A stretch of DNA of 64,000 nucleotides, taken from Leucoraja ocellata. Its lineage: Eukaryota. Both the position numbers and the translations under genes were made by a program. Position 1 is the first letter of the stretch; the number at the start of each line of letters is the position of its first letter. The notes under the pieces are model-generated. The model saw only the letters and a program-made list of their open reading frames with translations. It searched no databases and was not told the origin of the DNA. The stretch is taken from contig JAWMAR010001602.1 of NCBI GenBank assembly GCA_036785375.1, positions 1 through 64,000 on the forward strand. The letters are read 5' to 3'. Positions 1 to 64,000 of the stretch are shown here, in pieces.

Positions 1-299
1 GTTGTTTGATTTTTTTTTAAAGCGAAGAGCTGGAATAATGTGGCGGGTGGTTTAAGTGTTTTTGGTCTTTGGTGGTTAAATTGGGAATAGAGTTTCATCA
101 GTGTTCCAGATGTTACATCACATCTGTGGATGCAGCTACACTTACACATCACTATATAGACATGAATTGGTCTGTCTTTGACCAGGTGGATCGTGGAGCT
201 CAGATGAGCGTTCGACATTCAGTATGACATGAAGAATAAAACCGAACAGGGCACATTAGGTCAAGTACTTATCTTCAATTGTCAAATCCCGCGAATTAT

Positions 300-623
300 A
301 TGGATTGCATCACGGCCTGGTTCGGCAACTTGAATATCCAGGAGCGGAAAAGATTGCAAAAGGTTGTGACCCCTGCCCATTCCATAACCGGCTCGGACCC
401 TCGGACCACCGACCCCCCCCCCCCCCCCCCCGCCCATCATCAAAAAGGCAGCCAACATCATCAGAGACCCACACCATCCTGGCTACAGACTCATTTCACC
501 ACTGCCATCGGGAAGAAGGTACAGGAGCCTGAAAACTGTAACGTCTAGGTTCAGGAACAGCTTCTTCCCTACAGCCATCAGGCTATTAAACACTAGAACT
601 TCATATCCTCTGAACTGCAATAG

Positions 624-660
<37 letters not shown>

Positions 661-813
661 TATTATTATTATTATTATTATTATATTATTATTATTGCAC
701 TGTTATTGTTTGTTTTGAGTGTGTGTGCGTGTATACATGCAAAAATGTCATTGTTCTATCTGGGACATATGACAATAAAACATTCTTGACTCTCGACTCC
801 CGACTCTCAACTC
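300..813 (+). mobile_element. Rex1/Babar-like LINE 3' fragment in the CH1-CH2 intron, with an (ATT)n microsatellite
   Basis: CITAWFGNL...ERKRLQKVV peptide as in the copy at 13756-14343; AATAAA followed by a (TTGACTC)-like tail; (ATT)n at about 624-695. Confidence 0.8.
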
Positions 814-828
814 CACCCCAACACGAAC

Positions 829-1133
829 CTGGTGGTTGTACTTTCACTTTATACTCGTTCTGGTTGTGCTGAACCACGCAGAAGATGTCACCTCCCGCTG
901 CCGCCGCCTCGGTGATGGTTAACTCGCTGCTCCGGGTGTAAGTTCCCAACTTATTGAACACTTGCCGGGTAGCCCTTCACTCCGGTCTCCAGTTTTATAT
1001 CATCTTTCTTCCAAGAAACACTGGCGCCCGCAGGGGGAATAGCCCAACGCCAAACAACCATAGGTGAACGAACCACTGGAGCCTTGATCCTCGCAGGTGA
1101 AGAGAATGAAGGGACTGGGCGCGGATGGAGCCG
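829..1133 (-). pseudogene. IGHM: IgM heavy chain constant exon CH1 (Cmu1), doubly frameshifted
   Basis: Acceptor TTTGCAG|CG at 1134 and donor G|GTTCGT at 828. Repaired translation: AAPSAPSPFILFTCEDQGSSGSFTYGCLALGYSPAGASVSWKKDDIKLETGVKGYPAVFNKLGTYTRSSELTITEAAAAGGDIFCVVQHNQNEYKVKVQPP (C1-set Cys-Trp-Cys plus an N-terminal Cys suited to L-chain bonding). The exon is 305 nt (303+2), with extra bases in the G-run 1033-1037 and at 962-963. The unrepaired frame stops at TGA 1000-1002. Confidence 0.88.
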
Positions 1134-1496
1134 CTGCAAAGCAAAGGCCACATGAATGTTAAACTCTCTCTCTCTCTCTTGTCTATTTCATGCAACTTCA
1201 CCTGAGTATCACACACTATTAGTTAATCCACTCCGCCTTGATCCCACCTTGGAAAACATTGGCTGAAAATGTCTTGGGTGCCAATATCTGGCAGTTACTG
1301 CCAAATGTACGCACAATTTCGAGTTGGAAATATATCGATAGGCCTCCAGTATTCATTACTGTAAAATTCCCAGCATTTCTCAGGAATGCTCAATGGCTAT
1401 AACTAACGTTGGCGTATGTGTTACAATCTCACCAAACTCCTTGTTGCGACTGGGGATGATGGAGCAAGGGCGGATCTACGGGATACAGTGTAGACA

Positions 1497-1830
1497 CGTG
1501 TGAGAGTCTCGTCTATTGTAAAAGTGGAGAATACCCGCTCCCTAAAGAATGAGGACCTCGGATATCCTGGGATGGAACAACTCATCTTGGGAGCAGTTGC
1601 ACGGAGATGGATGAATTTGGGAATAGGACATACAGTCTTTGCAGGAGGCAAGGTTGGAAGAGGTGTAGTCCTGATAGCTGTGGGAGTCCGTAGATTTGTC
1701 ATTTACGTCAGTCGATAGTCTATCTCCTGCGATGGAGACGGTGAGATCAACAAAGGGGAGGTATGTGTCGGGGATAGACCCGGGGAATTTGATCGTACGG
1801 TCAAAGTTTGTAGACAATGAAGTCGATGAG
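1497..1830 (-). mobile_element. Penelope-like element RT fragment in the J-C intron
   Basis: LPFVDLTVSIAGDRLSTDVNDKSTDSHSYQDY resembles the PLE motif LPFLD...YxKPTDSHSYLDY; homologous to 24095-24340. Confidence 0.75.
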
Positions 1831-2759
1831 TTCTGCATGGGTACAGGAGGAAGAGTTCGGGGAATCGGCCAGTCTGTGTCAGGGGTTGTCCCGTGTACCC
1901 AACTAAATGGAAATTGGTGAAATGATGTGCAATGGGAATTGAAATCAATGGTTCAAACGAGGGTTTGACTGACGTTCAAAATTACATTTGCATTTATTTA
2001 ATTAAAATTAAATAATGTTGGTAGGTTTCGCTTGGGCCACTGAGAGTGCCCGTGGCTATAACTTTTGATTTGAAGGAAGAGGGAAGAGTTTTTGTCATAA
2101 ATGGTTCAGAGATTATCCGATAAAATCAGAAACAATGGAAGGATGGCTGTGGTTTTCCACTTCGGGTCCCGAACATAATTTGGGAGAAGACAAAAAATAA
2201 ACAATCACAATCTTGTTCGTGTAATTTGGCCTTAAATTGTGTCCATCGAACGGAACCAACTAAGGGGGTGGATGGGATTGAAATGGTAGCGACAAATAAC
2301 ACACTTCAAATGTTACTTTTTAACTGTATTTTGTTGTCCCATCACTCACGAAAATATACCGATCATTTCTATGTCGACCGTAATTGCAAGGACATTCCAA
2401 AAAGCAAACCAGCCGGCAAGAACATCACATTCATACCAGATTAAAACATGTATGAGATTGCATTGGTAAGGATTAAAAAGAACTCCCTCAATATAATATC
2501 TGAATTAGTAAAGGTTATGAACCACAACTTCTGGAAACTAAATGTAGCATATAAATTGTAAGAACATGTTAATACTTCGTAATTAAATAAATTGGCACAT
2601 GTTTCAAATGTTTGTCTGTGTACATCATTGCCTCAATGAAATCAATAATAATCAATTAAAATTAATGTTGATGCAATTCAGTTCAGTTTCCAGCATCTTT
2701 AAAACGAGTTTACGCTTACAATGTGATCGGCACGGAAGAATGATTAACATTGTATCACT

Positions 2760-2892
2760 GTGTTTAAGAAGGAACTGCAGATGCTGGAAAATCGAAGGTA
2801 CACAAAAAAGCTGGAGAAACTCAGCGGGTGCAGCAGCATCTACGGGAGCGAAGGAAAAGGGCAACGTTTCGGGCCGAAACCCTTCTTCAGAC
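2760..2892 (-). mobile_element. Penelope-like pLTR fragment with a hammerhead-like core
   Basis: Same family as 12818-13025, 9410-9590, 19570-19700 and 23262-23350. Minus strand reads CTGAAGAAGGGTTTCGGCCCGAAACGTTG. Confidence 0.7.
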
Positions 2893-3704
2893 GGGTTTGT
2901 ATCATTGTAAATATTGTATCACTGTCCGATAGGATACGATATCAAATATACCAATTATAAATTATAACCTGCAATGTATTAAAACATATCTGAGTTTGCT
3001 TCGTGACTTTAACAGGAAAAGGCTTTCATTCATATAGAGGAAGTTTACTTAGAATAGTGAAAATGCACAATGTTGCTAAATCAATATCTTAATTAAATAA
3101 ATGCAAATGTAAATTTGAACGCCACTCAAACCCTCCTTTAAGCCACGGATTTCAATTCGCACTCTGTTCAATGATTAATGGGATACCCTGTTTTGTAATT
3201 AAAATTAAGATAGCGGAGTCAGGGTGATATGGGGAGAAGGCAGGAAATGGGACTGATTGGGGAAGATCAGCCATCACATTAAATGGCGGTGCTAGCTCGA
3301 AGGACCGAATGGCCTCTATTGTCTAAATTAGCAAAGAAAATTCCGTTTCCAACATTCCATTTTTCCCAATCTCTCATTTTTTTTACCGCAACTATTCGTA
3401 AAGCGGACATTTTTCATTAGCAATTCAGTAAATAGAGGAACATTTTGTTTTAAATGGCATTGGGACCCATAGACAAACACGAATTCAAATTCTCTTTCTA
3501 ATAAATCCACGGATTACAAGTTATTCAAGAACTGCAGCTGTTCCGAAATCTCCCCGTTTTACATTCAAACGCATTTCAAATGGGAAAACTCGTGATCTTT
3601 GACATAAAACAGAGAAATGGGTCATTGGGTTAGGCAGCATTTGTGGAAAGAGGAAAGCAAGCATTTGCCAGGTCGACTATCGTTGGGAGAATAAACCATG
3701 GCGA

Positions 3705-3955
3705 ATTTAGTTTCGATTAGAGATATAGCATAGAAATAGATCCTTCTGCCAACCAAATCCACGGCGACACACAAGTTCCACGTTATCTCACCCCCGACCC
3801 ACCCGGGTCAATCACCCGGGTCAATTAACCTGCAAACCTGCACTCTTTTGGGTTGTGGGAGGAAAGCAGAGAACCAGTAACAAACCGCAGGGAGAACGCA
3901 CAGTTCTTAGTCTGCACCTGATTTCGGGAACGAAGTCGTGTCTCTGGCGCTACCA
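3705..3955 (-). mobile_element. V-SINE/HE1-type tRNA-derived SINE (degenerate)
   Basis: TGTGGGAGGAAA...GCAGGGAGAACG V-domain-like core and CR1-like tail; similar to 18480-18800. Confidence 0.6.
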
Positions 3956-5094
3956 GCTGTCATTCGGCTCCCCTCTATGGGATTTGTCTTTCGCCACAGG
4001 CTGCGTGACCCTCTAGGTGTTTGCAAACATTTACTCTTCCTATTTATGATTTCTAGTAATTTCTATTTTTATTTTTAAACATATATCTTCTTTGCGTTTA
4101 TTGAAATAACCGAATCGGACACTTCATACAACAGCAATACCCGGTCGCTGCCAATCGAATGGAACGTACAAACACATCCAATTGCGCACCAAATATCGGC
4201 TCCCACAATCACCGGCTGAATCATACCGCCGATGGGATCAATCGCTCAACACAAATTTGCTGAAACTCTTCACAAAAATCCAAATATCTCTGTCCAAAGA
4301 CCACCGACATTCATTGTTCCATTGACCACCGAGCCAATCATTGTTGAAATAACGAGGAATAACACAATACACGTGGATTACATAGATAACATTTCCATAT
4401 AATGTGAATTACATTCAGTTCCTCCGTCACGCTAGTTCCTCTCAGCGGGAGAAGCAGAGTTACTCCAGCTTTGTGTCAATCGGCAACATAAATCAGCATC
4501 CACAGTTCCTCCCTATTCATTGTACTTCAAGATATATAACTGACGCTGAACCTTGCTGTCTGTGTTTTGCTGCAAGAACATTTTACTTCGTCCATGCAAG
4601 TTTTGTTAGCGATTGGATTAAAGTTGGCAAGGTAATCCCACCAATTAATACATACACTTTAAAAACTTGAACATTTTACACCCAGGATTTATCCGTTTGT
4701 GTCGTTTGTTTCATATGCGCTGAGAAGAAACAAACTGAGACAAAGTACCTGCTGTTGATCAGAAAATACAGTTCGATGCATCGCAGATCAAGGACCACAA
4801 CAACCTCAAACAATTAGAAAGCCTAGTGAAAGCAAATTGATGCTCATTTTCCCACTAATTTGGAACTTAAACCGAATCCGTTTCATAGTCAAAGGATCGA
4901 AAGTCATAGCACACAAGGCAAGTTTAAATCGTGAATCTTGCAGCGGAATCACATAACATTCTAAAGCAACATCGATCCAACATTGCAATGAATGGGTAAT
5001 TAATGTAGAACAACAATTTAATATAATTATTGGAAATATCGAGTAAAATTACAACTGGATACATCTAGATACTGAATAGGATGAAGTTTCTTAC

Positions 5095-5142
5095 CGTTGG
5101 TTACCGTCAACATGGTGCCTCCTCCCCAGTAGTCAAGATAGT
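5095..5142 (-). CDS. IGHJ: Ig heavy chain JH segment (YLDYWGGGTMLTVTN)
   Basis: WGxG motif, phase-1 donor G|GTAAG at 5094, and an upstream RSS. Confidence 0.95.
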
Positions 5143-5181
5143 CACAGTGTTACATTCTACGGGCTTCCTCACACAATAACA
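5143..5181 (+). promoter_or_regulatory. J recombination signal sequence, 23-bp spacer
   Basis: CACAGTG 5143-5149, 23-nt spacer, nonamer ACAATAACA 5173-5181. Confidence 0.9.
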
Positions 5182-5508
5182 TGATCTGCACAAGGTAGGC
5201 AAAAAAGAACAAAAGTCCTGTAATTATTCGTATTTCACATCGAAGGTGAATGACATATTGCTCTTTGAAAACAATGAATGCGTTAAATAAATCATTTCCA
5301 ACAATAATCAGATGCCACGGCTCCGTGTATTAAACTGGGCAGTGAAATGTGATAAGAATTATCTACATATAAAATACAAATTACTTCAAGTTACCTATAC
5401 AACAAAATGTGCGAAAATATCCCTGGACATGTTTATGCTCTTGTTGTATGAAATATTGAATTGAAAATATCATATACTGGCCCAGACCACCGTATTATGG
5501 GTTGTGGA

Positions 5509-5576
5509 TGTTTTTGTATTGGTAGGAACCGCTGTGCCATCCAGTATACACAGTGAAACATACCATGTCAAATACC
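5509..5576 (-). other. IGHD: DH2 segment (TATACTGGATGG, 5537-5548) flanked by 12/12 RSSs
   Basis: On the + strand: TGTTTTTGT 5509-5517, 12-nt spacer, CGCTGTG 5530-5536; then CACAGTG 5549-5555, 12-nt spacer, TCAAATACC 5568-5576. Matches the shark IgM D2 12/12 layout. Confidence 0.92.
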
Positions 5577-5824
5577 TCGCTCTTCAAGAACTGGTGCATG
5601 TACTGCTCACAGACGATATGTCCCAGGAGACTCTTCGCTGTCACTTATACAGCTAAACGCTGTTCTTCTAAAGCTCATAAAATAACGTTAATTGGTCGGA
5701 AGGCAGTTGGACATTTCTCAAAACAATCCATGTAACTTTAAACGGTGACATTTTATTTGATTTTTCTTCACTGGGCCTCTCCTACGGTGCTTGTAGGTTG
5801 GAGCAGGAGAAAATTAGGTGTCAG

Positions 5825-5903
5825 GGTTTTTGTACGGGGAAGTCGCTGTTTGTAGCACCGTGACCCACTGTTGTACACAGTGAGACAGACCCGCACAAAA
5901 ACC
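5825..5903 (-). other. IGHD: DH1 segment (TACAACAGTGGGT, 5863-5875) flanked by 12 (V side) / 22 (J side) RSSs
   Basis: On the + strand: GGTTTTTGT 5825-5833, 22-nt spacer, CACCGTG 5856-5862; then CACAGTG 5876-5882, 12-nt spacer, ACAAAAACC 5895-5903. Matches the shark IgM D1 12/22 layout. Confidence 0.95.
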
Positions 5904-5985
5904 TCCCATACAGTTCACACTCAGGTTTCATTTGAAACGGCCTTCGATACGATTTTAAATGGTCCAGCAATTCACAGAGAACACA

Positions 5986-6053
5986 ATATACACAACACCA
6001 ACAATATAAATATACACAACACCAACAATATAAATATACACAACACCAACAAT
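5986..6053 (+). repeat. 24-bp tandem repeat (about 2.8 copies) in the V-D1 spacer
   Basis: ATATACACAACACCAACAATATAA at 5986, 6010 and 6034 (partial). Confidence 0.85.
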
Positions 6054-6297
6054 CTCCCTTCATCTCACTTGCATAATGGAATGAGCACATTTTCCTGGTC
6101 TATGGTTTTACGCAACGCCTATGGGTATGCGTGAAGCGAATATAAAAAAACTCACACGAATACGATGGTTACATTTTTGAATATCGTGTTGGATTTGTGA
6201 ATGGTACTTTGCCTCCATTTCCCGACTGTTATTATAGCTGTAGGAATAATTGCTCACCTCTAGTCTTTGATGGTAAAAGCTGGACTTCCCAACGTGC

Positions 6298-6336
6298 CGT
6301 TCTTGTACGGGTCTGACACTGAATGCTCACACTGTG
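6298..6336 (-). promoter_or_regulatory. V recombination signal sequence, 23-bp spacer
   Basis: Minus strand: CACAGTG (6336-6330), 23-nt spacer, ACAAGAACG (6306-6298). Confidence 0.92.
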
Positions 6337-6640
6337 TCGCTCGCACAGTAATAGACAGCCGTGTCTTCGATCTTCAGGCTGCTGGCCGTCACGATGAAGA
6401 TATTATTCGAATTGTCTTTGGACGGAGTAAATCGGCTCTCTATCCCCGGAGCGAAGTACTTGGTACCAGAATTGTAGTAAGTAAGCAGCCACTCCAGCCC
6501 CTGCCCGGGGACCTGACGGACCAAAGCCATATAGTAGCCGCTAACACTGAACCCGCTGGCTTTACAGTTCAGTGTGATGGAGCCTCCAGGAGTGGCCGTC
6601 TCTGTCTCGGGCTGGGTTAGAACGATATCGGAATGGACAC
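6337..6640 (-). CDS. IGHV: Ig heavy chain VH exon (open frame; conserved FR2 Trp replaced by Leu)
   Basis: Acceptor TTGCAG|GT at 6641. Translation: [100 protein letters not shown]. Both canonical Cys are present. Confidence 0.95.
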
Positions 6641-6814
6641 CTGCAAGTTAAAAACAAGGCATGAATGGCGAGGATAAAATATTGACCATTGATCCCCGAC
6701 TGTAATTATCAAGAGGAAATAAATTGGGAAGGTTCTAGAGTGGGTAGAAGGGGAATGGTGTAGTGGATACACCACTGGGAAACTTGCGTGGGGAATTTGT
6801 CCAACATTACTCAC

Positions 6815-6860
6815 GGACTATTAACGCCAGGAACAAACTCAGTGAAACCGCCGACATCAT
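6815..6860 (-). CDS. IGHV: VH leader (signal peptide) exon MMSAVSLSLFLALIV
   Basis: ATG at 6860; 46-nt hydrophobic exon; phase-1 donor GTGAGT at 6814 splices in frame to the V exon. Confidence 0.92.
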
Positions 6861-7082
6861 CCCGCTGGGAAGTGTGACCCTGTTGTTTCTGTACAGAACC
6901 TCGCAACAAACCAACTGCAAGGAAGTTGGAATTCGGCCCCTCTTAGAGAGAATTAAATACCCGGCAAAAGAGGGCGCGGCTGTGGGCGGGACTTGTAAAC
7001 CGAGCGGTGCAGCGGGCGGAGCTGAAACACGGCTCCCAACTCAACAGCAACATGGACTCACGCTATCACATCTATTAGACAC
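6861..7082 (-). promoter_or_regulatory. Putative VH proximal promoter (TATA-like element, GC boxes, no octamer)
   Basis: Minus-strand GTATTTAATT at 6951-6960, GGGCGG at 6984-6989 and 7014-7019, GGAAGT motifs. Bounded by a CR1 tail at about 7083. Confidence 0.5.
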
Positions 7083-8470
7083 ATAGAAACATAGAAAATA
7101 GGTGCAGGAGTAGGCCATTCGGCCCTTCGAGCCTGCACCGCCATTCAATATGATCATGGCTGATCATCCAACTCAGTATCCTGTACCTGCCTTCTCTCCA
7201 TACCCCCTAATGCCTTTAGCCACAAGGGCCACATCTAACTCCCTCTTAAATATGGCCAATGAACTGGCCTCAACTGTGGCAGAGAATTACAGAGATTCAC
7301 CACTCTCTGTGTGAAAAACGTTTTTGTCATCTCGGTCCTAAAAGATTTCCCCCTTATCCTTAAACCGTGACCTCTTGTTCTGGACTTCCCAAACAAGATA
7401 CAAGATACAAGATACAATTTATTTGTCATTTGGACCCCTTGAGGTCCAAACGAAATGACGTTTTCATCGTAAACATCGATAACAATCTTCCTGCATCTAG
7501 CCTGTCCAACCCCTTAAGAATTTTGTAAGTTTCAATAAGATCCCTGCTCAATCTTCTAAATTCTAGCGAGTACAAGCCAAGTCTATCCAGTCTTTCTTCA
7601 TATGAAAGTCCTGACATCCCAGGAATCAGTCTGGTGAACCTTCTCTGTACTCCCTCTATGGCAAGAATGCCTTTCCTCAGATTAGGAGACCAAAACTGTA
7701 CGCAATACACCAGGTGTGGTCTAACGAAGACCCTGTACAACTGCAGTAGAACCTCACTGTTCCTATACTCAAATCACACCCTCAAAGTTACCTTTCTTTA
7801 AGTTCAGAACCCTTGTTTCTGAATTAATTATGTCACTCTCCATCCTAATGAAGAACTCAACCATATTATGGTCACTCTTGCCCAAGGGGCCACGCACAAC
7901 AAGATTGCTAACTAACCCTTCCTCATTACTCAATACCCAATCTAGAATAGCCTGCTCTCTCGTTGGTTCCTCTACATGTTGGTTTAGAAAACTATCCCAC
8001 ATACATTCCCAGAAATCCTCTTCATCAGCACCCCTGCCAATTTGATTCACCCAATCTATATGTAGATTGAAGTCACCCATTATAACTGTTTTACCTTTGT
8101 TGCACGCATTTCTAATTTCCTGTCTGATGCCATCCCCAACTCCACTACTACTGTTAGGTGGCCTGTACACAACTCCCACTAGCGTTTTCTGCCCCTTAGT
8201 GTTTCGCAGCTCTATCCATATCATTAAACATCCTTCATGCTAATGTCCTTCCTTTCTATTGCGTTAATCTCCTCTCTACCCAGCAACGCTACCCCACCTA
8301 CTTTTCCTTTCTGTCTATCCCTCCTGAATATTGTAATATCTTCATCCCTGGATGTTCAGCTCCCAGCCTTGGTCACCCTGGAGCCATATCTCCATGATCC
8401 CAACTATATCATAATCATTAATAGCTATCCGCACATTCAACTCATCCACCTTATTACGAATGCTCCTTGC
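7083..8470 (-). mobile_element. CR1 LINE (3' end joined to the endonuclease region after an internal deletion), with a short Rex1-type tail inserted at about 7394-7470
   Basis: VRPHLxYCVQFWSP...ERLDRLGLYSLE C-terminus; APE motifs GVVYRPP, MGDFN and SDHN; (TTTCTATG)n tail. Confidence 0.9.
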
Positions 8471-8544
8471 TGATACAGATGCACAAGAGGGTAATAAAAC
8501 AGCCTGCTTTTCCGCTTCTTACACAATATAAGCAAAATATAAGC

Positions 8545-9165
8545 AATATATAGCAAAAGGAGTTGAGTATAGGAGCAGGGAGGTTCTACTGCAGTTGTAC
8601 AGGGTCTTGGAGAGACCACACCTGGAGTATTGTGTACAGTTTTGTTCTCCTAATCTGAGGAAAGACATTCTTGCCAGAGAAGGTTCACCAGACTGATTCC
8701 TGGGATGTCAGGACTTTCATATGAAGAAAGACTGGATAGACTCGGCTTGTACTCGCTAGAATTTAGAAGATTGAGGGGGGATCTTATAGAAACTTACAAG
8801 ATTCTTAAGGGGTTAGACAGGCTAGATGCAGGAAGAATGTTCCCGATGTTGGGGAAGTCCGGAAGAAGGGGTCACAGTTTAAGGATAAGGGGGAAATCTT
8901 TTAGGACCGAAATGAGGAAAATATTTTTCACACAGAGAGTGGTGAATCTCTGGAATTCTCTGCCACAGAAGGTAGTTGAGGCCAGCTCATTGTCTATATT
9001 TAAGAGGGAGTTAGATGTGGCCCTTGTGGCTAAAGGGATCAGGGGGTATGGAGAGAAGGCAGGTACAGGATACTGAGTTGGATGATCAGCCATGATCATA
9101 TTGAATGGCGGTGCAGTTTCGAAGGGCCGAATGGACTACTCCTGCACCTATTTTCCATGTTTCTA
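8545..9165 (+). mobile_element. CR1 LINE 3' fragment, inverted relative to 7083-7770
   Basis: ORF 8705-9076 is the CR1 ORF2 C-terminus, followed by the conserved 3' UTR. Confidence 0.9.
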
Positions 9166-10960
9166 TAAAGTTTATATTGTGTAAGGGGTGGAAATGCACG
9201 TTTAAAACTCATGGTATAGTTGTAAATAAGATGGTTTCAAGATTGGTTTCATAGTGCAGTTGTTTCATAAAATATGTTCGGAATTCCTCAAATGTATATT
9301 AAAATGTTTCTGGGTGTGTGCTTGCGTGTGTGAGAGGGAGAGAGAGGAGAGGTGAGGAAAAATATTTGAGCAAGAAAGACAGACAGACAGACCTGCCTTC
9401 ATTGTTAGGTAGACACATAATGCTGGAGAAACTCAGCGGGACAGGCAGCATATCTGGAGAGAAGGAATGTTTGACGTTTTGGGTCGAGACTCTTCTTCAG
9501 ACCTCCAGAGATGCTGCCTGTCCCGCTGAGTTACTCCAGCATTATGTGTCTAGCTTCGATTTAAAGCAGCATCTGCAGTTCTTTCCTACACTTTCCTACC
9601 CATTTGTTCGGCACGGACTTGTAGGGCCGAGATGGCCTGTTTCCGTGCTGTAATTGTTATATGGTTATATGGTTATTCGTAGTTATCAATATGAGCCGTT
9701 CGAACAATATTGGGACTGTCCATTCCAATATCAAGATACATTTATTTGTCACATGTCCCAGTTGATACAGTGAAATGTGTGGTCACCATACAGCCGTACA
9801 GATAAAATGTCAATATCGAGATCAGTTACATAAAAGGCAATAGAGGAAATTGATACAAAGCAAACACAAGATTCTATTAAAATGTCATTAAGAGATTGGA
9901 AGGAAATTAATAGATGGCATATTGCAGGAGGGTAATTGTAGATCTGTGGAGTGATTGGAGAAATGAACGGCATTAGGGATGATTCATATGGTGTTGATTT
10001 TCAGATGCTGCTTCCAAAGATCAAAGTTGAATGAAGGCACGTTCTAACCAATCAACCAATGAGCATATTTGTTGGATAATATTTCAATGATTCAAACTGC
10101 ACTGGTAGGGCGGATGGTGTCGAAAAATCTAATAGAGATATCTGAAGAAGAATCTACTAGAGTTATCTGAGGAGATAAATAGAAACAGTAGTTCACTGAT
10201 TTGTGAGGAAAACACGAGGAGTGTCGAAAATTTAAGGTGCATACGGGCAATTAAAGTTTCCTGCACTCCAACATAGTATTCTTCTATGACTTGAATTTTA
10301 ATTTATCATTGTATTTTCTATGCATCTGTGAATTTGTCACGTGTGGCATTCATATGTATGCAGAGAATGTTATTGATCCCAGCCATTGTTGGTAAATAAA
10401 GGGATATGATACATGTTCTCAGTAAACCTAGCTTTGTAGAAATATTATTGACTAACATCATCCATATGCACTTCAACTTTATTTTTACAGGAGAGAACGT
10501 TGACAATTTAAAATAAATGTCTCTGGTGTAATCTGTTCAGAGATTTGCATTTCTTTCTCACTTTATCTGTTTTCCGCCTCTGGGGAAACATTGCTTCTGT
10601 TTCTGTCCTTCAGTAAACGAACCTGGGTCTGGGGCTGTTGAAATCACCGTTTATTTAAATCAGCTCATCTCTGTTTCCAGCCATTTTTAGATCAACACAA
10701 ACAAGGCAATGAAGATATCATTCTCGACGGCGATTATATGTTTTAACAATATTGGCAGTTGGTGCGAATCAACTGGATTCTCCGAGGGAGTCTATTTTAT
10801 CATATCTTGTTCAAATAAAATGGTGCATTTATATTACAGATTCACCAGAATATTTTGCTGTCCACTTGAATCTACACTTGAAGAAATGTCTAAGCAAGCG
10901 AGGTCAATGGAGGAATCGAGTGCTTTCCACACCTCCACTGTAGGTTTTTCATTATTAACA

Positions 10961-11505
10961 NNNNNNNNNNNNNNNNNNNNNNNNNNNNNNNNNNNNNNNN
11001 NNNNNNNNNNNNNNNNNNNNNNNNNNNNNNNNNNNNNNNNNNNNNNNNNNNNNNNNNNNNNNNNNNNNNNNNNNNNNNNNNNNNNNNNNNNNNNNNNNNN
11101 NNNNNNNNNNNNNNNNNNNNNNNNNNNNNNNNNNNNNNNNNNNNNNNNNNNNNNNNNNNNNNNNNNNNNNNNNNNNNNNNNNNNNNNNNNNNNNNNNNNN
11201 NNNNNNNNNNNNNNNNNNNNNNNNNNNNNNNNNNNNNNNNNNNNNNNNNNNNNNNNNNNNNNNNNNNNNNNNNNNNNNNNNNNNNNNNNNNNNNNNNNNN
11301 NNNNNNNNNNNNNNNNNNNNNNNNNNNNNNNNNNNNNNNNNNNNNNNNNNNNNNNNNNNNNNNNNNNNNNNNNNNNNNNNNNNNNNNNNNNNNNNNNNNN
11401 NNNNNNNNNNNNNNNNNNNNNNNNNNNNNNNNNNNNNNNNNNNNNNNNNNNNNNNNNNNNNNNNNNNNNNNNNNNNNNNNNNNNNNNNNNNNNNNNNNNN
11501 NNNNN
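10961..11505. other. Assembly gap
   Basis: Run of N. Confidence 1.
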
Positions 11506-11785
11506 ATACATCAAGCACGACCCACTGCCATGTACGTCCAGGCCCAAGTAAGAATTTAATTGTAACGCTCTCGGCACTTATGAAAATTATGCATTCTTGA
11601 TACTTGACGCGTCATGTGTTAGAAACATAGAGGAAACATAGAAATGTAGAAAAAGATGTGCAGGAGTAGGCATTTGGCCCTTCGAACAGGGACCATTCAA
11701 CATAATCTTGGCTGATCATTTAAATTCAGTACCCCGTTCCTTCTTTTTCCCCATATCCCTTGATTCCATAGGTTTTAAGAGCTAA

Positions 11786-12006
11786 ATGTCCCACTTAGGA
11801 AACCTGAACGGAAACCTCTGGAGACTTTGTGCCCCACCCAAGGTTTCCGTGCAGTTCGCGGAGGTTTTTGTCAGTCTCCCTACCTGCTTCCACTACCTGC
11901 AACTTCCGGCAACCACCTGCAACCTCCGGGAACTGAACGGAAACCTTGGGTGGGGCGTAAAGTCTCCAGAGGTTTCCGTTCAGGTTTCCTAAGTGGGACA
12001 GGGGCA
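11786..12006. mobile_element. MITE with about 75-bp inverted termini (possibly Harbinger-like)
   Basis: TGTCCCACTTAGGAAACCTGAACGGAAACCTCTGGAGACTTT ... AAAGTCTCCAGAGGTTTCCGTTCAGGTTTCCTAAGTGGGACAGGGGC, followed by ATTA. A related copy lies at 59958-60387. Confidence 0.8.
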
Positions 12007-12817
12007 TTACTCCCTCTTGAAAAGATCCAGAGAATTCGCCTCCACTGCCTTCTGTGGCAGAGAATTCCACAGATTCACAACTCTCTGGGTGAATTTTTTT
12101 ATCCTCATCTCAGTCCTACATGGCCTATCCCTTATTCTTAAACTGTGACCCCTGGTTCTGGACTACCCCAACGTCGGGAACATTGTTCCTGCATCTAGCC
12201 TCTCAGTCCTGCCATCCCGGGAATTATCCTGGTGAACCTATGCTGCACTCTCTCAATAGCAAGAATGTCCTTCCTGAAATTTGGAGACCAAAATTGCACA
12301 CAATACTCCAGGTGTGGTCTCACCTGGGCCCTGTACAACTGCCAGAAGGACATCCTTGCTCCGCAACTCAAATCCCAACATGCCATTAGATTGAATGGCA
12401 TGCAATGAAGGCCAACATGCCATTCACTTTTTTCACTGCCTGCTGTACCTGCGTGCTTACATTCAGTGACTGATGTACAAACACACCCAGGTCTCGTTGC
12501 ACCTCCCCTTTTCCAAATCTGACACCACTCAGATAATAAACTGCCTTCCTGTTCTTGCCAATAAAGTGGATAACCTCACATGGATCCACATTATACTGCA
12601 TCTGCCATGCATCTGTCTTATTTTAAGTCACCTTGCAGCCTCATAACATCCTCATCCCAGCTCCCATTGCCATATAGCTTTGTGTCATCCATAGAATTAA
12701 CTTGGAAATTATACATTTAATTCCCTCGTCTAAATCGTTAATAAATATTGTAAATAACTGGGTTCCCAGCACCGTTTGTCACTGCCTGGCATTCTAAAAA
12801 GGACCCGTTATTTCCTA

Positions 12818-13025
12818 GTGTTTAAGAGGGAACTGCAGATGCTGGAGAATCGAAGGTTACACAGAAAAGCTGGAGAAACTCAGCGGGTGCAGCAGCATCT
12901 ATGGAGCGAAGGAAATAGGCAACGTTTCGGTCTGAAGAAGGGTTTCGGCCCGAAACGTTGCCTATTTCCTTCGCTCCATAGATGCTGCTGCACCCGCTGA
13001 GTTTCTCCAGCTTTTCTGTGTAACC
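12818..13025. mobile_element. Inverted Penelope-like pLTR insertion (76-bp perfect arms) with a hammerhead-like core
   Basis: Arms 12855-12930 and 12950-13025; 14-bp TSD CCCGTTATTTCCTA (12804-12817 / 13026-13039). Confidence 0.85.
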
Positions 13026-13564
13026 CCCGTTATTTCCTACTCTTTGCTTCCTGTCTGCCAACCAGTTCTCAATCCAGGTCAATACCCTTTCCCCATTACC
13101 ATGTGATCTAATTTTGCACACTAATCTCTTGCGTGGGACCTTGTCAAAGGTTTTTTGGAAGCCCAGATACTCCACACCCACTGGCTCTCTCTTATCCATT
13201 CTACATCCTCAAAAAATTCCAGATTAGTCAAGCATGATCTCCCTTCATAAATCCATGCTGACTTTGACCAATCCTGTCACTGCTTTCCAAATGCGCTGCT
13301 ATAACATCTTTAATAATCGACTCCAGCATCTTCCCCACTACCGATGTCAGGCTAACGTCCATAATTCCCCGTTTTCTCTCTCCCTCCTTTCTTAAAAAGT
13401 GGAGTTACAACGGCTACCCTCCAGTACACAGGAATGGATCCAGTCGGGAGAATATTGGAAAATGATCACCAATGCATTCACAATTTCGAGGGCCACCTGC
13501 TTGAGTACTCTGGGATACAGACCATCAGGCCCTGCGGATTTATCTGCCTTCAGTCCCAACAGTT

Positions 13565-16008
13565 CAAGTTCAAGTGAATTTATTGTCATGTGTCCCTGTA
13601 TAGGACAATGAAATGCTTGCTTTGCTTCAGCACACAGAACATAGTAGGCATTTACTACAAAACAGATCAGTGTGTCCATATACCATAATATGTATATACA
13701 CACATGAATAAATAAACTGATAAAGTGCAAATAACAGAAAATGGGTTATTAATAATCAGAGTTTTGTCCGAGCCAGGTTTAATAGCCTGATGGCTGAGGG
13801 GAAGTAGCTATTCCTGAACCTGATTGTTGCAGTCTTCAGGCTCCTGTACCTTCTACCTGAAGGTAGCAGGGAGATGAGTGTGTGGCCAGGATGGTGTGGT
13901 TCTTTGATGATACTGCCAGCCTTTTTGAGGCAGCGACTGCGATAAATCCCCTCGATGGAAGGAAGGTCAGAGCCGATGATGGACTGGGCAGTGTTTACTA
14001 CTTTCTGTAGTCTTTTCCTCTCCAGGACGCTCAAATTGCCAAACCAAGCCACGATGCAACCGGTCAGCATGCTCTCTGCTGTGCACCTGTAGAAGTTAGA
14101 GAGAGTCTTCCTTGACAAACCGACTCTCCGTAATCTTGTCAGGAAGTAGAGGCGCTGATGAGCTTTCTTGATAATTGCATTAGTGTTCTCGGACCAGGAA
14201 AGATCTTCAGAGATGTGCAAGCCCAGGAATTTGAAGCTCTTGACCCTTTCAACCATATGAATGGGGCTGTGGGTCCCCATCCTACTACTTCCAAATCCAC
14301 AATCAGTTCTTGGTTCTTGGTTCTTGGTTTCTTGGTCCTCCAAAATATTCCAAATGGAATTTAAACTGGAGGTGGTGAAGGGAGGGCTTAAGCCAGAAAG
14401 GGTTATTGGGAAGAAAGAGCTACTTTAAATTTAGTTGCATCTGGTTGGGTAACTATAGTTGGGTGGAGATTATTCCATGCTTTAATTGTGCGGGGGAAGA
14501 ACGAATTGCTGTACACATCTGTCTTTGTAGCTGGGATCACAAATTGCATCGAATGCCCTCGTCTGCTCCTAATTGGTTTGGGTTTGGTGTAGGTCTTGTA
14601 GTCTATGTCGAGCTGACCATTTAACATTTTGTAAAAACAGGTCAAACGGTGAGCTTCACGTCTGTCTTGGAGAGGGTTCCACCCCAGAGAATTCAGAAGT
14701 TTGGTGACAGTCACTTCTCTCTCATAGGTGTTAGTAACAAATCGAGCTGCCTGTCTTTGGACACGTTCGATGGAAGAAATGTTTTTATTTGTGTATGGGT
14801 CCCATGCTGCAACTGCGTAGTCCAAATGAGGTCTAACGAGGGTGAAGTATAGCTTCTCCATGACAGAGGTTGAACAATGATGAAAGTTACGCCTCAGAAA
14901 GTTTAGGACACCTGTTGCTTTCACCGTTGTATGATGAGTCTGACCATTCCAACGCAGATCATTCTGCAATTTGATGCCAAGATACTTGGTTTGTTTGGAT
15001 TCTTCAAGGGTGGTACCAAGTATATTGTAAGATGTTTCGCCTGGATTCCTCTTTCTGGTGACACGCATAGTTTCACATTTGGAAGGGTTGAACTGCATGC
15101 CCCATTGTTGTGACCACTCAACCATAGTATCGAGATCCTTTTGGAGAGCATCTTCATCATCAGCTGACTTAATTGGACGGTACAGCAAACAATCATCAGC
15201 GAAAAGTCTGGTCGTACTTGTGACTTTTTCATGGATGTCATTTATGTAAAGCAAAAATAGATGTGGGCCAAGTACTGTGCCCTGAGGTGTACCACTCAAC
15301 ACTGGATGCCAATTGGAGCTCTTTCTGTTCACACACACACACTGAAGATGTTTTGTCAGGAAACTGGAAATCCATCGTTTAGTGTTGGAACAAATAACAT
15401 AGAAGTCAAGCTTCTGAAGCAGTCTCTGGTGTGGGATGACATCAAATGCTTTAGAAAAGTCCAGCACAACTAAATCCGTGATGACGTTACTATCAAGGTG
15501 CTTGGCTAGGTCATTTGTCTCAGGATAAGCTGAGACTCGCATGATCTATGCCTCCTTGGTTTTGCTGGTGTTGAGGGCCAGGTTATTGCGCTGGCACCAT
15601 ATGGACAGTTGCTCGATCTCTGTTCTATACTCTGACTCATCCCCATCAGTGATACGTTCCACAACAGTGGTGTCGTCAGCGAACTTGATGATGGAGTTTG
15701 CACTTTGACTGGCTACGCAGTCATGAGTATAGAGTGAGTACAGCTGGGGGCTGAGCACGCAGCCTTGAGGTGCTCCCGTGCTGATTGTAATCGAGGCTAA
15801 CACATTTCCACCCATACGAACAGACTGTGGTCTGTGAATGAGGAAGTCGAGGATCCAATTGCAGAGGGATGCGCAGAGACCCAGTTCTGCGAGTTTGGTA
15901 ACCAGCTTGGAGGGGATGATTGTGTTAAATGCCGAGCTGTAATCGATGAATAACAGTCTGACATATGAGTTTTTGTTGTCCAAGTGGTCCAGAGAGAAGT
16001 GGAGGGTT
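13565..16008 (-). mobile_element. Rex1/Babar-like LINE (5'-truncated), split by a Crack/L2-like LINE
   Basis: [11 protein letters not shown]...KFADDTT (15546-15983) and KKAHQRLYFL...SGRRYRS (13756-14300); (TTGAAC)n tail. Confidence 0.85.
14316..15552 (-). mobile_element. CR1-group (Crack/Daphne/L2-like) LINE 3' part with an uninterrupted 379-aa RT ORF
   Basis: LDFSKAFD, GTPQGTVLGP, RLFADDCL, IERVQRQAARFV and SFFPRTI motifs; (AACCAAG)n tail. Confidence 0.85.
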
Positions 16009-18479
16009 ACAGTTTACTGTATATGACACCATTTCCTGGCTAACGTGGGTTCCCTTCAGTTCCTCCCTCCCACTAAATCCTCGGTCCCCTAGTATTTCTG
16101 GGAGATTGTTTGTGTCTTCCTTAGTAAATACTGAACCAAAGTACTTGTTTGTTCTGCCATTTCCTTGCTTTCCATTAGAAATTCACCTGTCTCTGATTGT
16201 AAATGACCTACATTTTCTTCACTGATCTTTTCCTTTTTACATATCTAAAGAAGCTATTGCAGTCAGTTTTGATATTCCACGCCAGCGTTCTTTCATGCTC
16301 TCCTTTCCCGCCTTAATTAACCCTTTTTTCGTCCCCTGTTGAGTTCTACATTTCTCCCAGTCCTCTGGCCAATTTATATAACCTCTTCCTTGGATTTAAC
16401 ACTATCCTTGATTTCCCTCGTTAGTCACGTTGAGCCGCCTTCCCCATATTATTTCTTTCCCTAGCCGGGGATGAACACATTTTGGAGTTCATCCATGCAG
16501 TCTTTAAATATTTGGAATTGCATCTCCACCATCAACACTTTAAGTATAATTTGCCCGTCTATCCTAGCCAATTCCCGACTCATACCCTCAATGTCTCTTC
16601 TTAGTTACTTAATAACATTTGGCTTGGCTCTGTATATAAAAGATGCTTCAATCCCTTTTGTTATTACATATGGTCTTGGAAACAACACATCATTCCTCCA
16701 CAGTGAACATATTATAATCAGTTTCCATTTAAATCAGAAAAGGCATTTCCCTCACATTTGATCCTCGCTTACCAACTTAAATCCATTTTAATTCACGTGA
16801 AGCCGCCACCATTCAATGATCATCAATGATAGGCTGTTTTATACAATAAGTTGCTAGATTCTGAAGAAAATGGATGTGCTGAGGGATCTTAGAGTCCAAG
16901 TTCATAGCTCACTGCATTTGGCAGCACATGTAGATGGTAAAGTGGATGTATGGTATACTTGCGTTCATTGCTAGGGGTGTTGAGCATAAGGGTCAGGAAC
17001 ATGATGCTGTTCTATATGAGTTTGATGAGGCAGCAATTGGAGTATTGAGTACAGATCCGATCGCCCCATTAAAGGGAAGAAATTGAGGTTTTGGAGAGGG
17101 TACAAAACAGGTTAACCAGAATGCTGCCTGGATCAGCCACAGGGAGAGAGTGGATATCCATGGATTGTTTTCTCTGGAATGTCGGAGGTTCGTGGGAGAC
17201 TTGATAGAAGTATATACAATGATGAGAGTCATTGATAGGGTAGACAGTCAGTGTCATTTTCCAGGATGGAAATGTCCAACATGAGAAGACATAGATATAA
17301 GGTGTGAGGGGGAACGTTGAATGCAGATGGGAAAGGCAACTATTTTACACGGAGCAGGAATGCATGATGGTGGTGTGGGTCGATATGATAGTGGTGTTTA
17401 AGAGGCTCATTGTAGGTACATTGAAGTGTAGAGAGTACAAGGATATGGATCAGGACAGGCAAGGATATGGATCTGTTTAATTGGACTTAATGTTCGCCAC
17501 AAACATTGCCTTCCTAAGGTCCCGTTACAGCCAATATTCAATAAATCTCTGCACCTGTGCATATATATTTAGTCTGTTTTCTGTATTCACCACAATCAGA
17601 GGCAACATGCATTTTACCCGTTTATATCATGTTGTTTATTTAATCTCACAATATCATAATCATAATCATATTTTATTAGCCAAGTATGTTTTGCAACATA
17701 TGAGGAATTTGATTTGCCATCCAGTCATACCAATAAAAAGCAACAGAAGAAACAAAATACATTTTAACATGAACATCCACCACAGTGACTCCTCCACATT
17801 CCTCACTGTGAATAGTTAAATCTCTTCCATTCTTTGTTCTCCCGCGGTCGGGGGCCTCGAGCCTTCCGTTGATCTTGACTCCCGTAGCCGGCGGCGGTCC
17901 GTCCGCGTCAGGGCGATCAAGCTCCTGCATCGGGGGGATCTCAGCTCCCCGCGCCGGGTCGAGGCTGGTCAAACCTTCTGTGTCGTTGGAGCTTCCCGAC
18001 GTCGGTCTCTCCCGAGACTGCGAGGTCATTGATGTTAAAGCCTGCAGGCCGCGGTTGGAGCGTCGATCCCAGGCAAGGAATCAGCTTCGATGTAAGTCCA
18101 CGCCCAGCGGTGGGGCTCAAAGTCAGTCCTGAGCAAGGCCGCCAGCTCCATGATGTTAGGCCGCAGAGTGACTAGAGATATGACCCGGAAAACAATCGCA
18201 TCTCCGGCAAGGAACAAAACTTTCCCCCGATCCCCTCCCTCACGCCCCACATAAAACAAACCAGAGAACATTAGCACAAATTTCAAAACACACTAAAAAT
18301 AATAAAAACAACGGTATATTGTCCAACTTCTTGTATTATCTAAGCTTGTCTTTGCCCCGCATAAACCATGTTAGACCCAGCCTCCATATTCATTAAACTC
18401 ACTGGACATAAAAATAAAATAATGATCATGGGGAACAAGGACCGCTCTTTTCACAATGCATTGTGTTTTCTTTTCTCTT

Positions 18480-18800
18480 ATTTAGTTTTGTTTAGTTTGG
18501 AAACACAGCGCGGAAACAAGCCCTTCGGACCTCCGCGCCCACGCCGACCAGTGGTGCCCATACACTAGCACTATCCAACACACTAGGGACAATCTACATT
18601 CAATTCCAAAGCCAATTAACCAACAGACCTATACGTCTTTGGAGTGTGGGAGGAAACCGGAGCACCCGGAGAAAACACACGCGGTCACATGGAGTAGGGA
18701 CATACACCGTATAGACAGCCTCCAGTCAGGATCAAATCTTGGTCTCTGGTGCTGTAAGGCAGCAGCTCTACCACTGTGCCAGCCTGTCGCCCCATATGCC
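18480..18800 (-). mobile_element. V-SINE/HE1-type SINE
   Basis: tRNA-like head at about 18730-18780, V-domain GGAGTGTGGGAGGAAACCGGAGCACCCGGAGAAAAC, and CR1-like tail. Confidence 0.75.
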
Positions 18801-21800
18801 ACTGTGCTGCCCCTATATCTACTATAATAGACAATGTCATTGTTTATGGGTTGTATTTATTCATATGATATTTTGAATCTCTAAACTAAAATAATAAAAT
18901 AACTATAGTACCATGTTCTGAAGCACAATTCTATGTCACATTAGGCCTTACGTCTCCATACTTTATACTGAAACACGCATCCATCTGACAAGCCCAACGT
19001 CTGTATTTGCTTAAATCACAATCTGTCTCAACCTTCTGTACCTTACACTGAGTACACTCCACAATAGTCTTGCAAATGCACTATATAGACCATAGAAATG
19101 TACAGTACAGTTACATGCCTTTCCACTCACAGTCTCTCTACTAAATATAAAGCCAAGATAAACCAATCTCACCTACGTGCAAACGATTCACATCCCGCCA
19201 CTCTCTGCATATCCATATGCCTGTCTAAATACTTCTGGTGCATTACACAATGTGTTTCAAGCACCTGTCCACTTCATATGCTGCACTATGTCAACAATAA
19301 TTACACCCCAAAATGCCGCCGGCTCTAAAGCACGAGGGCGCATCTATATTTATTTCAGACTTCACCAAAAACTGAATTAGTCCTACAGAGACTGTAGCAG
19401 TCCAGAATAAAGTTATCCGTGTTGGCAAGTTGGGTTAAGGTCACATATTTTCTCAGTTCCACTTCCGGATCTGGGCTGCGCCACTTTTTGTGCAACAAAT
19501 ATACAAAAAATACAACAAGTATTTGAAAATTCTGAATAAACATTATCAACTGATCTCATCACTTTGGTGTCCAAGAAGAGACTGCAGATGCTGGAGAATT
19601 GAAGGTAGACAAAAGTGCTGGAGAAACTCAGCGGGTGAGGTAGCATCTATGGAGCAAAGGAAATAGGCAACGTTTCGGGCCGAAACCCTTCTTTAGACTG
19701 GTTAATCATGTTGGTTCTCTGTTAAAAGGAAGATGGAAACCTGCAATGATGGAAATACTGCATCTTGCATCTATTTTAACATCACTGTAAATTATCTAAG
19801 CTTATAATGCAGAAAATCTCAAAGCATTTGAATTTGTGGCCATGTTAGCAGATGATATGAACATAGGTAGAGGGACAGGTAGTGTAGAGGAAGCAGGGAG
19901 CCTGCAGATGAACTGGACAGGTTGGTAGAATTGGCCAACAAGGATATGGAAAATGTTGAGCCGAGTTTGGGCCCATACAGTATCTGAGGAGGGATAAGCT
20001 GGACTTGGAGAGGGATCCGATGAGGCTTAGAATAATGATCCCGGGGATGATTGGGGTAACCTTTGATGAGCGTTTGACAGCGCTAGGCCTATGCACGCTG
20101 GACTTTAAAAGGATGTGGTGAGACCTTATTGCGACTGATTGAGTTTGAAAGGCCCGAGGAGGGTTGATGTGGAGAGGATGTTTCCACTCATTGGAAAGTC
20201 TAGGACAAGAGAGCACAGCCTCAGTGTAAAAGTACATAGACTTAGAAAGGAAATGAGGAATTTATTTAATCAGCGGTGAATCTGTGGAATTCATTGCCAC
20301 GGGCAGCCATGGAGGCCAAGTTATATGGTTCTGTTTTAAAGTGGAGATTGGCAGATTTGTGAGGGAGTCAAGGGCTTTGGCGGAAAGGCAGCAGAATGGG
20401 TACGAGAGAGAAAGATAAGTCAGCGGCGATTGAATGGCAGAGTAGACACGACGGGCCGAATGATACAATTATGCTGCTATGATTCATGAATATCTGAACT
20501 TATGAAAGTACGCTGAATCACCAGAGAAAATGTAGTAAAATAATGCACTAGATATCGACAAGTCACCTGGACCCAATGACTTGCATGTGAGCATTAGAAA
20601 TAAGTAGATGTAGACAAAGAGAGAGTATGGATTATAATATATTAGAAAATAACATTTACAAATGATGTAACATTGCGGAAAAACTCTAATTGAGTTAAAA
20701 CTGCAAAAGTGACTACGATTAAGAAGGAGAGCCAGAAATGAGCACGAAAAATGTCAAATAGTCAAACATCTATCAGAGGGGAGATATTGAATGCCATGAT
20801 TAAGCAGATAATATCCGGATGCTTAGGGTTCATAAGCGCTTCTAACAGATTGTTCATCATTTTTTGAAAAAGCAACGGTATTTGACAAAGTTGTTGTAAG
20901 TCTTTGAAGATGGAATGTGTGTCCTGGTTTGTTTTTGGATGAGGTACTTGCATAGATCAGTGATGATATGTCAATTGTTTACAATGCATATTAATAACTT
21001 CAATAAATGGACTGATTGCCGTGTTTAGGCCTTTTGACGGCACACACAGTGTTCCGGTGAGAAGTGTCAGGCTAACACAAAGAACCTGCAGTGTGATGTG
21101 TACAATGGGTACCAAATTGGACGATGCTTTATGAAACATTGAGGACATCATATTGGAAATGAAGAAGGAAAGCAAGTACTGACAATATTATTTCAGTGAG
21201 GTGTACCTTCAAAATTTTGTGGTGCAAACATTTCTGAGCAACCAGATTATGACACATAAAATATTAACCAGAGGTGCAGCAGCCGTCTTGGGAGGCTAAT
21301 GGAATGAAGCTTGTATTGAAGTGGGATAAATAAGCAGTTTGTGGTACCTGCTGAGATTATCTCCTCCATTAACTGGTGAATAGAGGTGGGGACCGGATAA
21401 AGCCTGGGAAGTGATAAGTGGAGGAAATGTGTAGGGAGGATCTGCAATTACTGGTTTACAAAGAGGATAGACACAAATGGCGGAGTAACTCAGGGGCTCA
21501 GGTCGCATCTCCGGCGAAAAAGAATCTGTGACTTTCGGCTCCAGACCCTTCTTCTTCAGACTGAGAGTCAGAGGAGAGGGGCAATAGTAGATATACTAAT
21601 ATTGGATAACATTCTTACTTTTTTGGCATAAACATCAAGGGAGGGGGGGAAACTAGAGGCATGTAAGGGTACAAATAACAAGTTAATGAAAGTTACGAAA
21701 AGAACAAATCAAAGCCAGCCCAATGATCAAGGAATGGTGGAGCCCACAATGGCCTCTTGTTGGCTGTGGAAAAGGTGATAACAAGTGCATATAAGCCGTA

Positions 21801-21914
21801 AAACTAAGCAGGACGACAGTGAAACTAGTAGGATGACTGGGTGGGTGAGGAAGGGGACTGATGGATTGCAACGGTTAGAGGAAATAAGGAAGATCAATAT
21901 TCCTACCGCTATGG

Positions 21915-21944
21915 TTCGGGTTAGGGTTAGGGTTAGGGTTAGGG
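21915..21944 (+). repeat. Short interstitial telomere-like repeat TTCGGG(TTAGGG)4
   Basis: Read directly from the sequence. Confidence 0.85.
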
Positions 21945-22561
21945 AGAGTGCAGGTGAGGATATCGATTGGCAGATGGCTGGAGGAAGGATACGGATGATG
22001 GGACGTTTTATAGATTTCTAATGAGATCATGTCTGGAAACATCTCTAATACTGGAATACAATGCTTGGGACTATTGTAAGGATGGTAGTGCAAGGTTCAC
22101 TAAGCTGATTCTTGCATGACAAAATTATGTGGAGAGGCAGATAAACAGAAAGAGGCCACTACATAACATTTCAAAGACTTAGAGATGACCTTACTATTGT
22201 TAATATTCTGAGCTGGGTTGATGGGCTAGCTGTTGAGATTATTTTTTCTACAGTGGCGTTCAGGACTAAGGAGCGTGGATTCAGAATAAGGGGTAGCTAA
22301 TGCAATCGGTGACTAAGAGTAATTTGTGACAAGGAGTTGTGGCACTTTGGAATTCTCTATTCCCGAAAACAATGGATATGAATATATTGACAATATTTCA
22401 ATTGGATGCTGGTGGAGTTTAAAAAAAATCAAATAAGGCAAGGAGTATGTGGAATGAGTGGAAAGATGATGAGGATTCTTAGACGGCATCCGCCATGATA
22501 TTATGGAAGAGCGAAGCGACTACGAATGATGGGTCAGCATCTTTCTGCAGTGTTTCTCGAT

Positions 22562-23075
22562 TGACAATAGACAATAGACATTAGGTGCAGGAGTAGACCA
22601 TTCAGCCCTTTATGCCAGAACCGCCATTCACTGTGATTATGGCTGATCATCCACAATTAGTGCCCCGTTCATGCCTTCTCCCCATATCCCCATGACTCCA
22701 CTATCTTTAAGAGCTCTATCTAACTCTTTCTGGAAAGCATCCAGAGAATTGGCCTCCACTGACTTTTGAGGCAGAGAATTCCACAGATTCACAACTCTCT
22801 GGGTGAGAAAGCTTTTCCTCATCTCCGTTCTAAATGGCCTACCCCTTATTCTTAAACTGTGCCCCCTGGTTCTGGACTCCCCCAACATCGGGAACATGTT
22901 TCCTGCTTCTAGCGTGTCCAATCTCTTAATAATCTTATATGTCTCAATAAGATCCCCTCTCATTCTTCTAAATTCCAGAGTATACAAGCCCAGTCACTGC
23001 ATTCGTTCAACAGTCCCGCCATCCCGGGAATTAACCTCGTGAACCTACGCTGCACTCCCTCAATAGCAAGAATAT
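22562..23075 (-). mobile_element. CR1 LINE 3' fragment
   Basis: ORF 22637-22987 is the CR1 C-terminus; (CTATTGT)n tail. Confidence 0.85.
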
Positions 23076-23261
23076 CCTCTTTTCAAGCAATACACAAACT
23101 GATGTAGCATTTCAGCGAGCCAATGTACATCTATGGAGGGGCTGGACAGATGACGCGTCCTAACGGAATGCTTTCTTCTGAGTAATTGCCGTCGGGGTGG
23201 GGAGAAAACTGGAAAAGAGTGGGTGTGGCAGGAAAAAGTTTGGCAAACAATAGGTGGAAGA

Positions 23262-25040
23262 TAGACACAAAATGCTGGAGTAATTCAGTGGGACATGCAG
23301 AATCTCTTGAGAGAAGGAATGGGTGACGTTTCGGGCTTCTTCAGACTGATGTCAGGGGAGTGCGCGGTACAGAGATAAAATGTAGTTGGAGCCAGCAAGA
23401 CTGGTGGGAGAACTGGGAAGGGGAAGGGAATGGCCAGAGAGGAAAAGCAAGAGCTGCTTGATGTTAGAGAAGTCAATGTTCATACCGCTGGGGTGTAAGC
23501 TGTCCAAGCAACAGATGTTCCTCCAATTTGCACTGGGCCTCACTCTGACAATGGAGGAGGCCCAGGACAGAAAGGTCAGTGTGGGAATGGAGGGTGAGTT
23601 AAAGTGTTGAGCAACCGGAAGATCAAGTAAGTTTAGGTGGACTGAGCAGAGGTGTTCTTCGAAATGATCGCTGAACCTACGCTTGGTCTCGTCGATATAC
23701 AAGAATCCACACCTGGAGCAGCAGATACAGTAGATGAGGTTGAAGGAGGTGAGTGAACTTCTGCCTCACCTGACAAAACTGCTGGGGTCCTTGGATGGAG
23801 TTGATGGGGAGGTATAGGGACAGGTGTTGCAGGGGAAAGTACCTGGGTGGCAAGGGAGGAGTTGGCCAAGGATGTGCGATGGGAGCGTTCTCTGCAGAAA
23901 GCAGAAAGGGGTGGAGATGGCTAGTAGTGGGATCCTGTTGGAGATGGCGAAAATGTTGGAGGATTATGTGCTATATGCGGCAGCTGATGGGGTGGAAGCC
24001 GAGGACAAGGAGGAATCTGGCCTTGTTACGAATGGGGGGGGGAGGGAGAGCAAGAACGGAGCTGCAGGATGTTGACAAGATCCTAGTGAGAGCCTCATCT
24101 ATAATGGAAGAGGGGATCACCATTCCCTGAAGAATGAGGACATCTCGGGTGACCTGGTATGGAACACTTCATCGTGGGCGCAGATGCGGCGTAGGAGGAG
24201 GCATTGGGAGTAGGCAGAGAGTCTTGACAGGAAACACGCTGGGAAGAATCTGGATAGCAATGAGAGTCAGTGGGTTTGTCATAGATGTCAGTCGCTAGCC
24301 TGTCTCCTGTGATGGTGACGGTCAGATCTGGAAACGGCATGGAGATGTCGGGGATGGTCCAAGTGAATTTCAGTGCAGGATGTAAATTTGGTTGTGACGT
24401 TAATGGTCAGTTAGTTCTGCCTTGGTACAGGAGGTGGCACCGATGCAGTCGTTCATGTAGCGCAGGTAGTTTTTTAAAATTTAAATGACGAAGGTGACTT
24501 GAGAGCTGGGGGCTGGGGAGTAAAATATGGGCACAAGAATGAGGAAGAGAGCGTGTGCAGGGTGCTATGATTCTAAATTGAAGAAATCGGTGTTTATACT
24601 GTTCCATTGAAAGACATCCAAGTGGATCATCATCGGGTGCTGCTCTCCACTGTGTGTGAGGCCAAGATTGACAATGGAAGATGCTCGGTGTGGGAATGGG
24701 AAACAGAGCTTAACTGACTGTGAACCTTACAGAGAGATCATAATGGTCATCAAAACGGTTGCCTGGTGTACGCTTGGTCTCACCAATGTACACGAATGAG
24801 CATCACGGGAAACAAATGCTGCACACGTGATTTGCAGAGGTAGATGTGAATCTCAGTCTGAACTGGGACGACGGCCTGTGTGGCTGGTGGAAGTGAAACA
24901 GGAGCTGTCGGGTCAGGCGTTACATTCCATGCGGATGTAGGGGAAATGCTTGGGAATGGAGCGGTTTAGGTGGGGAGAGATGAGCAGACCAAGCAACTGC
25001 GAACAATGTGGTCGCTCTGGAAAACGGAAGGGGCGGAAAC
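23262..25040 (-). mobile_element. Penelope-like retroelement remnants (RT C-terminus, GIY-YIG endonuclease, pLTR)
   Basis: YIDETKRRFSDHFEEHL...PVAQHFNSPS (GIY-YIG; 23352-23702) and PFPDLTVTITGDRLATDIYDKPTDSH (24095-24340). Confidence 0.8.
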
Positions 25041-25044
25041 GGAA

Positions 25045-26070
25045 AGATAGAGACATAGAAACATAGAGTGATACCGTGTGGAAACAGGCCCTTCGGCCCA
25101 ACTTGACCACACTGACCAACGATGTCCCAGCTACACTTGTCCCACTTGCCTGCACTTGGTCCATAACCCTCCAAACCTGTGCTATCCATGTACCTGTCCA
25201 ACTGTTTCTTAAAGGATGGGATAGTCCCAGCCTCACCTACCTCCTCTGGCAGCTCGTTCCATACACCCATCACCCTCTGTGTGAAAAAGTTACCCATCGT
25301 ATTCCTATTAAATCTTTTCCCCTTCACCTTGAACCCATGTCCTCTGGTCCTCGATTCCCCCATTCTCATGATTTTGTACTCCTCCATAAGATCACCCCTC
25401 ATCCTCTGCGTTCCATGAAATAGTGACCCAGCCTACTCAACGTCTCCCTATAGCTGACACCCTCTAGTCCTGGCAACATCCTCGTAAATCTTTACTGAAC
25501 CCCTTCAAGCTTGACAACATTTTTCCTATAAATGGTACCCAGAACTGAACACAATATTCTAAACTCACCAACTGTTTATACAACTACAACATGACCTCCC
25601 AACTTCTATACTCAATGCTCTGATTGATGAAGGCCAAAGAGCCAAAAGCCTTTTTGACTACCTTAGCTACCTGCGACACGACCTTCAGGGAACCACGCAC
25701 CTGTACTCCTAGATCCCTCTACACTACAACACTACCCAGAGGCCGACCATTTACTGTGTAGGTCCTGCCCTTGTTCGAGGATGCAAAATGCAATATCTCA
25801 CACTTCTCTGTTTTAAGTTCCGTCAACCATTCCCCCCGCCCACCTGGCTAATTGATCCAGATCTTGCTGCAATCTTTCACAACCATCTTCACTATCTGCA
25901 AAACCATTCACTTCTGTATCATCAGCAAACTTGCTAATCTTGCCCTGTATGTTCCTATCCAAATCATTGATGTAGATAACAAACAGTAACGGGCCCAGCA
26001 CCCAACCCTGAGGCACACCACTAGTCACAGACCTCCAGTCCGAGAAGCAACCTTCCACCATCTCCCTCTG
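25045..26070 (-). mobile_element. CR1 LINE (second subfamily), 3' part
   Basis: [17 protein letters not shown] and RGDLMEEYKI motifs. Confidence 0.85.
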
Positions 26071-26744
26071 TTTCAGTATTTCCTCGACGGTAACCCTGAC
26101 TGCTGTCATGACACTTCCAGTGACTGGACGCGACTGGAGATGAGATCACGTTGAAGATATTGGAAATGTCGGAGAATGATATATTATATGTGCAGGCTGG
26201 TGTGGTGAAAAGCGAGGTCCAGAGGAACATTATCCTTGTTCCGTCTGAGGAAGGGCGAGCGAGAGCAGAACTGTGAGACACAGGGAAGATATGGATGGAG
26301 GTGTAATCCACAACTGCACGGCTGAACCACGGCTACTGAAATTAAAGGAAGGTTTCGCATGTCGTTGGGTGAAAAGCGTTATCGTAGAAGTAGAAGTAGC
26401 TGAGCCGGAGAAATCGAGAGTAAGGGATGGTGTCCTTGCAAGGGGCAGATTGGAAGGATGCAGTCAAAGTAACTGAGTCAGCGGGTATTAATGGACGTCT
26501 GTGCGTAGTCTACATTTTGTGATGGAGACAGGGAGATCCTGAAAGCAGAGTTCAGTCACAGAGATTGTCCTGGTGAATGTCCGTTGTTCTATTTAATTTC
26601 TCCATGTCAGTAACACTCTCTGTAGACGTAAAGCCAGTCAAGCCTCACTACGTTCTGCCAGATTCTGAAAGTATTTGACATTGTCAAGGTGAATTATCAT
26701 CATTTATTCATATTTAAACTCTCAGACAAATCATTTTTTGCTGT

Positions 26745-27190
26745 TTATCATATGCTGAGAGAATGGAGCAGCTGGGCTTGTAAACTCTGGAGTTTAGAAG
26801 ATGAGAGGGGATCTTATTGTAACATACGATTATTCAGGGTTTGGGTATGCTAAATGGAGGAAACATGTTCCCGATGTTGGGGGAGTCCAGAACCAGGGGC
26901 CACAGTTTAAGAATAAGGAGCAAGTCATTTAGAACGGAGATGAGGAAACACTTTTCCACACAGAGATTTGTGAGTCTGTGGAATTCTCTGCCTCAGAGGG
27001 CAGTGGAGGCCGCTTCTCTGGATACTTTCAAGGGAGAGCTATATAGGGCTCTTAAAGATAGCACAGTCAGGGGATATGGGGAGAAGGCAGAAACGTGGTA
27101 CTGATTGGGGTTGATCAGCCATGATCATATTGAATGGCGGTGCTGGCTCGAAGGGCCGAATGGCCTACTCCTGCACCTATTGTCTATTGT
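26745..27190 (+). mobile_element. CR1 LINE 3' fragment
   Basis: ORF 26841-27104 and the conserved 3' UTR. Confidence 0.85.
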
Positions 27191-29727
27191 TATTGCGCAA
27201 GGGACATGCTCCAGGGAAATATTTGTAATTGCGATTTCATGAACAGTGTTGTACACTGAAACATATTATAGTAACGGATCATGACTAGACACGAACATTA
27301 ACGATTGGAGCAAGGTGGGCCATTAGGCCCTTAAAACTGGTTCAGCCTTCAACCCAATCATTGCTGATCATCATGTGTCCGATTCTTCCAAATATTATTA
27401 TCAGTTGAGGGTACGAGACAAGTGTTGCTGGGCAGATCTTGGAGTTGTTAGTTTGCAGTCAGCAGCTCTGTGCATCGGGCTGGAATCAGTACATTCATTT
27501 CTCTAAATAATCCACAGGTGCTTCCGTTCAGTTAGCTCCTGCTCTTTGTTAGCGGTGGAGTGTTGGACTCCAGCCACATCATATGTGGGGGAAAGGTGAA
27601 ATCAAATGGAAACAGAATAAATATGAAATTACATTCATTTAAAAAAAATTCAGCTTTAATGGTGAGTTCTGAGGCTAATAAAATTAAGTGAGACACAGAT
27701 GTGGCAGGGAAAACGTAACATTTTGGATGATCATTCATGGTCAAGTTGAACGTCAATGAGCAATAATGCAATAGCAAGGAGAGATATTCGTTTGGATGTT
27801 GTAAAATCAGTATGTGTAGAACAGTGAAATAACCAAGGGCAGAAAACGTTTGTTGGAGTGGGATACAGACCCCCAACAGCAGGATGGAGGTTGGGGATAG
27901 CATCAAGCAGGAAATTAGTGATGCATGCAGCAAAGATACAGCGGTTATCATGAGTGACTTCAATTTACCGGTAGATTGGGCCAACCAAATTGGTAACAAT
28001 GCTGAGGAGGATTTCCAGGAATGTATACGGGATGGGTTTTTAAACCAATATGTAGAGGAACCGACTAGAGGGCAGGCTGGGTATTGTGTAACGAGGACAG
28101 ATTAGTTAGCGATCTTGTTGTGCAAAGCCACTCGGTCAGATGTGACCATAATATGGTGGAATTCCACATTAGAATGGAGAGTGACACGGTTAATTCAGAG
28201 ACTAGGCTCCTGAACTTGAATAAAGACTTTGAAGGTATGAGACGGGAACTGGCTAGGAGAGACAGGCACATTTTATTTAAAGGGTTGACAGTGGAGATGC
28301 AATGGCGAAGATTTAAAGACCGCTTAGATAAACTTAGATAAGTCACAGAGTCATAGTGTACTACAGTGTGGAAACGGGCCCTTCGGCCCAACTTGCCCAC
28401 ATCAGCCAACAATGTCCCAGCTACTAGTCCCACTTACCTGCACTTGGTCAATATCCCTCCAATCCATGTCATATCAATGTATCTAACTGTCTTTTAAACA
28501 ATGGGATAGTCCCAACCTCAACTACCTCCTCTGGCAGCTTGTTCCATACACCCACCACCCTTGGTGTGAAAACGTGATCTCTCGGATTCCTGTTAAATCT
28601 TTTCCCTTTCACCTTGAACCTATGTCCTCTGGTCCTCGATTCCTTCACTCTGGTCACAAGTCTTGGGGCATCTTCCCGATCTTTTCCTCCCATGATTTTG
28701 TACACCTCTATAAGATCTCCCCTCATCATCCTCCTGCGCTCCATGGCGATTGATACAAATACATCTATAGATGCTCCTGAACACATCATCAGTGATGTAC
28801 CTGGGGTCATTGGGTGTTTCAGGTCTTTCAACATCAGACACCCTCACCCAGGCGACCCAGCCGTGGTTGATCAGACCACGACTTGTGTTCAGGTGGCATT
28901 CGCTCCTCCCCATGGACCTTCTCTCCTGATCCAGCCATCTCGAGGCCTTCTCCGCTGCCTCTGTGGTGTTCTTGATGGCCCTTCTCCTCGCCACTCCGTT
29001 GATGCCCATTGCACTCAAGGCTCTGTAGAGCGATTGCCCTGCAAAGCCTCTGCAGCCAACCTCGATGTACATACACCTTCCCTTCCAGCCCTGCTTGCGG
29101 CAGTCTATGCCCAGCTCTTCATACTTGGCCATCTTCCCCTCGTGGGCCTCCTCCAGATGGTCCTCCCACGGCACTGTCAGTTCCAACAAGACAATGTTTT
29201 TGGTCGTCACTGAGACCAGGAGGATATCTGGCCTCAGGCAATGTGCCGTGGGAACCTCAGCTGTTTCACCAGGTCTACAGAAAGCTGCCAGTCCTGCGCA
29301 GTCGCCAGGATTCCTGACAGATTCCTGGCTGCTGTGGTTCTTGGCAGCTGCACTCCGGCCTTCACGAAGGTGATCATCTGGGTGGTGGGCCATTCTCATC
29401 TACAGCTGCTGATTCCCATGCTGATGGCTTCTGCAAATGGTTTAAGAACCTGGTCATGATGCCATGTGTACCGGCCCTGCCCAAGAGCCTTTGGGCAACA
29501 GCTCAAGATGTGTTCCAATGTCCCCTTGCCTGAGCATTGCGGGCAATCTGGAGATTCCGCTTTGCCCCAGATGAAGAGGTTTGATGGGCTGGGCAGGACA
29601 TCATACACTGCCTGGACCAGGAACTTGATGCACTGTGGTTCAGCCTGCCAGAGCTCAGTCCATGTGACTTTTCGGTCCATGGCCTGCTCCCACCTTGTCC
29701 AGGCTCCCTGCTGCCTCAATCCAACTG

Positions 29728-32700
29728 ACATCATTCAGGACCCTGCTGTTATATCCAATGCTTTCAACCAGCACTTCTCCACTGTATGTAGCTCTACTGT
29801 ATTTGACTCATCTATTATATGTGACTTTCCAGCTACCTCTACATGTAGAAGCTCTTTTTCTTTTCAAAAAATAAAACCTGTTGACGTTCAACATGCTATT
29901 AATGAATTAAAGGATGATTGTGGATCTGGACCAGCTGGTATTGAGACTAAATTCATTAAGATAGGAGCTAATATTCTAATGTACCCACTATGCGACCTGT
30001 TTAATTTGTCTTTCTCAACTTGTACCCTCCCTTCCGCATGGAAGTGTGCTAATGTTACTCCACTGCATAAGGGAGGCGAACCACACGATATTAACAATTA
30101 CCGCCCCATCTCAATTATCAACTCGGTGGCTAAAATCCTTGAGAAACTAGTGTTCAACCAGCTTTCACATTATGTCTCAACTTTCAACATTCTATCTCCA
30201 TGCCAGTCTGGGTTCAGACCTAATCACTCCACAGTTACAGCTCTGTTAAAACTCACCAGCGATGTGTTCACTGCTTCTGAGGATGGTAAACTCATCGGTG
30301 CCATCTTTCTTGATTTAACCAAGGCCTTTGATGTTGTTGACCACTACCTACTGCTTGATAAACTTTACTCTATTGGTCTTTCTCAAAACAATCTACTGTG
30401 GTTTAACTTGTACCTTCATAACAGACGCCAATGTGTCACCTTTAATGGAAGTCAATCCAATTTCTTAATTGTTGAGAAGGGGGTCCTGCAAGGTTCGTCC
30501 TTGGGACCACTCCTTTTCTCTATTTTCATAAACGACCTCCCTAATATCTGTTCTGATTGTCAAACACAACTATATGCCGATGATGCAGTGCTATATACAT
30601 CTAGTACTAACAAATCAGAAATTTAAAGATCCCTTCAATTCGATCTTACTTCTGTTCAGAAATGGCTATTATTTAACAAATTAATTTTAAATAAAAACAA
30701 ATCATGCAGTATGTTATTTGGTTCCAGACAAGGCCTTGGTAATTCTGTAGATTTGACTATATCATTTATTGAAGGATCACCATTAGAACAAGTATTGAAC
30801 TTCAAATATCTTGGTGTTTGGCTCGATCCAACGCTTTCATTTACGAAACATAGTGAGACGATTACTAAAAAACTCAGCTGTAATCTAGCTATTCTTTACC
30901 GCCATATAAATTGTTTCACCTTTCAGATGAGAAAATGAATTGTCTCTCAACTACTACTACCAACACTGGATTATGCTGATATTGTCTATCAGAATACATT
31001 TGATACACATCTTCAACCTCTCAATGTAGTTTATAATAGTCTTTGCAGATTTATTTTAAGGTGTCCATATATAACTCACCACTGTTCTATGTCCGAAACT
31101 CTAAACTGGTTATCCCCCCACGCTCGAAGATGCTAACACTGGTTCCAGTTTATCTTTAAATGCATCCATCTCAATTACCCTTCTTATCTAAAACAAGACC
31201 TATTACCATACACACCCTCATACTCACTAAGACATATTCAGCAACCCTTCTTTTTCATTCCAAGAACTAACGAAGAAATTGGGAGACATGCATTTAAATT
31301 CAAAGCTCCTTCTGACTGGAACACTTTGCCTAGTACCATAAGAACTATTAGCTCATTTCGTCTATTTAAAAATACACTTTTACCCTTCCTTATAAAACCA
31401 TGTACCTGTTTCTAGTATTAGAGTCTTCAAGCTCCTTTATCTAGCTTGCTCTGTGTGATCATTTGTGCTGTAACATATAACTGTTATTATTATTGGATAT
31501 GTAAAGTCAATTAACAATTGTTATTTATTTATTTATTTATTTATTTATTTTTTGAAAATATTTTTTATTGGAGATAGGTACATAATCTATTACATCATTA
31601 CTGTCTTACATTTTTTAATTGATAATATTGTCAGTTATTATTACATTGTCTCCAATACTTTTTGCCTTTTTCTTCATTTTTTTTAAAAACTAGATAGAAC
31701 TAAAGAGATAGATGAAGAAAAGGAAGAAAAGAAAGGAAAGAAAAACAAAAACAAAAAAACAAAAAACAAAAACAAAAAAAAACAAAAAAAGGGAAAGAGC
31801 TAGTTAAAGAAGAATGGAAAAATTTATTAAAATAAAAAACATCGTTCGAGATATGTTCGTACATTTCAGAGTATAGCATTTCATCCAATCTTTAGCCCGA
31901 GTGCTAGTCAGGTTCCTGTGCTGAACTATTCTGACCCTTTAAGTAATCAATAAAAGGAGACCATGTTCCAACGAATAATTCCTGTTTGTCCAACAGGGAG
32001 AATCTGATTCTTTCCACGTTTAAGGTCTCCGTCATTTCTATAATCCACATTTTGATTGTGCCTTTCCAAAATTTTAGAATTAATTTTTTTCCTGTTATTA
32101 AATTATAATCAATAAAGTTTCTTTGTGTTATTCTAAATGTTTGATTTAATTCTAATATTCCGAGTATTATTAATTTTGGATCTGGTTCCAATTGTGTGTT
32201 GGTTACTTTAGATATTATACTAAAAATATTTACCCAGAATTTTTTAATTTTTGTACAGTTTGCAAACATATGCGATAATGTAGCTTCTAAATGTTGACAT
32301 TTATCACATATAGGTGAAATATGTTGAAAAATTTTATGTAGTTTTGTTTTTGAATAATGTAACCTATGTATTACTTTAAATTGTATTAGAGAATGTCTGG
32401 CGTTTAGTGAACACTGATGTATGTGTTGCAAACTTTCTTCCCAAGTATCTTTCGTTATTACTTGATTTAATTCTTTTTCCCATGTTTGTCTGTGTAAGTC
32501 CGTCGAAGGAATGTCACTGTCTAATAAGATATTATATATATAAGATATTAATTTTTCTGTATTAGGATGTTTGTTCCAACATTCATCAAGAATTTCTGAG
32601 CTTCTAATTCGAAAATTTTGAGAGTTCGATTTTACATAATCTCTAAGTTGAAGATATCTGAAATAATCATTTCCTCGAAGTCCATAAGTCTGTTGCAACT

Positions 32701-35091
32701 CCTGAAATGTCAGAAAAGTGCCTTCCTTGTAAAGTTGTCCCATATTTTTAATTCCATAATTCTTCCATTGTGTAAAACCCGTCTAACCATGAAGGCTTAA
32801 ACAAAGGATTATTCACAATTGGAAGAAAAAGTGATGTTATCTAATTTTAATGTCTTTTTTAATTGTTTCCAAATTCGTATAGCACTAAATATTATAGGGT
32901 TTCCCTATAAATTTTTTTGTTTAATTTAGACGTAGCAAATAATATCGAACCGATATCAAAAGGTAGACAATCTTCCTTTTCCATTTTTAACCAGTCTGGT
33001 TGATGATCTATTTCTTCCAACCAGAAATTCATATTTTTAATATTAACTGCCCAGAAATAAAACAAAAAGTTAGGTAAAACCAAGCCTCCATTTCTTTTTG
33101 ATTTACACAGGTGTCTTTTGTTTATCCTATGATTCTTATAATCCCAGATAAAATCATTAACAATAGAGTCCAATTTAAAAAAAAAGTTTTTGCCAGGTAT
33201 ATCGGAATCGTCTGAAAAAGGTATAATATTTGCGGTAAAAAAATCATTTTTATGGCATTAATTTTGCCAACCATTGAGATAGGTAGTGTTTTCCAGTATT
33301 GGATATTCTTATGTAGTTTGTTCAGTAATGGGGGGAAATTTGCTTTAAATAATGATGTATATATCTTAGTTACATAAATACCTAGATATTTAAATTTTGC
33401 ATTTACTATTTTAAATGGAAATTGTTGTATTATCTGTTTGTTATGTTCCCTTATTGGCATAATTTCACTTTTGTTCCAATTTATTCTGTATCCTGAAAGT
33501 GAACCGAATTGGTTTATTAGCTTTAATAAGTTTGGGATACTAATTTCTGGTTTTGTAATGTAAATTAATACGTCATCTGCGTATAGAGAAATTTTATTCA
33601 CTGTGTCCTTAGTGTTATACCCATGTATTTCCGGATGCCCCCTAACTCTTTCTGCCAGTGGCTCAATAGCAAGCGCAAATAATAATGGAGATAACGGGCA
33701 TCCTTGTCTACAACCTCTAAATAGGCTAAATTTAGATGACAACCTTTGGTTCATAAATATTCTAGCCGTGGGATTTGTATATAACAGTTTTATCCATGTA
33801 CAGAATTTCTCCCCTAGCTGCATCTTTTCCATCACCGAAAATAAATAAGGCCATTCGACCTGATCAAATGCTTTTTCAGCGTCAAGTGAGGTTATTGCTA
33901 GATCTTCATTAATAATTCTCTTGGAATATATAATATTAAATAATCTTCTTAGATTATAATATGAGTACCGTTTCTGAATACAGCCTGTTTGGTCAGGGTG
34001 TATTAATTTATTCATCACTGTACTTAATCTATGCGCTAGTATTTTAGTTAATATTTTCTGGCCTGTATTCAGAAGTGCAATTGCTCTGTATGATCCCGGG
34101 TCTTCCGGTCTTTATCAGCTTTAGGAATAAGTGTTATTATAGATTCATTTAAAGTGTCTGGAAGTTTCTGTTGAGTATAGATATACTCATACAGTCTTTG
34201 TAAACGTGGGCAAAGCAAATCATAAATTTTTTTGTAAAATTCGGAACCTAAACCATCTGGTCCTACTGCTTTACCATTTTTTAGAGAGCCAATAGACTCC
34301 TCAATATCCTTTATCGTAATCTCCCTTTCTAATAGTTCTCTATCGTTTGAATCTAGACCTTTTAGATTACATTTTATTAAAAAATCTGCTATTCCTTCTG
34401 ATTGTGCTACGGTTTTAGTTGAATAAAGGTTATGATAGTATTGGAGAAATCTATCATTTATATCCTTGGGCATTTTTAATAATTCTCCTGTCTCTGTTCT
34501 AATTTTATGAATTATTTTTTCCCCTTCCATTTTTCGTAACTGGCGTGCTAATAGTTTTTGTGGTTTGTCTCCAAATTCAAAATGTAATTGTTTGGTTTTT
34601 TGATAAAGTTTTATTACTTGTTCTGAATACATTTTATTTAATTTATATTTCAATACAGCAATTTTATTATGTTTTAACGTAGATGGTATTCTCGCATTTT
34701 CTATATCTAGTTGCTTGATTTCACTTTCCAATGTTTGTTGTTTAATCCTGTTTTCTTTATTATAAAATGCTTGAGCAGAAATTAATGTACCTCGAACATA
34801 CGCTTTGAACGTTTCCCACATAAGAGAAATAGGTGTGTCAGGGTTGTCATTTACCTCAAAAAATATTTGAATCTGTTTAATAATATATTCCTGGCATGAT
34901 CTTTCGAATTAACAATTGTTATAAACTATAACAAGTGGGGATGGAGAAGTTATGGGATTGGTGTGTGGGTAGGTGGGTCAATGAGAGCCTTTATGTATGT
35001 TATGTCTTGTGCTGTATGTTTTATGTTGGACCCCCTCGAAAACGAGATGACTGTCCATCTCAAGGGGTTATCCATGAATAAACTTGTTTCA
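29728..35091 (+). mobile_element. L2/Crack-like LINE (5'-truncated), inserted in HERO and split by L1
   Basis: NYRPISI, QSGFRPNHST, FLDLTKAFD, QGSSLGP and LYADD motifs; 3' UTR hairpin and AATAAA at about 35030-35085; 5-bp TSD AACTG (29723-29727 / 35092-35096). Confidence 0.82.
31525..34906 (-). mobile_element. L1/Tx1-clade LINE, 5'-truncated ORF2 with frameshifts
   Basis: GPDG, LDAEKAFD, RQGCPLSP, LYADD and C-terminal CxxC...HxxxxC; (AAAT)n tail; 16-bp TSD AATTAACAATTGTTAT (31509-31524 / 34907-34922). Confidence 0.92.
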
Positions 35092-38000
35092 AACTGCTCT
35101 GGTACACCTCTCCTCCTCCACCACTGCCCTCACTTCCTGCTAGACCAGCCTGCGCCTCTCCTTCCCCTTGGCCTTGTCAAACTGGGGAGATGGGAAGATT
35201 CCCAGGCCAGCTCTTCCCCGAGTCACTGCTCCCACCAGGACTGTAGCGTATCCAAGACTCTGCTTGCAGCACGGCTTCACCGGCTCTCCACTTCCTCCCA
35301 GTTTTCACGGAGTCCCTGTACAGCATCACCTCTCTGGCCCGAGTCACCTTGAACTCCTCCTCCAGGGACTTCAGGGGCAGCTGGAGCTTGGTGTTATTTC
35401 CGTAAAGGGTGATGCTGCTAAGGCTCCTGGGCAGTCCCAGCCACCTTCTGAGAAAGCTGCTGACTTTCCTCTCCAATCTCTCTACGATGGATATTGGGAC
35501 TTTGTAGACAAGCAGTGGCCAGAGTATCCTTGGCAGGAAACCATGCCGGTAAATCCATGCCTTGAACTTTCCGGGAAGCCCCTACCGGTCCACTGCTCTC
35601 AACCAACTCTCCAGCTCCTGACAGGTTGCCTGGACAGATGCTGTATCCTTCAGGCTGCTGTTAAACATCTTGCCAAGACTCTTCACTGGCCTTTCGGAGA
35701 CAGTTGGGATTGGTGTCCCTTCGGTTCTGAAGCGGAACCTGTCCATGACTTTGCCCTTCTTCAGCACCAGTCACCTTGATTTTCCCGGCTTAAACCTCAT
35801 CCTTGCCCATCCAATCAGCTTCTCCAACCCCTGCAGGATCCACCTGCCTCCTGGCACTGACTCAGTGGTGACAGTCATGTCGTCCATGAAGGCTCTGATT
35901 GGTGGTTAGCGCATTCCTGACTTGGTCCGAGGGCCCCGGCACTCTGGCTCAGCAGACTTGACCATCATGTTAATCGCCAAGGCAACAAGGATCACAGAGA
36001 TGGTACAGCCTGTGATGATCCCAACCTCCAGTCTGTGCCACTGATGTTACTGACCCTGATGAGACTCTCATGCGCAACTGGTTGTAATAGTCCAGGATGA
36101 GATCTGCCACTTGGCCCGCGGGGCACGTGATGCTTGGCCATGACTGTCTGGATCAGCTTGTGCGAGATGGAGCCGTAGGAGTTGGCCAGGTCAAGCCAGA
36201 GCACTGTCAGGTCTCCCTTGTTCTCCCTGGCTTCTCTGATGAGCTGGGTCACCACTCCCGTGTGCTCCAGACACCCCGGCACTCCAGACAAGCCTCCCTT
36301 TTGCACTGAGCTGTCGATGTAGCTATTCCTGAAGAGGAGGTTGGTCAGCCACCTCGCCACTATGCTGAAGAAGATCTTGCCTTCAACACTTAGCAAGGAG
36401 ATGATCCTGAACTAATCAATCTTCTTGGAATCTTCTTCCTTTGGGATCCAGACTCCTTCAGCGAATCGCCACTGCTGCGCCACTTTCCCTCTTTCAGGAG
36501 TGGCTCCCTACTATCAAACTCCTTGATGGGTGGAGGTGGTTTTATCAGGATGTTGCACTGGCCCAGCTCCTGCTGCCTGACGGGGTCACTGTAGGTCGTC
36601 TGGATGTGCCGGTCGATCTCCTCCTTAGAGAAAGCCAAACTCCCACTGCGCTTCTGCCCGAGTAGTTATTTGGTGGAGCCGAAGGGGTTGGCTATGAAGG
36701 ATGCTCCTCGCTTCCTGGCTCTTTCCTTCCGGCATCTTTGGTGCCACTCAGCTCTACGGAGGGTCATCAGCTTCTTCCTCAGGATGGTTCACAGCTCAGC
36801 CAAGGGGGGACGTTGCTCTTCACTGGCCTCTTTATTCTGCTTCTTGAGGGACTTCAGCTCCTGCTGGATCTTGTGGATCTTTGTTGCTCGTTGGTTCATG
36901 GTGAAAGGTGTTCTGGCCGGTTTCTTCTCCACTTCTCCAAACCTTTCCACAACTAGGCTGATGATGATTGTTGTCATCGCCCACAGCCTTCCGTCCACGT
37001 CTCCCTTCACAGTTGCTTCTAGCACCTTGTCGACCTCCTCGTCAAACTGATGCCAGACTAATCCTGAACTGCCAAAAGAATTAAACTGGGAAGGCGGCTT
37101 AACCGTGGCTGAGGAGGGAAGACAATGATTGGGTTAAATCCAAAGTAGAGGCATATAAATTGGCCAGAAGAAGTGGCAAATCAGGGGGCTGGGAGAAATT
37201 TGGAACTCCAACAGAGGAGGTTAATACAAAGGGGTTAATTAAGGGGGGGAAGAGCATGAAAGAAAGCTTGCGGGGAATATAAAAACTGACTGTCAACGTT
37301 TATTTAGGGATGTAAAAAGAAATAGATTAGCGAATGCAGGTCCCTTACAGTCAAAGACAGGTGAATATATAATGGGGAAAAAAAGAAATCGCAGAGCAGT
37401 TAAATGAGTACTTTGATTCTGTCCTCACTAAGGAAGGCACAAACAATCTCCCAGAAATACTAGGGGACCGAGGATCTAGTGGGAGGGAGCATCCGAAGGG
37501 AATCCACATTAGTCAGAAAATGGTGTTAGGTAAACTGTTGGGACTGAAGGCAGATAAATCCCCAGGGCCTGATGGTCTGCGTCCTAGACTCCTCAAGAAG
37601 GTGACCCTAGGATGTATTAGTGATCATTTTTCATTGTTCTCTCGACTCTGGATTAGTTCCTGTGGACTGGAGAGTAGCCAATGAAACTCCACTTTTTAAG
37701 AAAGGAGTAGAGAGAATAAACGGGGAATTACAGACCAGTTAGCCTTACATCGGTAGTGGGGAAGATGCTGGAGTTGAATATTAAAGATGTATTAGAAGCG
37801 CATTTGGAAAGCAATGACGGGATCAGTCAAAGTCAGCATGGGGAAACCATGTTTTACTAATATTTTAGAATTTTTTGAGGATGTAACAAATAGAATGGAT
37901 AAGGGAGAGCCAGTGGATGTGGTGTATCTGGACTTACAGAAAGACTTTGACAAAGTCCAACAAAAGAGATTAGTGTGCAAAATTAGAGCACATGGTATTG

Positions 38001-39045
38001 GGGGTAGAGTATTGACATGGATAGAGAACTGGTTGGTGGACAGGAAGCAAAGAGTAGCAATTAACGGGTCGTTGCTGGGACCCTGATTGTTTTCAATATA
38101 TATCAACGATTTAGACGAGGGAATTAAATGTAACCTCTCTAAGTTTACGGGTGATACAAAGCTAGATGGCAGTGTGGGATGCAAGGAAGATGTTATGTGG
38201 CTACTGGGCTTATAGCATCTTGTACAGGTTGGGTGAGTGGGCAGAAGCATGGCAGATGCAGCATAATGTGGATAAATGTGAGGTTATCCACTTTGGTAAT
38301 AATGGTGTCAGATTAGGAGAATGGGATGTGCAACGAGACCCGGGTGTGCTTGTACATCAGTCACTGAAAGTAAGCATGCAGGTACAGCAGGCAGTAAAGA
38401 AAGCAAATGGCATGTTGGCCTTCATAGCGAAAGGATTTGCATTTAGGAGCAAGGAGGTCCAACTGCAGTTATACAGAGCCCTGGTGAGACCGCACCTGGA
38501 GTATTGTGTGCAATTTTCATCTCCTAATTTGAGGAAGGACATTCATGCCATTGAGGGAGTGCAGCGTAGGTTCACCAGGTTAAATCCCGAGATGGCGGAA
38601 CTGACGTATGATGAAAGAAGGGGTCAACTGGACTTGTATTCACTGTAATTTAGAAGGATGAGAGGATATCATGTAGAAACATATAAAATTCTTAGAGCAT
38701 TGGACAGGGTAGGTGCAGGCATAATGTCCCGATGTCAGGGGTGTCCAGAACTAGGGGTCACAGTTTAAGATTTTAACGGATTGGCCATTTCGGACTGAGA
38801 TGAGGAAAACCTTTTTCACCCAAAGAGATGTGAATCTGTGGAATTCTCTGCCACAGTGGAGGCCAATTCACTGGACGTTTTCAATAGAGTTAGATTTAGC
38901 TCTTAGGGCTAACGGACTCAATGGATATGGGGAGAAAGCAGGAACGGGGTACTGGTTTTGGATGATCAGCCATGATCGTATTGAGTGGCAGTGCTGGCTC
39001 GAAGGGCCGAATGGCTTACTCCTGCACCTATTTTCTATGTTTCTA

Positions 39046-41013
39046 ACGAGTAATCTGAGATCGAACGGCCAACTCGTGCGATCTATCTGTTAACCTTTTG
39101 TCCTCCTATGTTATATCAAATCCATTTAAACTCGCTGCCATATTGTTCAGGTTCCCCGTGTCTTCTCCAAGACAACATGTCCATTAAATCGGTGGGGAAA
39201 ACTAAATTAACTTTATTAATGCCTCACACTTCCCTCTAATTGTTTGTGTTTATGTGGCTCTACAGAGATAGTCCTTATTATCATAAGAATGCACATTGAA
39301 TAAATGATAAAATGACTAATAGCATAAGCAAGAAATGCATTTCAGATTCTGCTGAATCAGAATATCCCCCCCCCCCCCCTCTTCTACATTTTCTGTGGCA
39401 AAATGCTGAATGATGGGCAAGAGCCCACCATGTAACTGAAAGGAAACACCTTTGTCGGCCGTGCTGCTAAATTAATCAGGCACTTTCAGTCTGTTGCTCA
39501 AACACTAAAAATTCTGATGGTGAATAACAACTAACAAAATATAAAAAACTACCTTGCAATCTATATCTCGCAAACTTCCAGCTACCAATCGTATTGGTTA
39601 CATGCTGCATCATTTCGATTAAATTGTCAGGAGTATCCATTGTGATCATGTAAATCCCAGCTACTGTGTTTGGTTGGGATTAGCTTTCACGTTTACAGTG
39701 GGCATCAATGTGTCTTGGATTCTGTATGGAATCCGTTTAGAGATGATCTGACACAGGGTTTTCAGGTCGTTCATATAGTGGGTATGATTGTTAGTCACAC
39801 ACCACACAGTTAGTGACCTGAGTAAAAATGAGTAAAATACCGAATGGATGTTCATTATCTTCCAGTTTAGCGAAGGCCAGAGGTGTCCACGTTGTTTCCC
39901 TTTGCACACTGAAGCCGTGATATTCTTTATGTTTGCATACAGTCTAGTAAAATCGCACAGTAGACCTCATAGAAACATAGAAACATAGAAATTAGGTGCA
40001 GGAGTAGGCCATTCGGCCCTTCGAGCCTGCACCGCCATTCAATATGATCATGGCTGATCATCCAACTCAGTATCCCGTACCTGCCTTCTCTCCATACCCC
40101 CTGATCCCCTTAGCAACAAGGGTCACATCTAACTCCCTCTTAAATATAGCCAATGAACTGGCCTCAACTACCCTCTGTGGCAGAGAGTTCCAGAGATTCA
40201 CCACTCTCTGTGTGAAAAGAGTTCTTCTCATCTCGGTTTTAAAGGATTTCCCCCTTATCCTTAAGATGTGACCCCTTGTCCTGGACTTCCTTAACATCGG
40301 GAACAATCTTCCTGCATCTAGCCTGTCCAACCCCTTAAGAATGTTGTAAGTTTCTATAAGATCCCCTCTCAATCTCCTAAATTCTAGAGAGTATAAACCA
40401 AGCCTATCCAGTCTTTCTTCATAAGACAGTCCTGACATCCCAGGAATCAGTCTGGTGAACCGTCTCTGCACTCCCTCTATGGCAATAATGTCCTTCCTCA
40501 GATTTGGAGACCAAAACTGTACGCAATACTCCAGGTGTGGTCTCACCAAGACCCTGTACAACTGCAGTAGAACCTCCCTGCTCCTATACTCAAATCCTTT
40601 TGCAATGAAAGCTAACATACCATTCGCTTTCTTTACTGCCTGCTGCACCTGCATGCCTACCTTCAATGACTGGTGTACCATGACACCCAGGTCTCGCTGC
40701 ATCTCCCCCTTTCCCAATCGGCCACCATTTAGATAATAGTCTGCTTTCCCGTTTTTGTCACCAAAATGGATAACCTCACATTTATCCACATTATACTGCA
40801 TCTGCCAAACATTTGCCCACTCACCCAGCCTATCCAAGTCACCTTGCAGTCTCCTAGCATCCTCATCTAGGTAGTGCACAATGTGTCACCATGTTTCTGG
40901 CACCGAGAATGTTACAAAATGTCTATTGAACAGACATCGATGGCACGTCAGTCAAAAGTCAATTTCTTTGCACCGATAGAATCCGTCTTTGATTTAACCA
41001 TTTAATCACAGCT
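39046..41013 (+). repeat. Duplicated non-coding block, copy A (paralog at 58212-59953)
   Basis: Co-linear similarity with copy B over about 1.1 kb; interrupted here by CR1 39971-40860. Confidence 0.9.
39971..40860 (-). mobile_element. Young CR1 3' fragment
   Basis: Open ORF 40067-40879; flanked by CCTCAT; empty site visible in the paralog at about 59804-59810. Confidence 0.92.
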
Positions 41014-41369
41014 AAGCATTATCGGTATATCAGCTGGAGTCACTCCGCGGGCAATGACACCTCTAGTAAATACATGATTATCTCCATAAACCTTGTTCGT
41101 TCCAATTCTACAAGAGCAGGGGGATGTACTACTAATATTCCGAGCAAAGCCCTCGCGACAGTTTTTCGGACAAATATTATAGGGGAGGGTAACCCTTGAC
41201 GAGGCCCAATGACAAAGTTCACTTGACTCTCTCCCATGAAATGCACTGGGACAAATGCAGCATTGGTTGGATGTGGAGATGAGATCCCTCAATACGTTAT
41301 AAAACGCACGGAGCATGTATTTAGTGTGATGCTCCCGCTCATGTCCTAATCTGCACACTGCCACACAGT

Positions 41370-41640
41370 TGCACAGATCCAGGTTCGATCCTTACCTCGG
41401 GAGCTGTATGTGTGGAGGTTGCAACCGTGTAGATTTTCTCCGGGGGCTCCGGTTTCCTACCACATCCCAAAGATATACGGATCTGGAGGTGCAATGGGCT
41501 GTGTATTATTGCCTTTTATATGTTCGATGTGGATGAGAAAGTGGGATAACAATACACTAGTGTGAACGGCAGGTCGATGTTCGCCATGGACTCGTTAGGC
41601 ACAAGGGCCTGTATCCATGCGGCATCTCAAAAATTACAAT
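41370..41640 (+). mobile_element. V-SINE/HE1-type SINE fragment
   Basis: B-box-like GGTTCGATCC and CTCCGGTTTCCTACCACATCCCAAAGA core. Confidence 0.65.
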
Positions 41641-41789
41641 TAAATATATTCACAAGGATAGATACCCAAAGGGGCTATTTCCATTATTTCTCATGGATGC
41701 TTCTCTTACACTGCTCACTCTTCTACACCCGAAAATATTCTCAGGTCATTGAAAATGTAGATCATGAAGATCGTGTTAATCTAATAGAG

Positions 41790-42905
41790 GCATAGAAATT
41801 GGCCAGAGGAAGCAGCAAACCGGAGGACTGGGAGACATTTAGAATTCAACAGAGGAGGACAAAAGGTGGGGGGGGGGGGGGGGGGGGGGGGGAATAGAGC
41901 ATGAAAGAAAGCTTGCAGAGAATTTAATAACTGACTGTAAAAACTTTTTAAGATATGTGAAGAGGAAGAGATTAGTGAAGGCAAATATAGGTCCGTTACA
42001 GTCAGAAACAGGTGAATTTATAATGAGAAACATGAAATGGCAGACCAGTTAAATGAGTACTTTAGTTTTGTCTTCACTAAGGGCGACACAAACAATCTCC
42101 CCGGAAAAACTATGGGAGCGGGGATCTACTGGCAGGCCGTGACTAGTGGGGTGCCGCAAGGATCGCTGCTGGGACCCCCATTGTTCACAATATATATTAA
42201 CGCTTTAGACGATGGAATGAAATGTAACAATAAGTTTGCAGGTGACACAATGCTGGGTGGCAGTGTGGGCTGCGAGGAAGATTCTATGAGACTGCGGGGT
42301 GACGTATAGGTTGGTTGACTGGGAAGAAGCATGGCAGTGTTGTATAATGTGGATTAATGTGAGGTTATCCACTTTGGTGGCACAAACAAGAAGGCAGATT
42401 ATTACCTGGATGGCGTCAAGATTATGAGAAGGGGAGGTGCAACGAGACCTGGCTGTGCTGAAAGTGAGCATGCAGGTATTGTAAACAGTGAAGAAAGCAA
42501 ATGGCATGTTGGTCTTCATAGTGAGATGATTTGAGTTTAGAGGTTCTACTGCAGTTGTACAGAGCCCTGGTGAAACCGCACCTGGACTATTGTGTGCCAT
42601 TTAGATCCCCTAATTTGAGGAAGAACATTATTGCTATTGAGTGAGTGCAGGTAGGTTCACCAGGTTAATTCCTGGGGTGACAGGACTGACGTATGATGAA
42701 AGAATGCGTAGATTGGACTTGAATTTGCTGGAATTTAGTAGGATGAGAGGGCATCTTGTACAAACATAAATTATTAGAGCATTGGACAGGGTAGATGCAA
42801 GCATGATGGTCCCGATGTTGGGGGAGTCCAAAACCAGGCTCACTGTTTAAGATTCAGGGATAGGCCATTTAGGAATGAGATGAGGAAAAACGTTTTCACC
42901 TAGAG
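41790..42905 (+). mobile_element. Degenerate CR1 LINE with internal deletions
   Basis: [17 protein letters not shown] and the CR1 C-terminal region. Confidence 0.8.
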
Positions 42906-43922
42906 AGTCAATAGACAATAGACAATAGGTGCAGTAGGCCATTCAGCCCTTCGAGCCAGCACCGCCATTCAAAGTGTTCATGGCTGATCATCCCCAATCA
43001 GTACCCCGTTCCTGCCTTCTCCCCATATCCCTTGACTCCGCTATTTTTAAGAGCCCTCTCTCTTGAAAGCATCCAGAGAACCCGCCTCTGAGGCAGAGAA
43101 TTCCACAGACTCACCACTCTCTGTGAGAAAAAGTGATTCCTCGTCTCCGTTCTAAATGGCTTACTCCTTATTCTTAAACTGTGGCCCCTGGACTCCGGAC
43201 TCCCCCAACATCGGGAACATGTTTCCTGCCTTTAGCGTGTCCAAACCCTTAACAATCTTATATGTTTCAATGAGATATCTTCTCATCCTTCTAAACTCCA
43301 GAGTGTACAAGCCCAGCTGCTCCATTCTCTCAGCATATGACAATCCCGCCATCCCAGGAATTACCTTGTAAACCTACGCCGCACTCCCTCAATAGCAAGA
43401 AAGTCATTCCTCAAATTAGGGGACCAAAACTGCACACAATGCTCCAGGTGTGGCCTCACTAGGGCTCTGTACAACTGCAGAAGGACCTCTTTGCTCCTAT
43501 ATTCGATTCCTCTTGTTATAAAGGCCAACATGCCATTTGTTTTCTTCACTGCCTGCTGTACCTGCATGCTCACTTTCATAGGCTGATGTACAAAGACCCC
43601 CGATCCCATTGTACTTCCCCTTTTCCCAACTTGACGCCAATTAGATAGTAATCCGCCTTCCTGTTTTTGCTACCAAAGTGAATAACCTCACATTTATCCG
43701 CTTTAAACTTAATCTGCCATGCATCTGCCCACTCACCCAATCTGTTCAAGTCACCTTGCATTCTCATAGCATCCTCCTCACAGTTCACACCAAAGATTAT
43801 AGAGGAGCAAGATAAACCACTCGACGAAAAAGCTGTAGTACGGTCATAGGCTCATGGGTAATTTTTTGCGCGCCATTTTGAGAATCATATATATGAGCGT
43901 TTTTTTTAAATGGGCTTCTATC

Positions 43923-45930
43923 ATGGCATCCACATCTACCAGCGTAGCGAGCTGTTCTGCTATAGTAAATGTAAGCGATTCAAGCACAAAATAGCAGTCT
44001 TTCTTCAGATTCCCCACTAAAGACAAAAGGTAAGAAAAAAATTATAACTTACTGTCTTGAGGCCGATCTCTTCCTATAGCTCAGATCGCGGAGCCGGGGG
44101 TCACCAGAAGAATTGCTCTGATCGCTGGCCCGCGGACTATAACACCCTGAAGCCGCGGTGTGTGGAGCTTCTAGTCGCGGGGGCAGCGTGCACTTTTTCT
44201 CGCAGAGTCTAGGATCCCTCGCCGGAGAAAAGCTCCGATCGCCGGCCCGCGGCCTATAACATCATGAAGCCCCGGTCTCCAGTAGGAAGCGGCCGATTCG
44301 CGACCTCCTAGCCGCGGAGATCCCGAATCGGCTTGTGTTTAAGCAGGTTTGAAATAGTGTTTAAAATACAGGATAAATGGTGTTAAATATTCACAACGTA
44401 CATGGATTAATGGTGTTTAAAATACATGATAAATGGTTAAATATACACAATGTACACGGATCAATGGTGTTTAAAATCTATATTACTAAATCTCTGATCT
44501 TGACCGCTTTTGGCCAACTGTGCTGCGATTTCTGAGAGAACGCCGCCACCTACGGCCGTCATTTTTGGCCACCTCGCTCAGAGCCCCGCTCTGCCATATG
44601 AGTGCGGAGGATTTTTTCCGTCGATGAAAAATGAGAGAGATATTAATGTTTTTACAAAATTCCCCATTCTCTCTGCTGCCCCCGCTGGCGTGTCGTGCCT
44701 CATTCAGTCTCTGCCAGACCAGGAAGCGAGAGGGTCACGGCTCTGAGCTGCGAATAACACTGAACGCACATCTACTCCACAGTGAGTCCTCTCGATGCAA
44801 CTTTAAAGTGGCTGCAGCCTTTTTTTTAACAAGTTTGTGTTCGCAAAATGAATTTTGGTTGTCGGGTGTCTGCAGCCCAATTGTTTGCCTTGACTTGGCT
44901 TTTAAAATCGTTTCAACAGTTGGATGCCTGCTCAAGCATCCATACGGCCCACAATGTCTATACTAGCCCTCTGGAAACCAGTGTCTTCGGCCCGCAACAC
45001 CCATACTAGCGCAATAGACAGCCTTCCCCCACCCCCCCCCCCCCCACTGGCGAGCAGTATTGGAATTGGTGGAGAGGTGGAATATTGCGTTGGTGACCAG
45101 CCCTCCCGTGTGATGCTGGGACCCAACGGGTCCCACTTAGTCTAGTACATGATAAATGGTGTTGTAGGGAACAACGACAAGCCACGAGGAACACACATTA
45201 AAGCCTTAATTTCCTTCCCAATGTATGATGACCGTAACATATATCATTCTATTCTTATGATCCCGACAATGTATTATATTATATAAGACATTTTTTGGTA
45301 CATGAGCAAGTTATTAGAAAGTCTTCTTTTATAGATATAGACTTAGCACAATAATAAAGGTAGACAAAAATGCTCCAGCTCCATAAGAATTTCTCCAGCA
45401 TTTTTGTCTACCTTCGATTTTCCAGCATCTGCAGTTCCTTCTTAAACAATAATAAGGGTATCAATTTTTACACTGCTGTACATTTTTGGTTTTGTTCTTG
45501 TCGTAAGGCAGGCATGGTATTGTAAGCTCTTCTACATTTAAGTTAAATCAAGTCAAGTCAAGTCAAGAGAGTTTATTGTCATGTGTCCCAGATAGGACAA
45601 TGAAATTCTTGCTTTGCTTCAACACAACAGAACATAGGAGGCATGAATACAGACTTTATTCAGTAGGCATAAATTGACCTACAAGAGGAAAAATGCATCT
45701 TCAATATACATGTCTCTCCCCATCCCTGAAAACAATTGCATTTAAGTGACATATCATCCATTCTGCAGTTATGTAGTTATAATCAGATTTGTTCTTATAA
45801 GTTAATTCTATATGATATGTTACTGTAATTTCAGATGTTGACAGTGGGTCCAGAATACTCGTTGATAAGATCTCCTACAGCGAACTATGGAGTACTTGTC
45901 AAAGAACTGCCGTCTTTGTTCTGAACACTC
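43923..45930 (+). pseudogene. Decayed two-exon THAP zinc-finger domain (transposase N-terminus)
   Basis: Exon 1 (43923-44029): MASTSTSVASCSAI...*QSFFRFPTKDK-R, donor GTAAG. Exon 2 (from 45835, after TTTCAG): C*QWVQNTR**DLLQRTMEYLSKNCRLCSEH. THAP hallmarks C, FFRFP, W and CxxH are present and the splice phases match. Confidence 0.8.
44477..45145 (+). mobile_element. Non-autonomous Helitron (669 bp)
   Basis: 5' TC (TCTATATTACTAAA), 3' hairpin GGGACCC-AAC-GGGTCCC (45118-45134) then CTAG. Inserted between A and T without a TSD; removing it restores the local repeat unit GGTGTTTAAAATACATGATAAATGG. Confidence 0.88.
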
Positions 45931-46516
45931 TGTATATCTCACACATAAAACAATAAATTATGTAAATCTTACCATAAATGACAGAAATAAAAAGTGTTAT
46001 CCTTGTTTATGAATTTTGTTGTAGAATTATTTAAAATTGAGTGGCTTGATGCAATATACTGCTAACCCACAAATGTTTAGTTATGAGATATTCACATTTA
46101 AAAACTCACTCAGAGTTCGGGTGGCTGCCGGGCCCGGACAGTGGAACCGCAGCGAGACCCGGGGCTCGCAGGTGACCTGGGAACTGCAACTAGTCCTGGA
46201 GGGTCCTGGCCCCTGTGCAAAAAAGGCTGCGGACCCCTGGACTAAACCAAACCCTCGATCCTCTCCCGCCATCCTTTTTTCAAAATTTAGCAACTCAAAT
46301 GGTGGTGCGTCTTCATTGCCGGGAAATAGGGTAACTCATTTCCCTCAAATATATGTAAATTTCCCTCAAATATATGTTAAATTAAAAACTAAACTATGGT
46401 AGCAATGCACAGTTTTCATGTCTAATGCTCGCACTTCTGCATCAATGTAGGTATGTATACACTATATTACTTTACTAATATAGAATGAAAAAATATCTTG
46501 GCATGTGTTCATTTAT

Positions 46517-49500
46517 ATTTTACTTCGGAGTCACGTGAGTGACTACATGAAGAACCCGCCAGTACGCATGCGTATCATTATTGCTACACACATTGCAACG
46601 TCATTGGGGGAAGGAAGGACGTTCCTCCCAAACGGCAGGTTTGGAACCTACAACAGTAGGTAAGAGAACTTTGTTTCTTTTTTACTTACCTTTGTTTACA
46701 GGAAGGCTGTGGAAAGCTGGCGTGGGAGAGCTGCTATATAGGAGCAGGCAGCCAGCAACGGCCGGTGGCACGACAATCTCCCTTGGCGGGAGCCGGTGCG
46801 ACTTCAGCTCCAGCAAGGGTACGGGTCGCCGACAACCGATGGAGCACTCGGGAGCCGTCAATCTGATGATTCGGAAAAGCCCAAGGACCTACAGGGTAAG
46901 GAGCGCTACATGGGTCCGTGGGGCTGAGAAATAAAAATAGCAGCGAGCGGTCGTTGCCCGTGAGCACCGGGTACGCGTTGGAGCTGCTGGGCCTGCGTCG
47001 CGAGCGTCCAGTTCCCCGAGAGGACTGCACCGCATTGGAGCACAGCAGGCCCACGTGGGAAAGGAGCGGCACAGTGCAGAGCACTGCACCGCGTCAAAAC
47101 CACCATACCTGCGGTTGCGAGCGGCCAGCTCCCCGAGAGGACTGAACCGCGTTGGAGCACTGCAGGCTAACGGTACTACGGGTGGCTCAGTGCCGTGAGC
47201 ACTGCACCGCGCTTTGGAGCACCGCAGGCCAACGGCACTACAGGGGACTCAGTGCCCTGAGCACTGCAACGCGTTGACACTGCGGGACCTGCACCTGCGA
47301 GAACATACCGCGTTTGCAGCGATGCAGGTCCAAAAAAGAAGAACAAATCCTCGAGTGGGTAACTCCCATGGCAGCACCTTATACAGGGCTGTATCTCACT
47401 TCTACTATTACAGGGAAGTGCTGGAGGAAAAGACAGACTTAGGGAGAAGGAAGCAGCACCTTTTCTTAGGGCTATAATCATGCTTCTCTCCATCCAGTAG
47501 ACTCTTTTGTCAGAAGAGTGCTGGGGTCAAGTCTAGGGCAAACCCTGGACAGGTAAACAGATGTAAGAGATGCTTTTTCTAAGTCACAAAGTACATAGAG
47601 TGCATTATTGGTCTTTTCCTGATAGAAATACAGGAATACTTATGTTGTGACTGAAGGATTTAGCAGACCAAAAATTTACTGACAAATTCCATTCCCATCT
47701 GGGAAGTCACATGGGAATGTCTGTCTATATTTCACGGGGAACAACAGTACAGATGTGAGTAAAGCTAACTGGGAAAGATCTACAAACCAGGTTAGAAGCC
47801 AGCATAGACCATATGTTTTCTATCTACTGCAGGGGAAAGCATTAGCTGACACCATAGCGGTCACTTGCCACTGGGGATTGTAAATCCCTGAATGTAATAA
47901 ACTAATCAATTTATGCATCTGGTTACATCCAACCGGGATTGACACGGGCCTGTGTAAACCCGAAACCTCCTAGCAATATTTTTTTATTTGGAGGTGACCA
48001 ATCTAGAAGGTCAAGGAGTTGGACAATGAAGCCAAATTGGAGCTCATCTAAACGTCCAAACATCATCCTCAAAGGTATCGCCCCTATATCTGAAGATGTG
48101 TACACCCACAACACACGGCCTCGGGGATCCAGATGACAACAGTAAAACCAGAAGGAAGCAAGGAGGTTGGTGCGAGAAGACATTGAATAAATAATTTTTT
48201 GACACTCGTATCTTAAACAGTATCCGGGAATACACAATAGAATTTTACAACACATAATCTTCTAGTCCAGCTGATATATCGAGAGAGGAATTTGGAGGAG
48301 AACACCAAATGGATATTGGGCTATAGTATTTGCTGATGTTTCTACACGATATGGAACACCAGATGCCGATCTACTCGTATCCAGACATAATCACCAATTA
48401 CCAAATATGTCATATGGGATACAGACACTGGACATCAGCAACGGATGGGTTTTAGCTGCATTGTAAGGGAAGAATTATTATCTACGCATTCCTTTCCTAA
48501 CAAAATAGGATATGGCGCTTGACGCATCAAACATAGATCAGATCTCGGCTTTTTGGCCAAGATCAAGCATAATATCTGGGTTTTTATCAGTTTAAATATC
48601 TGATGTCCCTTATCTAGGGACCATATATTAAAAATAAATAAATAAATAAAATTAATAATACGATATATTCGTTAAGAACGGAAACCTTTTCTATTGTTAA
48701 GTATATTCGTTTTAAGAACGAAAATGGCAAGCATTGATTCAAAGGATGCTTACTATTTTCAGTACCCATAACAGGTGACCACGGACGTTATTTTATCTAA
48801 TTGGATGGCTCAGCTCTAGCAGTATAGAGCACTACCTAATGTGTTTACATTAGCACCTAGGTTATTTACAAAATATAACAACCAGCCACACAATGGTAAT
48901 GGCTTCTTTGGATGACATACTAATTGTGCAGAACTTAGGACGGGCTGAACAAACGGTAACAGCCCTTTAACAATTATTTGGAAACTAGGATTCATTATCC
49001 ATCCAATTAAATCAAAATTAAAGCCTTCAAACTAAAGGGATTATTTGGGGTTCACCAATAACTCAGTTCCTCATGTCAGTAACTTTGCCAACAGAGGTTA
49101 CAATCTTAATAAAGGCATACAGCAAAATCATTGACATGAGGATAAACCATTCATCAGACTGGTAGCAAGAATTTTGGCAACAGGTGGTACTGGGAATATG
49201 GGTTCCAGCCACATAATTCAGACCCTTACATTATAAAGATTTACAGAGGGCCAAAATATGAGCTCTTAAAATTAATGGTGATCATTTCGATAGAATGATG
49301 AAGCCATATTGGAACTAAATGGTGGAAAGATAACATTGGGCATTGCTCCAATCCTATCATTGTCAGCAACCAGTCTATGGTCCTACATATGCATGCTATG
49401 CACTAGGATGGTGTGTTACCAATTCCATCTCCAGCTGTGGAGGAAGATGGAATACACAGGAAGCATCATTATTACAAACACTGGGCATAACTACCTGGAA

Positions 49501-51223
49501 ATGTTGGGTGTTTTTTCATGGCCTAAAGTCATGTTGCTCTGGAATATGTTAAACAGGTTATTATAGATTATAAATTAACAATACTACTGTGGTAGCACAT
49601 ATCAACTGTGGTAGCACATGGGTAAAAGGGAATCTACATCATGTAACAATCTGGCCAACACAATTTGGCAACCTCATCAGTAGGGGTGTTTTTAATAGTA
49701 CCCCACTGACCTACCCAACCATGGTTCTCGGTGCTACTGGGAATGAGATTAGAACCATGCAGCACCATCCTAAACAGACGATGAAGTATGGGGAAAACCA
49801 CCCGTGCCATGAACATATAAATCGCATAAATCATAGAGTCTGAAAGCGCAACTATTACATCTGCGGCTGACGGCCAGAGCAATGGACATGATCACAGTGG
49901 GCCACAGACAATCAACCTAAAGACAATGTCTAAAATACATAAACTAATGGGAGATGTGTTGCAACCATAATACATCATCCAGCCTGTTTGGCAGCTTTGT
50001 TAACCTACAGGCGCTTAGTATTAGTGATATCAACTGTGCCAGAAGTGGTCCATCTACTTACCTATGGCAAGAGAACGGAACAACAGCTTATGGGGGACAC
50101 TTTTATGGGAATTCCCCAAAGACCAGGTATTCCCAAATACGGGACATCAGCATCGTCTTAACGTTGTTAAAGAACTGGGCTCCAGCCACAGCGCTGTCAT
50201 TACAGTTTTTTTGACATTTTACAAAACTGTCATGCTGATGGCTTAGGTCACGGCACTAAGGACTCAGTCCCTACCAAATTAAGACTGGATAACTAGACCA
50301 GTTCACCTGGCAACTTACACTTCTATATTCAGGAGTTAGGGAACTAAACAGACAGGGGTCAGCGGGCCTTAAAATAACATTTTTAGAGCCTACCCTACAG
50401 ATGATTGCCTGTTGTGAGACATCTACAAATATACATGGAACAAACCAAGACCATCAGTGGCACAGAAGAGGAACTTCTCATCAACTACAGACAGCCTCAT
50501 TAAAGAATAACAGGCCAGGCCAGCTAAATGGCTAACATAGTATTGACCAAAGTTGGTGTAAACACTAACTTGGTTAAAATCTCACTCCACCAGGCTGCAG
50601 CAACGTCGGCAGCATTTAAATTGGAGGTTTTCCTATGGATAAAATCCTCAGGACTGCAGGATGGCCATCGGAAAGAACATTCTAAAGATTATAACAAACC
50701 AATAATGGAAACAGGAAATTTTCAGAAATATTGTTAAGTTTCTGTACCATAATATACCCCAAAAAACAGGGGCTATCAATTATTATTAACTTTATGGTTA
50801 TTTATATATATCATATTGATGTTTAATATGTTATCACTATTCTCCCCATAACCAAGGCAGACATGATGATCCACGGCTTGAATCACAGAGCTTTGAAATC
50901 TTCATGTAGTCACGCACGTGACTCCGAAGTAAAATAGTAAGATTAAACGAGAACTTACCAGTTCGAAGTTTGATCTGTATTTTATGAGGAGTAACGTTGA
51001 GGGAATACATGCCCTCCGCTCCCACCCTTGATCATAAACACGACTGGTATCTTTTTCTCTAATCTTACTATGCTTAAGTCATTACAGGTATCTGTGATTC
51101 ACACTGCTGCTTTGAACAATGACACGCATGCGTACTGGCGGGTTCTTCATGTATTCCCTCAACGTTACTCCTCATAAAATACAGATCAAACTTCGAACTG
51201 GTAAGTTCTCGTTTAATCTTACT
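46517..51223 (+). mobile_element. DIRS-type retrotransposon with decayed coding regions and near-perfect termini (putative non-autonomous)
   Basis: Left end ATTTTACTTCGGAGTCACGTGAGTGAC; ICR 50899-51011 complementary to the left end (36/37) and to the right extension 51148-51223 (76/76); ITR 46546-46579 vs 51118-51151 (33/34). Broken gag, RT, RH, MT and YR remnants are homologous to the intact neighbour. Confidence 0.92.
48537..48632 (+). pseudogene. RNU2: 3'-truncated U2 snRNA pseudogene with an (AAAT)n tail, inside the DIRS RT remnant
   Basis: ATCAGATCTCGGCTTTTTGGCCAAGATCAAGCATAATATCTG...TTATCAGTTTAAATATCTGAT...CATATATTAAA aligns with about nt 1-95 of U2 as recalled. The branch-site-pairing GTAGTA is mutated and the fragment ends before the Sm site. 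Confidence 0.88.
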
Positions 51224-51693
51224 ATTTTATTCACAATGATAGGATTTCAGAGAGGTTGAATGAATGAAAAAAAAGTTCAACAAAATTAGATCACAAGAAA
51301 GAAACTCGAGAAACATACATATGTGTGTGTTATATATTTAAATACATATATATCACATATATACGCATCATATTTACATACATATACATCACATATATAT
51401 ACACGCATCATATATATATATATATATATGATGCGCATATATGTGTGATGTATATGTGTATATATGATGCATATATGTGTGATATATATGTATATAATTT
51501 TACTTCGGAGTCACGTGAGTGACTTCGTGAAGAAGCCCGCTCAGGGCGCAGGTGCGGCATTACGCCAGCAAGTGCAACAGCGGCGGCAGCTGGAGTCAGG
51601 CTCTCCAGCTGCACTTTAAAAGCGCACTTTCAGGTAAGTGAAGGGTGCGTTGGGAACGGAGCGAGTAGGAGTTGGTTTTTGTTTCAGGAAAAC

Positions 51694-52929
51694 ATGTCCC
51701 AACGCAAGAGACTCGCGACCAGAGCTGCCCGAGCTTTAACTCCGCCAGAGGAGTCTATTCCAGCGGGGCAGCAGCCAGCGGCACTACCGCTGGAACAGCG
51801 GTTTGAGATTCCTCAGACCGAGCCGGGCCCAGTCACGCCAGAGCCTACACGGCGGGCTGGGAAAGCCACCTGTAAAACTAACCGGCCGGTCGATTCCGAT
51901 TCGTTGGAGGAGGACATGTCCACCCCCAAGCTGGGGAGAGACAGCCGCTTAAGCAGCATCATGCAGCTGCTGGAGGGGATGGTCTACCGGGAGCAGCAGC
52001 GCTCTCGGTCAGACAGGACAGGCGCCCCCTCCATGGTGCTGAGTCCGGCACCCCCCTTTGCGACCTCGGACCAGGACTGGGAGGTCAGCATCGGTGACCA
52101 GGAGCAGGCTGGTCTGAATATGGGGCAGGCGGAAGGTACCGACAAAGAGCAGGGTGTGCAGGAAGAGCTGCTAGGGGTAGTAACACGATTCGTTGCTACC
52201 CCACGGGTTGGAGCACCACTGCAACCTAGAATGGCTGCAAGTATCAATCATCTATCAAATAAGCCATTGCAGGAAAAGGTGCTCGCCCAAGTGCTGGACG
52301 AGCACATCGCCCCAGACAACTGTGAAGCCCTGAAGGTCAAGAGCCTCAACCCTCAGATATGGGGTAACGTGGGTGGACCTATCCGCACTCAGGAGGTCAA
52401 ACTGCAGCGGGTACTTCGCCTCCTGATGGCGGCGATAACAGCATACGTACGGGGAGTCGAGACCACAGAAATGACAGCTCATCAACAGGATGTCTTGGCG
52501 CTCATGTGCACCACGCAATACGAGCTGAACAATCTCAGGAGAGATAACATTAGGCCGGCACTGAATCCTAAATTTGCAGGATTGTGTAAGGCTCCCACTG
52601 TAGAGACCGACTCATTTCTTTTTGGAAAAGATTTAAATAAACAACTGAAAGAAATGGAGGAGGCTTCGAAAACCTTTAGCCTCATGAGGGCAACACCGCC
52701 AGCACCTGTACCGAAGCTTTTTATAACACCAAGGCGGCAGCACACCGCTGCATCCACCAGTCGGCATCATCCATATGCGACTGGTCAAAGCTTGGGGCCG
52801 CACTATCCCCAGAAACCTTTTTTAGGTCAGGGCCTGCAGCGGACCCCCTGGAAAATGCGCCTCCCCCCAACATCGCCAGCTCGTCAACAGAAAACATCCA
52901 AAAAGAGAAAACCTCAACCCCGCCAATAA
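51694..52929 (+). CDS. DIRS ORF1, gag-like protein (411 aa from the first ATG)
   Basis: Long open frame upstream of RT with a basic C-terminus. The track start at 51679 is TTG; the first ATG is 51694. Confidence 0.85.
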   Translation: MSQRKRLATRAARALTPPEESIPAGQQPAALPLEQRFEIPQTEPGPVTPEPTRRAGKATCKTNRPVDSDSLEEDMSTPKLGRDSRLSSIMQLLEGMVYREQQRSRSDRTGAPSMVLSPAPPFATSDQDWEVSIGDQEQAGLNMGQAEGTDKEQGVQEELLGVVTRFVATPRVGAPLQPRMAASINHLSNKPLQEKVLAQVLDEHIAPDNCEALKVKSLNPQIWGNVGGPIRTQEVKLQRVLRLLMAAITAYVRGVETTEMTAHQQDVLALMCTTQYELNNLRRDNIRPALNPKFAGLCKAPTVETDSFLFGKDLNKQLKEMEEASKTFSLMRATPPAPVPKLFITPRRQHTAASTSRHHPYATGQSLGPHYPQKPFLGQGLQRTPWKMRLPPTSPARQQKTSKKRKPQPRQ

Positions 52930-52931
52930 CC

Positions 52932-54863
52932 ATGGAGGTAGGTGGATCTGGTTCCTACCCGCATATTGTGAATAAGGGTGAATTACTAACAGGGGGAAGG
53001 TTACGCTTATTTACAAAAGCATGGGGGAGGATCACAGATGATAAATATATACTTAATAGTATTCAAGGTTATAAAATAGAGTTTATTTCGAGTATACCGC
53101 CAGTTCAACACATGCCTAAGAGGACATTTGTACTCTCCAACAAACAACAACTGGAGGGACAAGCTGAACTGGTAAGGCTTATAAACAAAGGGGTCATAGG
53201 AAAAACTATTCATGAGCCCTTGGAATTTGTTTCCAATATATTTACTAAATGTAAAACGGATGGTGGATGTCGCATCATCATTGACTTAACATCCTTGAAT
53301 GTGTTTGTTAAGTATATACATTTCAAAATGGAAACATTTGCGACTGCTAGACAATTGATTTTCAAAGGATACTATATGGCCAGCATCGATCTCAAAGATG
53401 CTTACTATCTAGTACCGATACATAAAGATTATAGCAGATATCTTAAATTTATCTGGATGGGGGAGCTTTGGCAGTATAAAGCACTGCCTAATGGGCTTAC
53501 TTCAGCTCCAAGACTATTCACTAAAATATTGAAGCCAGCCATGGCAATGTTAAGGAAACAAAACCATATAGTCATGGCATATTTGGACGACATCCTCATA
53601 GTTGGGAAAACTATGGAATTGGCTGTAGCAGCAGTATCAGCTACAAAACAGCTCCTAGAAACTCTAGGGTTTGTCTTACATCCAGATAAATCCAAGTTAA
53701 ATCCATCCACAATTATGGACTACTTGGGGTTCACAATTAACTCAGTCCAAATGACGATTACCATGCCAAGGGAAAAAATGATTGCATTAACACAATCATG
53801 TGAAAACTTAAAAGTAAAGAGAAAGCCAACTATTCGACAAGTGGCTGCAGTAATTGGAAAAATGGTAGCAGCTTTTCCAGCTATCCAATTTGGACCTTTG
53901 CACTATCAAAATTTGCAAAGAGCAAAGATAATAGCATTAAAATGGCACAGAGGTCATTATGATCGGATTATGACTATACCCCCTGAAGCAATAGCAGAGC
54001 TACAGTGGTGGATTCAATATATTTGGCATGGTTATAGTCCTATAGTTATCACTAATCCTACGTTAGTAATCCAAACCGATGCTAGTGCTCAAGGCTGGGG
54101 AGCAACTAACTCCATATCCAGCACAGGTGGTAGATGGACTAACTCAGAATCCTCATTACTATCTACACTGGGCATTAACACTTTGGAAATGTTGGGCGCC
54201 TTTTATGGTTTGAAAGCATATGCGTCTGATATGCGTCACTTGCATGTTAGATTAGAAATAGATAATACAACGGTGGTGGCTTATATTAACCATATGGGCG
54301 GCATCAAATCTTTATCATGCGACAAATTGGTTAATATGATTTGGCAATGGTGTGTCGAAAGACATATTTGGCTTTCAGCTACCTATCTACCAGGTAAGCT
54401 AAACATAGTGGCGGACACCAGGTCACGGAAATTCAATGATAACATCGAATGGATGTTAAATCCTAAAACATTTGCTAAAATTGTAAAGCAATATGGGAAG
54501 CCAGATATAGATTTATTTGCATCAAGACTGAATCACCAACTACCAGTCTATGTCGCGTGGGAACCAGATCCGGAGGCAGCAGCGGTAGACGCTTTTACGT
54601 TAGATTGGGGAAAGTTTGTGTTTTATGCTTTTCCCCCCTTCTGCCTCATTAGTCGGGTGCTTCGAAAAATCCAGACGGATTCAGCGTCTGGAGTTTTGGT
54701 GGTGCCCGACTGGCCTACACAGACATGGTTCCCAATTCTCCAGGACATGGTGGTGGAAACACCTATGGTATTCCCCAGTCATCCAGGGTTACTGACTCAC
54801 CCAGTATCAGGCATCAGCCACCCATGCCACAAAGATATGAATCTCCTGGGTTGCAGATTTTAA
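52932..54863 (+). CDS. DIRS ORF2: reverse transcriptase, RNase H and adenine-methyltransferase-like domain
   Basis: GGRL, DLKDAY, LPNGLTSAPRLF and YLDD; RNase H TDAS..GWG, LEM, DNTT and ADTRSR; MT DLFAS...YAFPPF...VPDWPTQTWF. Start context ACCATGG. Confidence 0.96.
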   Translation: MEVGGSGSYPHIVNKGELLTGGRLRLFTKAWGRITDDKYILNSIQGYKIEFISSIPPVQHMPKRTFVLSNKQQLEGQAELVRLINKGVIGKTIHEPLEFVSNIFTKCKTDGGCRIIIDLTSLNVFVKYIHFKMETFATARQLIFKGYYMASIDLKDAYYLVPIHKDYSRYLKFIWMGELWQYKALPNGLTSAPRLFTKILKPAMAMLRKQNHIVMAYLDDILIVGKTMELAVAAVSATKQLLETLGFVLHPDKSKLNPSTIMDYLGFTINSVQMTITMPREKMIALTQSCENLKVKRKPTIRQVAAVIGKMVAAFPAIQFGPLHYQNLQRAKIIALKWHRGHYDRIMTIPPEAIAELQWWIQYIWHGYSPIVITNPTLVIQTDASAQGWGATNSISSTGGRWTNSESSLLSTLGINTLEMLGAFYGLKAYASDMRHLHVRLEIDNTTVVAYINHMGGIKSLSCDKLVNMIWQWCVERHIWLSATYLPGKLNIVADTRSRKFNDNIEWMLNPKTFAKIVKQYGKPDIDLFASRLNHQLPVYVAWEPDPEAAAVDAFTLDWGKFVFYAFPPFCLISRVLRKIQTDSASGVLVVPDWPTQTWFPILQDMVVETPMVFPSHPGLLTHPVSGISHPCHKDMNLLGCRF

Positions 54864-55834
54864 ACCGACCTTACCTGGATCTGGGGCTATCGGAACAAAC
54901 CATCGCCACCATGTCAGCATCCCTACGGATATCCACGAAGAGGCAGTACCTAACCTGCATCAAAAAATGGGAAACGTACTGCCAGAAAACCGGGATTGCT
55001 TATAAAACGGCCACAGTAGCGGATGTTCTGGAATTCCTGGCAGACTTACATCATCGTGAAGATTTGAGCTACAGTGCCATCAACACGGCACGTAGTGCTC
55101 TTTCAAATTACCTCGAACCTGCGGGACATCAGGCCATGGGAGCCCATCCGCTGGTGGTAAAACTGATGAGGGGCATATTTAACAGCAAGCCCCCCACCCC
55201 GAGATATACAAAAATCTGGGATGTCAGTGTTGTACTAACATACCTTCGGGACAGACCACCAGCCAGATCTCTCAGCTTAGAGCAGTTGACTTTAAAAACA
55301 CTCATGCTCATGGCGCTAGTATCTGCACAGAGGGTCCAGTCCTTACATAAACTTCGACTGGACAACATGGACACTACATCGGATCAGATCACATTCACTA
55401 TTCAAGGTCTGATAAAACAGTCCAGGCCAGGAACATCAAACACGCTAGTGGCATTCCGGGCATACCCACTAGAGCCACGATTGTGTGTGGTGACCCACAT
55501 AAATATTTACATAGACACTACCCATAACATCAGAGGAAGTGAGAGAGCCTTATGGGTCAGCCACAGGAAACCACATGGCAGGGTAACAAGTCAAACCATT
55601 TCAAGGTGGTTGAAACAGGTTTTGGAAGCTGCTGGAATTAACATTAATCTGTTTAAATCTCATTCCACCAGGGCAGCATCCACATCATCGGCGGCCAGAA
55701 TGGATGTGCCTGTGGACTTAATCCTCAAGAAAGCAGGATGGTCACGGGAAGCCACATTCCGAACATTTTATAATAAACCGTTGGTGGAACCTGATATATT
55801 TGCAGTCAGCATTTTAGAAACTGCAAATGTTTAA
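54725..55834 (+). CDS. DIRS ORF3: tyrosine recombinase
   Basis: SAQR (catalytic R), HSTRAAS (HxxR) and AGW...TFRTFYNK (W and catalytic Y); overlaps ORF2 by 139 nt. Confidence 0.94.
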   Translation: MVPNSPGHGGGNTYGIPQSSRVTDSPSIRHQPPMPQRYESPGLQILNRPYLDLGLSEQTIATMSASLRISTKRQYLTCIKKWETYCQKTGIAYKTATVADVLEFLADLHHREDLSYSAINTARSALSNYLEPAGHQAMGAHPLVVKLMRGIFNSKPPTPRYTKIWDVSVVLTYLRDRPPARSLSLEQLTLKTLMLMALVSAQRVQSLHKLRLDNMDTTSDQITFTIQGLIKQSRPGTSNTLVAFRAYPLEPRLCVVTHINIYIDTTHNIRGSERALWVSHRKPHGRVTSQTISRWLKQVLEAAGININLFKSHSTRAASTSSAARMDVPVDLILKKAGWSREATFRTFYNKPLVEPDIFAVSILETANV

Positions 55835-58211
55835 TTTAAAGCCCGGGGGAGCTATTTTTTCTTTTGTTATTGTTAATAAATACCGTTTTGTTTTCAAAAC
55901 AGATTCATTGGTTGATTACAATAACACTTCCTTCCTCAAGAGCTTTCGGTAGTGAGTGTATAAACTGTTACACGGTTTGAAATCACAGAGCTTTGAAATC
56001 TTCACGAAGTCACTCACGTGACTCCGAAGTAAAATAGTAAGATTAAACGAGAACTTACCAGTTTGAAGTTTGATCTGTATTTTATGAGGAGTTACGATGA
56101 GGGATTACGTGCCCTCCGCTCCCACCCTCATTACATGGATCAAACCGATAAATTGATGTCTCTTTGTTCTTTACTATGTTACTTCAAATACGTGTCTGTC
56201 TGTGATTCCACACCGCTGCTTGGAAGCATGCCGCACCTGCGCCCTGAGCGGGCTTCTTCACGTAATCCCTCATCGTAACTCCTCATAAAATACAGATCAA
56301 ACTTCAAACTGGTAAGTTCTCGTTTAATCTTACTAATATATAACACACATACATATTTCTCGAGTTTCTTTATATATATATAAACATATATTCATTATAT
56401 ATATATATATATATATAATGTGTTTATATATATATAAGAAACTAGAGAATTATGTATGTGTGTTATATAATTATATACATCAATATCACATTTATATATC
56501 TGTGTATCATGTATATAATATATGTGTTTATAATATATAAATATAGGCAAATATATTGGCTTATGGCTTATGTTCCTTATATCTTATAGCAAAATATAAA
56601 GGCGAATATAATTGTCTTTATGGCTTATGTACTTCATGAGAATGGCTCATGTACATCATAAGTTGCTTTAAATCAAAGTTACTTCTGGTCCATGAGGAAC
56701 TTTGAAATATATTATCTATATCTTGCCACTCACACACAGAAACATACACATACCGTTCCCCCACAACACTGATTAAACAAAAGATCATAGAATTCATATG
56801 GTCCAGAGAGCTTTCATTGAGCATTGTTGCTCATTTTATACGCAGTTTCCCTTTTTAATTTTTGTTTTTAGAGGAGCACCTTATTTATTATCAACAAAGA
56901 TAATAATGGTCTAACATGGAAGGCTAAGAGACCAAGATAAACTACAAAATCCAATAGACTGATGTGGATTAAACTGCGAGAGGCAGAACGGAGATCGGGG
57001 TCTTATTCCTAAAATGGCGGAAGTGACGTTCCGTGATGTTCCGATCCGTACTACACGTCAGCCCATTGGATTTCGTAGGAGTGGTCTATCTTGCTCCTCT
57101 AGTATCTTTGGTTCACACTGCCACCCATCGTTGTGTCATCTGGAAATTTGCTAATGTTACTTTGAATCCCTTCATCCAAATCATTGATGTATATTGTAAG
57201 TAGCTGCGGTCCCAGCACCGAGCCTTGCGGTACCCCACTAGTCACTGCCTGCCATTCTGAAAGGGACCCCGTTAATCCCTACTCTTTGTTTCCTCTCTGC
57301 CAACCATTTCTCTATCCATGTCAGCACTCTACCCCCAATACCATGTGCCCTAATTTTGCCCACTAATCTCCCTATGTGGGACCTTATCAAATGCTTTCTG
57401 AAAGTTCAGGTACACTACATCCACTGGCTCTCCCTTGTCCATTTTCCGAGTTACATCTTCAAAAAATTTCAGAAGATCTGTCAAGCATGATTGCCCCTTC
57501 ATAAATCCATGCTGACTCGGACCGATCCTGTTACTGCTATCCAAATGTTCGGCTATCTCATCTTTTATAATTGACTCCAGCATCTTCCCCACCACCGATG
57601 TCAGGCTAACTGGTCAATAATTCCCTATTTTCTCTCTCCCGCTTTTCTTAAAAAATGGGATAACATTAGCTACCCTCCAATTAACAGAAACTGATCGTGA
57701 GTCTAAAGAACATTTGAAAATTATCACCAATGCATCTACGATTTCTAGAGCCACTTCCTTAAGTACCCTGGGATGCAGACCATCGGGCCCTGGGGAGTTA
57801 TCAGCCTTCAGTCCCATCAGTCTACCCAACACCATTTCCTGCCTAATGTGGATTTCCTTCAGTTCCTCCATCACCCCAGATCCTCTGGCCACTACTATAT
57901 CAGTAAGATTGTTTGAGTCCTCCTTAGTAAAGACAGATCTAAAGTACCTGTTCAACTCATCTGCCATTTCTTTGTTCATCAGAGGTGTGAATCTGTGGGA
58001 TTCTCTGCCAGAGGAGGCAGTGGAGGTCAAGTCACTGGATGTTTTCAAGAGAAAGTTAGATTTAGCTCTTAGCACTAACAAATTCTAGGGATATGGAGAA
58101 AATGCTGGTACTGATTTTGGATGCTCTGCAATGATCATATTGAATGGTGGTACTGGCTTGAAGGGCCGAATGGCCTACTCCTGCACCTAATTTCTATGTT
58201 TCTATGTTTCT

Positions 58212-59953
58212 AACTTGTAATCTGTGATCGAAAGGCCCACTCATGCAATTTATCTGTAACCTTTTGTCTGCCTAGGTAATGTCAAATTCATTTAAATTTG
58301 GTAACATATCGATCATCTTCCCCATTTCTTCTACAAGACTACATGTCCATTAAATCAAAGTGGGGAAAACTAAATTAACTTTATTAACACCTCACACTGC
58401 CCTCTAATTGTTTGTGTTTATGTGGCTCTGCAGAGATAGTCCTTATTATCGTAAGAATGCGCATTGAATAAATGATAAAATAACTAATAGTATTAGGAAT
58501 GAATGGATTTAAGATTCTGCCGAATCAGAATATCCCCCCTCTTCTACATTTTCTGTGGCCGAAGACAAAACATTTCATTGTGAATGATGGGCAAGAGCTC
58601 GCCATGTAACTGAAAGGAAACACCTGTGTTGACTGTGCTGCTAAATTAATGAGGCACTTTCATTCTGCTGCTCAAACACTGAAAACTCTGATGGTGAATA
58701 ACAACTAACAAAATAAAAATCTACCTAGCAACAGATCTCGCAAACTTCCAGCTACTAATCTTATTGGTTACATGCTGTATCATTTTGGTGAAACTGTCAG
58801 GAGTATCAATTCTGATCATGTATATCCCGGCTAATGTGTTTGATTGGGTTGCCTTTCACGTTTACAGTGGGCATCAATGTCTCTTAGATTCTGTATGGAA
58901 TCTGTTTAGAGATTATCTGACACAGAGATATAAGGTAATTGTGAATCACACACCACACAGATAGTGACCTGAATAAAACAGAGTAAAATATCGAATGGAT
59001 GTTCATTATCTTCCAGTTTAGCGAAGGTCAGAGGTGTCCACATTGTTTCCCTTTGCACACTGAAGCCGAGTACATGAAGTGAACGCATCTGCGTGAAGGT
59101 CACTGGGTGATATAATGTAGGCATGTGTGAAAATGTAAAACATATCTGGGATGATCAGTGGGGTCTGGATTCCATGTTCTTTAGCCAGAGCACACAGACG
59201 TTTTACAAATCGACCAATGCTGCGATCCATGTGTCCCCCGCCTATTGTATATTTCATAGAAACATAGAAAATAGGTGCAGGAGTAGGCCATTCGGCCCTT
59301 CGAGCCGGCACCACCATTCAATATGATCATGGCTGATCATCCAACTCAGTATCCTGTACCTGCCTTCTCTCCATACCCCCTGATACCTTTAGCCACAAGG
59401 GCCACATCTAACTCCCTCTTAAATATAGCCAATGAACTGGCCTCAACTACCTTCTGTGTCAGAGAATTCCAGAGATTCACCACTCTCTGTGTGAAAAATG
59501 TTTTTCTCATCTCGGTCCTAAAAGATTTCCCCCTTATCCTTAAACTGTGACCCCTTGTTCTGGACTTCCCCAACATCGGGAACAATCTTCCTGCATCTAG
59601 TCTGTCAAACCGCTTAAGAATTTTGTACGTTTCTATAAGATCCCCCTCAATCTTCTAAATTTTACTTTGTTTTAGCAAATGAATGCATCACAATGCAACA
59701 AAATCAATGGTTCAATTATTCAATTATACTTAATTGCCACTTGCACCTATGTACAATGATATTCTTTATGTTTGCATACAATCTAGCAAAATCGCACAGC
59801 AGACCTCATCTAGGAAGTGCACAAAGTGTCGCCATGTTTCTGCCGCCGTGAAAGTTACAAATTGTCTATCCAAAAAACATACATGACAGTTCAGTCAAAA
59901 GTCAATTTCTTTGTACCTATAGAATCCGTCCATTTAATCATTTAATCTTAGCT
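58212..59953 (+). repeat. Duplicated non-coding block, copy B (paralog of 39046-41013), with its own CR1 insert at about 59257-59660
   Basis: Co-linear similarity; both copies are directly preceded by a + strand CR1 3' tail. Confidence 0.9.
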
Positions 59954-59957
59954 GTAA

Positions 59958-60387
59958 AAAACCGGCCGGGACTAAAAATAGGTTGCCGTTTTAAAAATCG
60001 GTAATTCTTTAGTCGAAGCCGGTTGCGATACTAGTTGAAGGTGGTTGCCGGAGGTTGCAGGTTGTGGAAGGTAAGACCTCCCTGGTGGAATAAAACTGGG
60101 TGAAAAAAAGGTCTTACCTTCCACTACCTGCAACCGTCGCAACCATCTTCAACTAGCATCGCAACCGACTTAGACTAAAAAATTACCGATTTTTAAAACG
60201 CAACCTATTTTTAGTCACGGTCGGTTTTGAATTTTTTTAAATAATCGCCGGAACATAAAAGAAGCGGAAACCACTTTTGACCATTAGGGAGACTGACAAA
60301 GACCTCCGGGAACCACACGGAAACCTTGGGTGGGTACGCAAAGTCTCCAGAGGTTTCTGTTCAGGTTTCCTAAGTGGGACAGGGGCA
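59958..60387. mobile_element. Partial MITE related to 11786-12006, with internal long inverted repeats
   Basis: Ends in ...GGTTTCCTAAGTGGGACAGGGGC; inverted arms at about 59960-60048 / 60139-60226. Confidence 0.75.
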
Positions 60388-60389
60388 TA

Positions 60390-61578
60390 ACAAGTAGAAT
60401 GGATAAGGGAGAGCCAGTGGATGTAGTGTATCTGAACTTTCAAAAAGGCCCTATGCAAGAGATTAGTGTGCAGAATTAGAGCACAGGTTATTGGGGGTAG
60501 GGTATTGACACGGATAGAGACCTGGTTGGCAGAAAGCAAAGAGTAGGAATTGACGGGTCCTTTTTAGAATGGCAGGGAGGGAGTAGTGGGTTGCTGCCAG
60601 GCAGTACTGGGACCCCAGTTAATTACAATATATATTAACGAATTAAACGATGGGAATTAAATGTAACATCTCCAAGTTTATGGATGACAAAGATAGGTGG
60701 CAGAGTGAACTGAGAGGAGGATGCTATGAGCCTGCAGGGTGACTTGGATGTGTTGGGTGATGGGCAGATGCAGCATAATGTGGATAAATGTGAGGTTATC
60801 CACTTTGGTGTCATAATCACAAAGGCAGATTAAGAAAAGGGGAGGTGCAACGAGACCTGGATGTGCTTGTACATCAGTCACTGAAAGTAAGCATGCAGGT
60901 ACAACAGGCAATGAAGAAAGCGAATGGCATGTCGGCCTTCATTGCGAGAGGATTTGAGATTAGGAGCAAGGAGGTCCTACTGCAGTTGTACAGAGCCCTG
61001 GTGAGGTAGCACCTGGAGTATTGTGTGCAGTTTTAGTCTCCTAATTGGAGGAAGGACATTCTTGCTATTGAGGGCGTGCAGTGGAGGTTTCCCCAGGTTG
61101 ATTCCCAGGATGGCGGGACTGACATATGATGAAGGAATGTGTTGACTGGGCTTGTATTCACTGGAATTTAGAAGGATGAGAGGGCATCTTGTAGAAACAT
61201 GTACAATTCTAAAGGGATTGGAGAGGCTAGATGCAGAAAAAATGTTCCCCTTGTTTGGGGAGTCCAGAACCAGGGGTCACAGTTTATGAATAGGGTGTAG
61301 GCTATTTATTACTGAGATGAGGAAAACCTTTTTCACCCAGAGAATTGTGAATCTGTGGACTTCTCTGCCACAGAAGGCAGTGGAGGCTAATATTTGTTGG
61401 ATGTTTTCAAGAGAGAGTTAGATTTAGCCCCAATGGCTAACAGAATCAAGGGATATGGGGAAGAAGCACGGATGGGTTACTGATTGTGGATGATCAGCCA
61501 CGATCATGTTGAATGGTGGTGCTGACTCGAAAGGCCAAATGCCCTAGTTCTGCACCTATTGTCTATGTTTCAATGTTT
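60390..61578 (+). mobile_element. Degenerate CR1 LINE 3' half
   Basis: MDKGEPVDVVYL...LEYCVQF...3' UTR. Confidence 0.85.
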
Positions 61579-62825
61579 CTCTGCCTCATCACCCACAACC
61601 AGGCCAGGATCATCATGGGTCAGCTTCAGGCTACTTTACTTCCATCGATAACTGAATACACATATTACATGTTGATACAAATCTCCCGCCTCACATTATC
61701 CTCAGCCTTTCAGACAGAACATGGTTTCCTTCACATTGACATTCGGGTATTGACAGTTCTGGGAGACGTGGGGAGAAGTTTAATAAAAGAGTGAGTTTGT
61801 ATCGAGAGAGTACTGTGTCAAGGAACTTCCCTCTCCCCATTCCAGCTTTCCGAATGTTTGCACAAACTACGAGTTCTGGATTTCTTTACCTCAAGTGAAC
61901 GTGGATATAATCTCCATTATATTATCAAATGATGCGCAGAAAACTATCTGAAACATTCACCATGCTTTTGAATCGGTTGAAGATTTGCATCACGCACGGC
62001 CTAATTCTCTACTGCGTTGGTAGGGACAATTAGATGCTGTTTCTGTCTGTCAGTGTTCTAATCTGGGACTTCTATTTCTGAGATTATTTACACCAATGCG
62101 TCGGTCGCGTCCAGCTGTGCTCACATCTAAAATAAACACAAAAGACAATGTTCCTCAATGTGTTTTTGTAACTGACCAGAGGGATTCTTTTCTGGCAACT
62201 GGCAGCAATAGTAAAGTGACCTGAGATTTCCCGGACAGGATTATCAGATTTTATTTTGTGCAAAGGGGACTTCCCACCAATACGATGGCAGAGAATAACG
62301 TGGCGTTTGTGTGAGGGCATTGCAAGTATGCGACACTACTTCTGGAGAGCAGGCTGCTGTTCCACAATGTCCATTTGCAAGACGATTGAAACCATTTGAA
62401 CTCAGCACCTTTCATCTTGACCAAAGGACACTTGGACTGACTCAAACATGCCGCATTATTTAACGTCCATAGATTTAACTGCAAAACGTTTATATTTCAA
62501 GATTGAAAATTGAAACATTTCAGATTGGGTCGCAATATGTACTTTCGAGAGTGTCAATGTCCTAATGTCCCCACAGCCACTCCGAGCTTTAAAATTGCTT
62601 CCCTGATCAGAATCTAGCGAAATATCAGGCAATATAAACACAACAGATTCCCATACGCTCTTTGCAATTTTAGCAAGGACGATTGTGGAATAAGCAACAG
62701 CTTGGACTGCAAATGACTATCTGTTTAGTGGGCCAATGTTTCAAGAAGATATGCGGGACAAAGTTTTGCGCACATAGTTGAGACTGGTAGCTGCCTTGGG
62801 TATCAGTGGACGTAGGTATGACAGT

Positions 62826-63881
62826 CAGGGACGTGCGGTCAGGGGAGGCAGGGCAGGCAGAGCCTCACCTGTCATACTCCCAATGAAAATAGCTGTTCAG
62901 AAAGGTAAAGAAAAATAATAATAAAATAAAATGAATATAAAGATTTTCCCACTGATCTGTTATAAATGTAATTTCTATATGAATCTAATCATGTTTTATA
63001 GTCAAAATCGCCACATTTTTCACAGCTCTGCTGCAAATACAGGGAGAGATGAGAGGTGAGGCAGCGGCGAGCTGAGCATCCCCTCTGATTGCGCAACCCC
63101 TCAGAAACTGCATGGAGCGCGGGCAATAAGCGAGTGCCTGATACTATCTTTATGTAATTCACCAAAGTAAAGTGTGTAAACCCCTTCATTACATGTCCTC
63201 GCCTTCCATAGTCCAGGTTACATATTTCACATGTAAAGATATTAAATTTATGCTCGCTGGTCTCACATTAAACTGCAATGTAAAAGCTCCAGGGGAGGCA
63301 GCGATCACATCTGCCTCACAAGGGGGCGTGTCTTGAGCTCAGTGAAGGAAGAGCGAGCGTCCTTATCTCAGCCCACGTTATAGGCGCTACCTCACTCTCC
63401 CTCCATGTTAGCTAGCTTCAGCAGTCGGGGAGTGCGGGGCCCGGGGCTGCTCTGTGTTGTTACTAGTTAGATCCCTCGAATTGTCAGAGCCGAGACATCA
63501 CTGCGCCGCCGTAAAGAAGGGTGCAATGGTGCAGTGAGGGAGGGGTTCGGCGGCGGTCAGAATGGGACGGCTGCGGGTTATAACGTNNNNNNNNNNNNNN
63601 NNNNNNNNNNNNNNNNNNNNNNNNNNNNNNNNNNNNNNNNNNNNNNNNNNNNNNNNNNNNNNNNNNNNNNNNNNNNNNNNNNNNNNNNNNNNNNNNNNNN
63701 NNNNNNNNNNNNNNNNNNNNNNNNNNNNNNNNNNNNNNNNNNNNNNNNNNNNNNNNNNNNNNNNNNNNNNCGGCTCCACCCCTCTCTCTCCTTGGGGAGA
63801 CGCGTTGATCAATACAGGGAGGGCCGGGCCACTGATACTAGCCAGAGCCTCCCCAGCCATTGACCTCACCGCACATCACTG
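62826..63881. mobile_element. Non-autonomous hAT-like DNA transposon (spans an assembly gap)
   Basis: Termini CAGGGACGTGCGGTCAGG / CAGTGATGTGCGGTGAGG; 8-bp TSD ATGACAGT (62818-62825 / 63882-63889). Confidence 0.82.
63587..63770. other. Assembly gap
   Basis: Run of N. Confidence 1.
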
Positions 63882-64000
63882 ATGACAGTAGCATCTAGAT
63901 ATGTGAGGAATGGAGAGATATAACACACGTACAAACAGAAACGATGAGTTTTACGTGGCACCATTTTCGGCAAGGATATTAAGGGCCGATGCGCTTGTTC

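Follow-up and report, generated by a model that had tools for sequence, protein, structure and literature searches.

Within the window analysed here (the whole stretch of 64,000 nucleotides of the Leucoraja ocellata genome), a LINE is interrupted by a unit of 13,320 bp bordered on both sides by a duplicated target site of 8 bp (target-site duplication, TSD; Table 1), raising the question of whether a large P-like transposon once travelled with retrotransposons as cargo, or whether a smaller element was filled after landing. The literature describes cartilaginous fish as poor in DNA transposons, and the only mobile vertebrate P elements in the available sections of the published accounts are those of the zebrafish, whose transposase excises and does not integrate (PMC10983969, PMC7776569). 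Our search of the literature returned no published account of P elements in cartilaginous fish, and a repeat-library entry (Repbase, Dfam) may exist. We conclude that the locus very probably goes back to a single insertion of a non-coding P-superfamily transposon of ~3 kb, for whose movement intact relatives in the genome likely supplied the transposase. The element then remained static, received a Helitron-type insert and two DIRS elements, and was copied together with a neighbouring IgH minilocus. The window element itself is ordinary nesting; the novelty lies in the nesting order, its link to IgH-cluster duplication and a putative splice switch in the coding relatives.

Once the insert and one TSD are removed, a continuous reverse-transcriptase-like reading runs across the junction. 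The clean split reported in an earlier note on this DNA is supported. The LINE fragments gave no match in Pfam; we take the LINE to be CR1-like from its motifs. The TSD, the terminal inverted repeats (TIRs) of 32 bp starting with CAAAG, which are identical to each other at 29/32 positions, and the mirrored subterminal motifs were all found where that note had placed them. Both TGTAGTACGG (43834) and CGCCATTTT (43871) occur only once in the 64-kb window, as do their reverse complements (57046 and 57011, respectively), and both are conserved at equivalent positions in almost all of the 14 further two-ended copies compared. These motifs are likely candidates for transposase or host-factor sites, the second being presumably YY1-like, and TIRs starting with CA accompanied by subterminal sites are a mark of the P superfamily. 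Genome-wide, exact 30-bp TIR matches numbered 527 against 0 for the reversed control, so the ends of the window element are not a product of chance. Other TIR-bounded copies with 8-bp TSDs, which the earlier note had proposed to look for, are indeed present: TSDs matched at 7 or 8 of 8 positions in 16 of 22 independent two-ended copies (four of these loci repeating the site of another), with cores of 2.6–3.2 kb that are 85–95% identical. The mobile unit is ~3 kb; the 13.3 kb of the TSD-bounded unit result from local nesting.

Table 1. Features of the window and their coordinates
Feature	Position	Strand	Remarks
Germline IgH minilocus VH-D1-D2-JH	5143..6647	-	signal spacers 23 / 12,22 / 12,12 / 23
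Interrupted LINE, both sides of the P insertion	43400..57500	-	limits are those of the tested stretch only
Left 8-bp TSD copy	43783..43790	+	GTTCACAC, seen in sequence
Non-autonomous P-superfamily element	43791..57110	+	~3.1-kb core and ~10.2 kb of nested inserts
5' TIR, 32 bp	43791..43822	+	
5' subterminal motifs	43834..43879	+	TGTAGTACGG (43834), CGCCATTTT (43871)
Decayed THAP exon 1	43923..44029	+	runs from ATG to a GT donor, with one stop; part of the zinc ligands lost
Non-autonomous Helitron-type insert	44477..45145	+	5' TC, 3' hairpin and CTAG, A/T site
Decayed, truncated THAP exon 2	45835..45932	+	no catalytic core downstream
DIRS1-like retrotransposon no. 1, decayed	46516..51229	+	in 7/17 paralogues, empty site in 10
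U2 snRNA pseudogene, 5' part with A-rich tail	48537..48647	+	inside DIRS no. 1; 57 bits, E 1e-8
DIRS1-like retrotransposon no. 2, ITRs and ICR	51497..56337	+	in 1/17 paralogues
3' subterminal motifs	57011..57055	-	mirror of the 5' end
3' TIR, 32 bp	57079..57110	-	
Right 8-bp TSD copy	57111..57118	+	GTTCACAC, seen in sequence

The two DIRS elements and the Helitron announced by the earlier note are enclosed in this unit, and their distribution could be followed in 17 paralogues that share one P insertion with the same flank and TSD (18 copies including the window). Helitrons start with a 5' TC, end in a 3' hairpin followed by CTRR, insert at A/T and produce no TSD; the non-autonomous insert conforms to this description, occurs in 17/17 paralogues, and has ends that are also present at other, unrelated loci. 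DIRS no. 2 contains three overlapping open frames (51523–52929, 52680–54863 and 54653–55834) with matches to reverse transcriptase and tyrosine recombinase, those to RNase H and methyltransferase being weak and below cut-off; with its ITRs, its ICR and no TSD it otherwise follows the DIRS1-like plan. DIRS no. 1 has the same ends and no frame of 150 aa, and its U2 fragment is found in all seven paralogues that hold it. The available sections of PMC3266345 describe DIRS1-like elements with ITRs, an ICR with a 3-bp junction, overlapping gag / RT-RH-MT / YR frames, an ATT target and no TSD, compared with which the window DIRS present nothing unusual, belonging to a family abundant in the skate genome. 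DIRS 3' junctions start with ATT in 17/17 cases, in agreement with that paper, and the two window elements would have integrated at sites of the ATT type through exchange by the tyrosine recombinase, leaving no duplication. Clean empty sites were observed for DIRS no. 1 in 10/17 paralogues and for DIRS no. 2 in 16/17, hence these elements represent later nesting rather than cargo: both arrived after the P insertion and after the region had begun to duplicate.

Whether the P family acts as a true landing pad, i.e. a DIRS target preferred beyond base composition, was first suggested by an apparent tenfold enrichment in the core, with three events falling in 40 kb of core and three in 426 kb of background (p 0.01), and by the paralogues, whose cores received DIRS on three or more separate occasions. 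However, this excess was not repeated in a second sample of 20 loci (one event inside, three outside), and pooling left four events inside against five in local flanks, a ratio of 2.3 that is not significant (p 0.18) and close to that expected from the A+T richness of the core, ATTWW sites being 1.8 times denser there. Moreover, no DIRS end fell inside the fetched coding elements, none of 14 sampled DIRS 5' ends adjoined the P family (a comparison of low power), and the DIRS family is abundant anyway, with 22,670 exact end or ICR matches in the genome. The landing pad of the earlier note is therefore left with weak support, and we regard a genuine preference as unlikely.

The genome also contains 543 end-to-end TIR-TIR junctions with both arms of at least 14 nt (shorter ones falling outside this count), which keep 14–18 nt of each TIR, against 0 in the control. 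Among 35 fetched, 32 are flanked by TSDs that agree at six or more of the 8 positions, compared with 0/35 for shifted controls, and the junctions differ from one another, showing microhomology as well as short insertions. Their lengths fit, indirectly, a P-type staggered cut that would leave TIR tips of ~17 nt at donor sites; staggers of 17 and 18 nt are not separable because TIR positions 17–18 are self-complementary. We considered that these 31–39-bp units could instead be tiny self-moving elements or random internal deletions, as a single 36-bp type was met repeatedly within P elements, each time between identical flanks (3/35), which also means that the 543 scars are not all independent events. 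Against this, random deletions would not halt 18 nt into a TIR of 32 bp (only 10 scars have an arm of 19 nt or more, and two of 21 or more), the variety of junctions resembles fly repair products, and the units lack the subterminal motifs, making this alternative quite improbable. Donor-site junctions of the fly share the structure of the scars in the part of PMC2895639 available to us (Table 1 of that paper), and no published account of vertebrate scars of this kind was found in our literature search.

The assignment to the P superfamily is consistent with the remains of a THAP domain and with the proteins encoded behind the same ends elsewhere in the genome. Taken alone, the THAP pieces of the window were below cut-off or without a match in Pfam (exon 2: 15 bits, E 0.042). 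Nevertheless, tblastn against the THAP of intact relatives aligned exon 2 at 72% over 32 aa (E 1e-9) and exon 1 at 46% over 37 aa (E 0.001), in line with the decayed THAP noticed earlier. The exon 2 region is up to 82% identical to coding elements over 262 bp, in an otherwise patchy similarity. A catalytic core (split RNase H, GTP-binding insertion, D/D/E) was absent from the window element by tblastn, as a non-autonomous copy would lead one to expect. P transposases with all four Pfam P domains and D/D/E kept are encoded by relatives that share its ends, its TSD length and its THAP exons: RNase H N, GTP-binding and RNase H C domains were detected in 4/4 long frames tested, and exon 2 THAP scored above cut-off in 4/4. 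Genome-wide, PF21787 and PF21789 matched 137 and 84, respectively, among the 150 candidates scored for each. The sole PDB match of a relative's transposase was 6P5A, the P transposase of Drosophila (E 1.7e-41), in which D230, D303, E531, K385 and D444 (numbered by hand count) align with identical residues.

These coding elements have TIRs related to those of the window and perfect 8-bp TSDs at 9/20 loci, and their independent insertions are up to 99.3% identical. They comprise three exons, a single one of which encodes the core; no donor/acceptor pair between exon 2 and the core gave an open frame for an extra small exon. Such complete-looking relatives probably moved the window element, which makes them candidate sources of a P transposase that works in a vertebrate. 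As no full-length parent collinear with the window subfamily was found in the genome, the identity of the enzyme that moved it is deduced from TIR likeness. The elasmobranch P-like family put forward in the earlier note is thus upheld; its invisibility among open reading frames applies to the window subfamily only, the relatives having frames of 770–890 aa. Domesticated THAP9, a single-copy gene without TIRs, was rejected for the coding family, which is multi-copy and bounded by TIRs and TSDs. No protein named THAP9 appeared among the best 120 homologues, and a THAP9-named cluster stood at 0.97 in the Atlas among several equal clusters. The quick tree covered unnamed transposase homologues, with neither a THAP9 row nor a fly row, and is not used here to argue for an origin of the family or for its horizontal transfer.

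Two further readings are very improbable. Some hATs have 8-bp TSDs and THAP, and the window copy holds no catalytic core to classify, but all four long frames compared behind the shared ends and THAP exons are P-type with no hAT family match, and the scars described here keep transposon tips, which hairpin-forming hATs are not known to leave. Likewise, the view that the 13.3-kb composite carries, or once carried, DIRS as mobile cargo could draw on its intact TIRs, on the 16 left-end and 18 right-end genomic matches at 96–100% identity, and on coding relatives of 10–12 kb whose perfect TSDs indicate that large units can bear clean ends. It is largely refuted by the empty sites, by the same flank and TSD at 18/18 near-identical loci checked at their ends, and by the different sites and orientations of DIRS in other copies; the DIRS pair was in none of the fetched copies with a different TSD, and the carrier suggested by the earlier note is not supported.

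Under the preferred reading, that of a small P element moved by its relatives, a transposase with THAP, HTH, RNase H and GTP domains would cut each end with a 17–18-nt stagger and insert the element with an 8-bp duplication, and end joining after excision would leave TIR-TIR scars at donor sites. Five copies of the relatives are open at 882–927 aa, provided that a GC-AG intron is spliced. The intron 1 joint was recovered in contigs of runs X6, X7, X13 and X18 and in one raw read of X24, and was absent from DNA run X3; a distal second donor, used in X6 and X7 contigs, gives a 128-aa THAP-only product that resembles the fly repressor. The joint from the GC donor, needed for the full-length protein, was not among the joints listed for seven RNA or probable-RNA runs. 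These runs come from an organism sharing ~0.4 of words with the genome, perhaps a relative; most are contigs with a guessed RNA status, none of the runs listed as containing the coding element is recorded as RNA, and a joint missing from contigs does not show its absence. Regulation of the parents could thus oppose a weak GC donor, yielding full transposase, to a distal GT donor, yielding the short THAP-only protein. We tentatively propose, as a possibility on which we would not yet rely, that the parents form a recently mobile and still competent vertebrate P family, which both excises and integrates, cuts with a stagger of 18 nt and is restrained by a splice switch of independent origin from the fly's, the 128-aa protein acting as repressor. 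No published account of a GC-AG splice switch was found in our literature search.

In the sections available, Drosophila melanogaster P (6P5A/6PE2; PMC7776569) is alike in its 8-bp TSD and TIRs of ~31–32 bp, its THAP-HTH-split RNase H and GTP domain with D/D/E and GTP contacts, its internally deleted derivatives, its tip-retaining scars and its truncated THAP-bearing splice product. The skate family differs by its TIR sequence, a longer C-terminal part, three exons with a single-exon core, a stagger that may be 18 rather than 17 nt, and a switch seemingly between GC and distal GT donors instead of the intron 3 retention giving 66 kDa. Zebrafish THAP9/Pdre, as far as the sections of PMC10983969 and PMC7776569 go, is likewise a vertebrate P-like element that has TIRs and 8-bp TSDs and includes copies with internal deletions. 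In contrast to its 13-bp TIRs, one full-length gene and ~50 copies, the skate family has 32-bp TIRs, hundreds of copies, more than 100 transposase-domain matches and five spliced-open copies; zfTHAP9 excises without integrating in assays, whereas independent skate insertions are known from sequence. Complete-looking transcribed copies and hundreds of scars would provide a vertebrate P transposase for direct testing, a natural record of P cut geometry and germline repair, and possibly a second case of splice-controlled P repression.

The proposed order of events would start with the LINE, followed by the P insertion, the Helitron-type insert (provisionally in this order relative to P), the first duplications (18 copies), DIRS no. 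1 with its U2 fragment (8 copies) and finally DIRS no. 2 (2 copies). A distance of 37 kb separates the IgH minilocus from the P element upstream of it, and a VH gene is found 24–57 kb from the P insertion, in the same orientation, in 17/17 paralogues; the element was duplicated together with its neighbouring minilocus. Some paralogues (C611a, 99.1–100% identical) may be alleles or assembly duplicates. The available sections of PMC2435157 describe similar IgH miniloci in cartilaginous fish, with VH-D1-D2-JH within 2 kb and many clusters more than 100 kb apart, to which the skate locus adds a shared nested-transposon marker that sorts its 18 clusters into nested groups. The nested inserts thus provide presence/absence markers that order the 18 IgH minilocus duplications.

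The P-like insert that the earlier note had described as splitting a LINE was recovered at its place (table below), with its TSD, 32-bp TIRs identical at 29 of 32 positions, and two subterminal motifs that occur, like their mirror images, once each within the 64-kb window. Removing the insert in silico restored an unbroken LINE reverse-transcriptase-like reading across the junction, which bears out the split. Once nested inserts were subtracted, the remaining core measured ~3.1 kb; it carries two THAP exons, both decayed, and no catalytic domain was found in it. The 13.3-kb window element is a P derivative that is now dead and has undergone ordinary nesting, and the giant DIRS-carrying transposon originally framed was rejected in favour of a ~3-kb derivative plus nested inserts. 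One subterminal motif resembles a YY1 site; YY1 has been reported to act on the TIRs of lancelet ProtoRAG (PMC7481187).

Features of the P-superfamily insert and of the linked immunoglobulin locus
Feature	Position in window	Strand	Remarks
Germline IgH minilocus VH-D1-D2-JH	5143-6647	-	signal sequences look intact
P-superfamily insert	43791-57110		bordered on both sides by GTTCACAC (8-bp TSD)
Subterminal motif	43871 and 57011		CGCCATTTT
Helitron-type insert	within P insert		669 bp
DIRS no. 1	within P insert		decayed; contains U2 fragment
U2 snRNA retrocopy	48537-48647		5' part, A-rich tail; within DIRS pol region
DIRS no. 2	within P insert		three overlapping open frames

First-look candidates for the two ends numbered 1819 and 1520 (40 scored each), and the 30-bp TIR had 527 exact matches in the genome. 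Other TIR-bounded copies with 8-bp TSDs, on which the earlier note had made its reading depend, were found among 40 more distant loci (two samples of 20): both TIRs lay within the fetched stretch in 22, and 16 of these 22 had TSDs matching at 7-8 of 8 positions, with sequences differing between sites; four loci repeated another locus's site. Copies without interruption measured 2.6-3.2 kb and shared 85-95% pairwise identity, so what moved is a non-autonomous element of ~3 kb. At three loci (L030, L040 and L032), two family members adjoin or nest in inverted orientation, which fits local hopping. Among the papers found by literature searches, none describes this P family.

All matches of 96-100% identity shared the same LINE flank and TSD, and are thus not new jumps. 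Among the 17 paralogues of the window copy, the Helitron-type insert was present in all, DIRS no. 1 in 7 (with a clean empty site in 10) and DIRS no. 2 in one, along with further inserts private to paralogues. The germline VH-D-D-JH minilocus lies 37 kb from the window element, with the same layout as described for cartilaginous-fish IgH miniloci (PMC2435157). All 17 paralogues have an identically oriented VH at a distance of 24-57 kb. Of 40 VH matches with >=75% identity, the top 20 include 18 from the window and its paralogues. The shared flank and TSD, the linked VH and the DIRS presence states thus point to one insertion copied with the IgH cluster lineage; judging from sequence, the DIRS elements entered stepwise after this copying began, and the proposal that the transposon carried them fell. 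The IgH layout and the best named match of the recombinase (Leucoraja erinacea, 74%) support a cartilaginous-fish host, in line with the elasmobranch origin proposed earlier. The window VH bears Leu at the site of the conserved Trp in the WVRQ motif, and may therefore be a pseudogene. Between the window and the C611 paralogue (333248-346569), most parts of the element region are 99.1-100% identical and the linked VHs only 85% (amino acids); a segmental exchange in recent time, gene conversion or rapid change in the VH may account for this.

For the DIRS family of the window, the genome contains 22,670 exact matches to an end or the ICR. Insertion was at ATT in 17/17 sites, in agreement with known DIRS1-like behaviour (PMC3266345), and the P core is 64% A+T, with an ATTWW density 1.8 times background. 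A first sample gave 3 DIRS events in 40 kb of core vs 3 in 426 kb (p 0.01), and a second gave one inside the core and three outside; pooled against local flanks, the counts were 4 vs 5 (ratio 2.3, p 0.18). No special targeting, as in the landing pad suggested by the earlier note, emerges from these counts, and a mild DIRS excess in the P core is possible.

Among 150 candidates scored for each domain, PF21787 had 137 and PF21789 84 matches in the genome, often in frames of 700-890 aa. Related CAAAGAT TIRs and a perfect 8-bp TSD bounded 9 of 20 P-domain loci examined, and the coding loci share THAP exons 1 and 2, splice sites included, with the window element. P domains were present in 4/4 long frames tested, and the sole PDB match was the Drosophila P transposase, with catalytic and GTP-contact residues aligned. 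Relatives with shared ends, TSD length and THAP exons carry P domains, which supports P rather than hAT; through them the window element, itself without the core, is placed by sequence kinship in the P superfamily. The domesticated THAP9 type was rejected for it. Full frames modelled by script (exon 1, exon 2 with a GC donor, core exon) were complete in 5 of 7 loci with all parts located, at 882 aa in contigs C376, C561 and C424 and 927 aa in C649 and C294. The donor context GCAAGTAA was kept in the 12 loci inspected, across subfamilies ~79% identical. Some copies that differ in their TSDs are up to 99.3% identical (C376 vs C59, over 5.2 kb; 96.5-98% in a second subfamily), so by the standards of this genome they moved recently.

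In four coding elements of 10-12 kb (C376, C561, C59 and C191), the 3' part contains an additional piece of THAP exon 1, and fixed 36-bp TIR-TIR scars lie close to both ends, which suggests mutual insertion and excision among P elements. Another locus (C1483:67000-69500) holds an open 843-aa P transposase frame, almost identical to the 32 sequences (677 aa) of one database cluster and altered at several conserved motifs; its 3' TIR was found, its 5' TIR and THAP exon were not located, and it is possibly a domesticated or fixed copy. About ten short divergent P-transposase fragments cluster on contig C392 (1429000-1625000). In the literature found, mobile P-like elements are known among vertebrates from zebrafish alone, whose enzyme failed to integrate (PMC10983969); the description of chondrichthyans as having few DNA transposons rests on elephant shark (PMC4350176, PMC5381603). 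The interest lies in the apparently new P family behind the window element, which is open to test, rather than in the window copy itself.

Transcripts of the coding relatives were mapped on the C649 copy. Contigs that skip intron 1 (GT-AG) came from four probable-RNA runs, spread over three studies (X6, X7, X13 and X18), together with one such raw read from run X24; DNA run X3 did not show this skipping. The core exon was joined to a distal GT donor, located 300 nt past the GC site, in X6 and X7 (both of one study), and X13 and X18 contigs also cover the extension up to this donor; the GC-donor joint was not among the joints listed in the runs mapped. The distal-donor form meets a stop few bases past the GC site and would encode 128 aa (THAP plus a short tail). 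In the fly, unspliced intron 3 yields a THAP-bearing repressor (PMC7776569), and the simplest reading, by analogy, is that the 128-aa form parallels it. Alternatively, the transcripts derive from other copies or a related species, translation of the core begins at a start further downstream, or the short form is mere decay-bound noise.

In the fly, P transposase cuts so that 17-nt TIR tails stay at the donor site, where end joining fuses them between the TSDs (PMC7776569; PMC2895639). The genome contains 543 exact junctions between TIRs in which both arms measure at least 14 (control 0); an arm reaches at least 19 in 10 junctions and at least 21 in 2. Flanks were examined for 35 of 50 junctions listed, and TSDs matched at >=6 of 8 positions in 32/35 of these putative excision scars vs 0/35 shifted controls. 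Scar lengths peaked at 31 and 34; since several junctions of 36-37 bp read as 18+18, the stagger may be 18 nt, TIR positions 17-18 being self-complementary and 17 vs 18 ambiguous. The TSDs of 29 scars displayed a palindromic preference, with T at position 2 (45/58) and A at position 7 (47/58).

Follow-up and report, generated by a model that had tools for sequence, protein, structure and literature searches.

Two neighbouring DIRS1-like elements

The window, by which I mean the whole stretch of 64,000 nucleotides analysed here (Leucoraja ocellata, contig JAWMAR010001602.1), holds two DIRS1-like retrotransposons, A and B, lying 273 bp apart in the same orientation. Their features are as follows.

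46517..51223, plus strand: element A, a full-length coding-dead DIRS1-like retrotransposon of 4707 bp, member of a non-autonomous family
46517..46553, plus strand: left terminus of A, 36/37 complementary to the left half of the ICR
46544..46582, plus strand: left ITR core of A, complementary to the right ITR (34/35 over element positions 28-62)
46579..46644, plus strand: non-coding conserved segment inside the left ITR of A, likely to act in cis (of 52 sites, 1 changed on the A stem)
46997..47301, plus strand: degenerate internal tandem repeats of A, in units of ~60 and 117 bp, differing in length between family copies
47762..48087, plus strand: gag remnant of A, 58% identical to family C gag aa 227-401, with 1 stop and 5 frameshifts
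48298..48463, plus strand: displaced pol C-terminal piece of A with the DLFAS motif, upstream of RT (21/21 copies)
48646..49671, plus strand: RT-RNase H remnant of A, 63% identical to family C pol, with 6 stops and 15 frameshifts
49837..50722, plus strand: tyrosine recombinase remnant of A, 66% identical to family C, with 5 stops and 13 frameshifts
50899..51011, plus strand: ICR of A, 113 bp, with the AAT circle junction at 50933-50935
51115..51161, plus strand: right ITR of A, pairing with 46536-46582
51148..51223, plus strand: right terminus of A, 76 bp, 76/76 complementary to the right half of the ICR
51224..51496, no strand: host spacer between A and B, 273 bp, ending in a TA-rich tract that became the insertion site of B
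51497..56334, plus strand: element B, intact, DIRS1-like and from a younger family, with ORFs at 51523-52929, 52680-54863 and 54653-55834 and the ICR at 55999-56111

The gag, RT-RNase H-methyltransferase and recombinase regions are all there in A, as broken remnants 58-66% identical to the proteins of a coding family, C, to which I return below. (The methyltransferase label on the displaced pol piece comes from its position and its DLFAS motif, with no Pfam hit behind it.) A sequence-only reading of this DNA had called the ORFs of A heavily decayed, and so they are: the longest stop-to-stop frame on the plus strand is 127 aa, against 468, 727 and 393 aa for the three overlapping ORFs of B, which match Pfam RVT_1 (E 2e-19) and Phage_integrase (E 7e-10).

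The ends of A are nearly perfect. The ICR mimics the circle junction across 113 bases, 112 of which pair with the joined ends, and the ICR and ITR pairings combined contain 2 mismatches in 148, in agreement with the "about 147" of the sequence-only reading. That reading also held that the junction CTTACT/ATTTTACTTCGGAGTCACGTG is common to A and B, and that differences between the two elements co-vary between ICR and terminus. Both statements stand. The junction occurs in each element, and the five bases that differ in the last 76 (71/76 alike) are mirrored in the ICR. The interiors of A and B are ~65-70% alike.

With the DIRS1-like group as described in PMC3266345, A shares its ITRs, two abutting ICR halves, ATT start and AAT junction, as well as the order gag-pol-recombinase and a size of 4.7-4.9 kb; the overlapping ORFs and the YLDD and HSTR motifs of that group are shared by the coding relatives B and C. 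A departs from the group in lacking any open frame and in having part of pol out of place. It lacks the split direct repeats of the PAT/TOC group, its ends consisting of inverted repeats with an ICR. The right flanks of family A copies begin with ATT or a one-base variant, ATT in most. In one run, X2, contigs with a joint from 46517 to 51226 omit the whole of A, possibly an empty A site, the short side of the joint being only 22 bases.

A family with inherited lesions

A search of its own genome with A gave at least 192 matches in the 33 candidates scored. The 30 loci retrieved fall into 17 flank groups and have precise ends; eight of them share flanks with the window's own A insertion and are segmental copies of it. 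Full-length copies at different sites are 2.1-5.7% apart. No coding-competent member was found in these 30 loci (no plus-strand ORF above 168 aa) or in 7 further loci sampled. Since the genome searches scored the best 27-40 candidates, the family is sampled, and A's lineage may still include an occasional coding copy. A 56-base terminus pattern of the A type has 475 exact matches in the genome and one of the B type 8460, where each element can yield two; reversed controls have 0.

Lesions were compared over 21 separate insertions (15 flank groups and 6 further loci) by frameshift-aware alignment to intact C proteins, leaving aside flank duplicates, a copy cut by a contig end (L020) and two with large deletions (L029 and L071). 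In C protein numbering, pol stops at residues 364, 386 and 567 are present in 21/21 insertions, those at 444 and 459 in 20/21, and that at 305 in 19/21. In the recombinase, the stops at residues 28, 155 and 242 are again in 21/21, and that at 37 in 20/21. Frameshifts at pol 338 and 540 and at recombinase 187 and 255 occur in all 21, at positions that depend on the script used for alignment and may be off by a few residues. The DLFAS piece of pol lies out of order, upstream of RT, in every one. Family C served as control: between pol residues 231 and 600 no lesion is shared by two of 14 copies, and five are free of lesions. One C copy has a stop of its own at pol 305, and the site must therefore be considered mutable.

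Six stops, four frameshifts and a displaced piece of pol, all in 21/21 insertions, make A a member of a full-length non-autonomous DIRS family. The same lesions at separate insertion sites mean that the family multiplied after its RT and its recombinase were both dead. This is what the sequence-only reading had supposed, that A was mobilised in trans long after losing its coding capacity, and it had named identical lesions across loci as the way to find out.

The same reading took the near-perfect pairing of ICR and termini to mean that the termini were fresh, and this part cannot be kept. Over 14 independent A copies there are 31 ICR-terminus mismatches, where 34 are expected from the private substitution rates. 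The ends are thus no fresher than the rest of each copy, and since mismatches are about as many as mutation after insertion predicts, gene conversion is unneeded. The alternative of lesions unique to this locus, with terminal identity due to local conversion, falls with it.

RNA reads from three runs, taken at 88% likeness, give depth mainly at the shared ends, and most are less than 95% alike (90-95%); none spanning the circle junction was among the reads listed.

The segment that carries the window's A insertion has been duplicated at least eight times (L002/L172 at G000:C611:331500-345307, L016/L171, L021, L026-L028 and L030). One copy, 99.7% alike, has B, one is without it, and several have other insertions inside A. 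Three other loci (L005, L006 and L019) have a common left flank, with a different right flank in L019, perhaps by rearrangement or by recombination between two insertions.

Element B came later

The sequence-only reading saw in B the likely helper of A and gave weight to their tandem position. The paralogous segment L171 speaks to both ideas. Its identity to the window is 98.4% in A and 98.2% in the flank beyond B; it crosses the site of B without a break and has there a single AAT triplet and no target duplication. B was therefore inserted after A and after the segmental duplication. The 30 closest copies of B (best hits only) have 30 different flanks, are 0.34% apart as against ~3% for copies of A, and in 23 of 30 keep all three ORFs. 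Two relatives of B found by pattern are 7-9% from it, so that the B lineage already existed in A's time. B itself is a later insertion unrelated to A, and the weight given to the tandem arrangement finds no support.

Family C, the sister of A

Of 20 loci picked by their A-type terminus, seven are A, seven belong to a coding family of ~4.9 kb (family C), three are chimeras, and three (L074, L076 and L080) were left unparsed. In the last 76 bases A is identical to 4/4 copies of C. Of 25 C loci, 19 extend to the 3' end, and every one of these 19 ends in the A-type terminus; ORFs of 457, 768 and 325 aa are present in one C locus. A and C form a clade with support of 97/99 in the RT tree and 100/99 in the recombinase tree, from which 9/26 and 2/26 rows, respectively, were omitted as partial or mis-anchored; trees that join C to the next lineage are rejected (p-AU 1e-5 and 9e-4). 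Pairwise distances are 3.1% within A and 2.9% within C, ages that stand on only 6 and 4 copies, while the figure for B comes from best hits only. In their last 300 bases A and C are 94-97% alike, in the interior ~75-80%.

Judged by their sequences, then, A and C are sister families of the same age with a shared derived terminus. The terminal differences between A and B that the sequence-only reading seized on turn out to be marks that link A to C and not to B. Of the autonomous/non-autonomous pair that it proposed, one half holds, that A is non-autonomous and copied in trans; the partner was wrongly named, as it is C that carries the exact terminus of A. The helper is assigned here by kinship, shared ends and age, and its part could also have been played by older members of the B lineage or by other coding families, B-type ends being just five bases off.

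At element positions 24 and 29, in the left end and ICR of some A copies and some copies of a chimeric family, E (L069 and L168), there is a C-type variant, GGGACTCC. A short segment of ICR may thus have passed between C and A.

What has been spared in A

If A had been coding for long after its split from C, the changes on its stem should tell. They are spread evenly over the three codon positions, 30/31/29 in RT-RNase H and 24/17/19 in the recombinase; those on the C stem favour the third (18/10/34 and 12/12/26). The even spread means that A was non-coding for most of its separate history.

The changes are spread far less evenly over the element as a whole. The A-stem count is 0/76 in the terminus, 0/116 in the ICR, 1/59 in the stretch before the ICR, 5/131 in the spacer and 1/52 in the 5' segment; in the interior it is 87/736 and 52/647, or 8-12%. 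The CpG spectrum, which might distinguish genomic decay from copying errors, has too few sites to inform. The cis regions were probably spared by repeated selection for copying. If so, the spared segments of A amount to a map of what a DIRS element needs in cis: its ends, its ICR, the 60 bases before the ICR, the spacer, and ~65 bases inside the left ITR.

A recent swap of the 3' end from C to A was also searched for and found no support, the spacer having 5 changes on the A stem and 5 on the C stem.

Chimeras and the proposed rewriting of the left end

Three classes of chimera join the 5' part of one family to the 3' part of another. Over its first ~2550 bases family E is 95-99% alike to another dead family, G, and after them 95-100% alike to A, with its breakpoint near 2555. 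A single locus, L163, passes from G to A later, near 3300. Family H is G-like in its 5' part and D-like in its 3' part. The G-5'/A-3' chimeras of family E (L066, L067, L079 and L166-L168) have themselves transposed to several sites.

In the model of Cappello, as PMC7192593 summarises it, the right repeat and the ICR together provide the sequence from which the left repeat is rebuilt. Elements with two parents are a natural test of this step of the 1985 replication model, which the same source calls largely untested. I compared 5 copies of E, the one of L163 and 6 of H with 3 of G, 11 of A and 6 of D. Of 15 regions examined, 3 have no reachable 3' end. Each class agrees with its 3' parent in all 9 diagnostic columns as far as base 56. 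From base 64 on the match is to the 5' parent, in 6/7, 7/7 and 17/18 columns. The left ITRs of the chimeras agree with their own right ITRs at 32-35 of 35 positions.

That the parent switches at the inner edge of the left ITR supports rewriting of the left end from the 3' end. A double crossover retained by selection would give the same pattern, and yet it need not land in the same window of 8 bases three times. The three cases are to be counted with some care, as E and L163 are possibly not independent and the 3' parent of H is merely a relative of D (87-95%). A switch between bases 56 and 64 also predicts where the copied RNA begins.

How A may have been copied, and what else might explain it

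A is a copy of a full-length, coding-dead DIRS1-like family with shared lesions, and I propose that it was likely copied in trans by the RT and recombinase of its sister, C. Kinship, age and an exact terminus all point the same way, and I regard this account as probable. A would have lost its coding capacity soon after parting from C and would then have kept cycling through RNA, being transcribed and making use of C's RT and recombinase. Every cycle would see the left ~60 bases made anew, with the right ITR and the ICR as their source. The two ends would then be joined at the AAT/ATT junction, and the recombinase of the helper would insert the element at an ATT-like triplet in the genome, with no target duplication. 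Copies whose cis signals had failed would have been lost, hence a dead interior between intact ends.

Could the proteins have come from B, so that A and B are a non-autonomous/autonomous pair after all? They are 273 bp apart in the same orientation, they share the junction and 71/76 bases of terminus, and the B lineage is abundant and has older members. For this copy of B the idea is refuted by the paralogous locus in which its site is empty. The nearest 30 copies of B differ by 0.34% and those of A by ~3%, and it is C, not B, to which A is sister and whose terminus it matches exactly. I consider such a pairing very unlikely. Somewhat harder to dismiss, though unlikely as well, is that A was a single silent fossil, revived once by a fresh 3' end acquired from C through recombination. 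Swaps of 3' ends between families do happen in this genome, and the last 300 bases of A and C, 94-97% alike next to an interior of ~75-80%, are what a swap would leave. It is too much to ask of one 3' capture that it also spare the 5' segment, which lies outside the rewritten zone and has 1 change in 52 sites on the A stem. The spacer between ICR and ITR, with five changes on either stem, shows that A is not nested in present-day C, and all C-like lineages at equal interior distance are ~90% alike in this spacer.

There is finally the possibility that segmental duplication spread the copies and local gene conversion kept their ends matched, without any transposition once the genes were dead. 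Eight of the 30 loci do share the flanks of the window's insertion. The loci as a whole make up 17 flank groups with precise ends, mostly followed by ATT, and with 31 mismatches where 34 are expected there is nothing for conversion to explain. Unique flanks together with shared lesions already refute this account, and I give it almost no credence.

A wider and tentative reading suggests itself, to which I would give somewhat less than even chances: that the full-length dead DIRS families of this genome form a recombining guild in which the terminus acts as a password specific to the helper. On this view the G-5'/A-3' chimeras would be dead elements that exchanged B-type helpers for C-type ones, and a shift in the specificity of RT or recombinase would be marked by the 5-6 terminal changes on the stem common to A and C. 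Since the left end is rewritten in each cycle, a single crossover would provide a dead element with complete new ends and thus with a new helper.

Relation to known systems

Autonomous/non-autonomous pairs are familiar among LTR retrotransposons, for example RIRE2/Dasheng, where the parasite retains the cis signals of its helper, the partners recombine, and LTRs are swapped. A and C differ from these in the chemistry of integration, which is by tyrosine recombinase and without target duplication, and in the geometry of end repair. A literature search for non-autonomous or chimeric DIRS, incomplete in its coverage, found mention of TOC1 only; it turned up neither a non-autonomous ITR/ICR-type family whose helper is named nor a test by chimeras. 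Repbase may hold non-autonomous DIRS entries.

TOC1 of Chlamydomonas is described in PMC9940879 as a non-autonomous DIRS retrotransposon, like A a coding-dead member of the order that still multiplies. PMC3266345 places TOC elements in the PAT group, which has split direct repeats, while A is of the ITR/ICR type and, unlike them, is near full length and has eroded remnants of all three genes. Non-autonomous DIRS are therefore already known; what is added here is the assignment of a helper and the test by chimeras. The word "autonomous" is absent from the main text of PMC3266345, and what PMC8498967 offers in the part consulted has nothing on non-autonomous or chimeric DIRS. In X. tropicalis, 36/75 families have degenerate ORFs or repeats and are not termed non-autonomous in the text of PMC9210276 considered here; Table S2 of that paper deals with degenerate Xenopus families and may affect how new the present case is. 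A parallel case in pararetroviruses is given in PMC5491270.

The nearest experiments are those on DIRS-1 of Dictyostelium discoideum as reported in PMC7192593, where the ICR is required for retrotransposition and RT is able to act in trans. A truncated construct yielded cDNA without completing the cycle. The cDNA was mostly linear and the circle junction was not amplified, so the circular step stays a model. The direction in which ends are restored is, in the genome considered here, recorded by natural chimeras.

The evidence at the level of copies is that DIRS elements of the ITR/ICR type support long-lived, full-length parasites. Broken DIRS copies, or broken entries in repeat libraries, should accordingly not be read as fossils.

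Other DIRS families and the rest of the window

At least four further near-full-length families have B-type ends and recombinase lesions shared within each family: D (L083, L084, L091, L095, L096 and L098), G (L092, L164 and L165), F (L086, L090 and L093) and H (L157-L170). Only 2 of 20 sampled loci with a B-type terminus are close relatives of B, from which it follows that dead families may outnumber coding ones. Several loci (L038, L060, L021 and L004/L014) have one DIRS element in or beside another, one of them within the other's ICR or terminus, which agrees with a note on DIRS-1 nesting in PMC7192593.

The window is otherwise filled with dispersed LINE-like and SINE-like repeats (for example 7082-9166, 22592-23012, 38301-40885 and 59255-61573), and longer ORFs outside the two elements lie at 14403-15545, 29460-30626 and 31904-34908.
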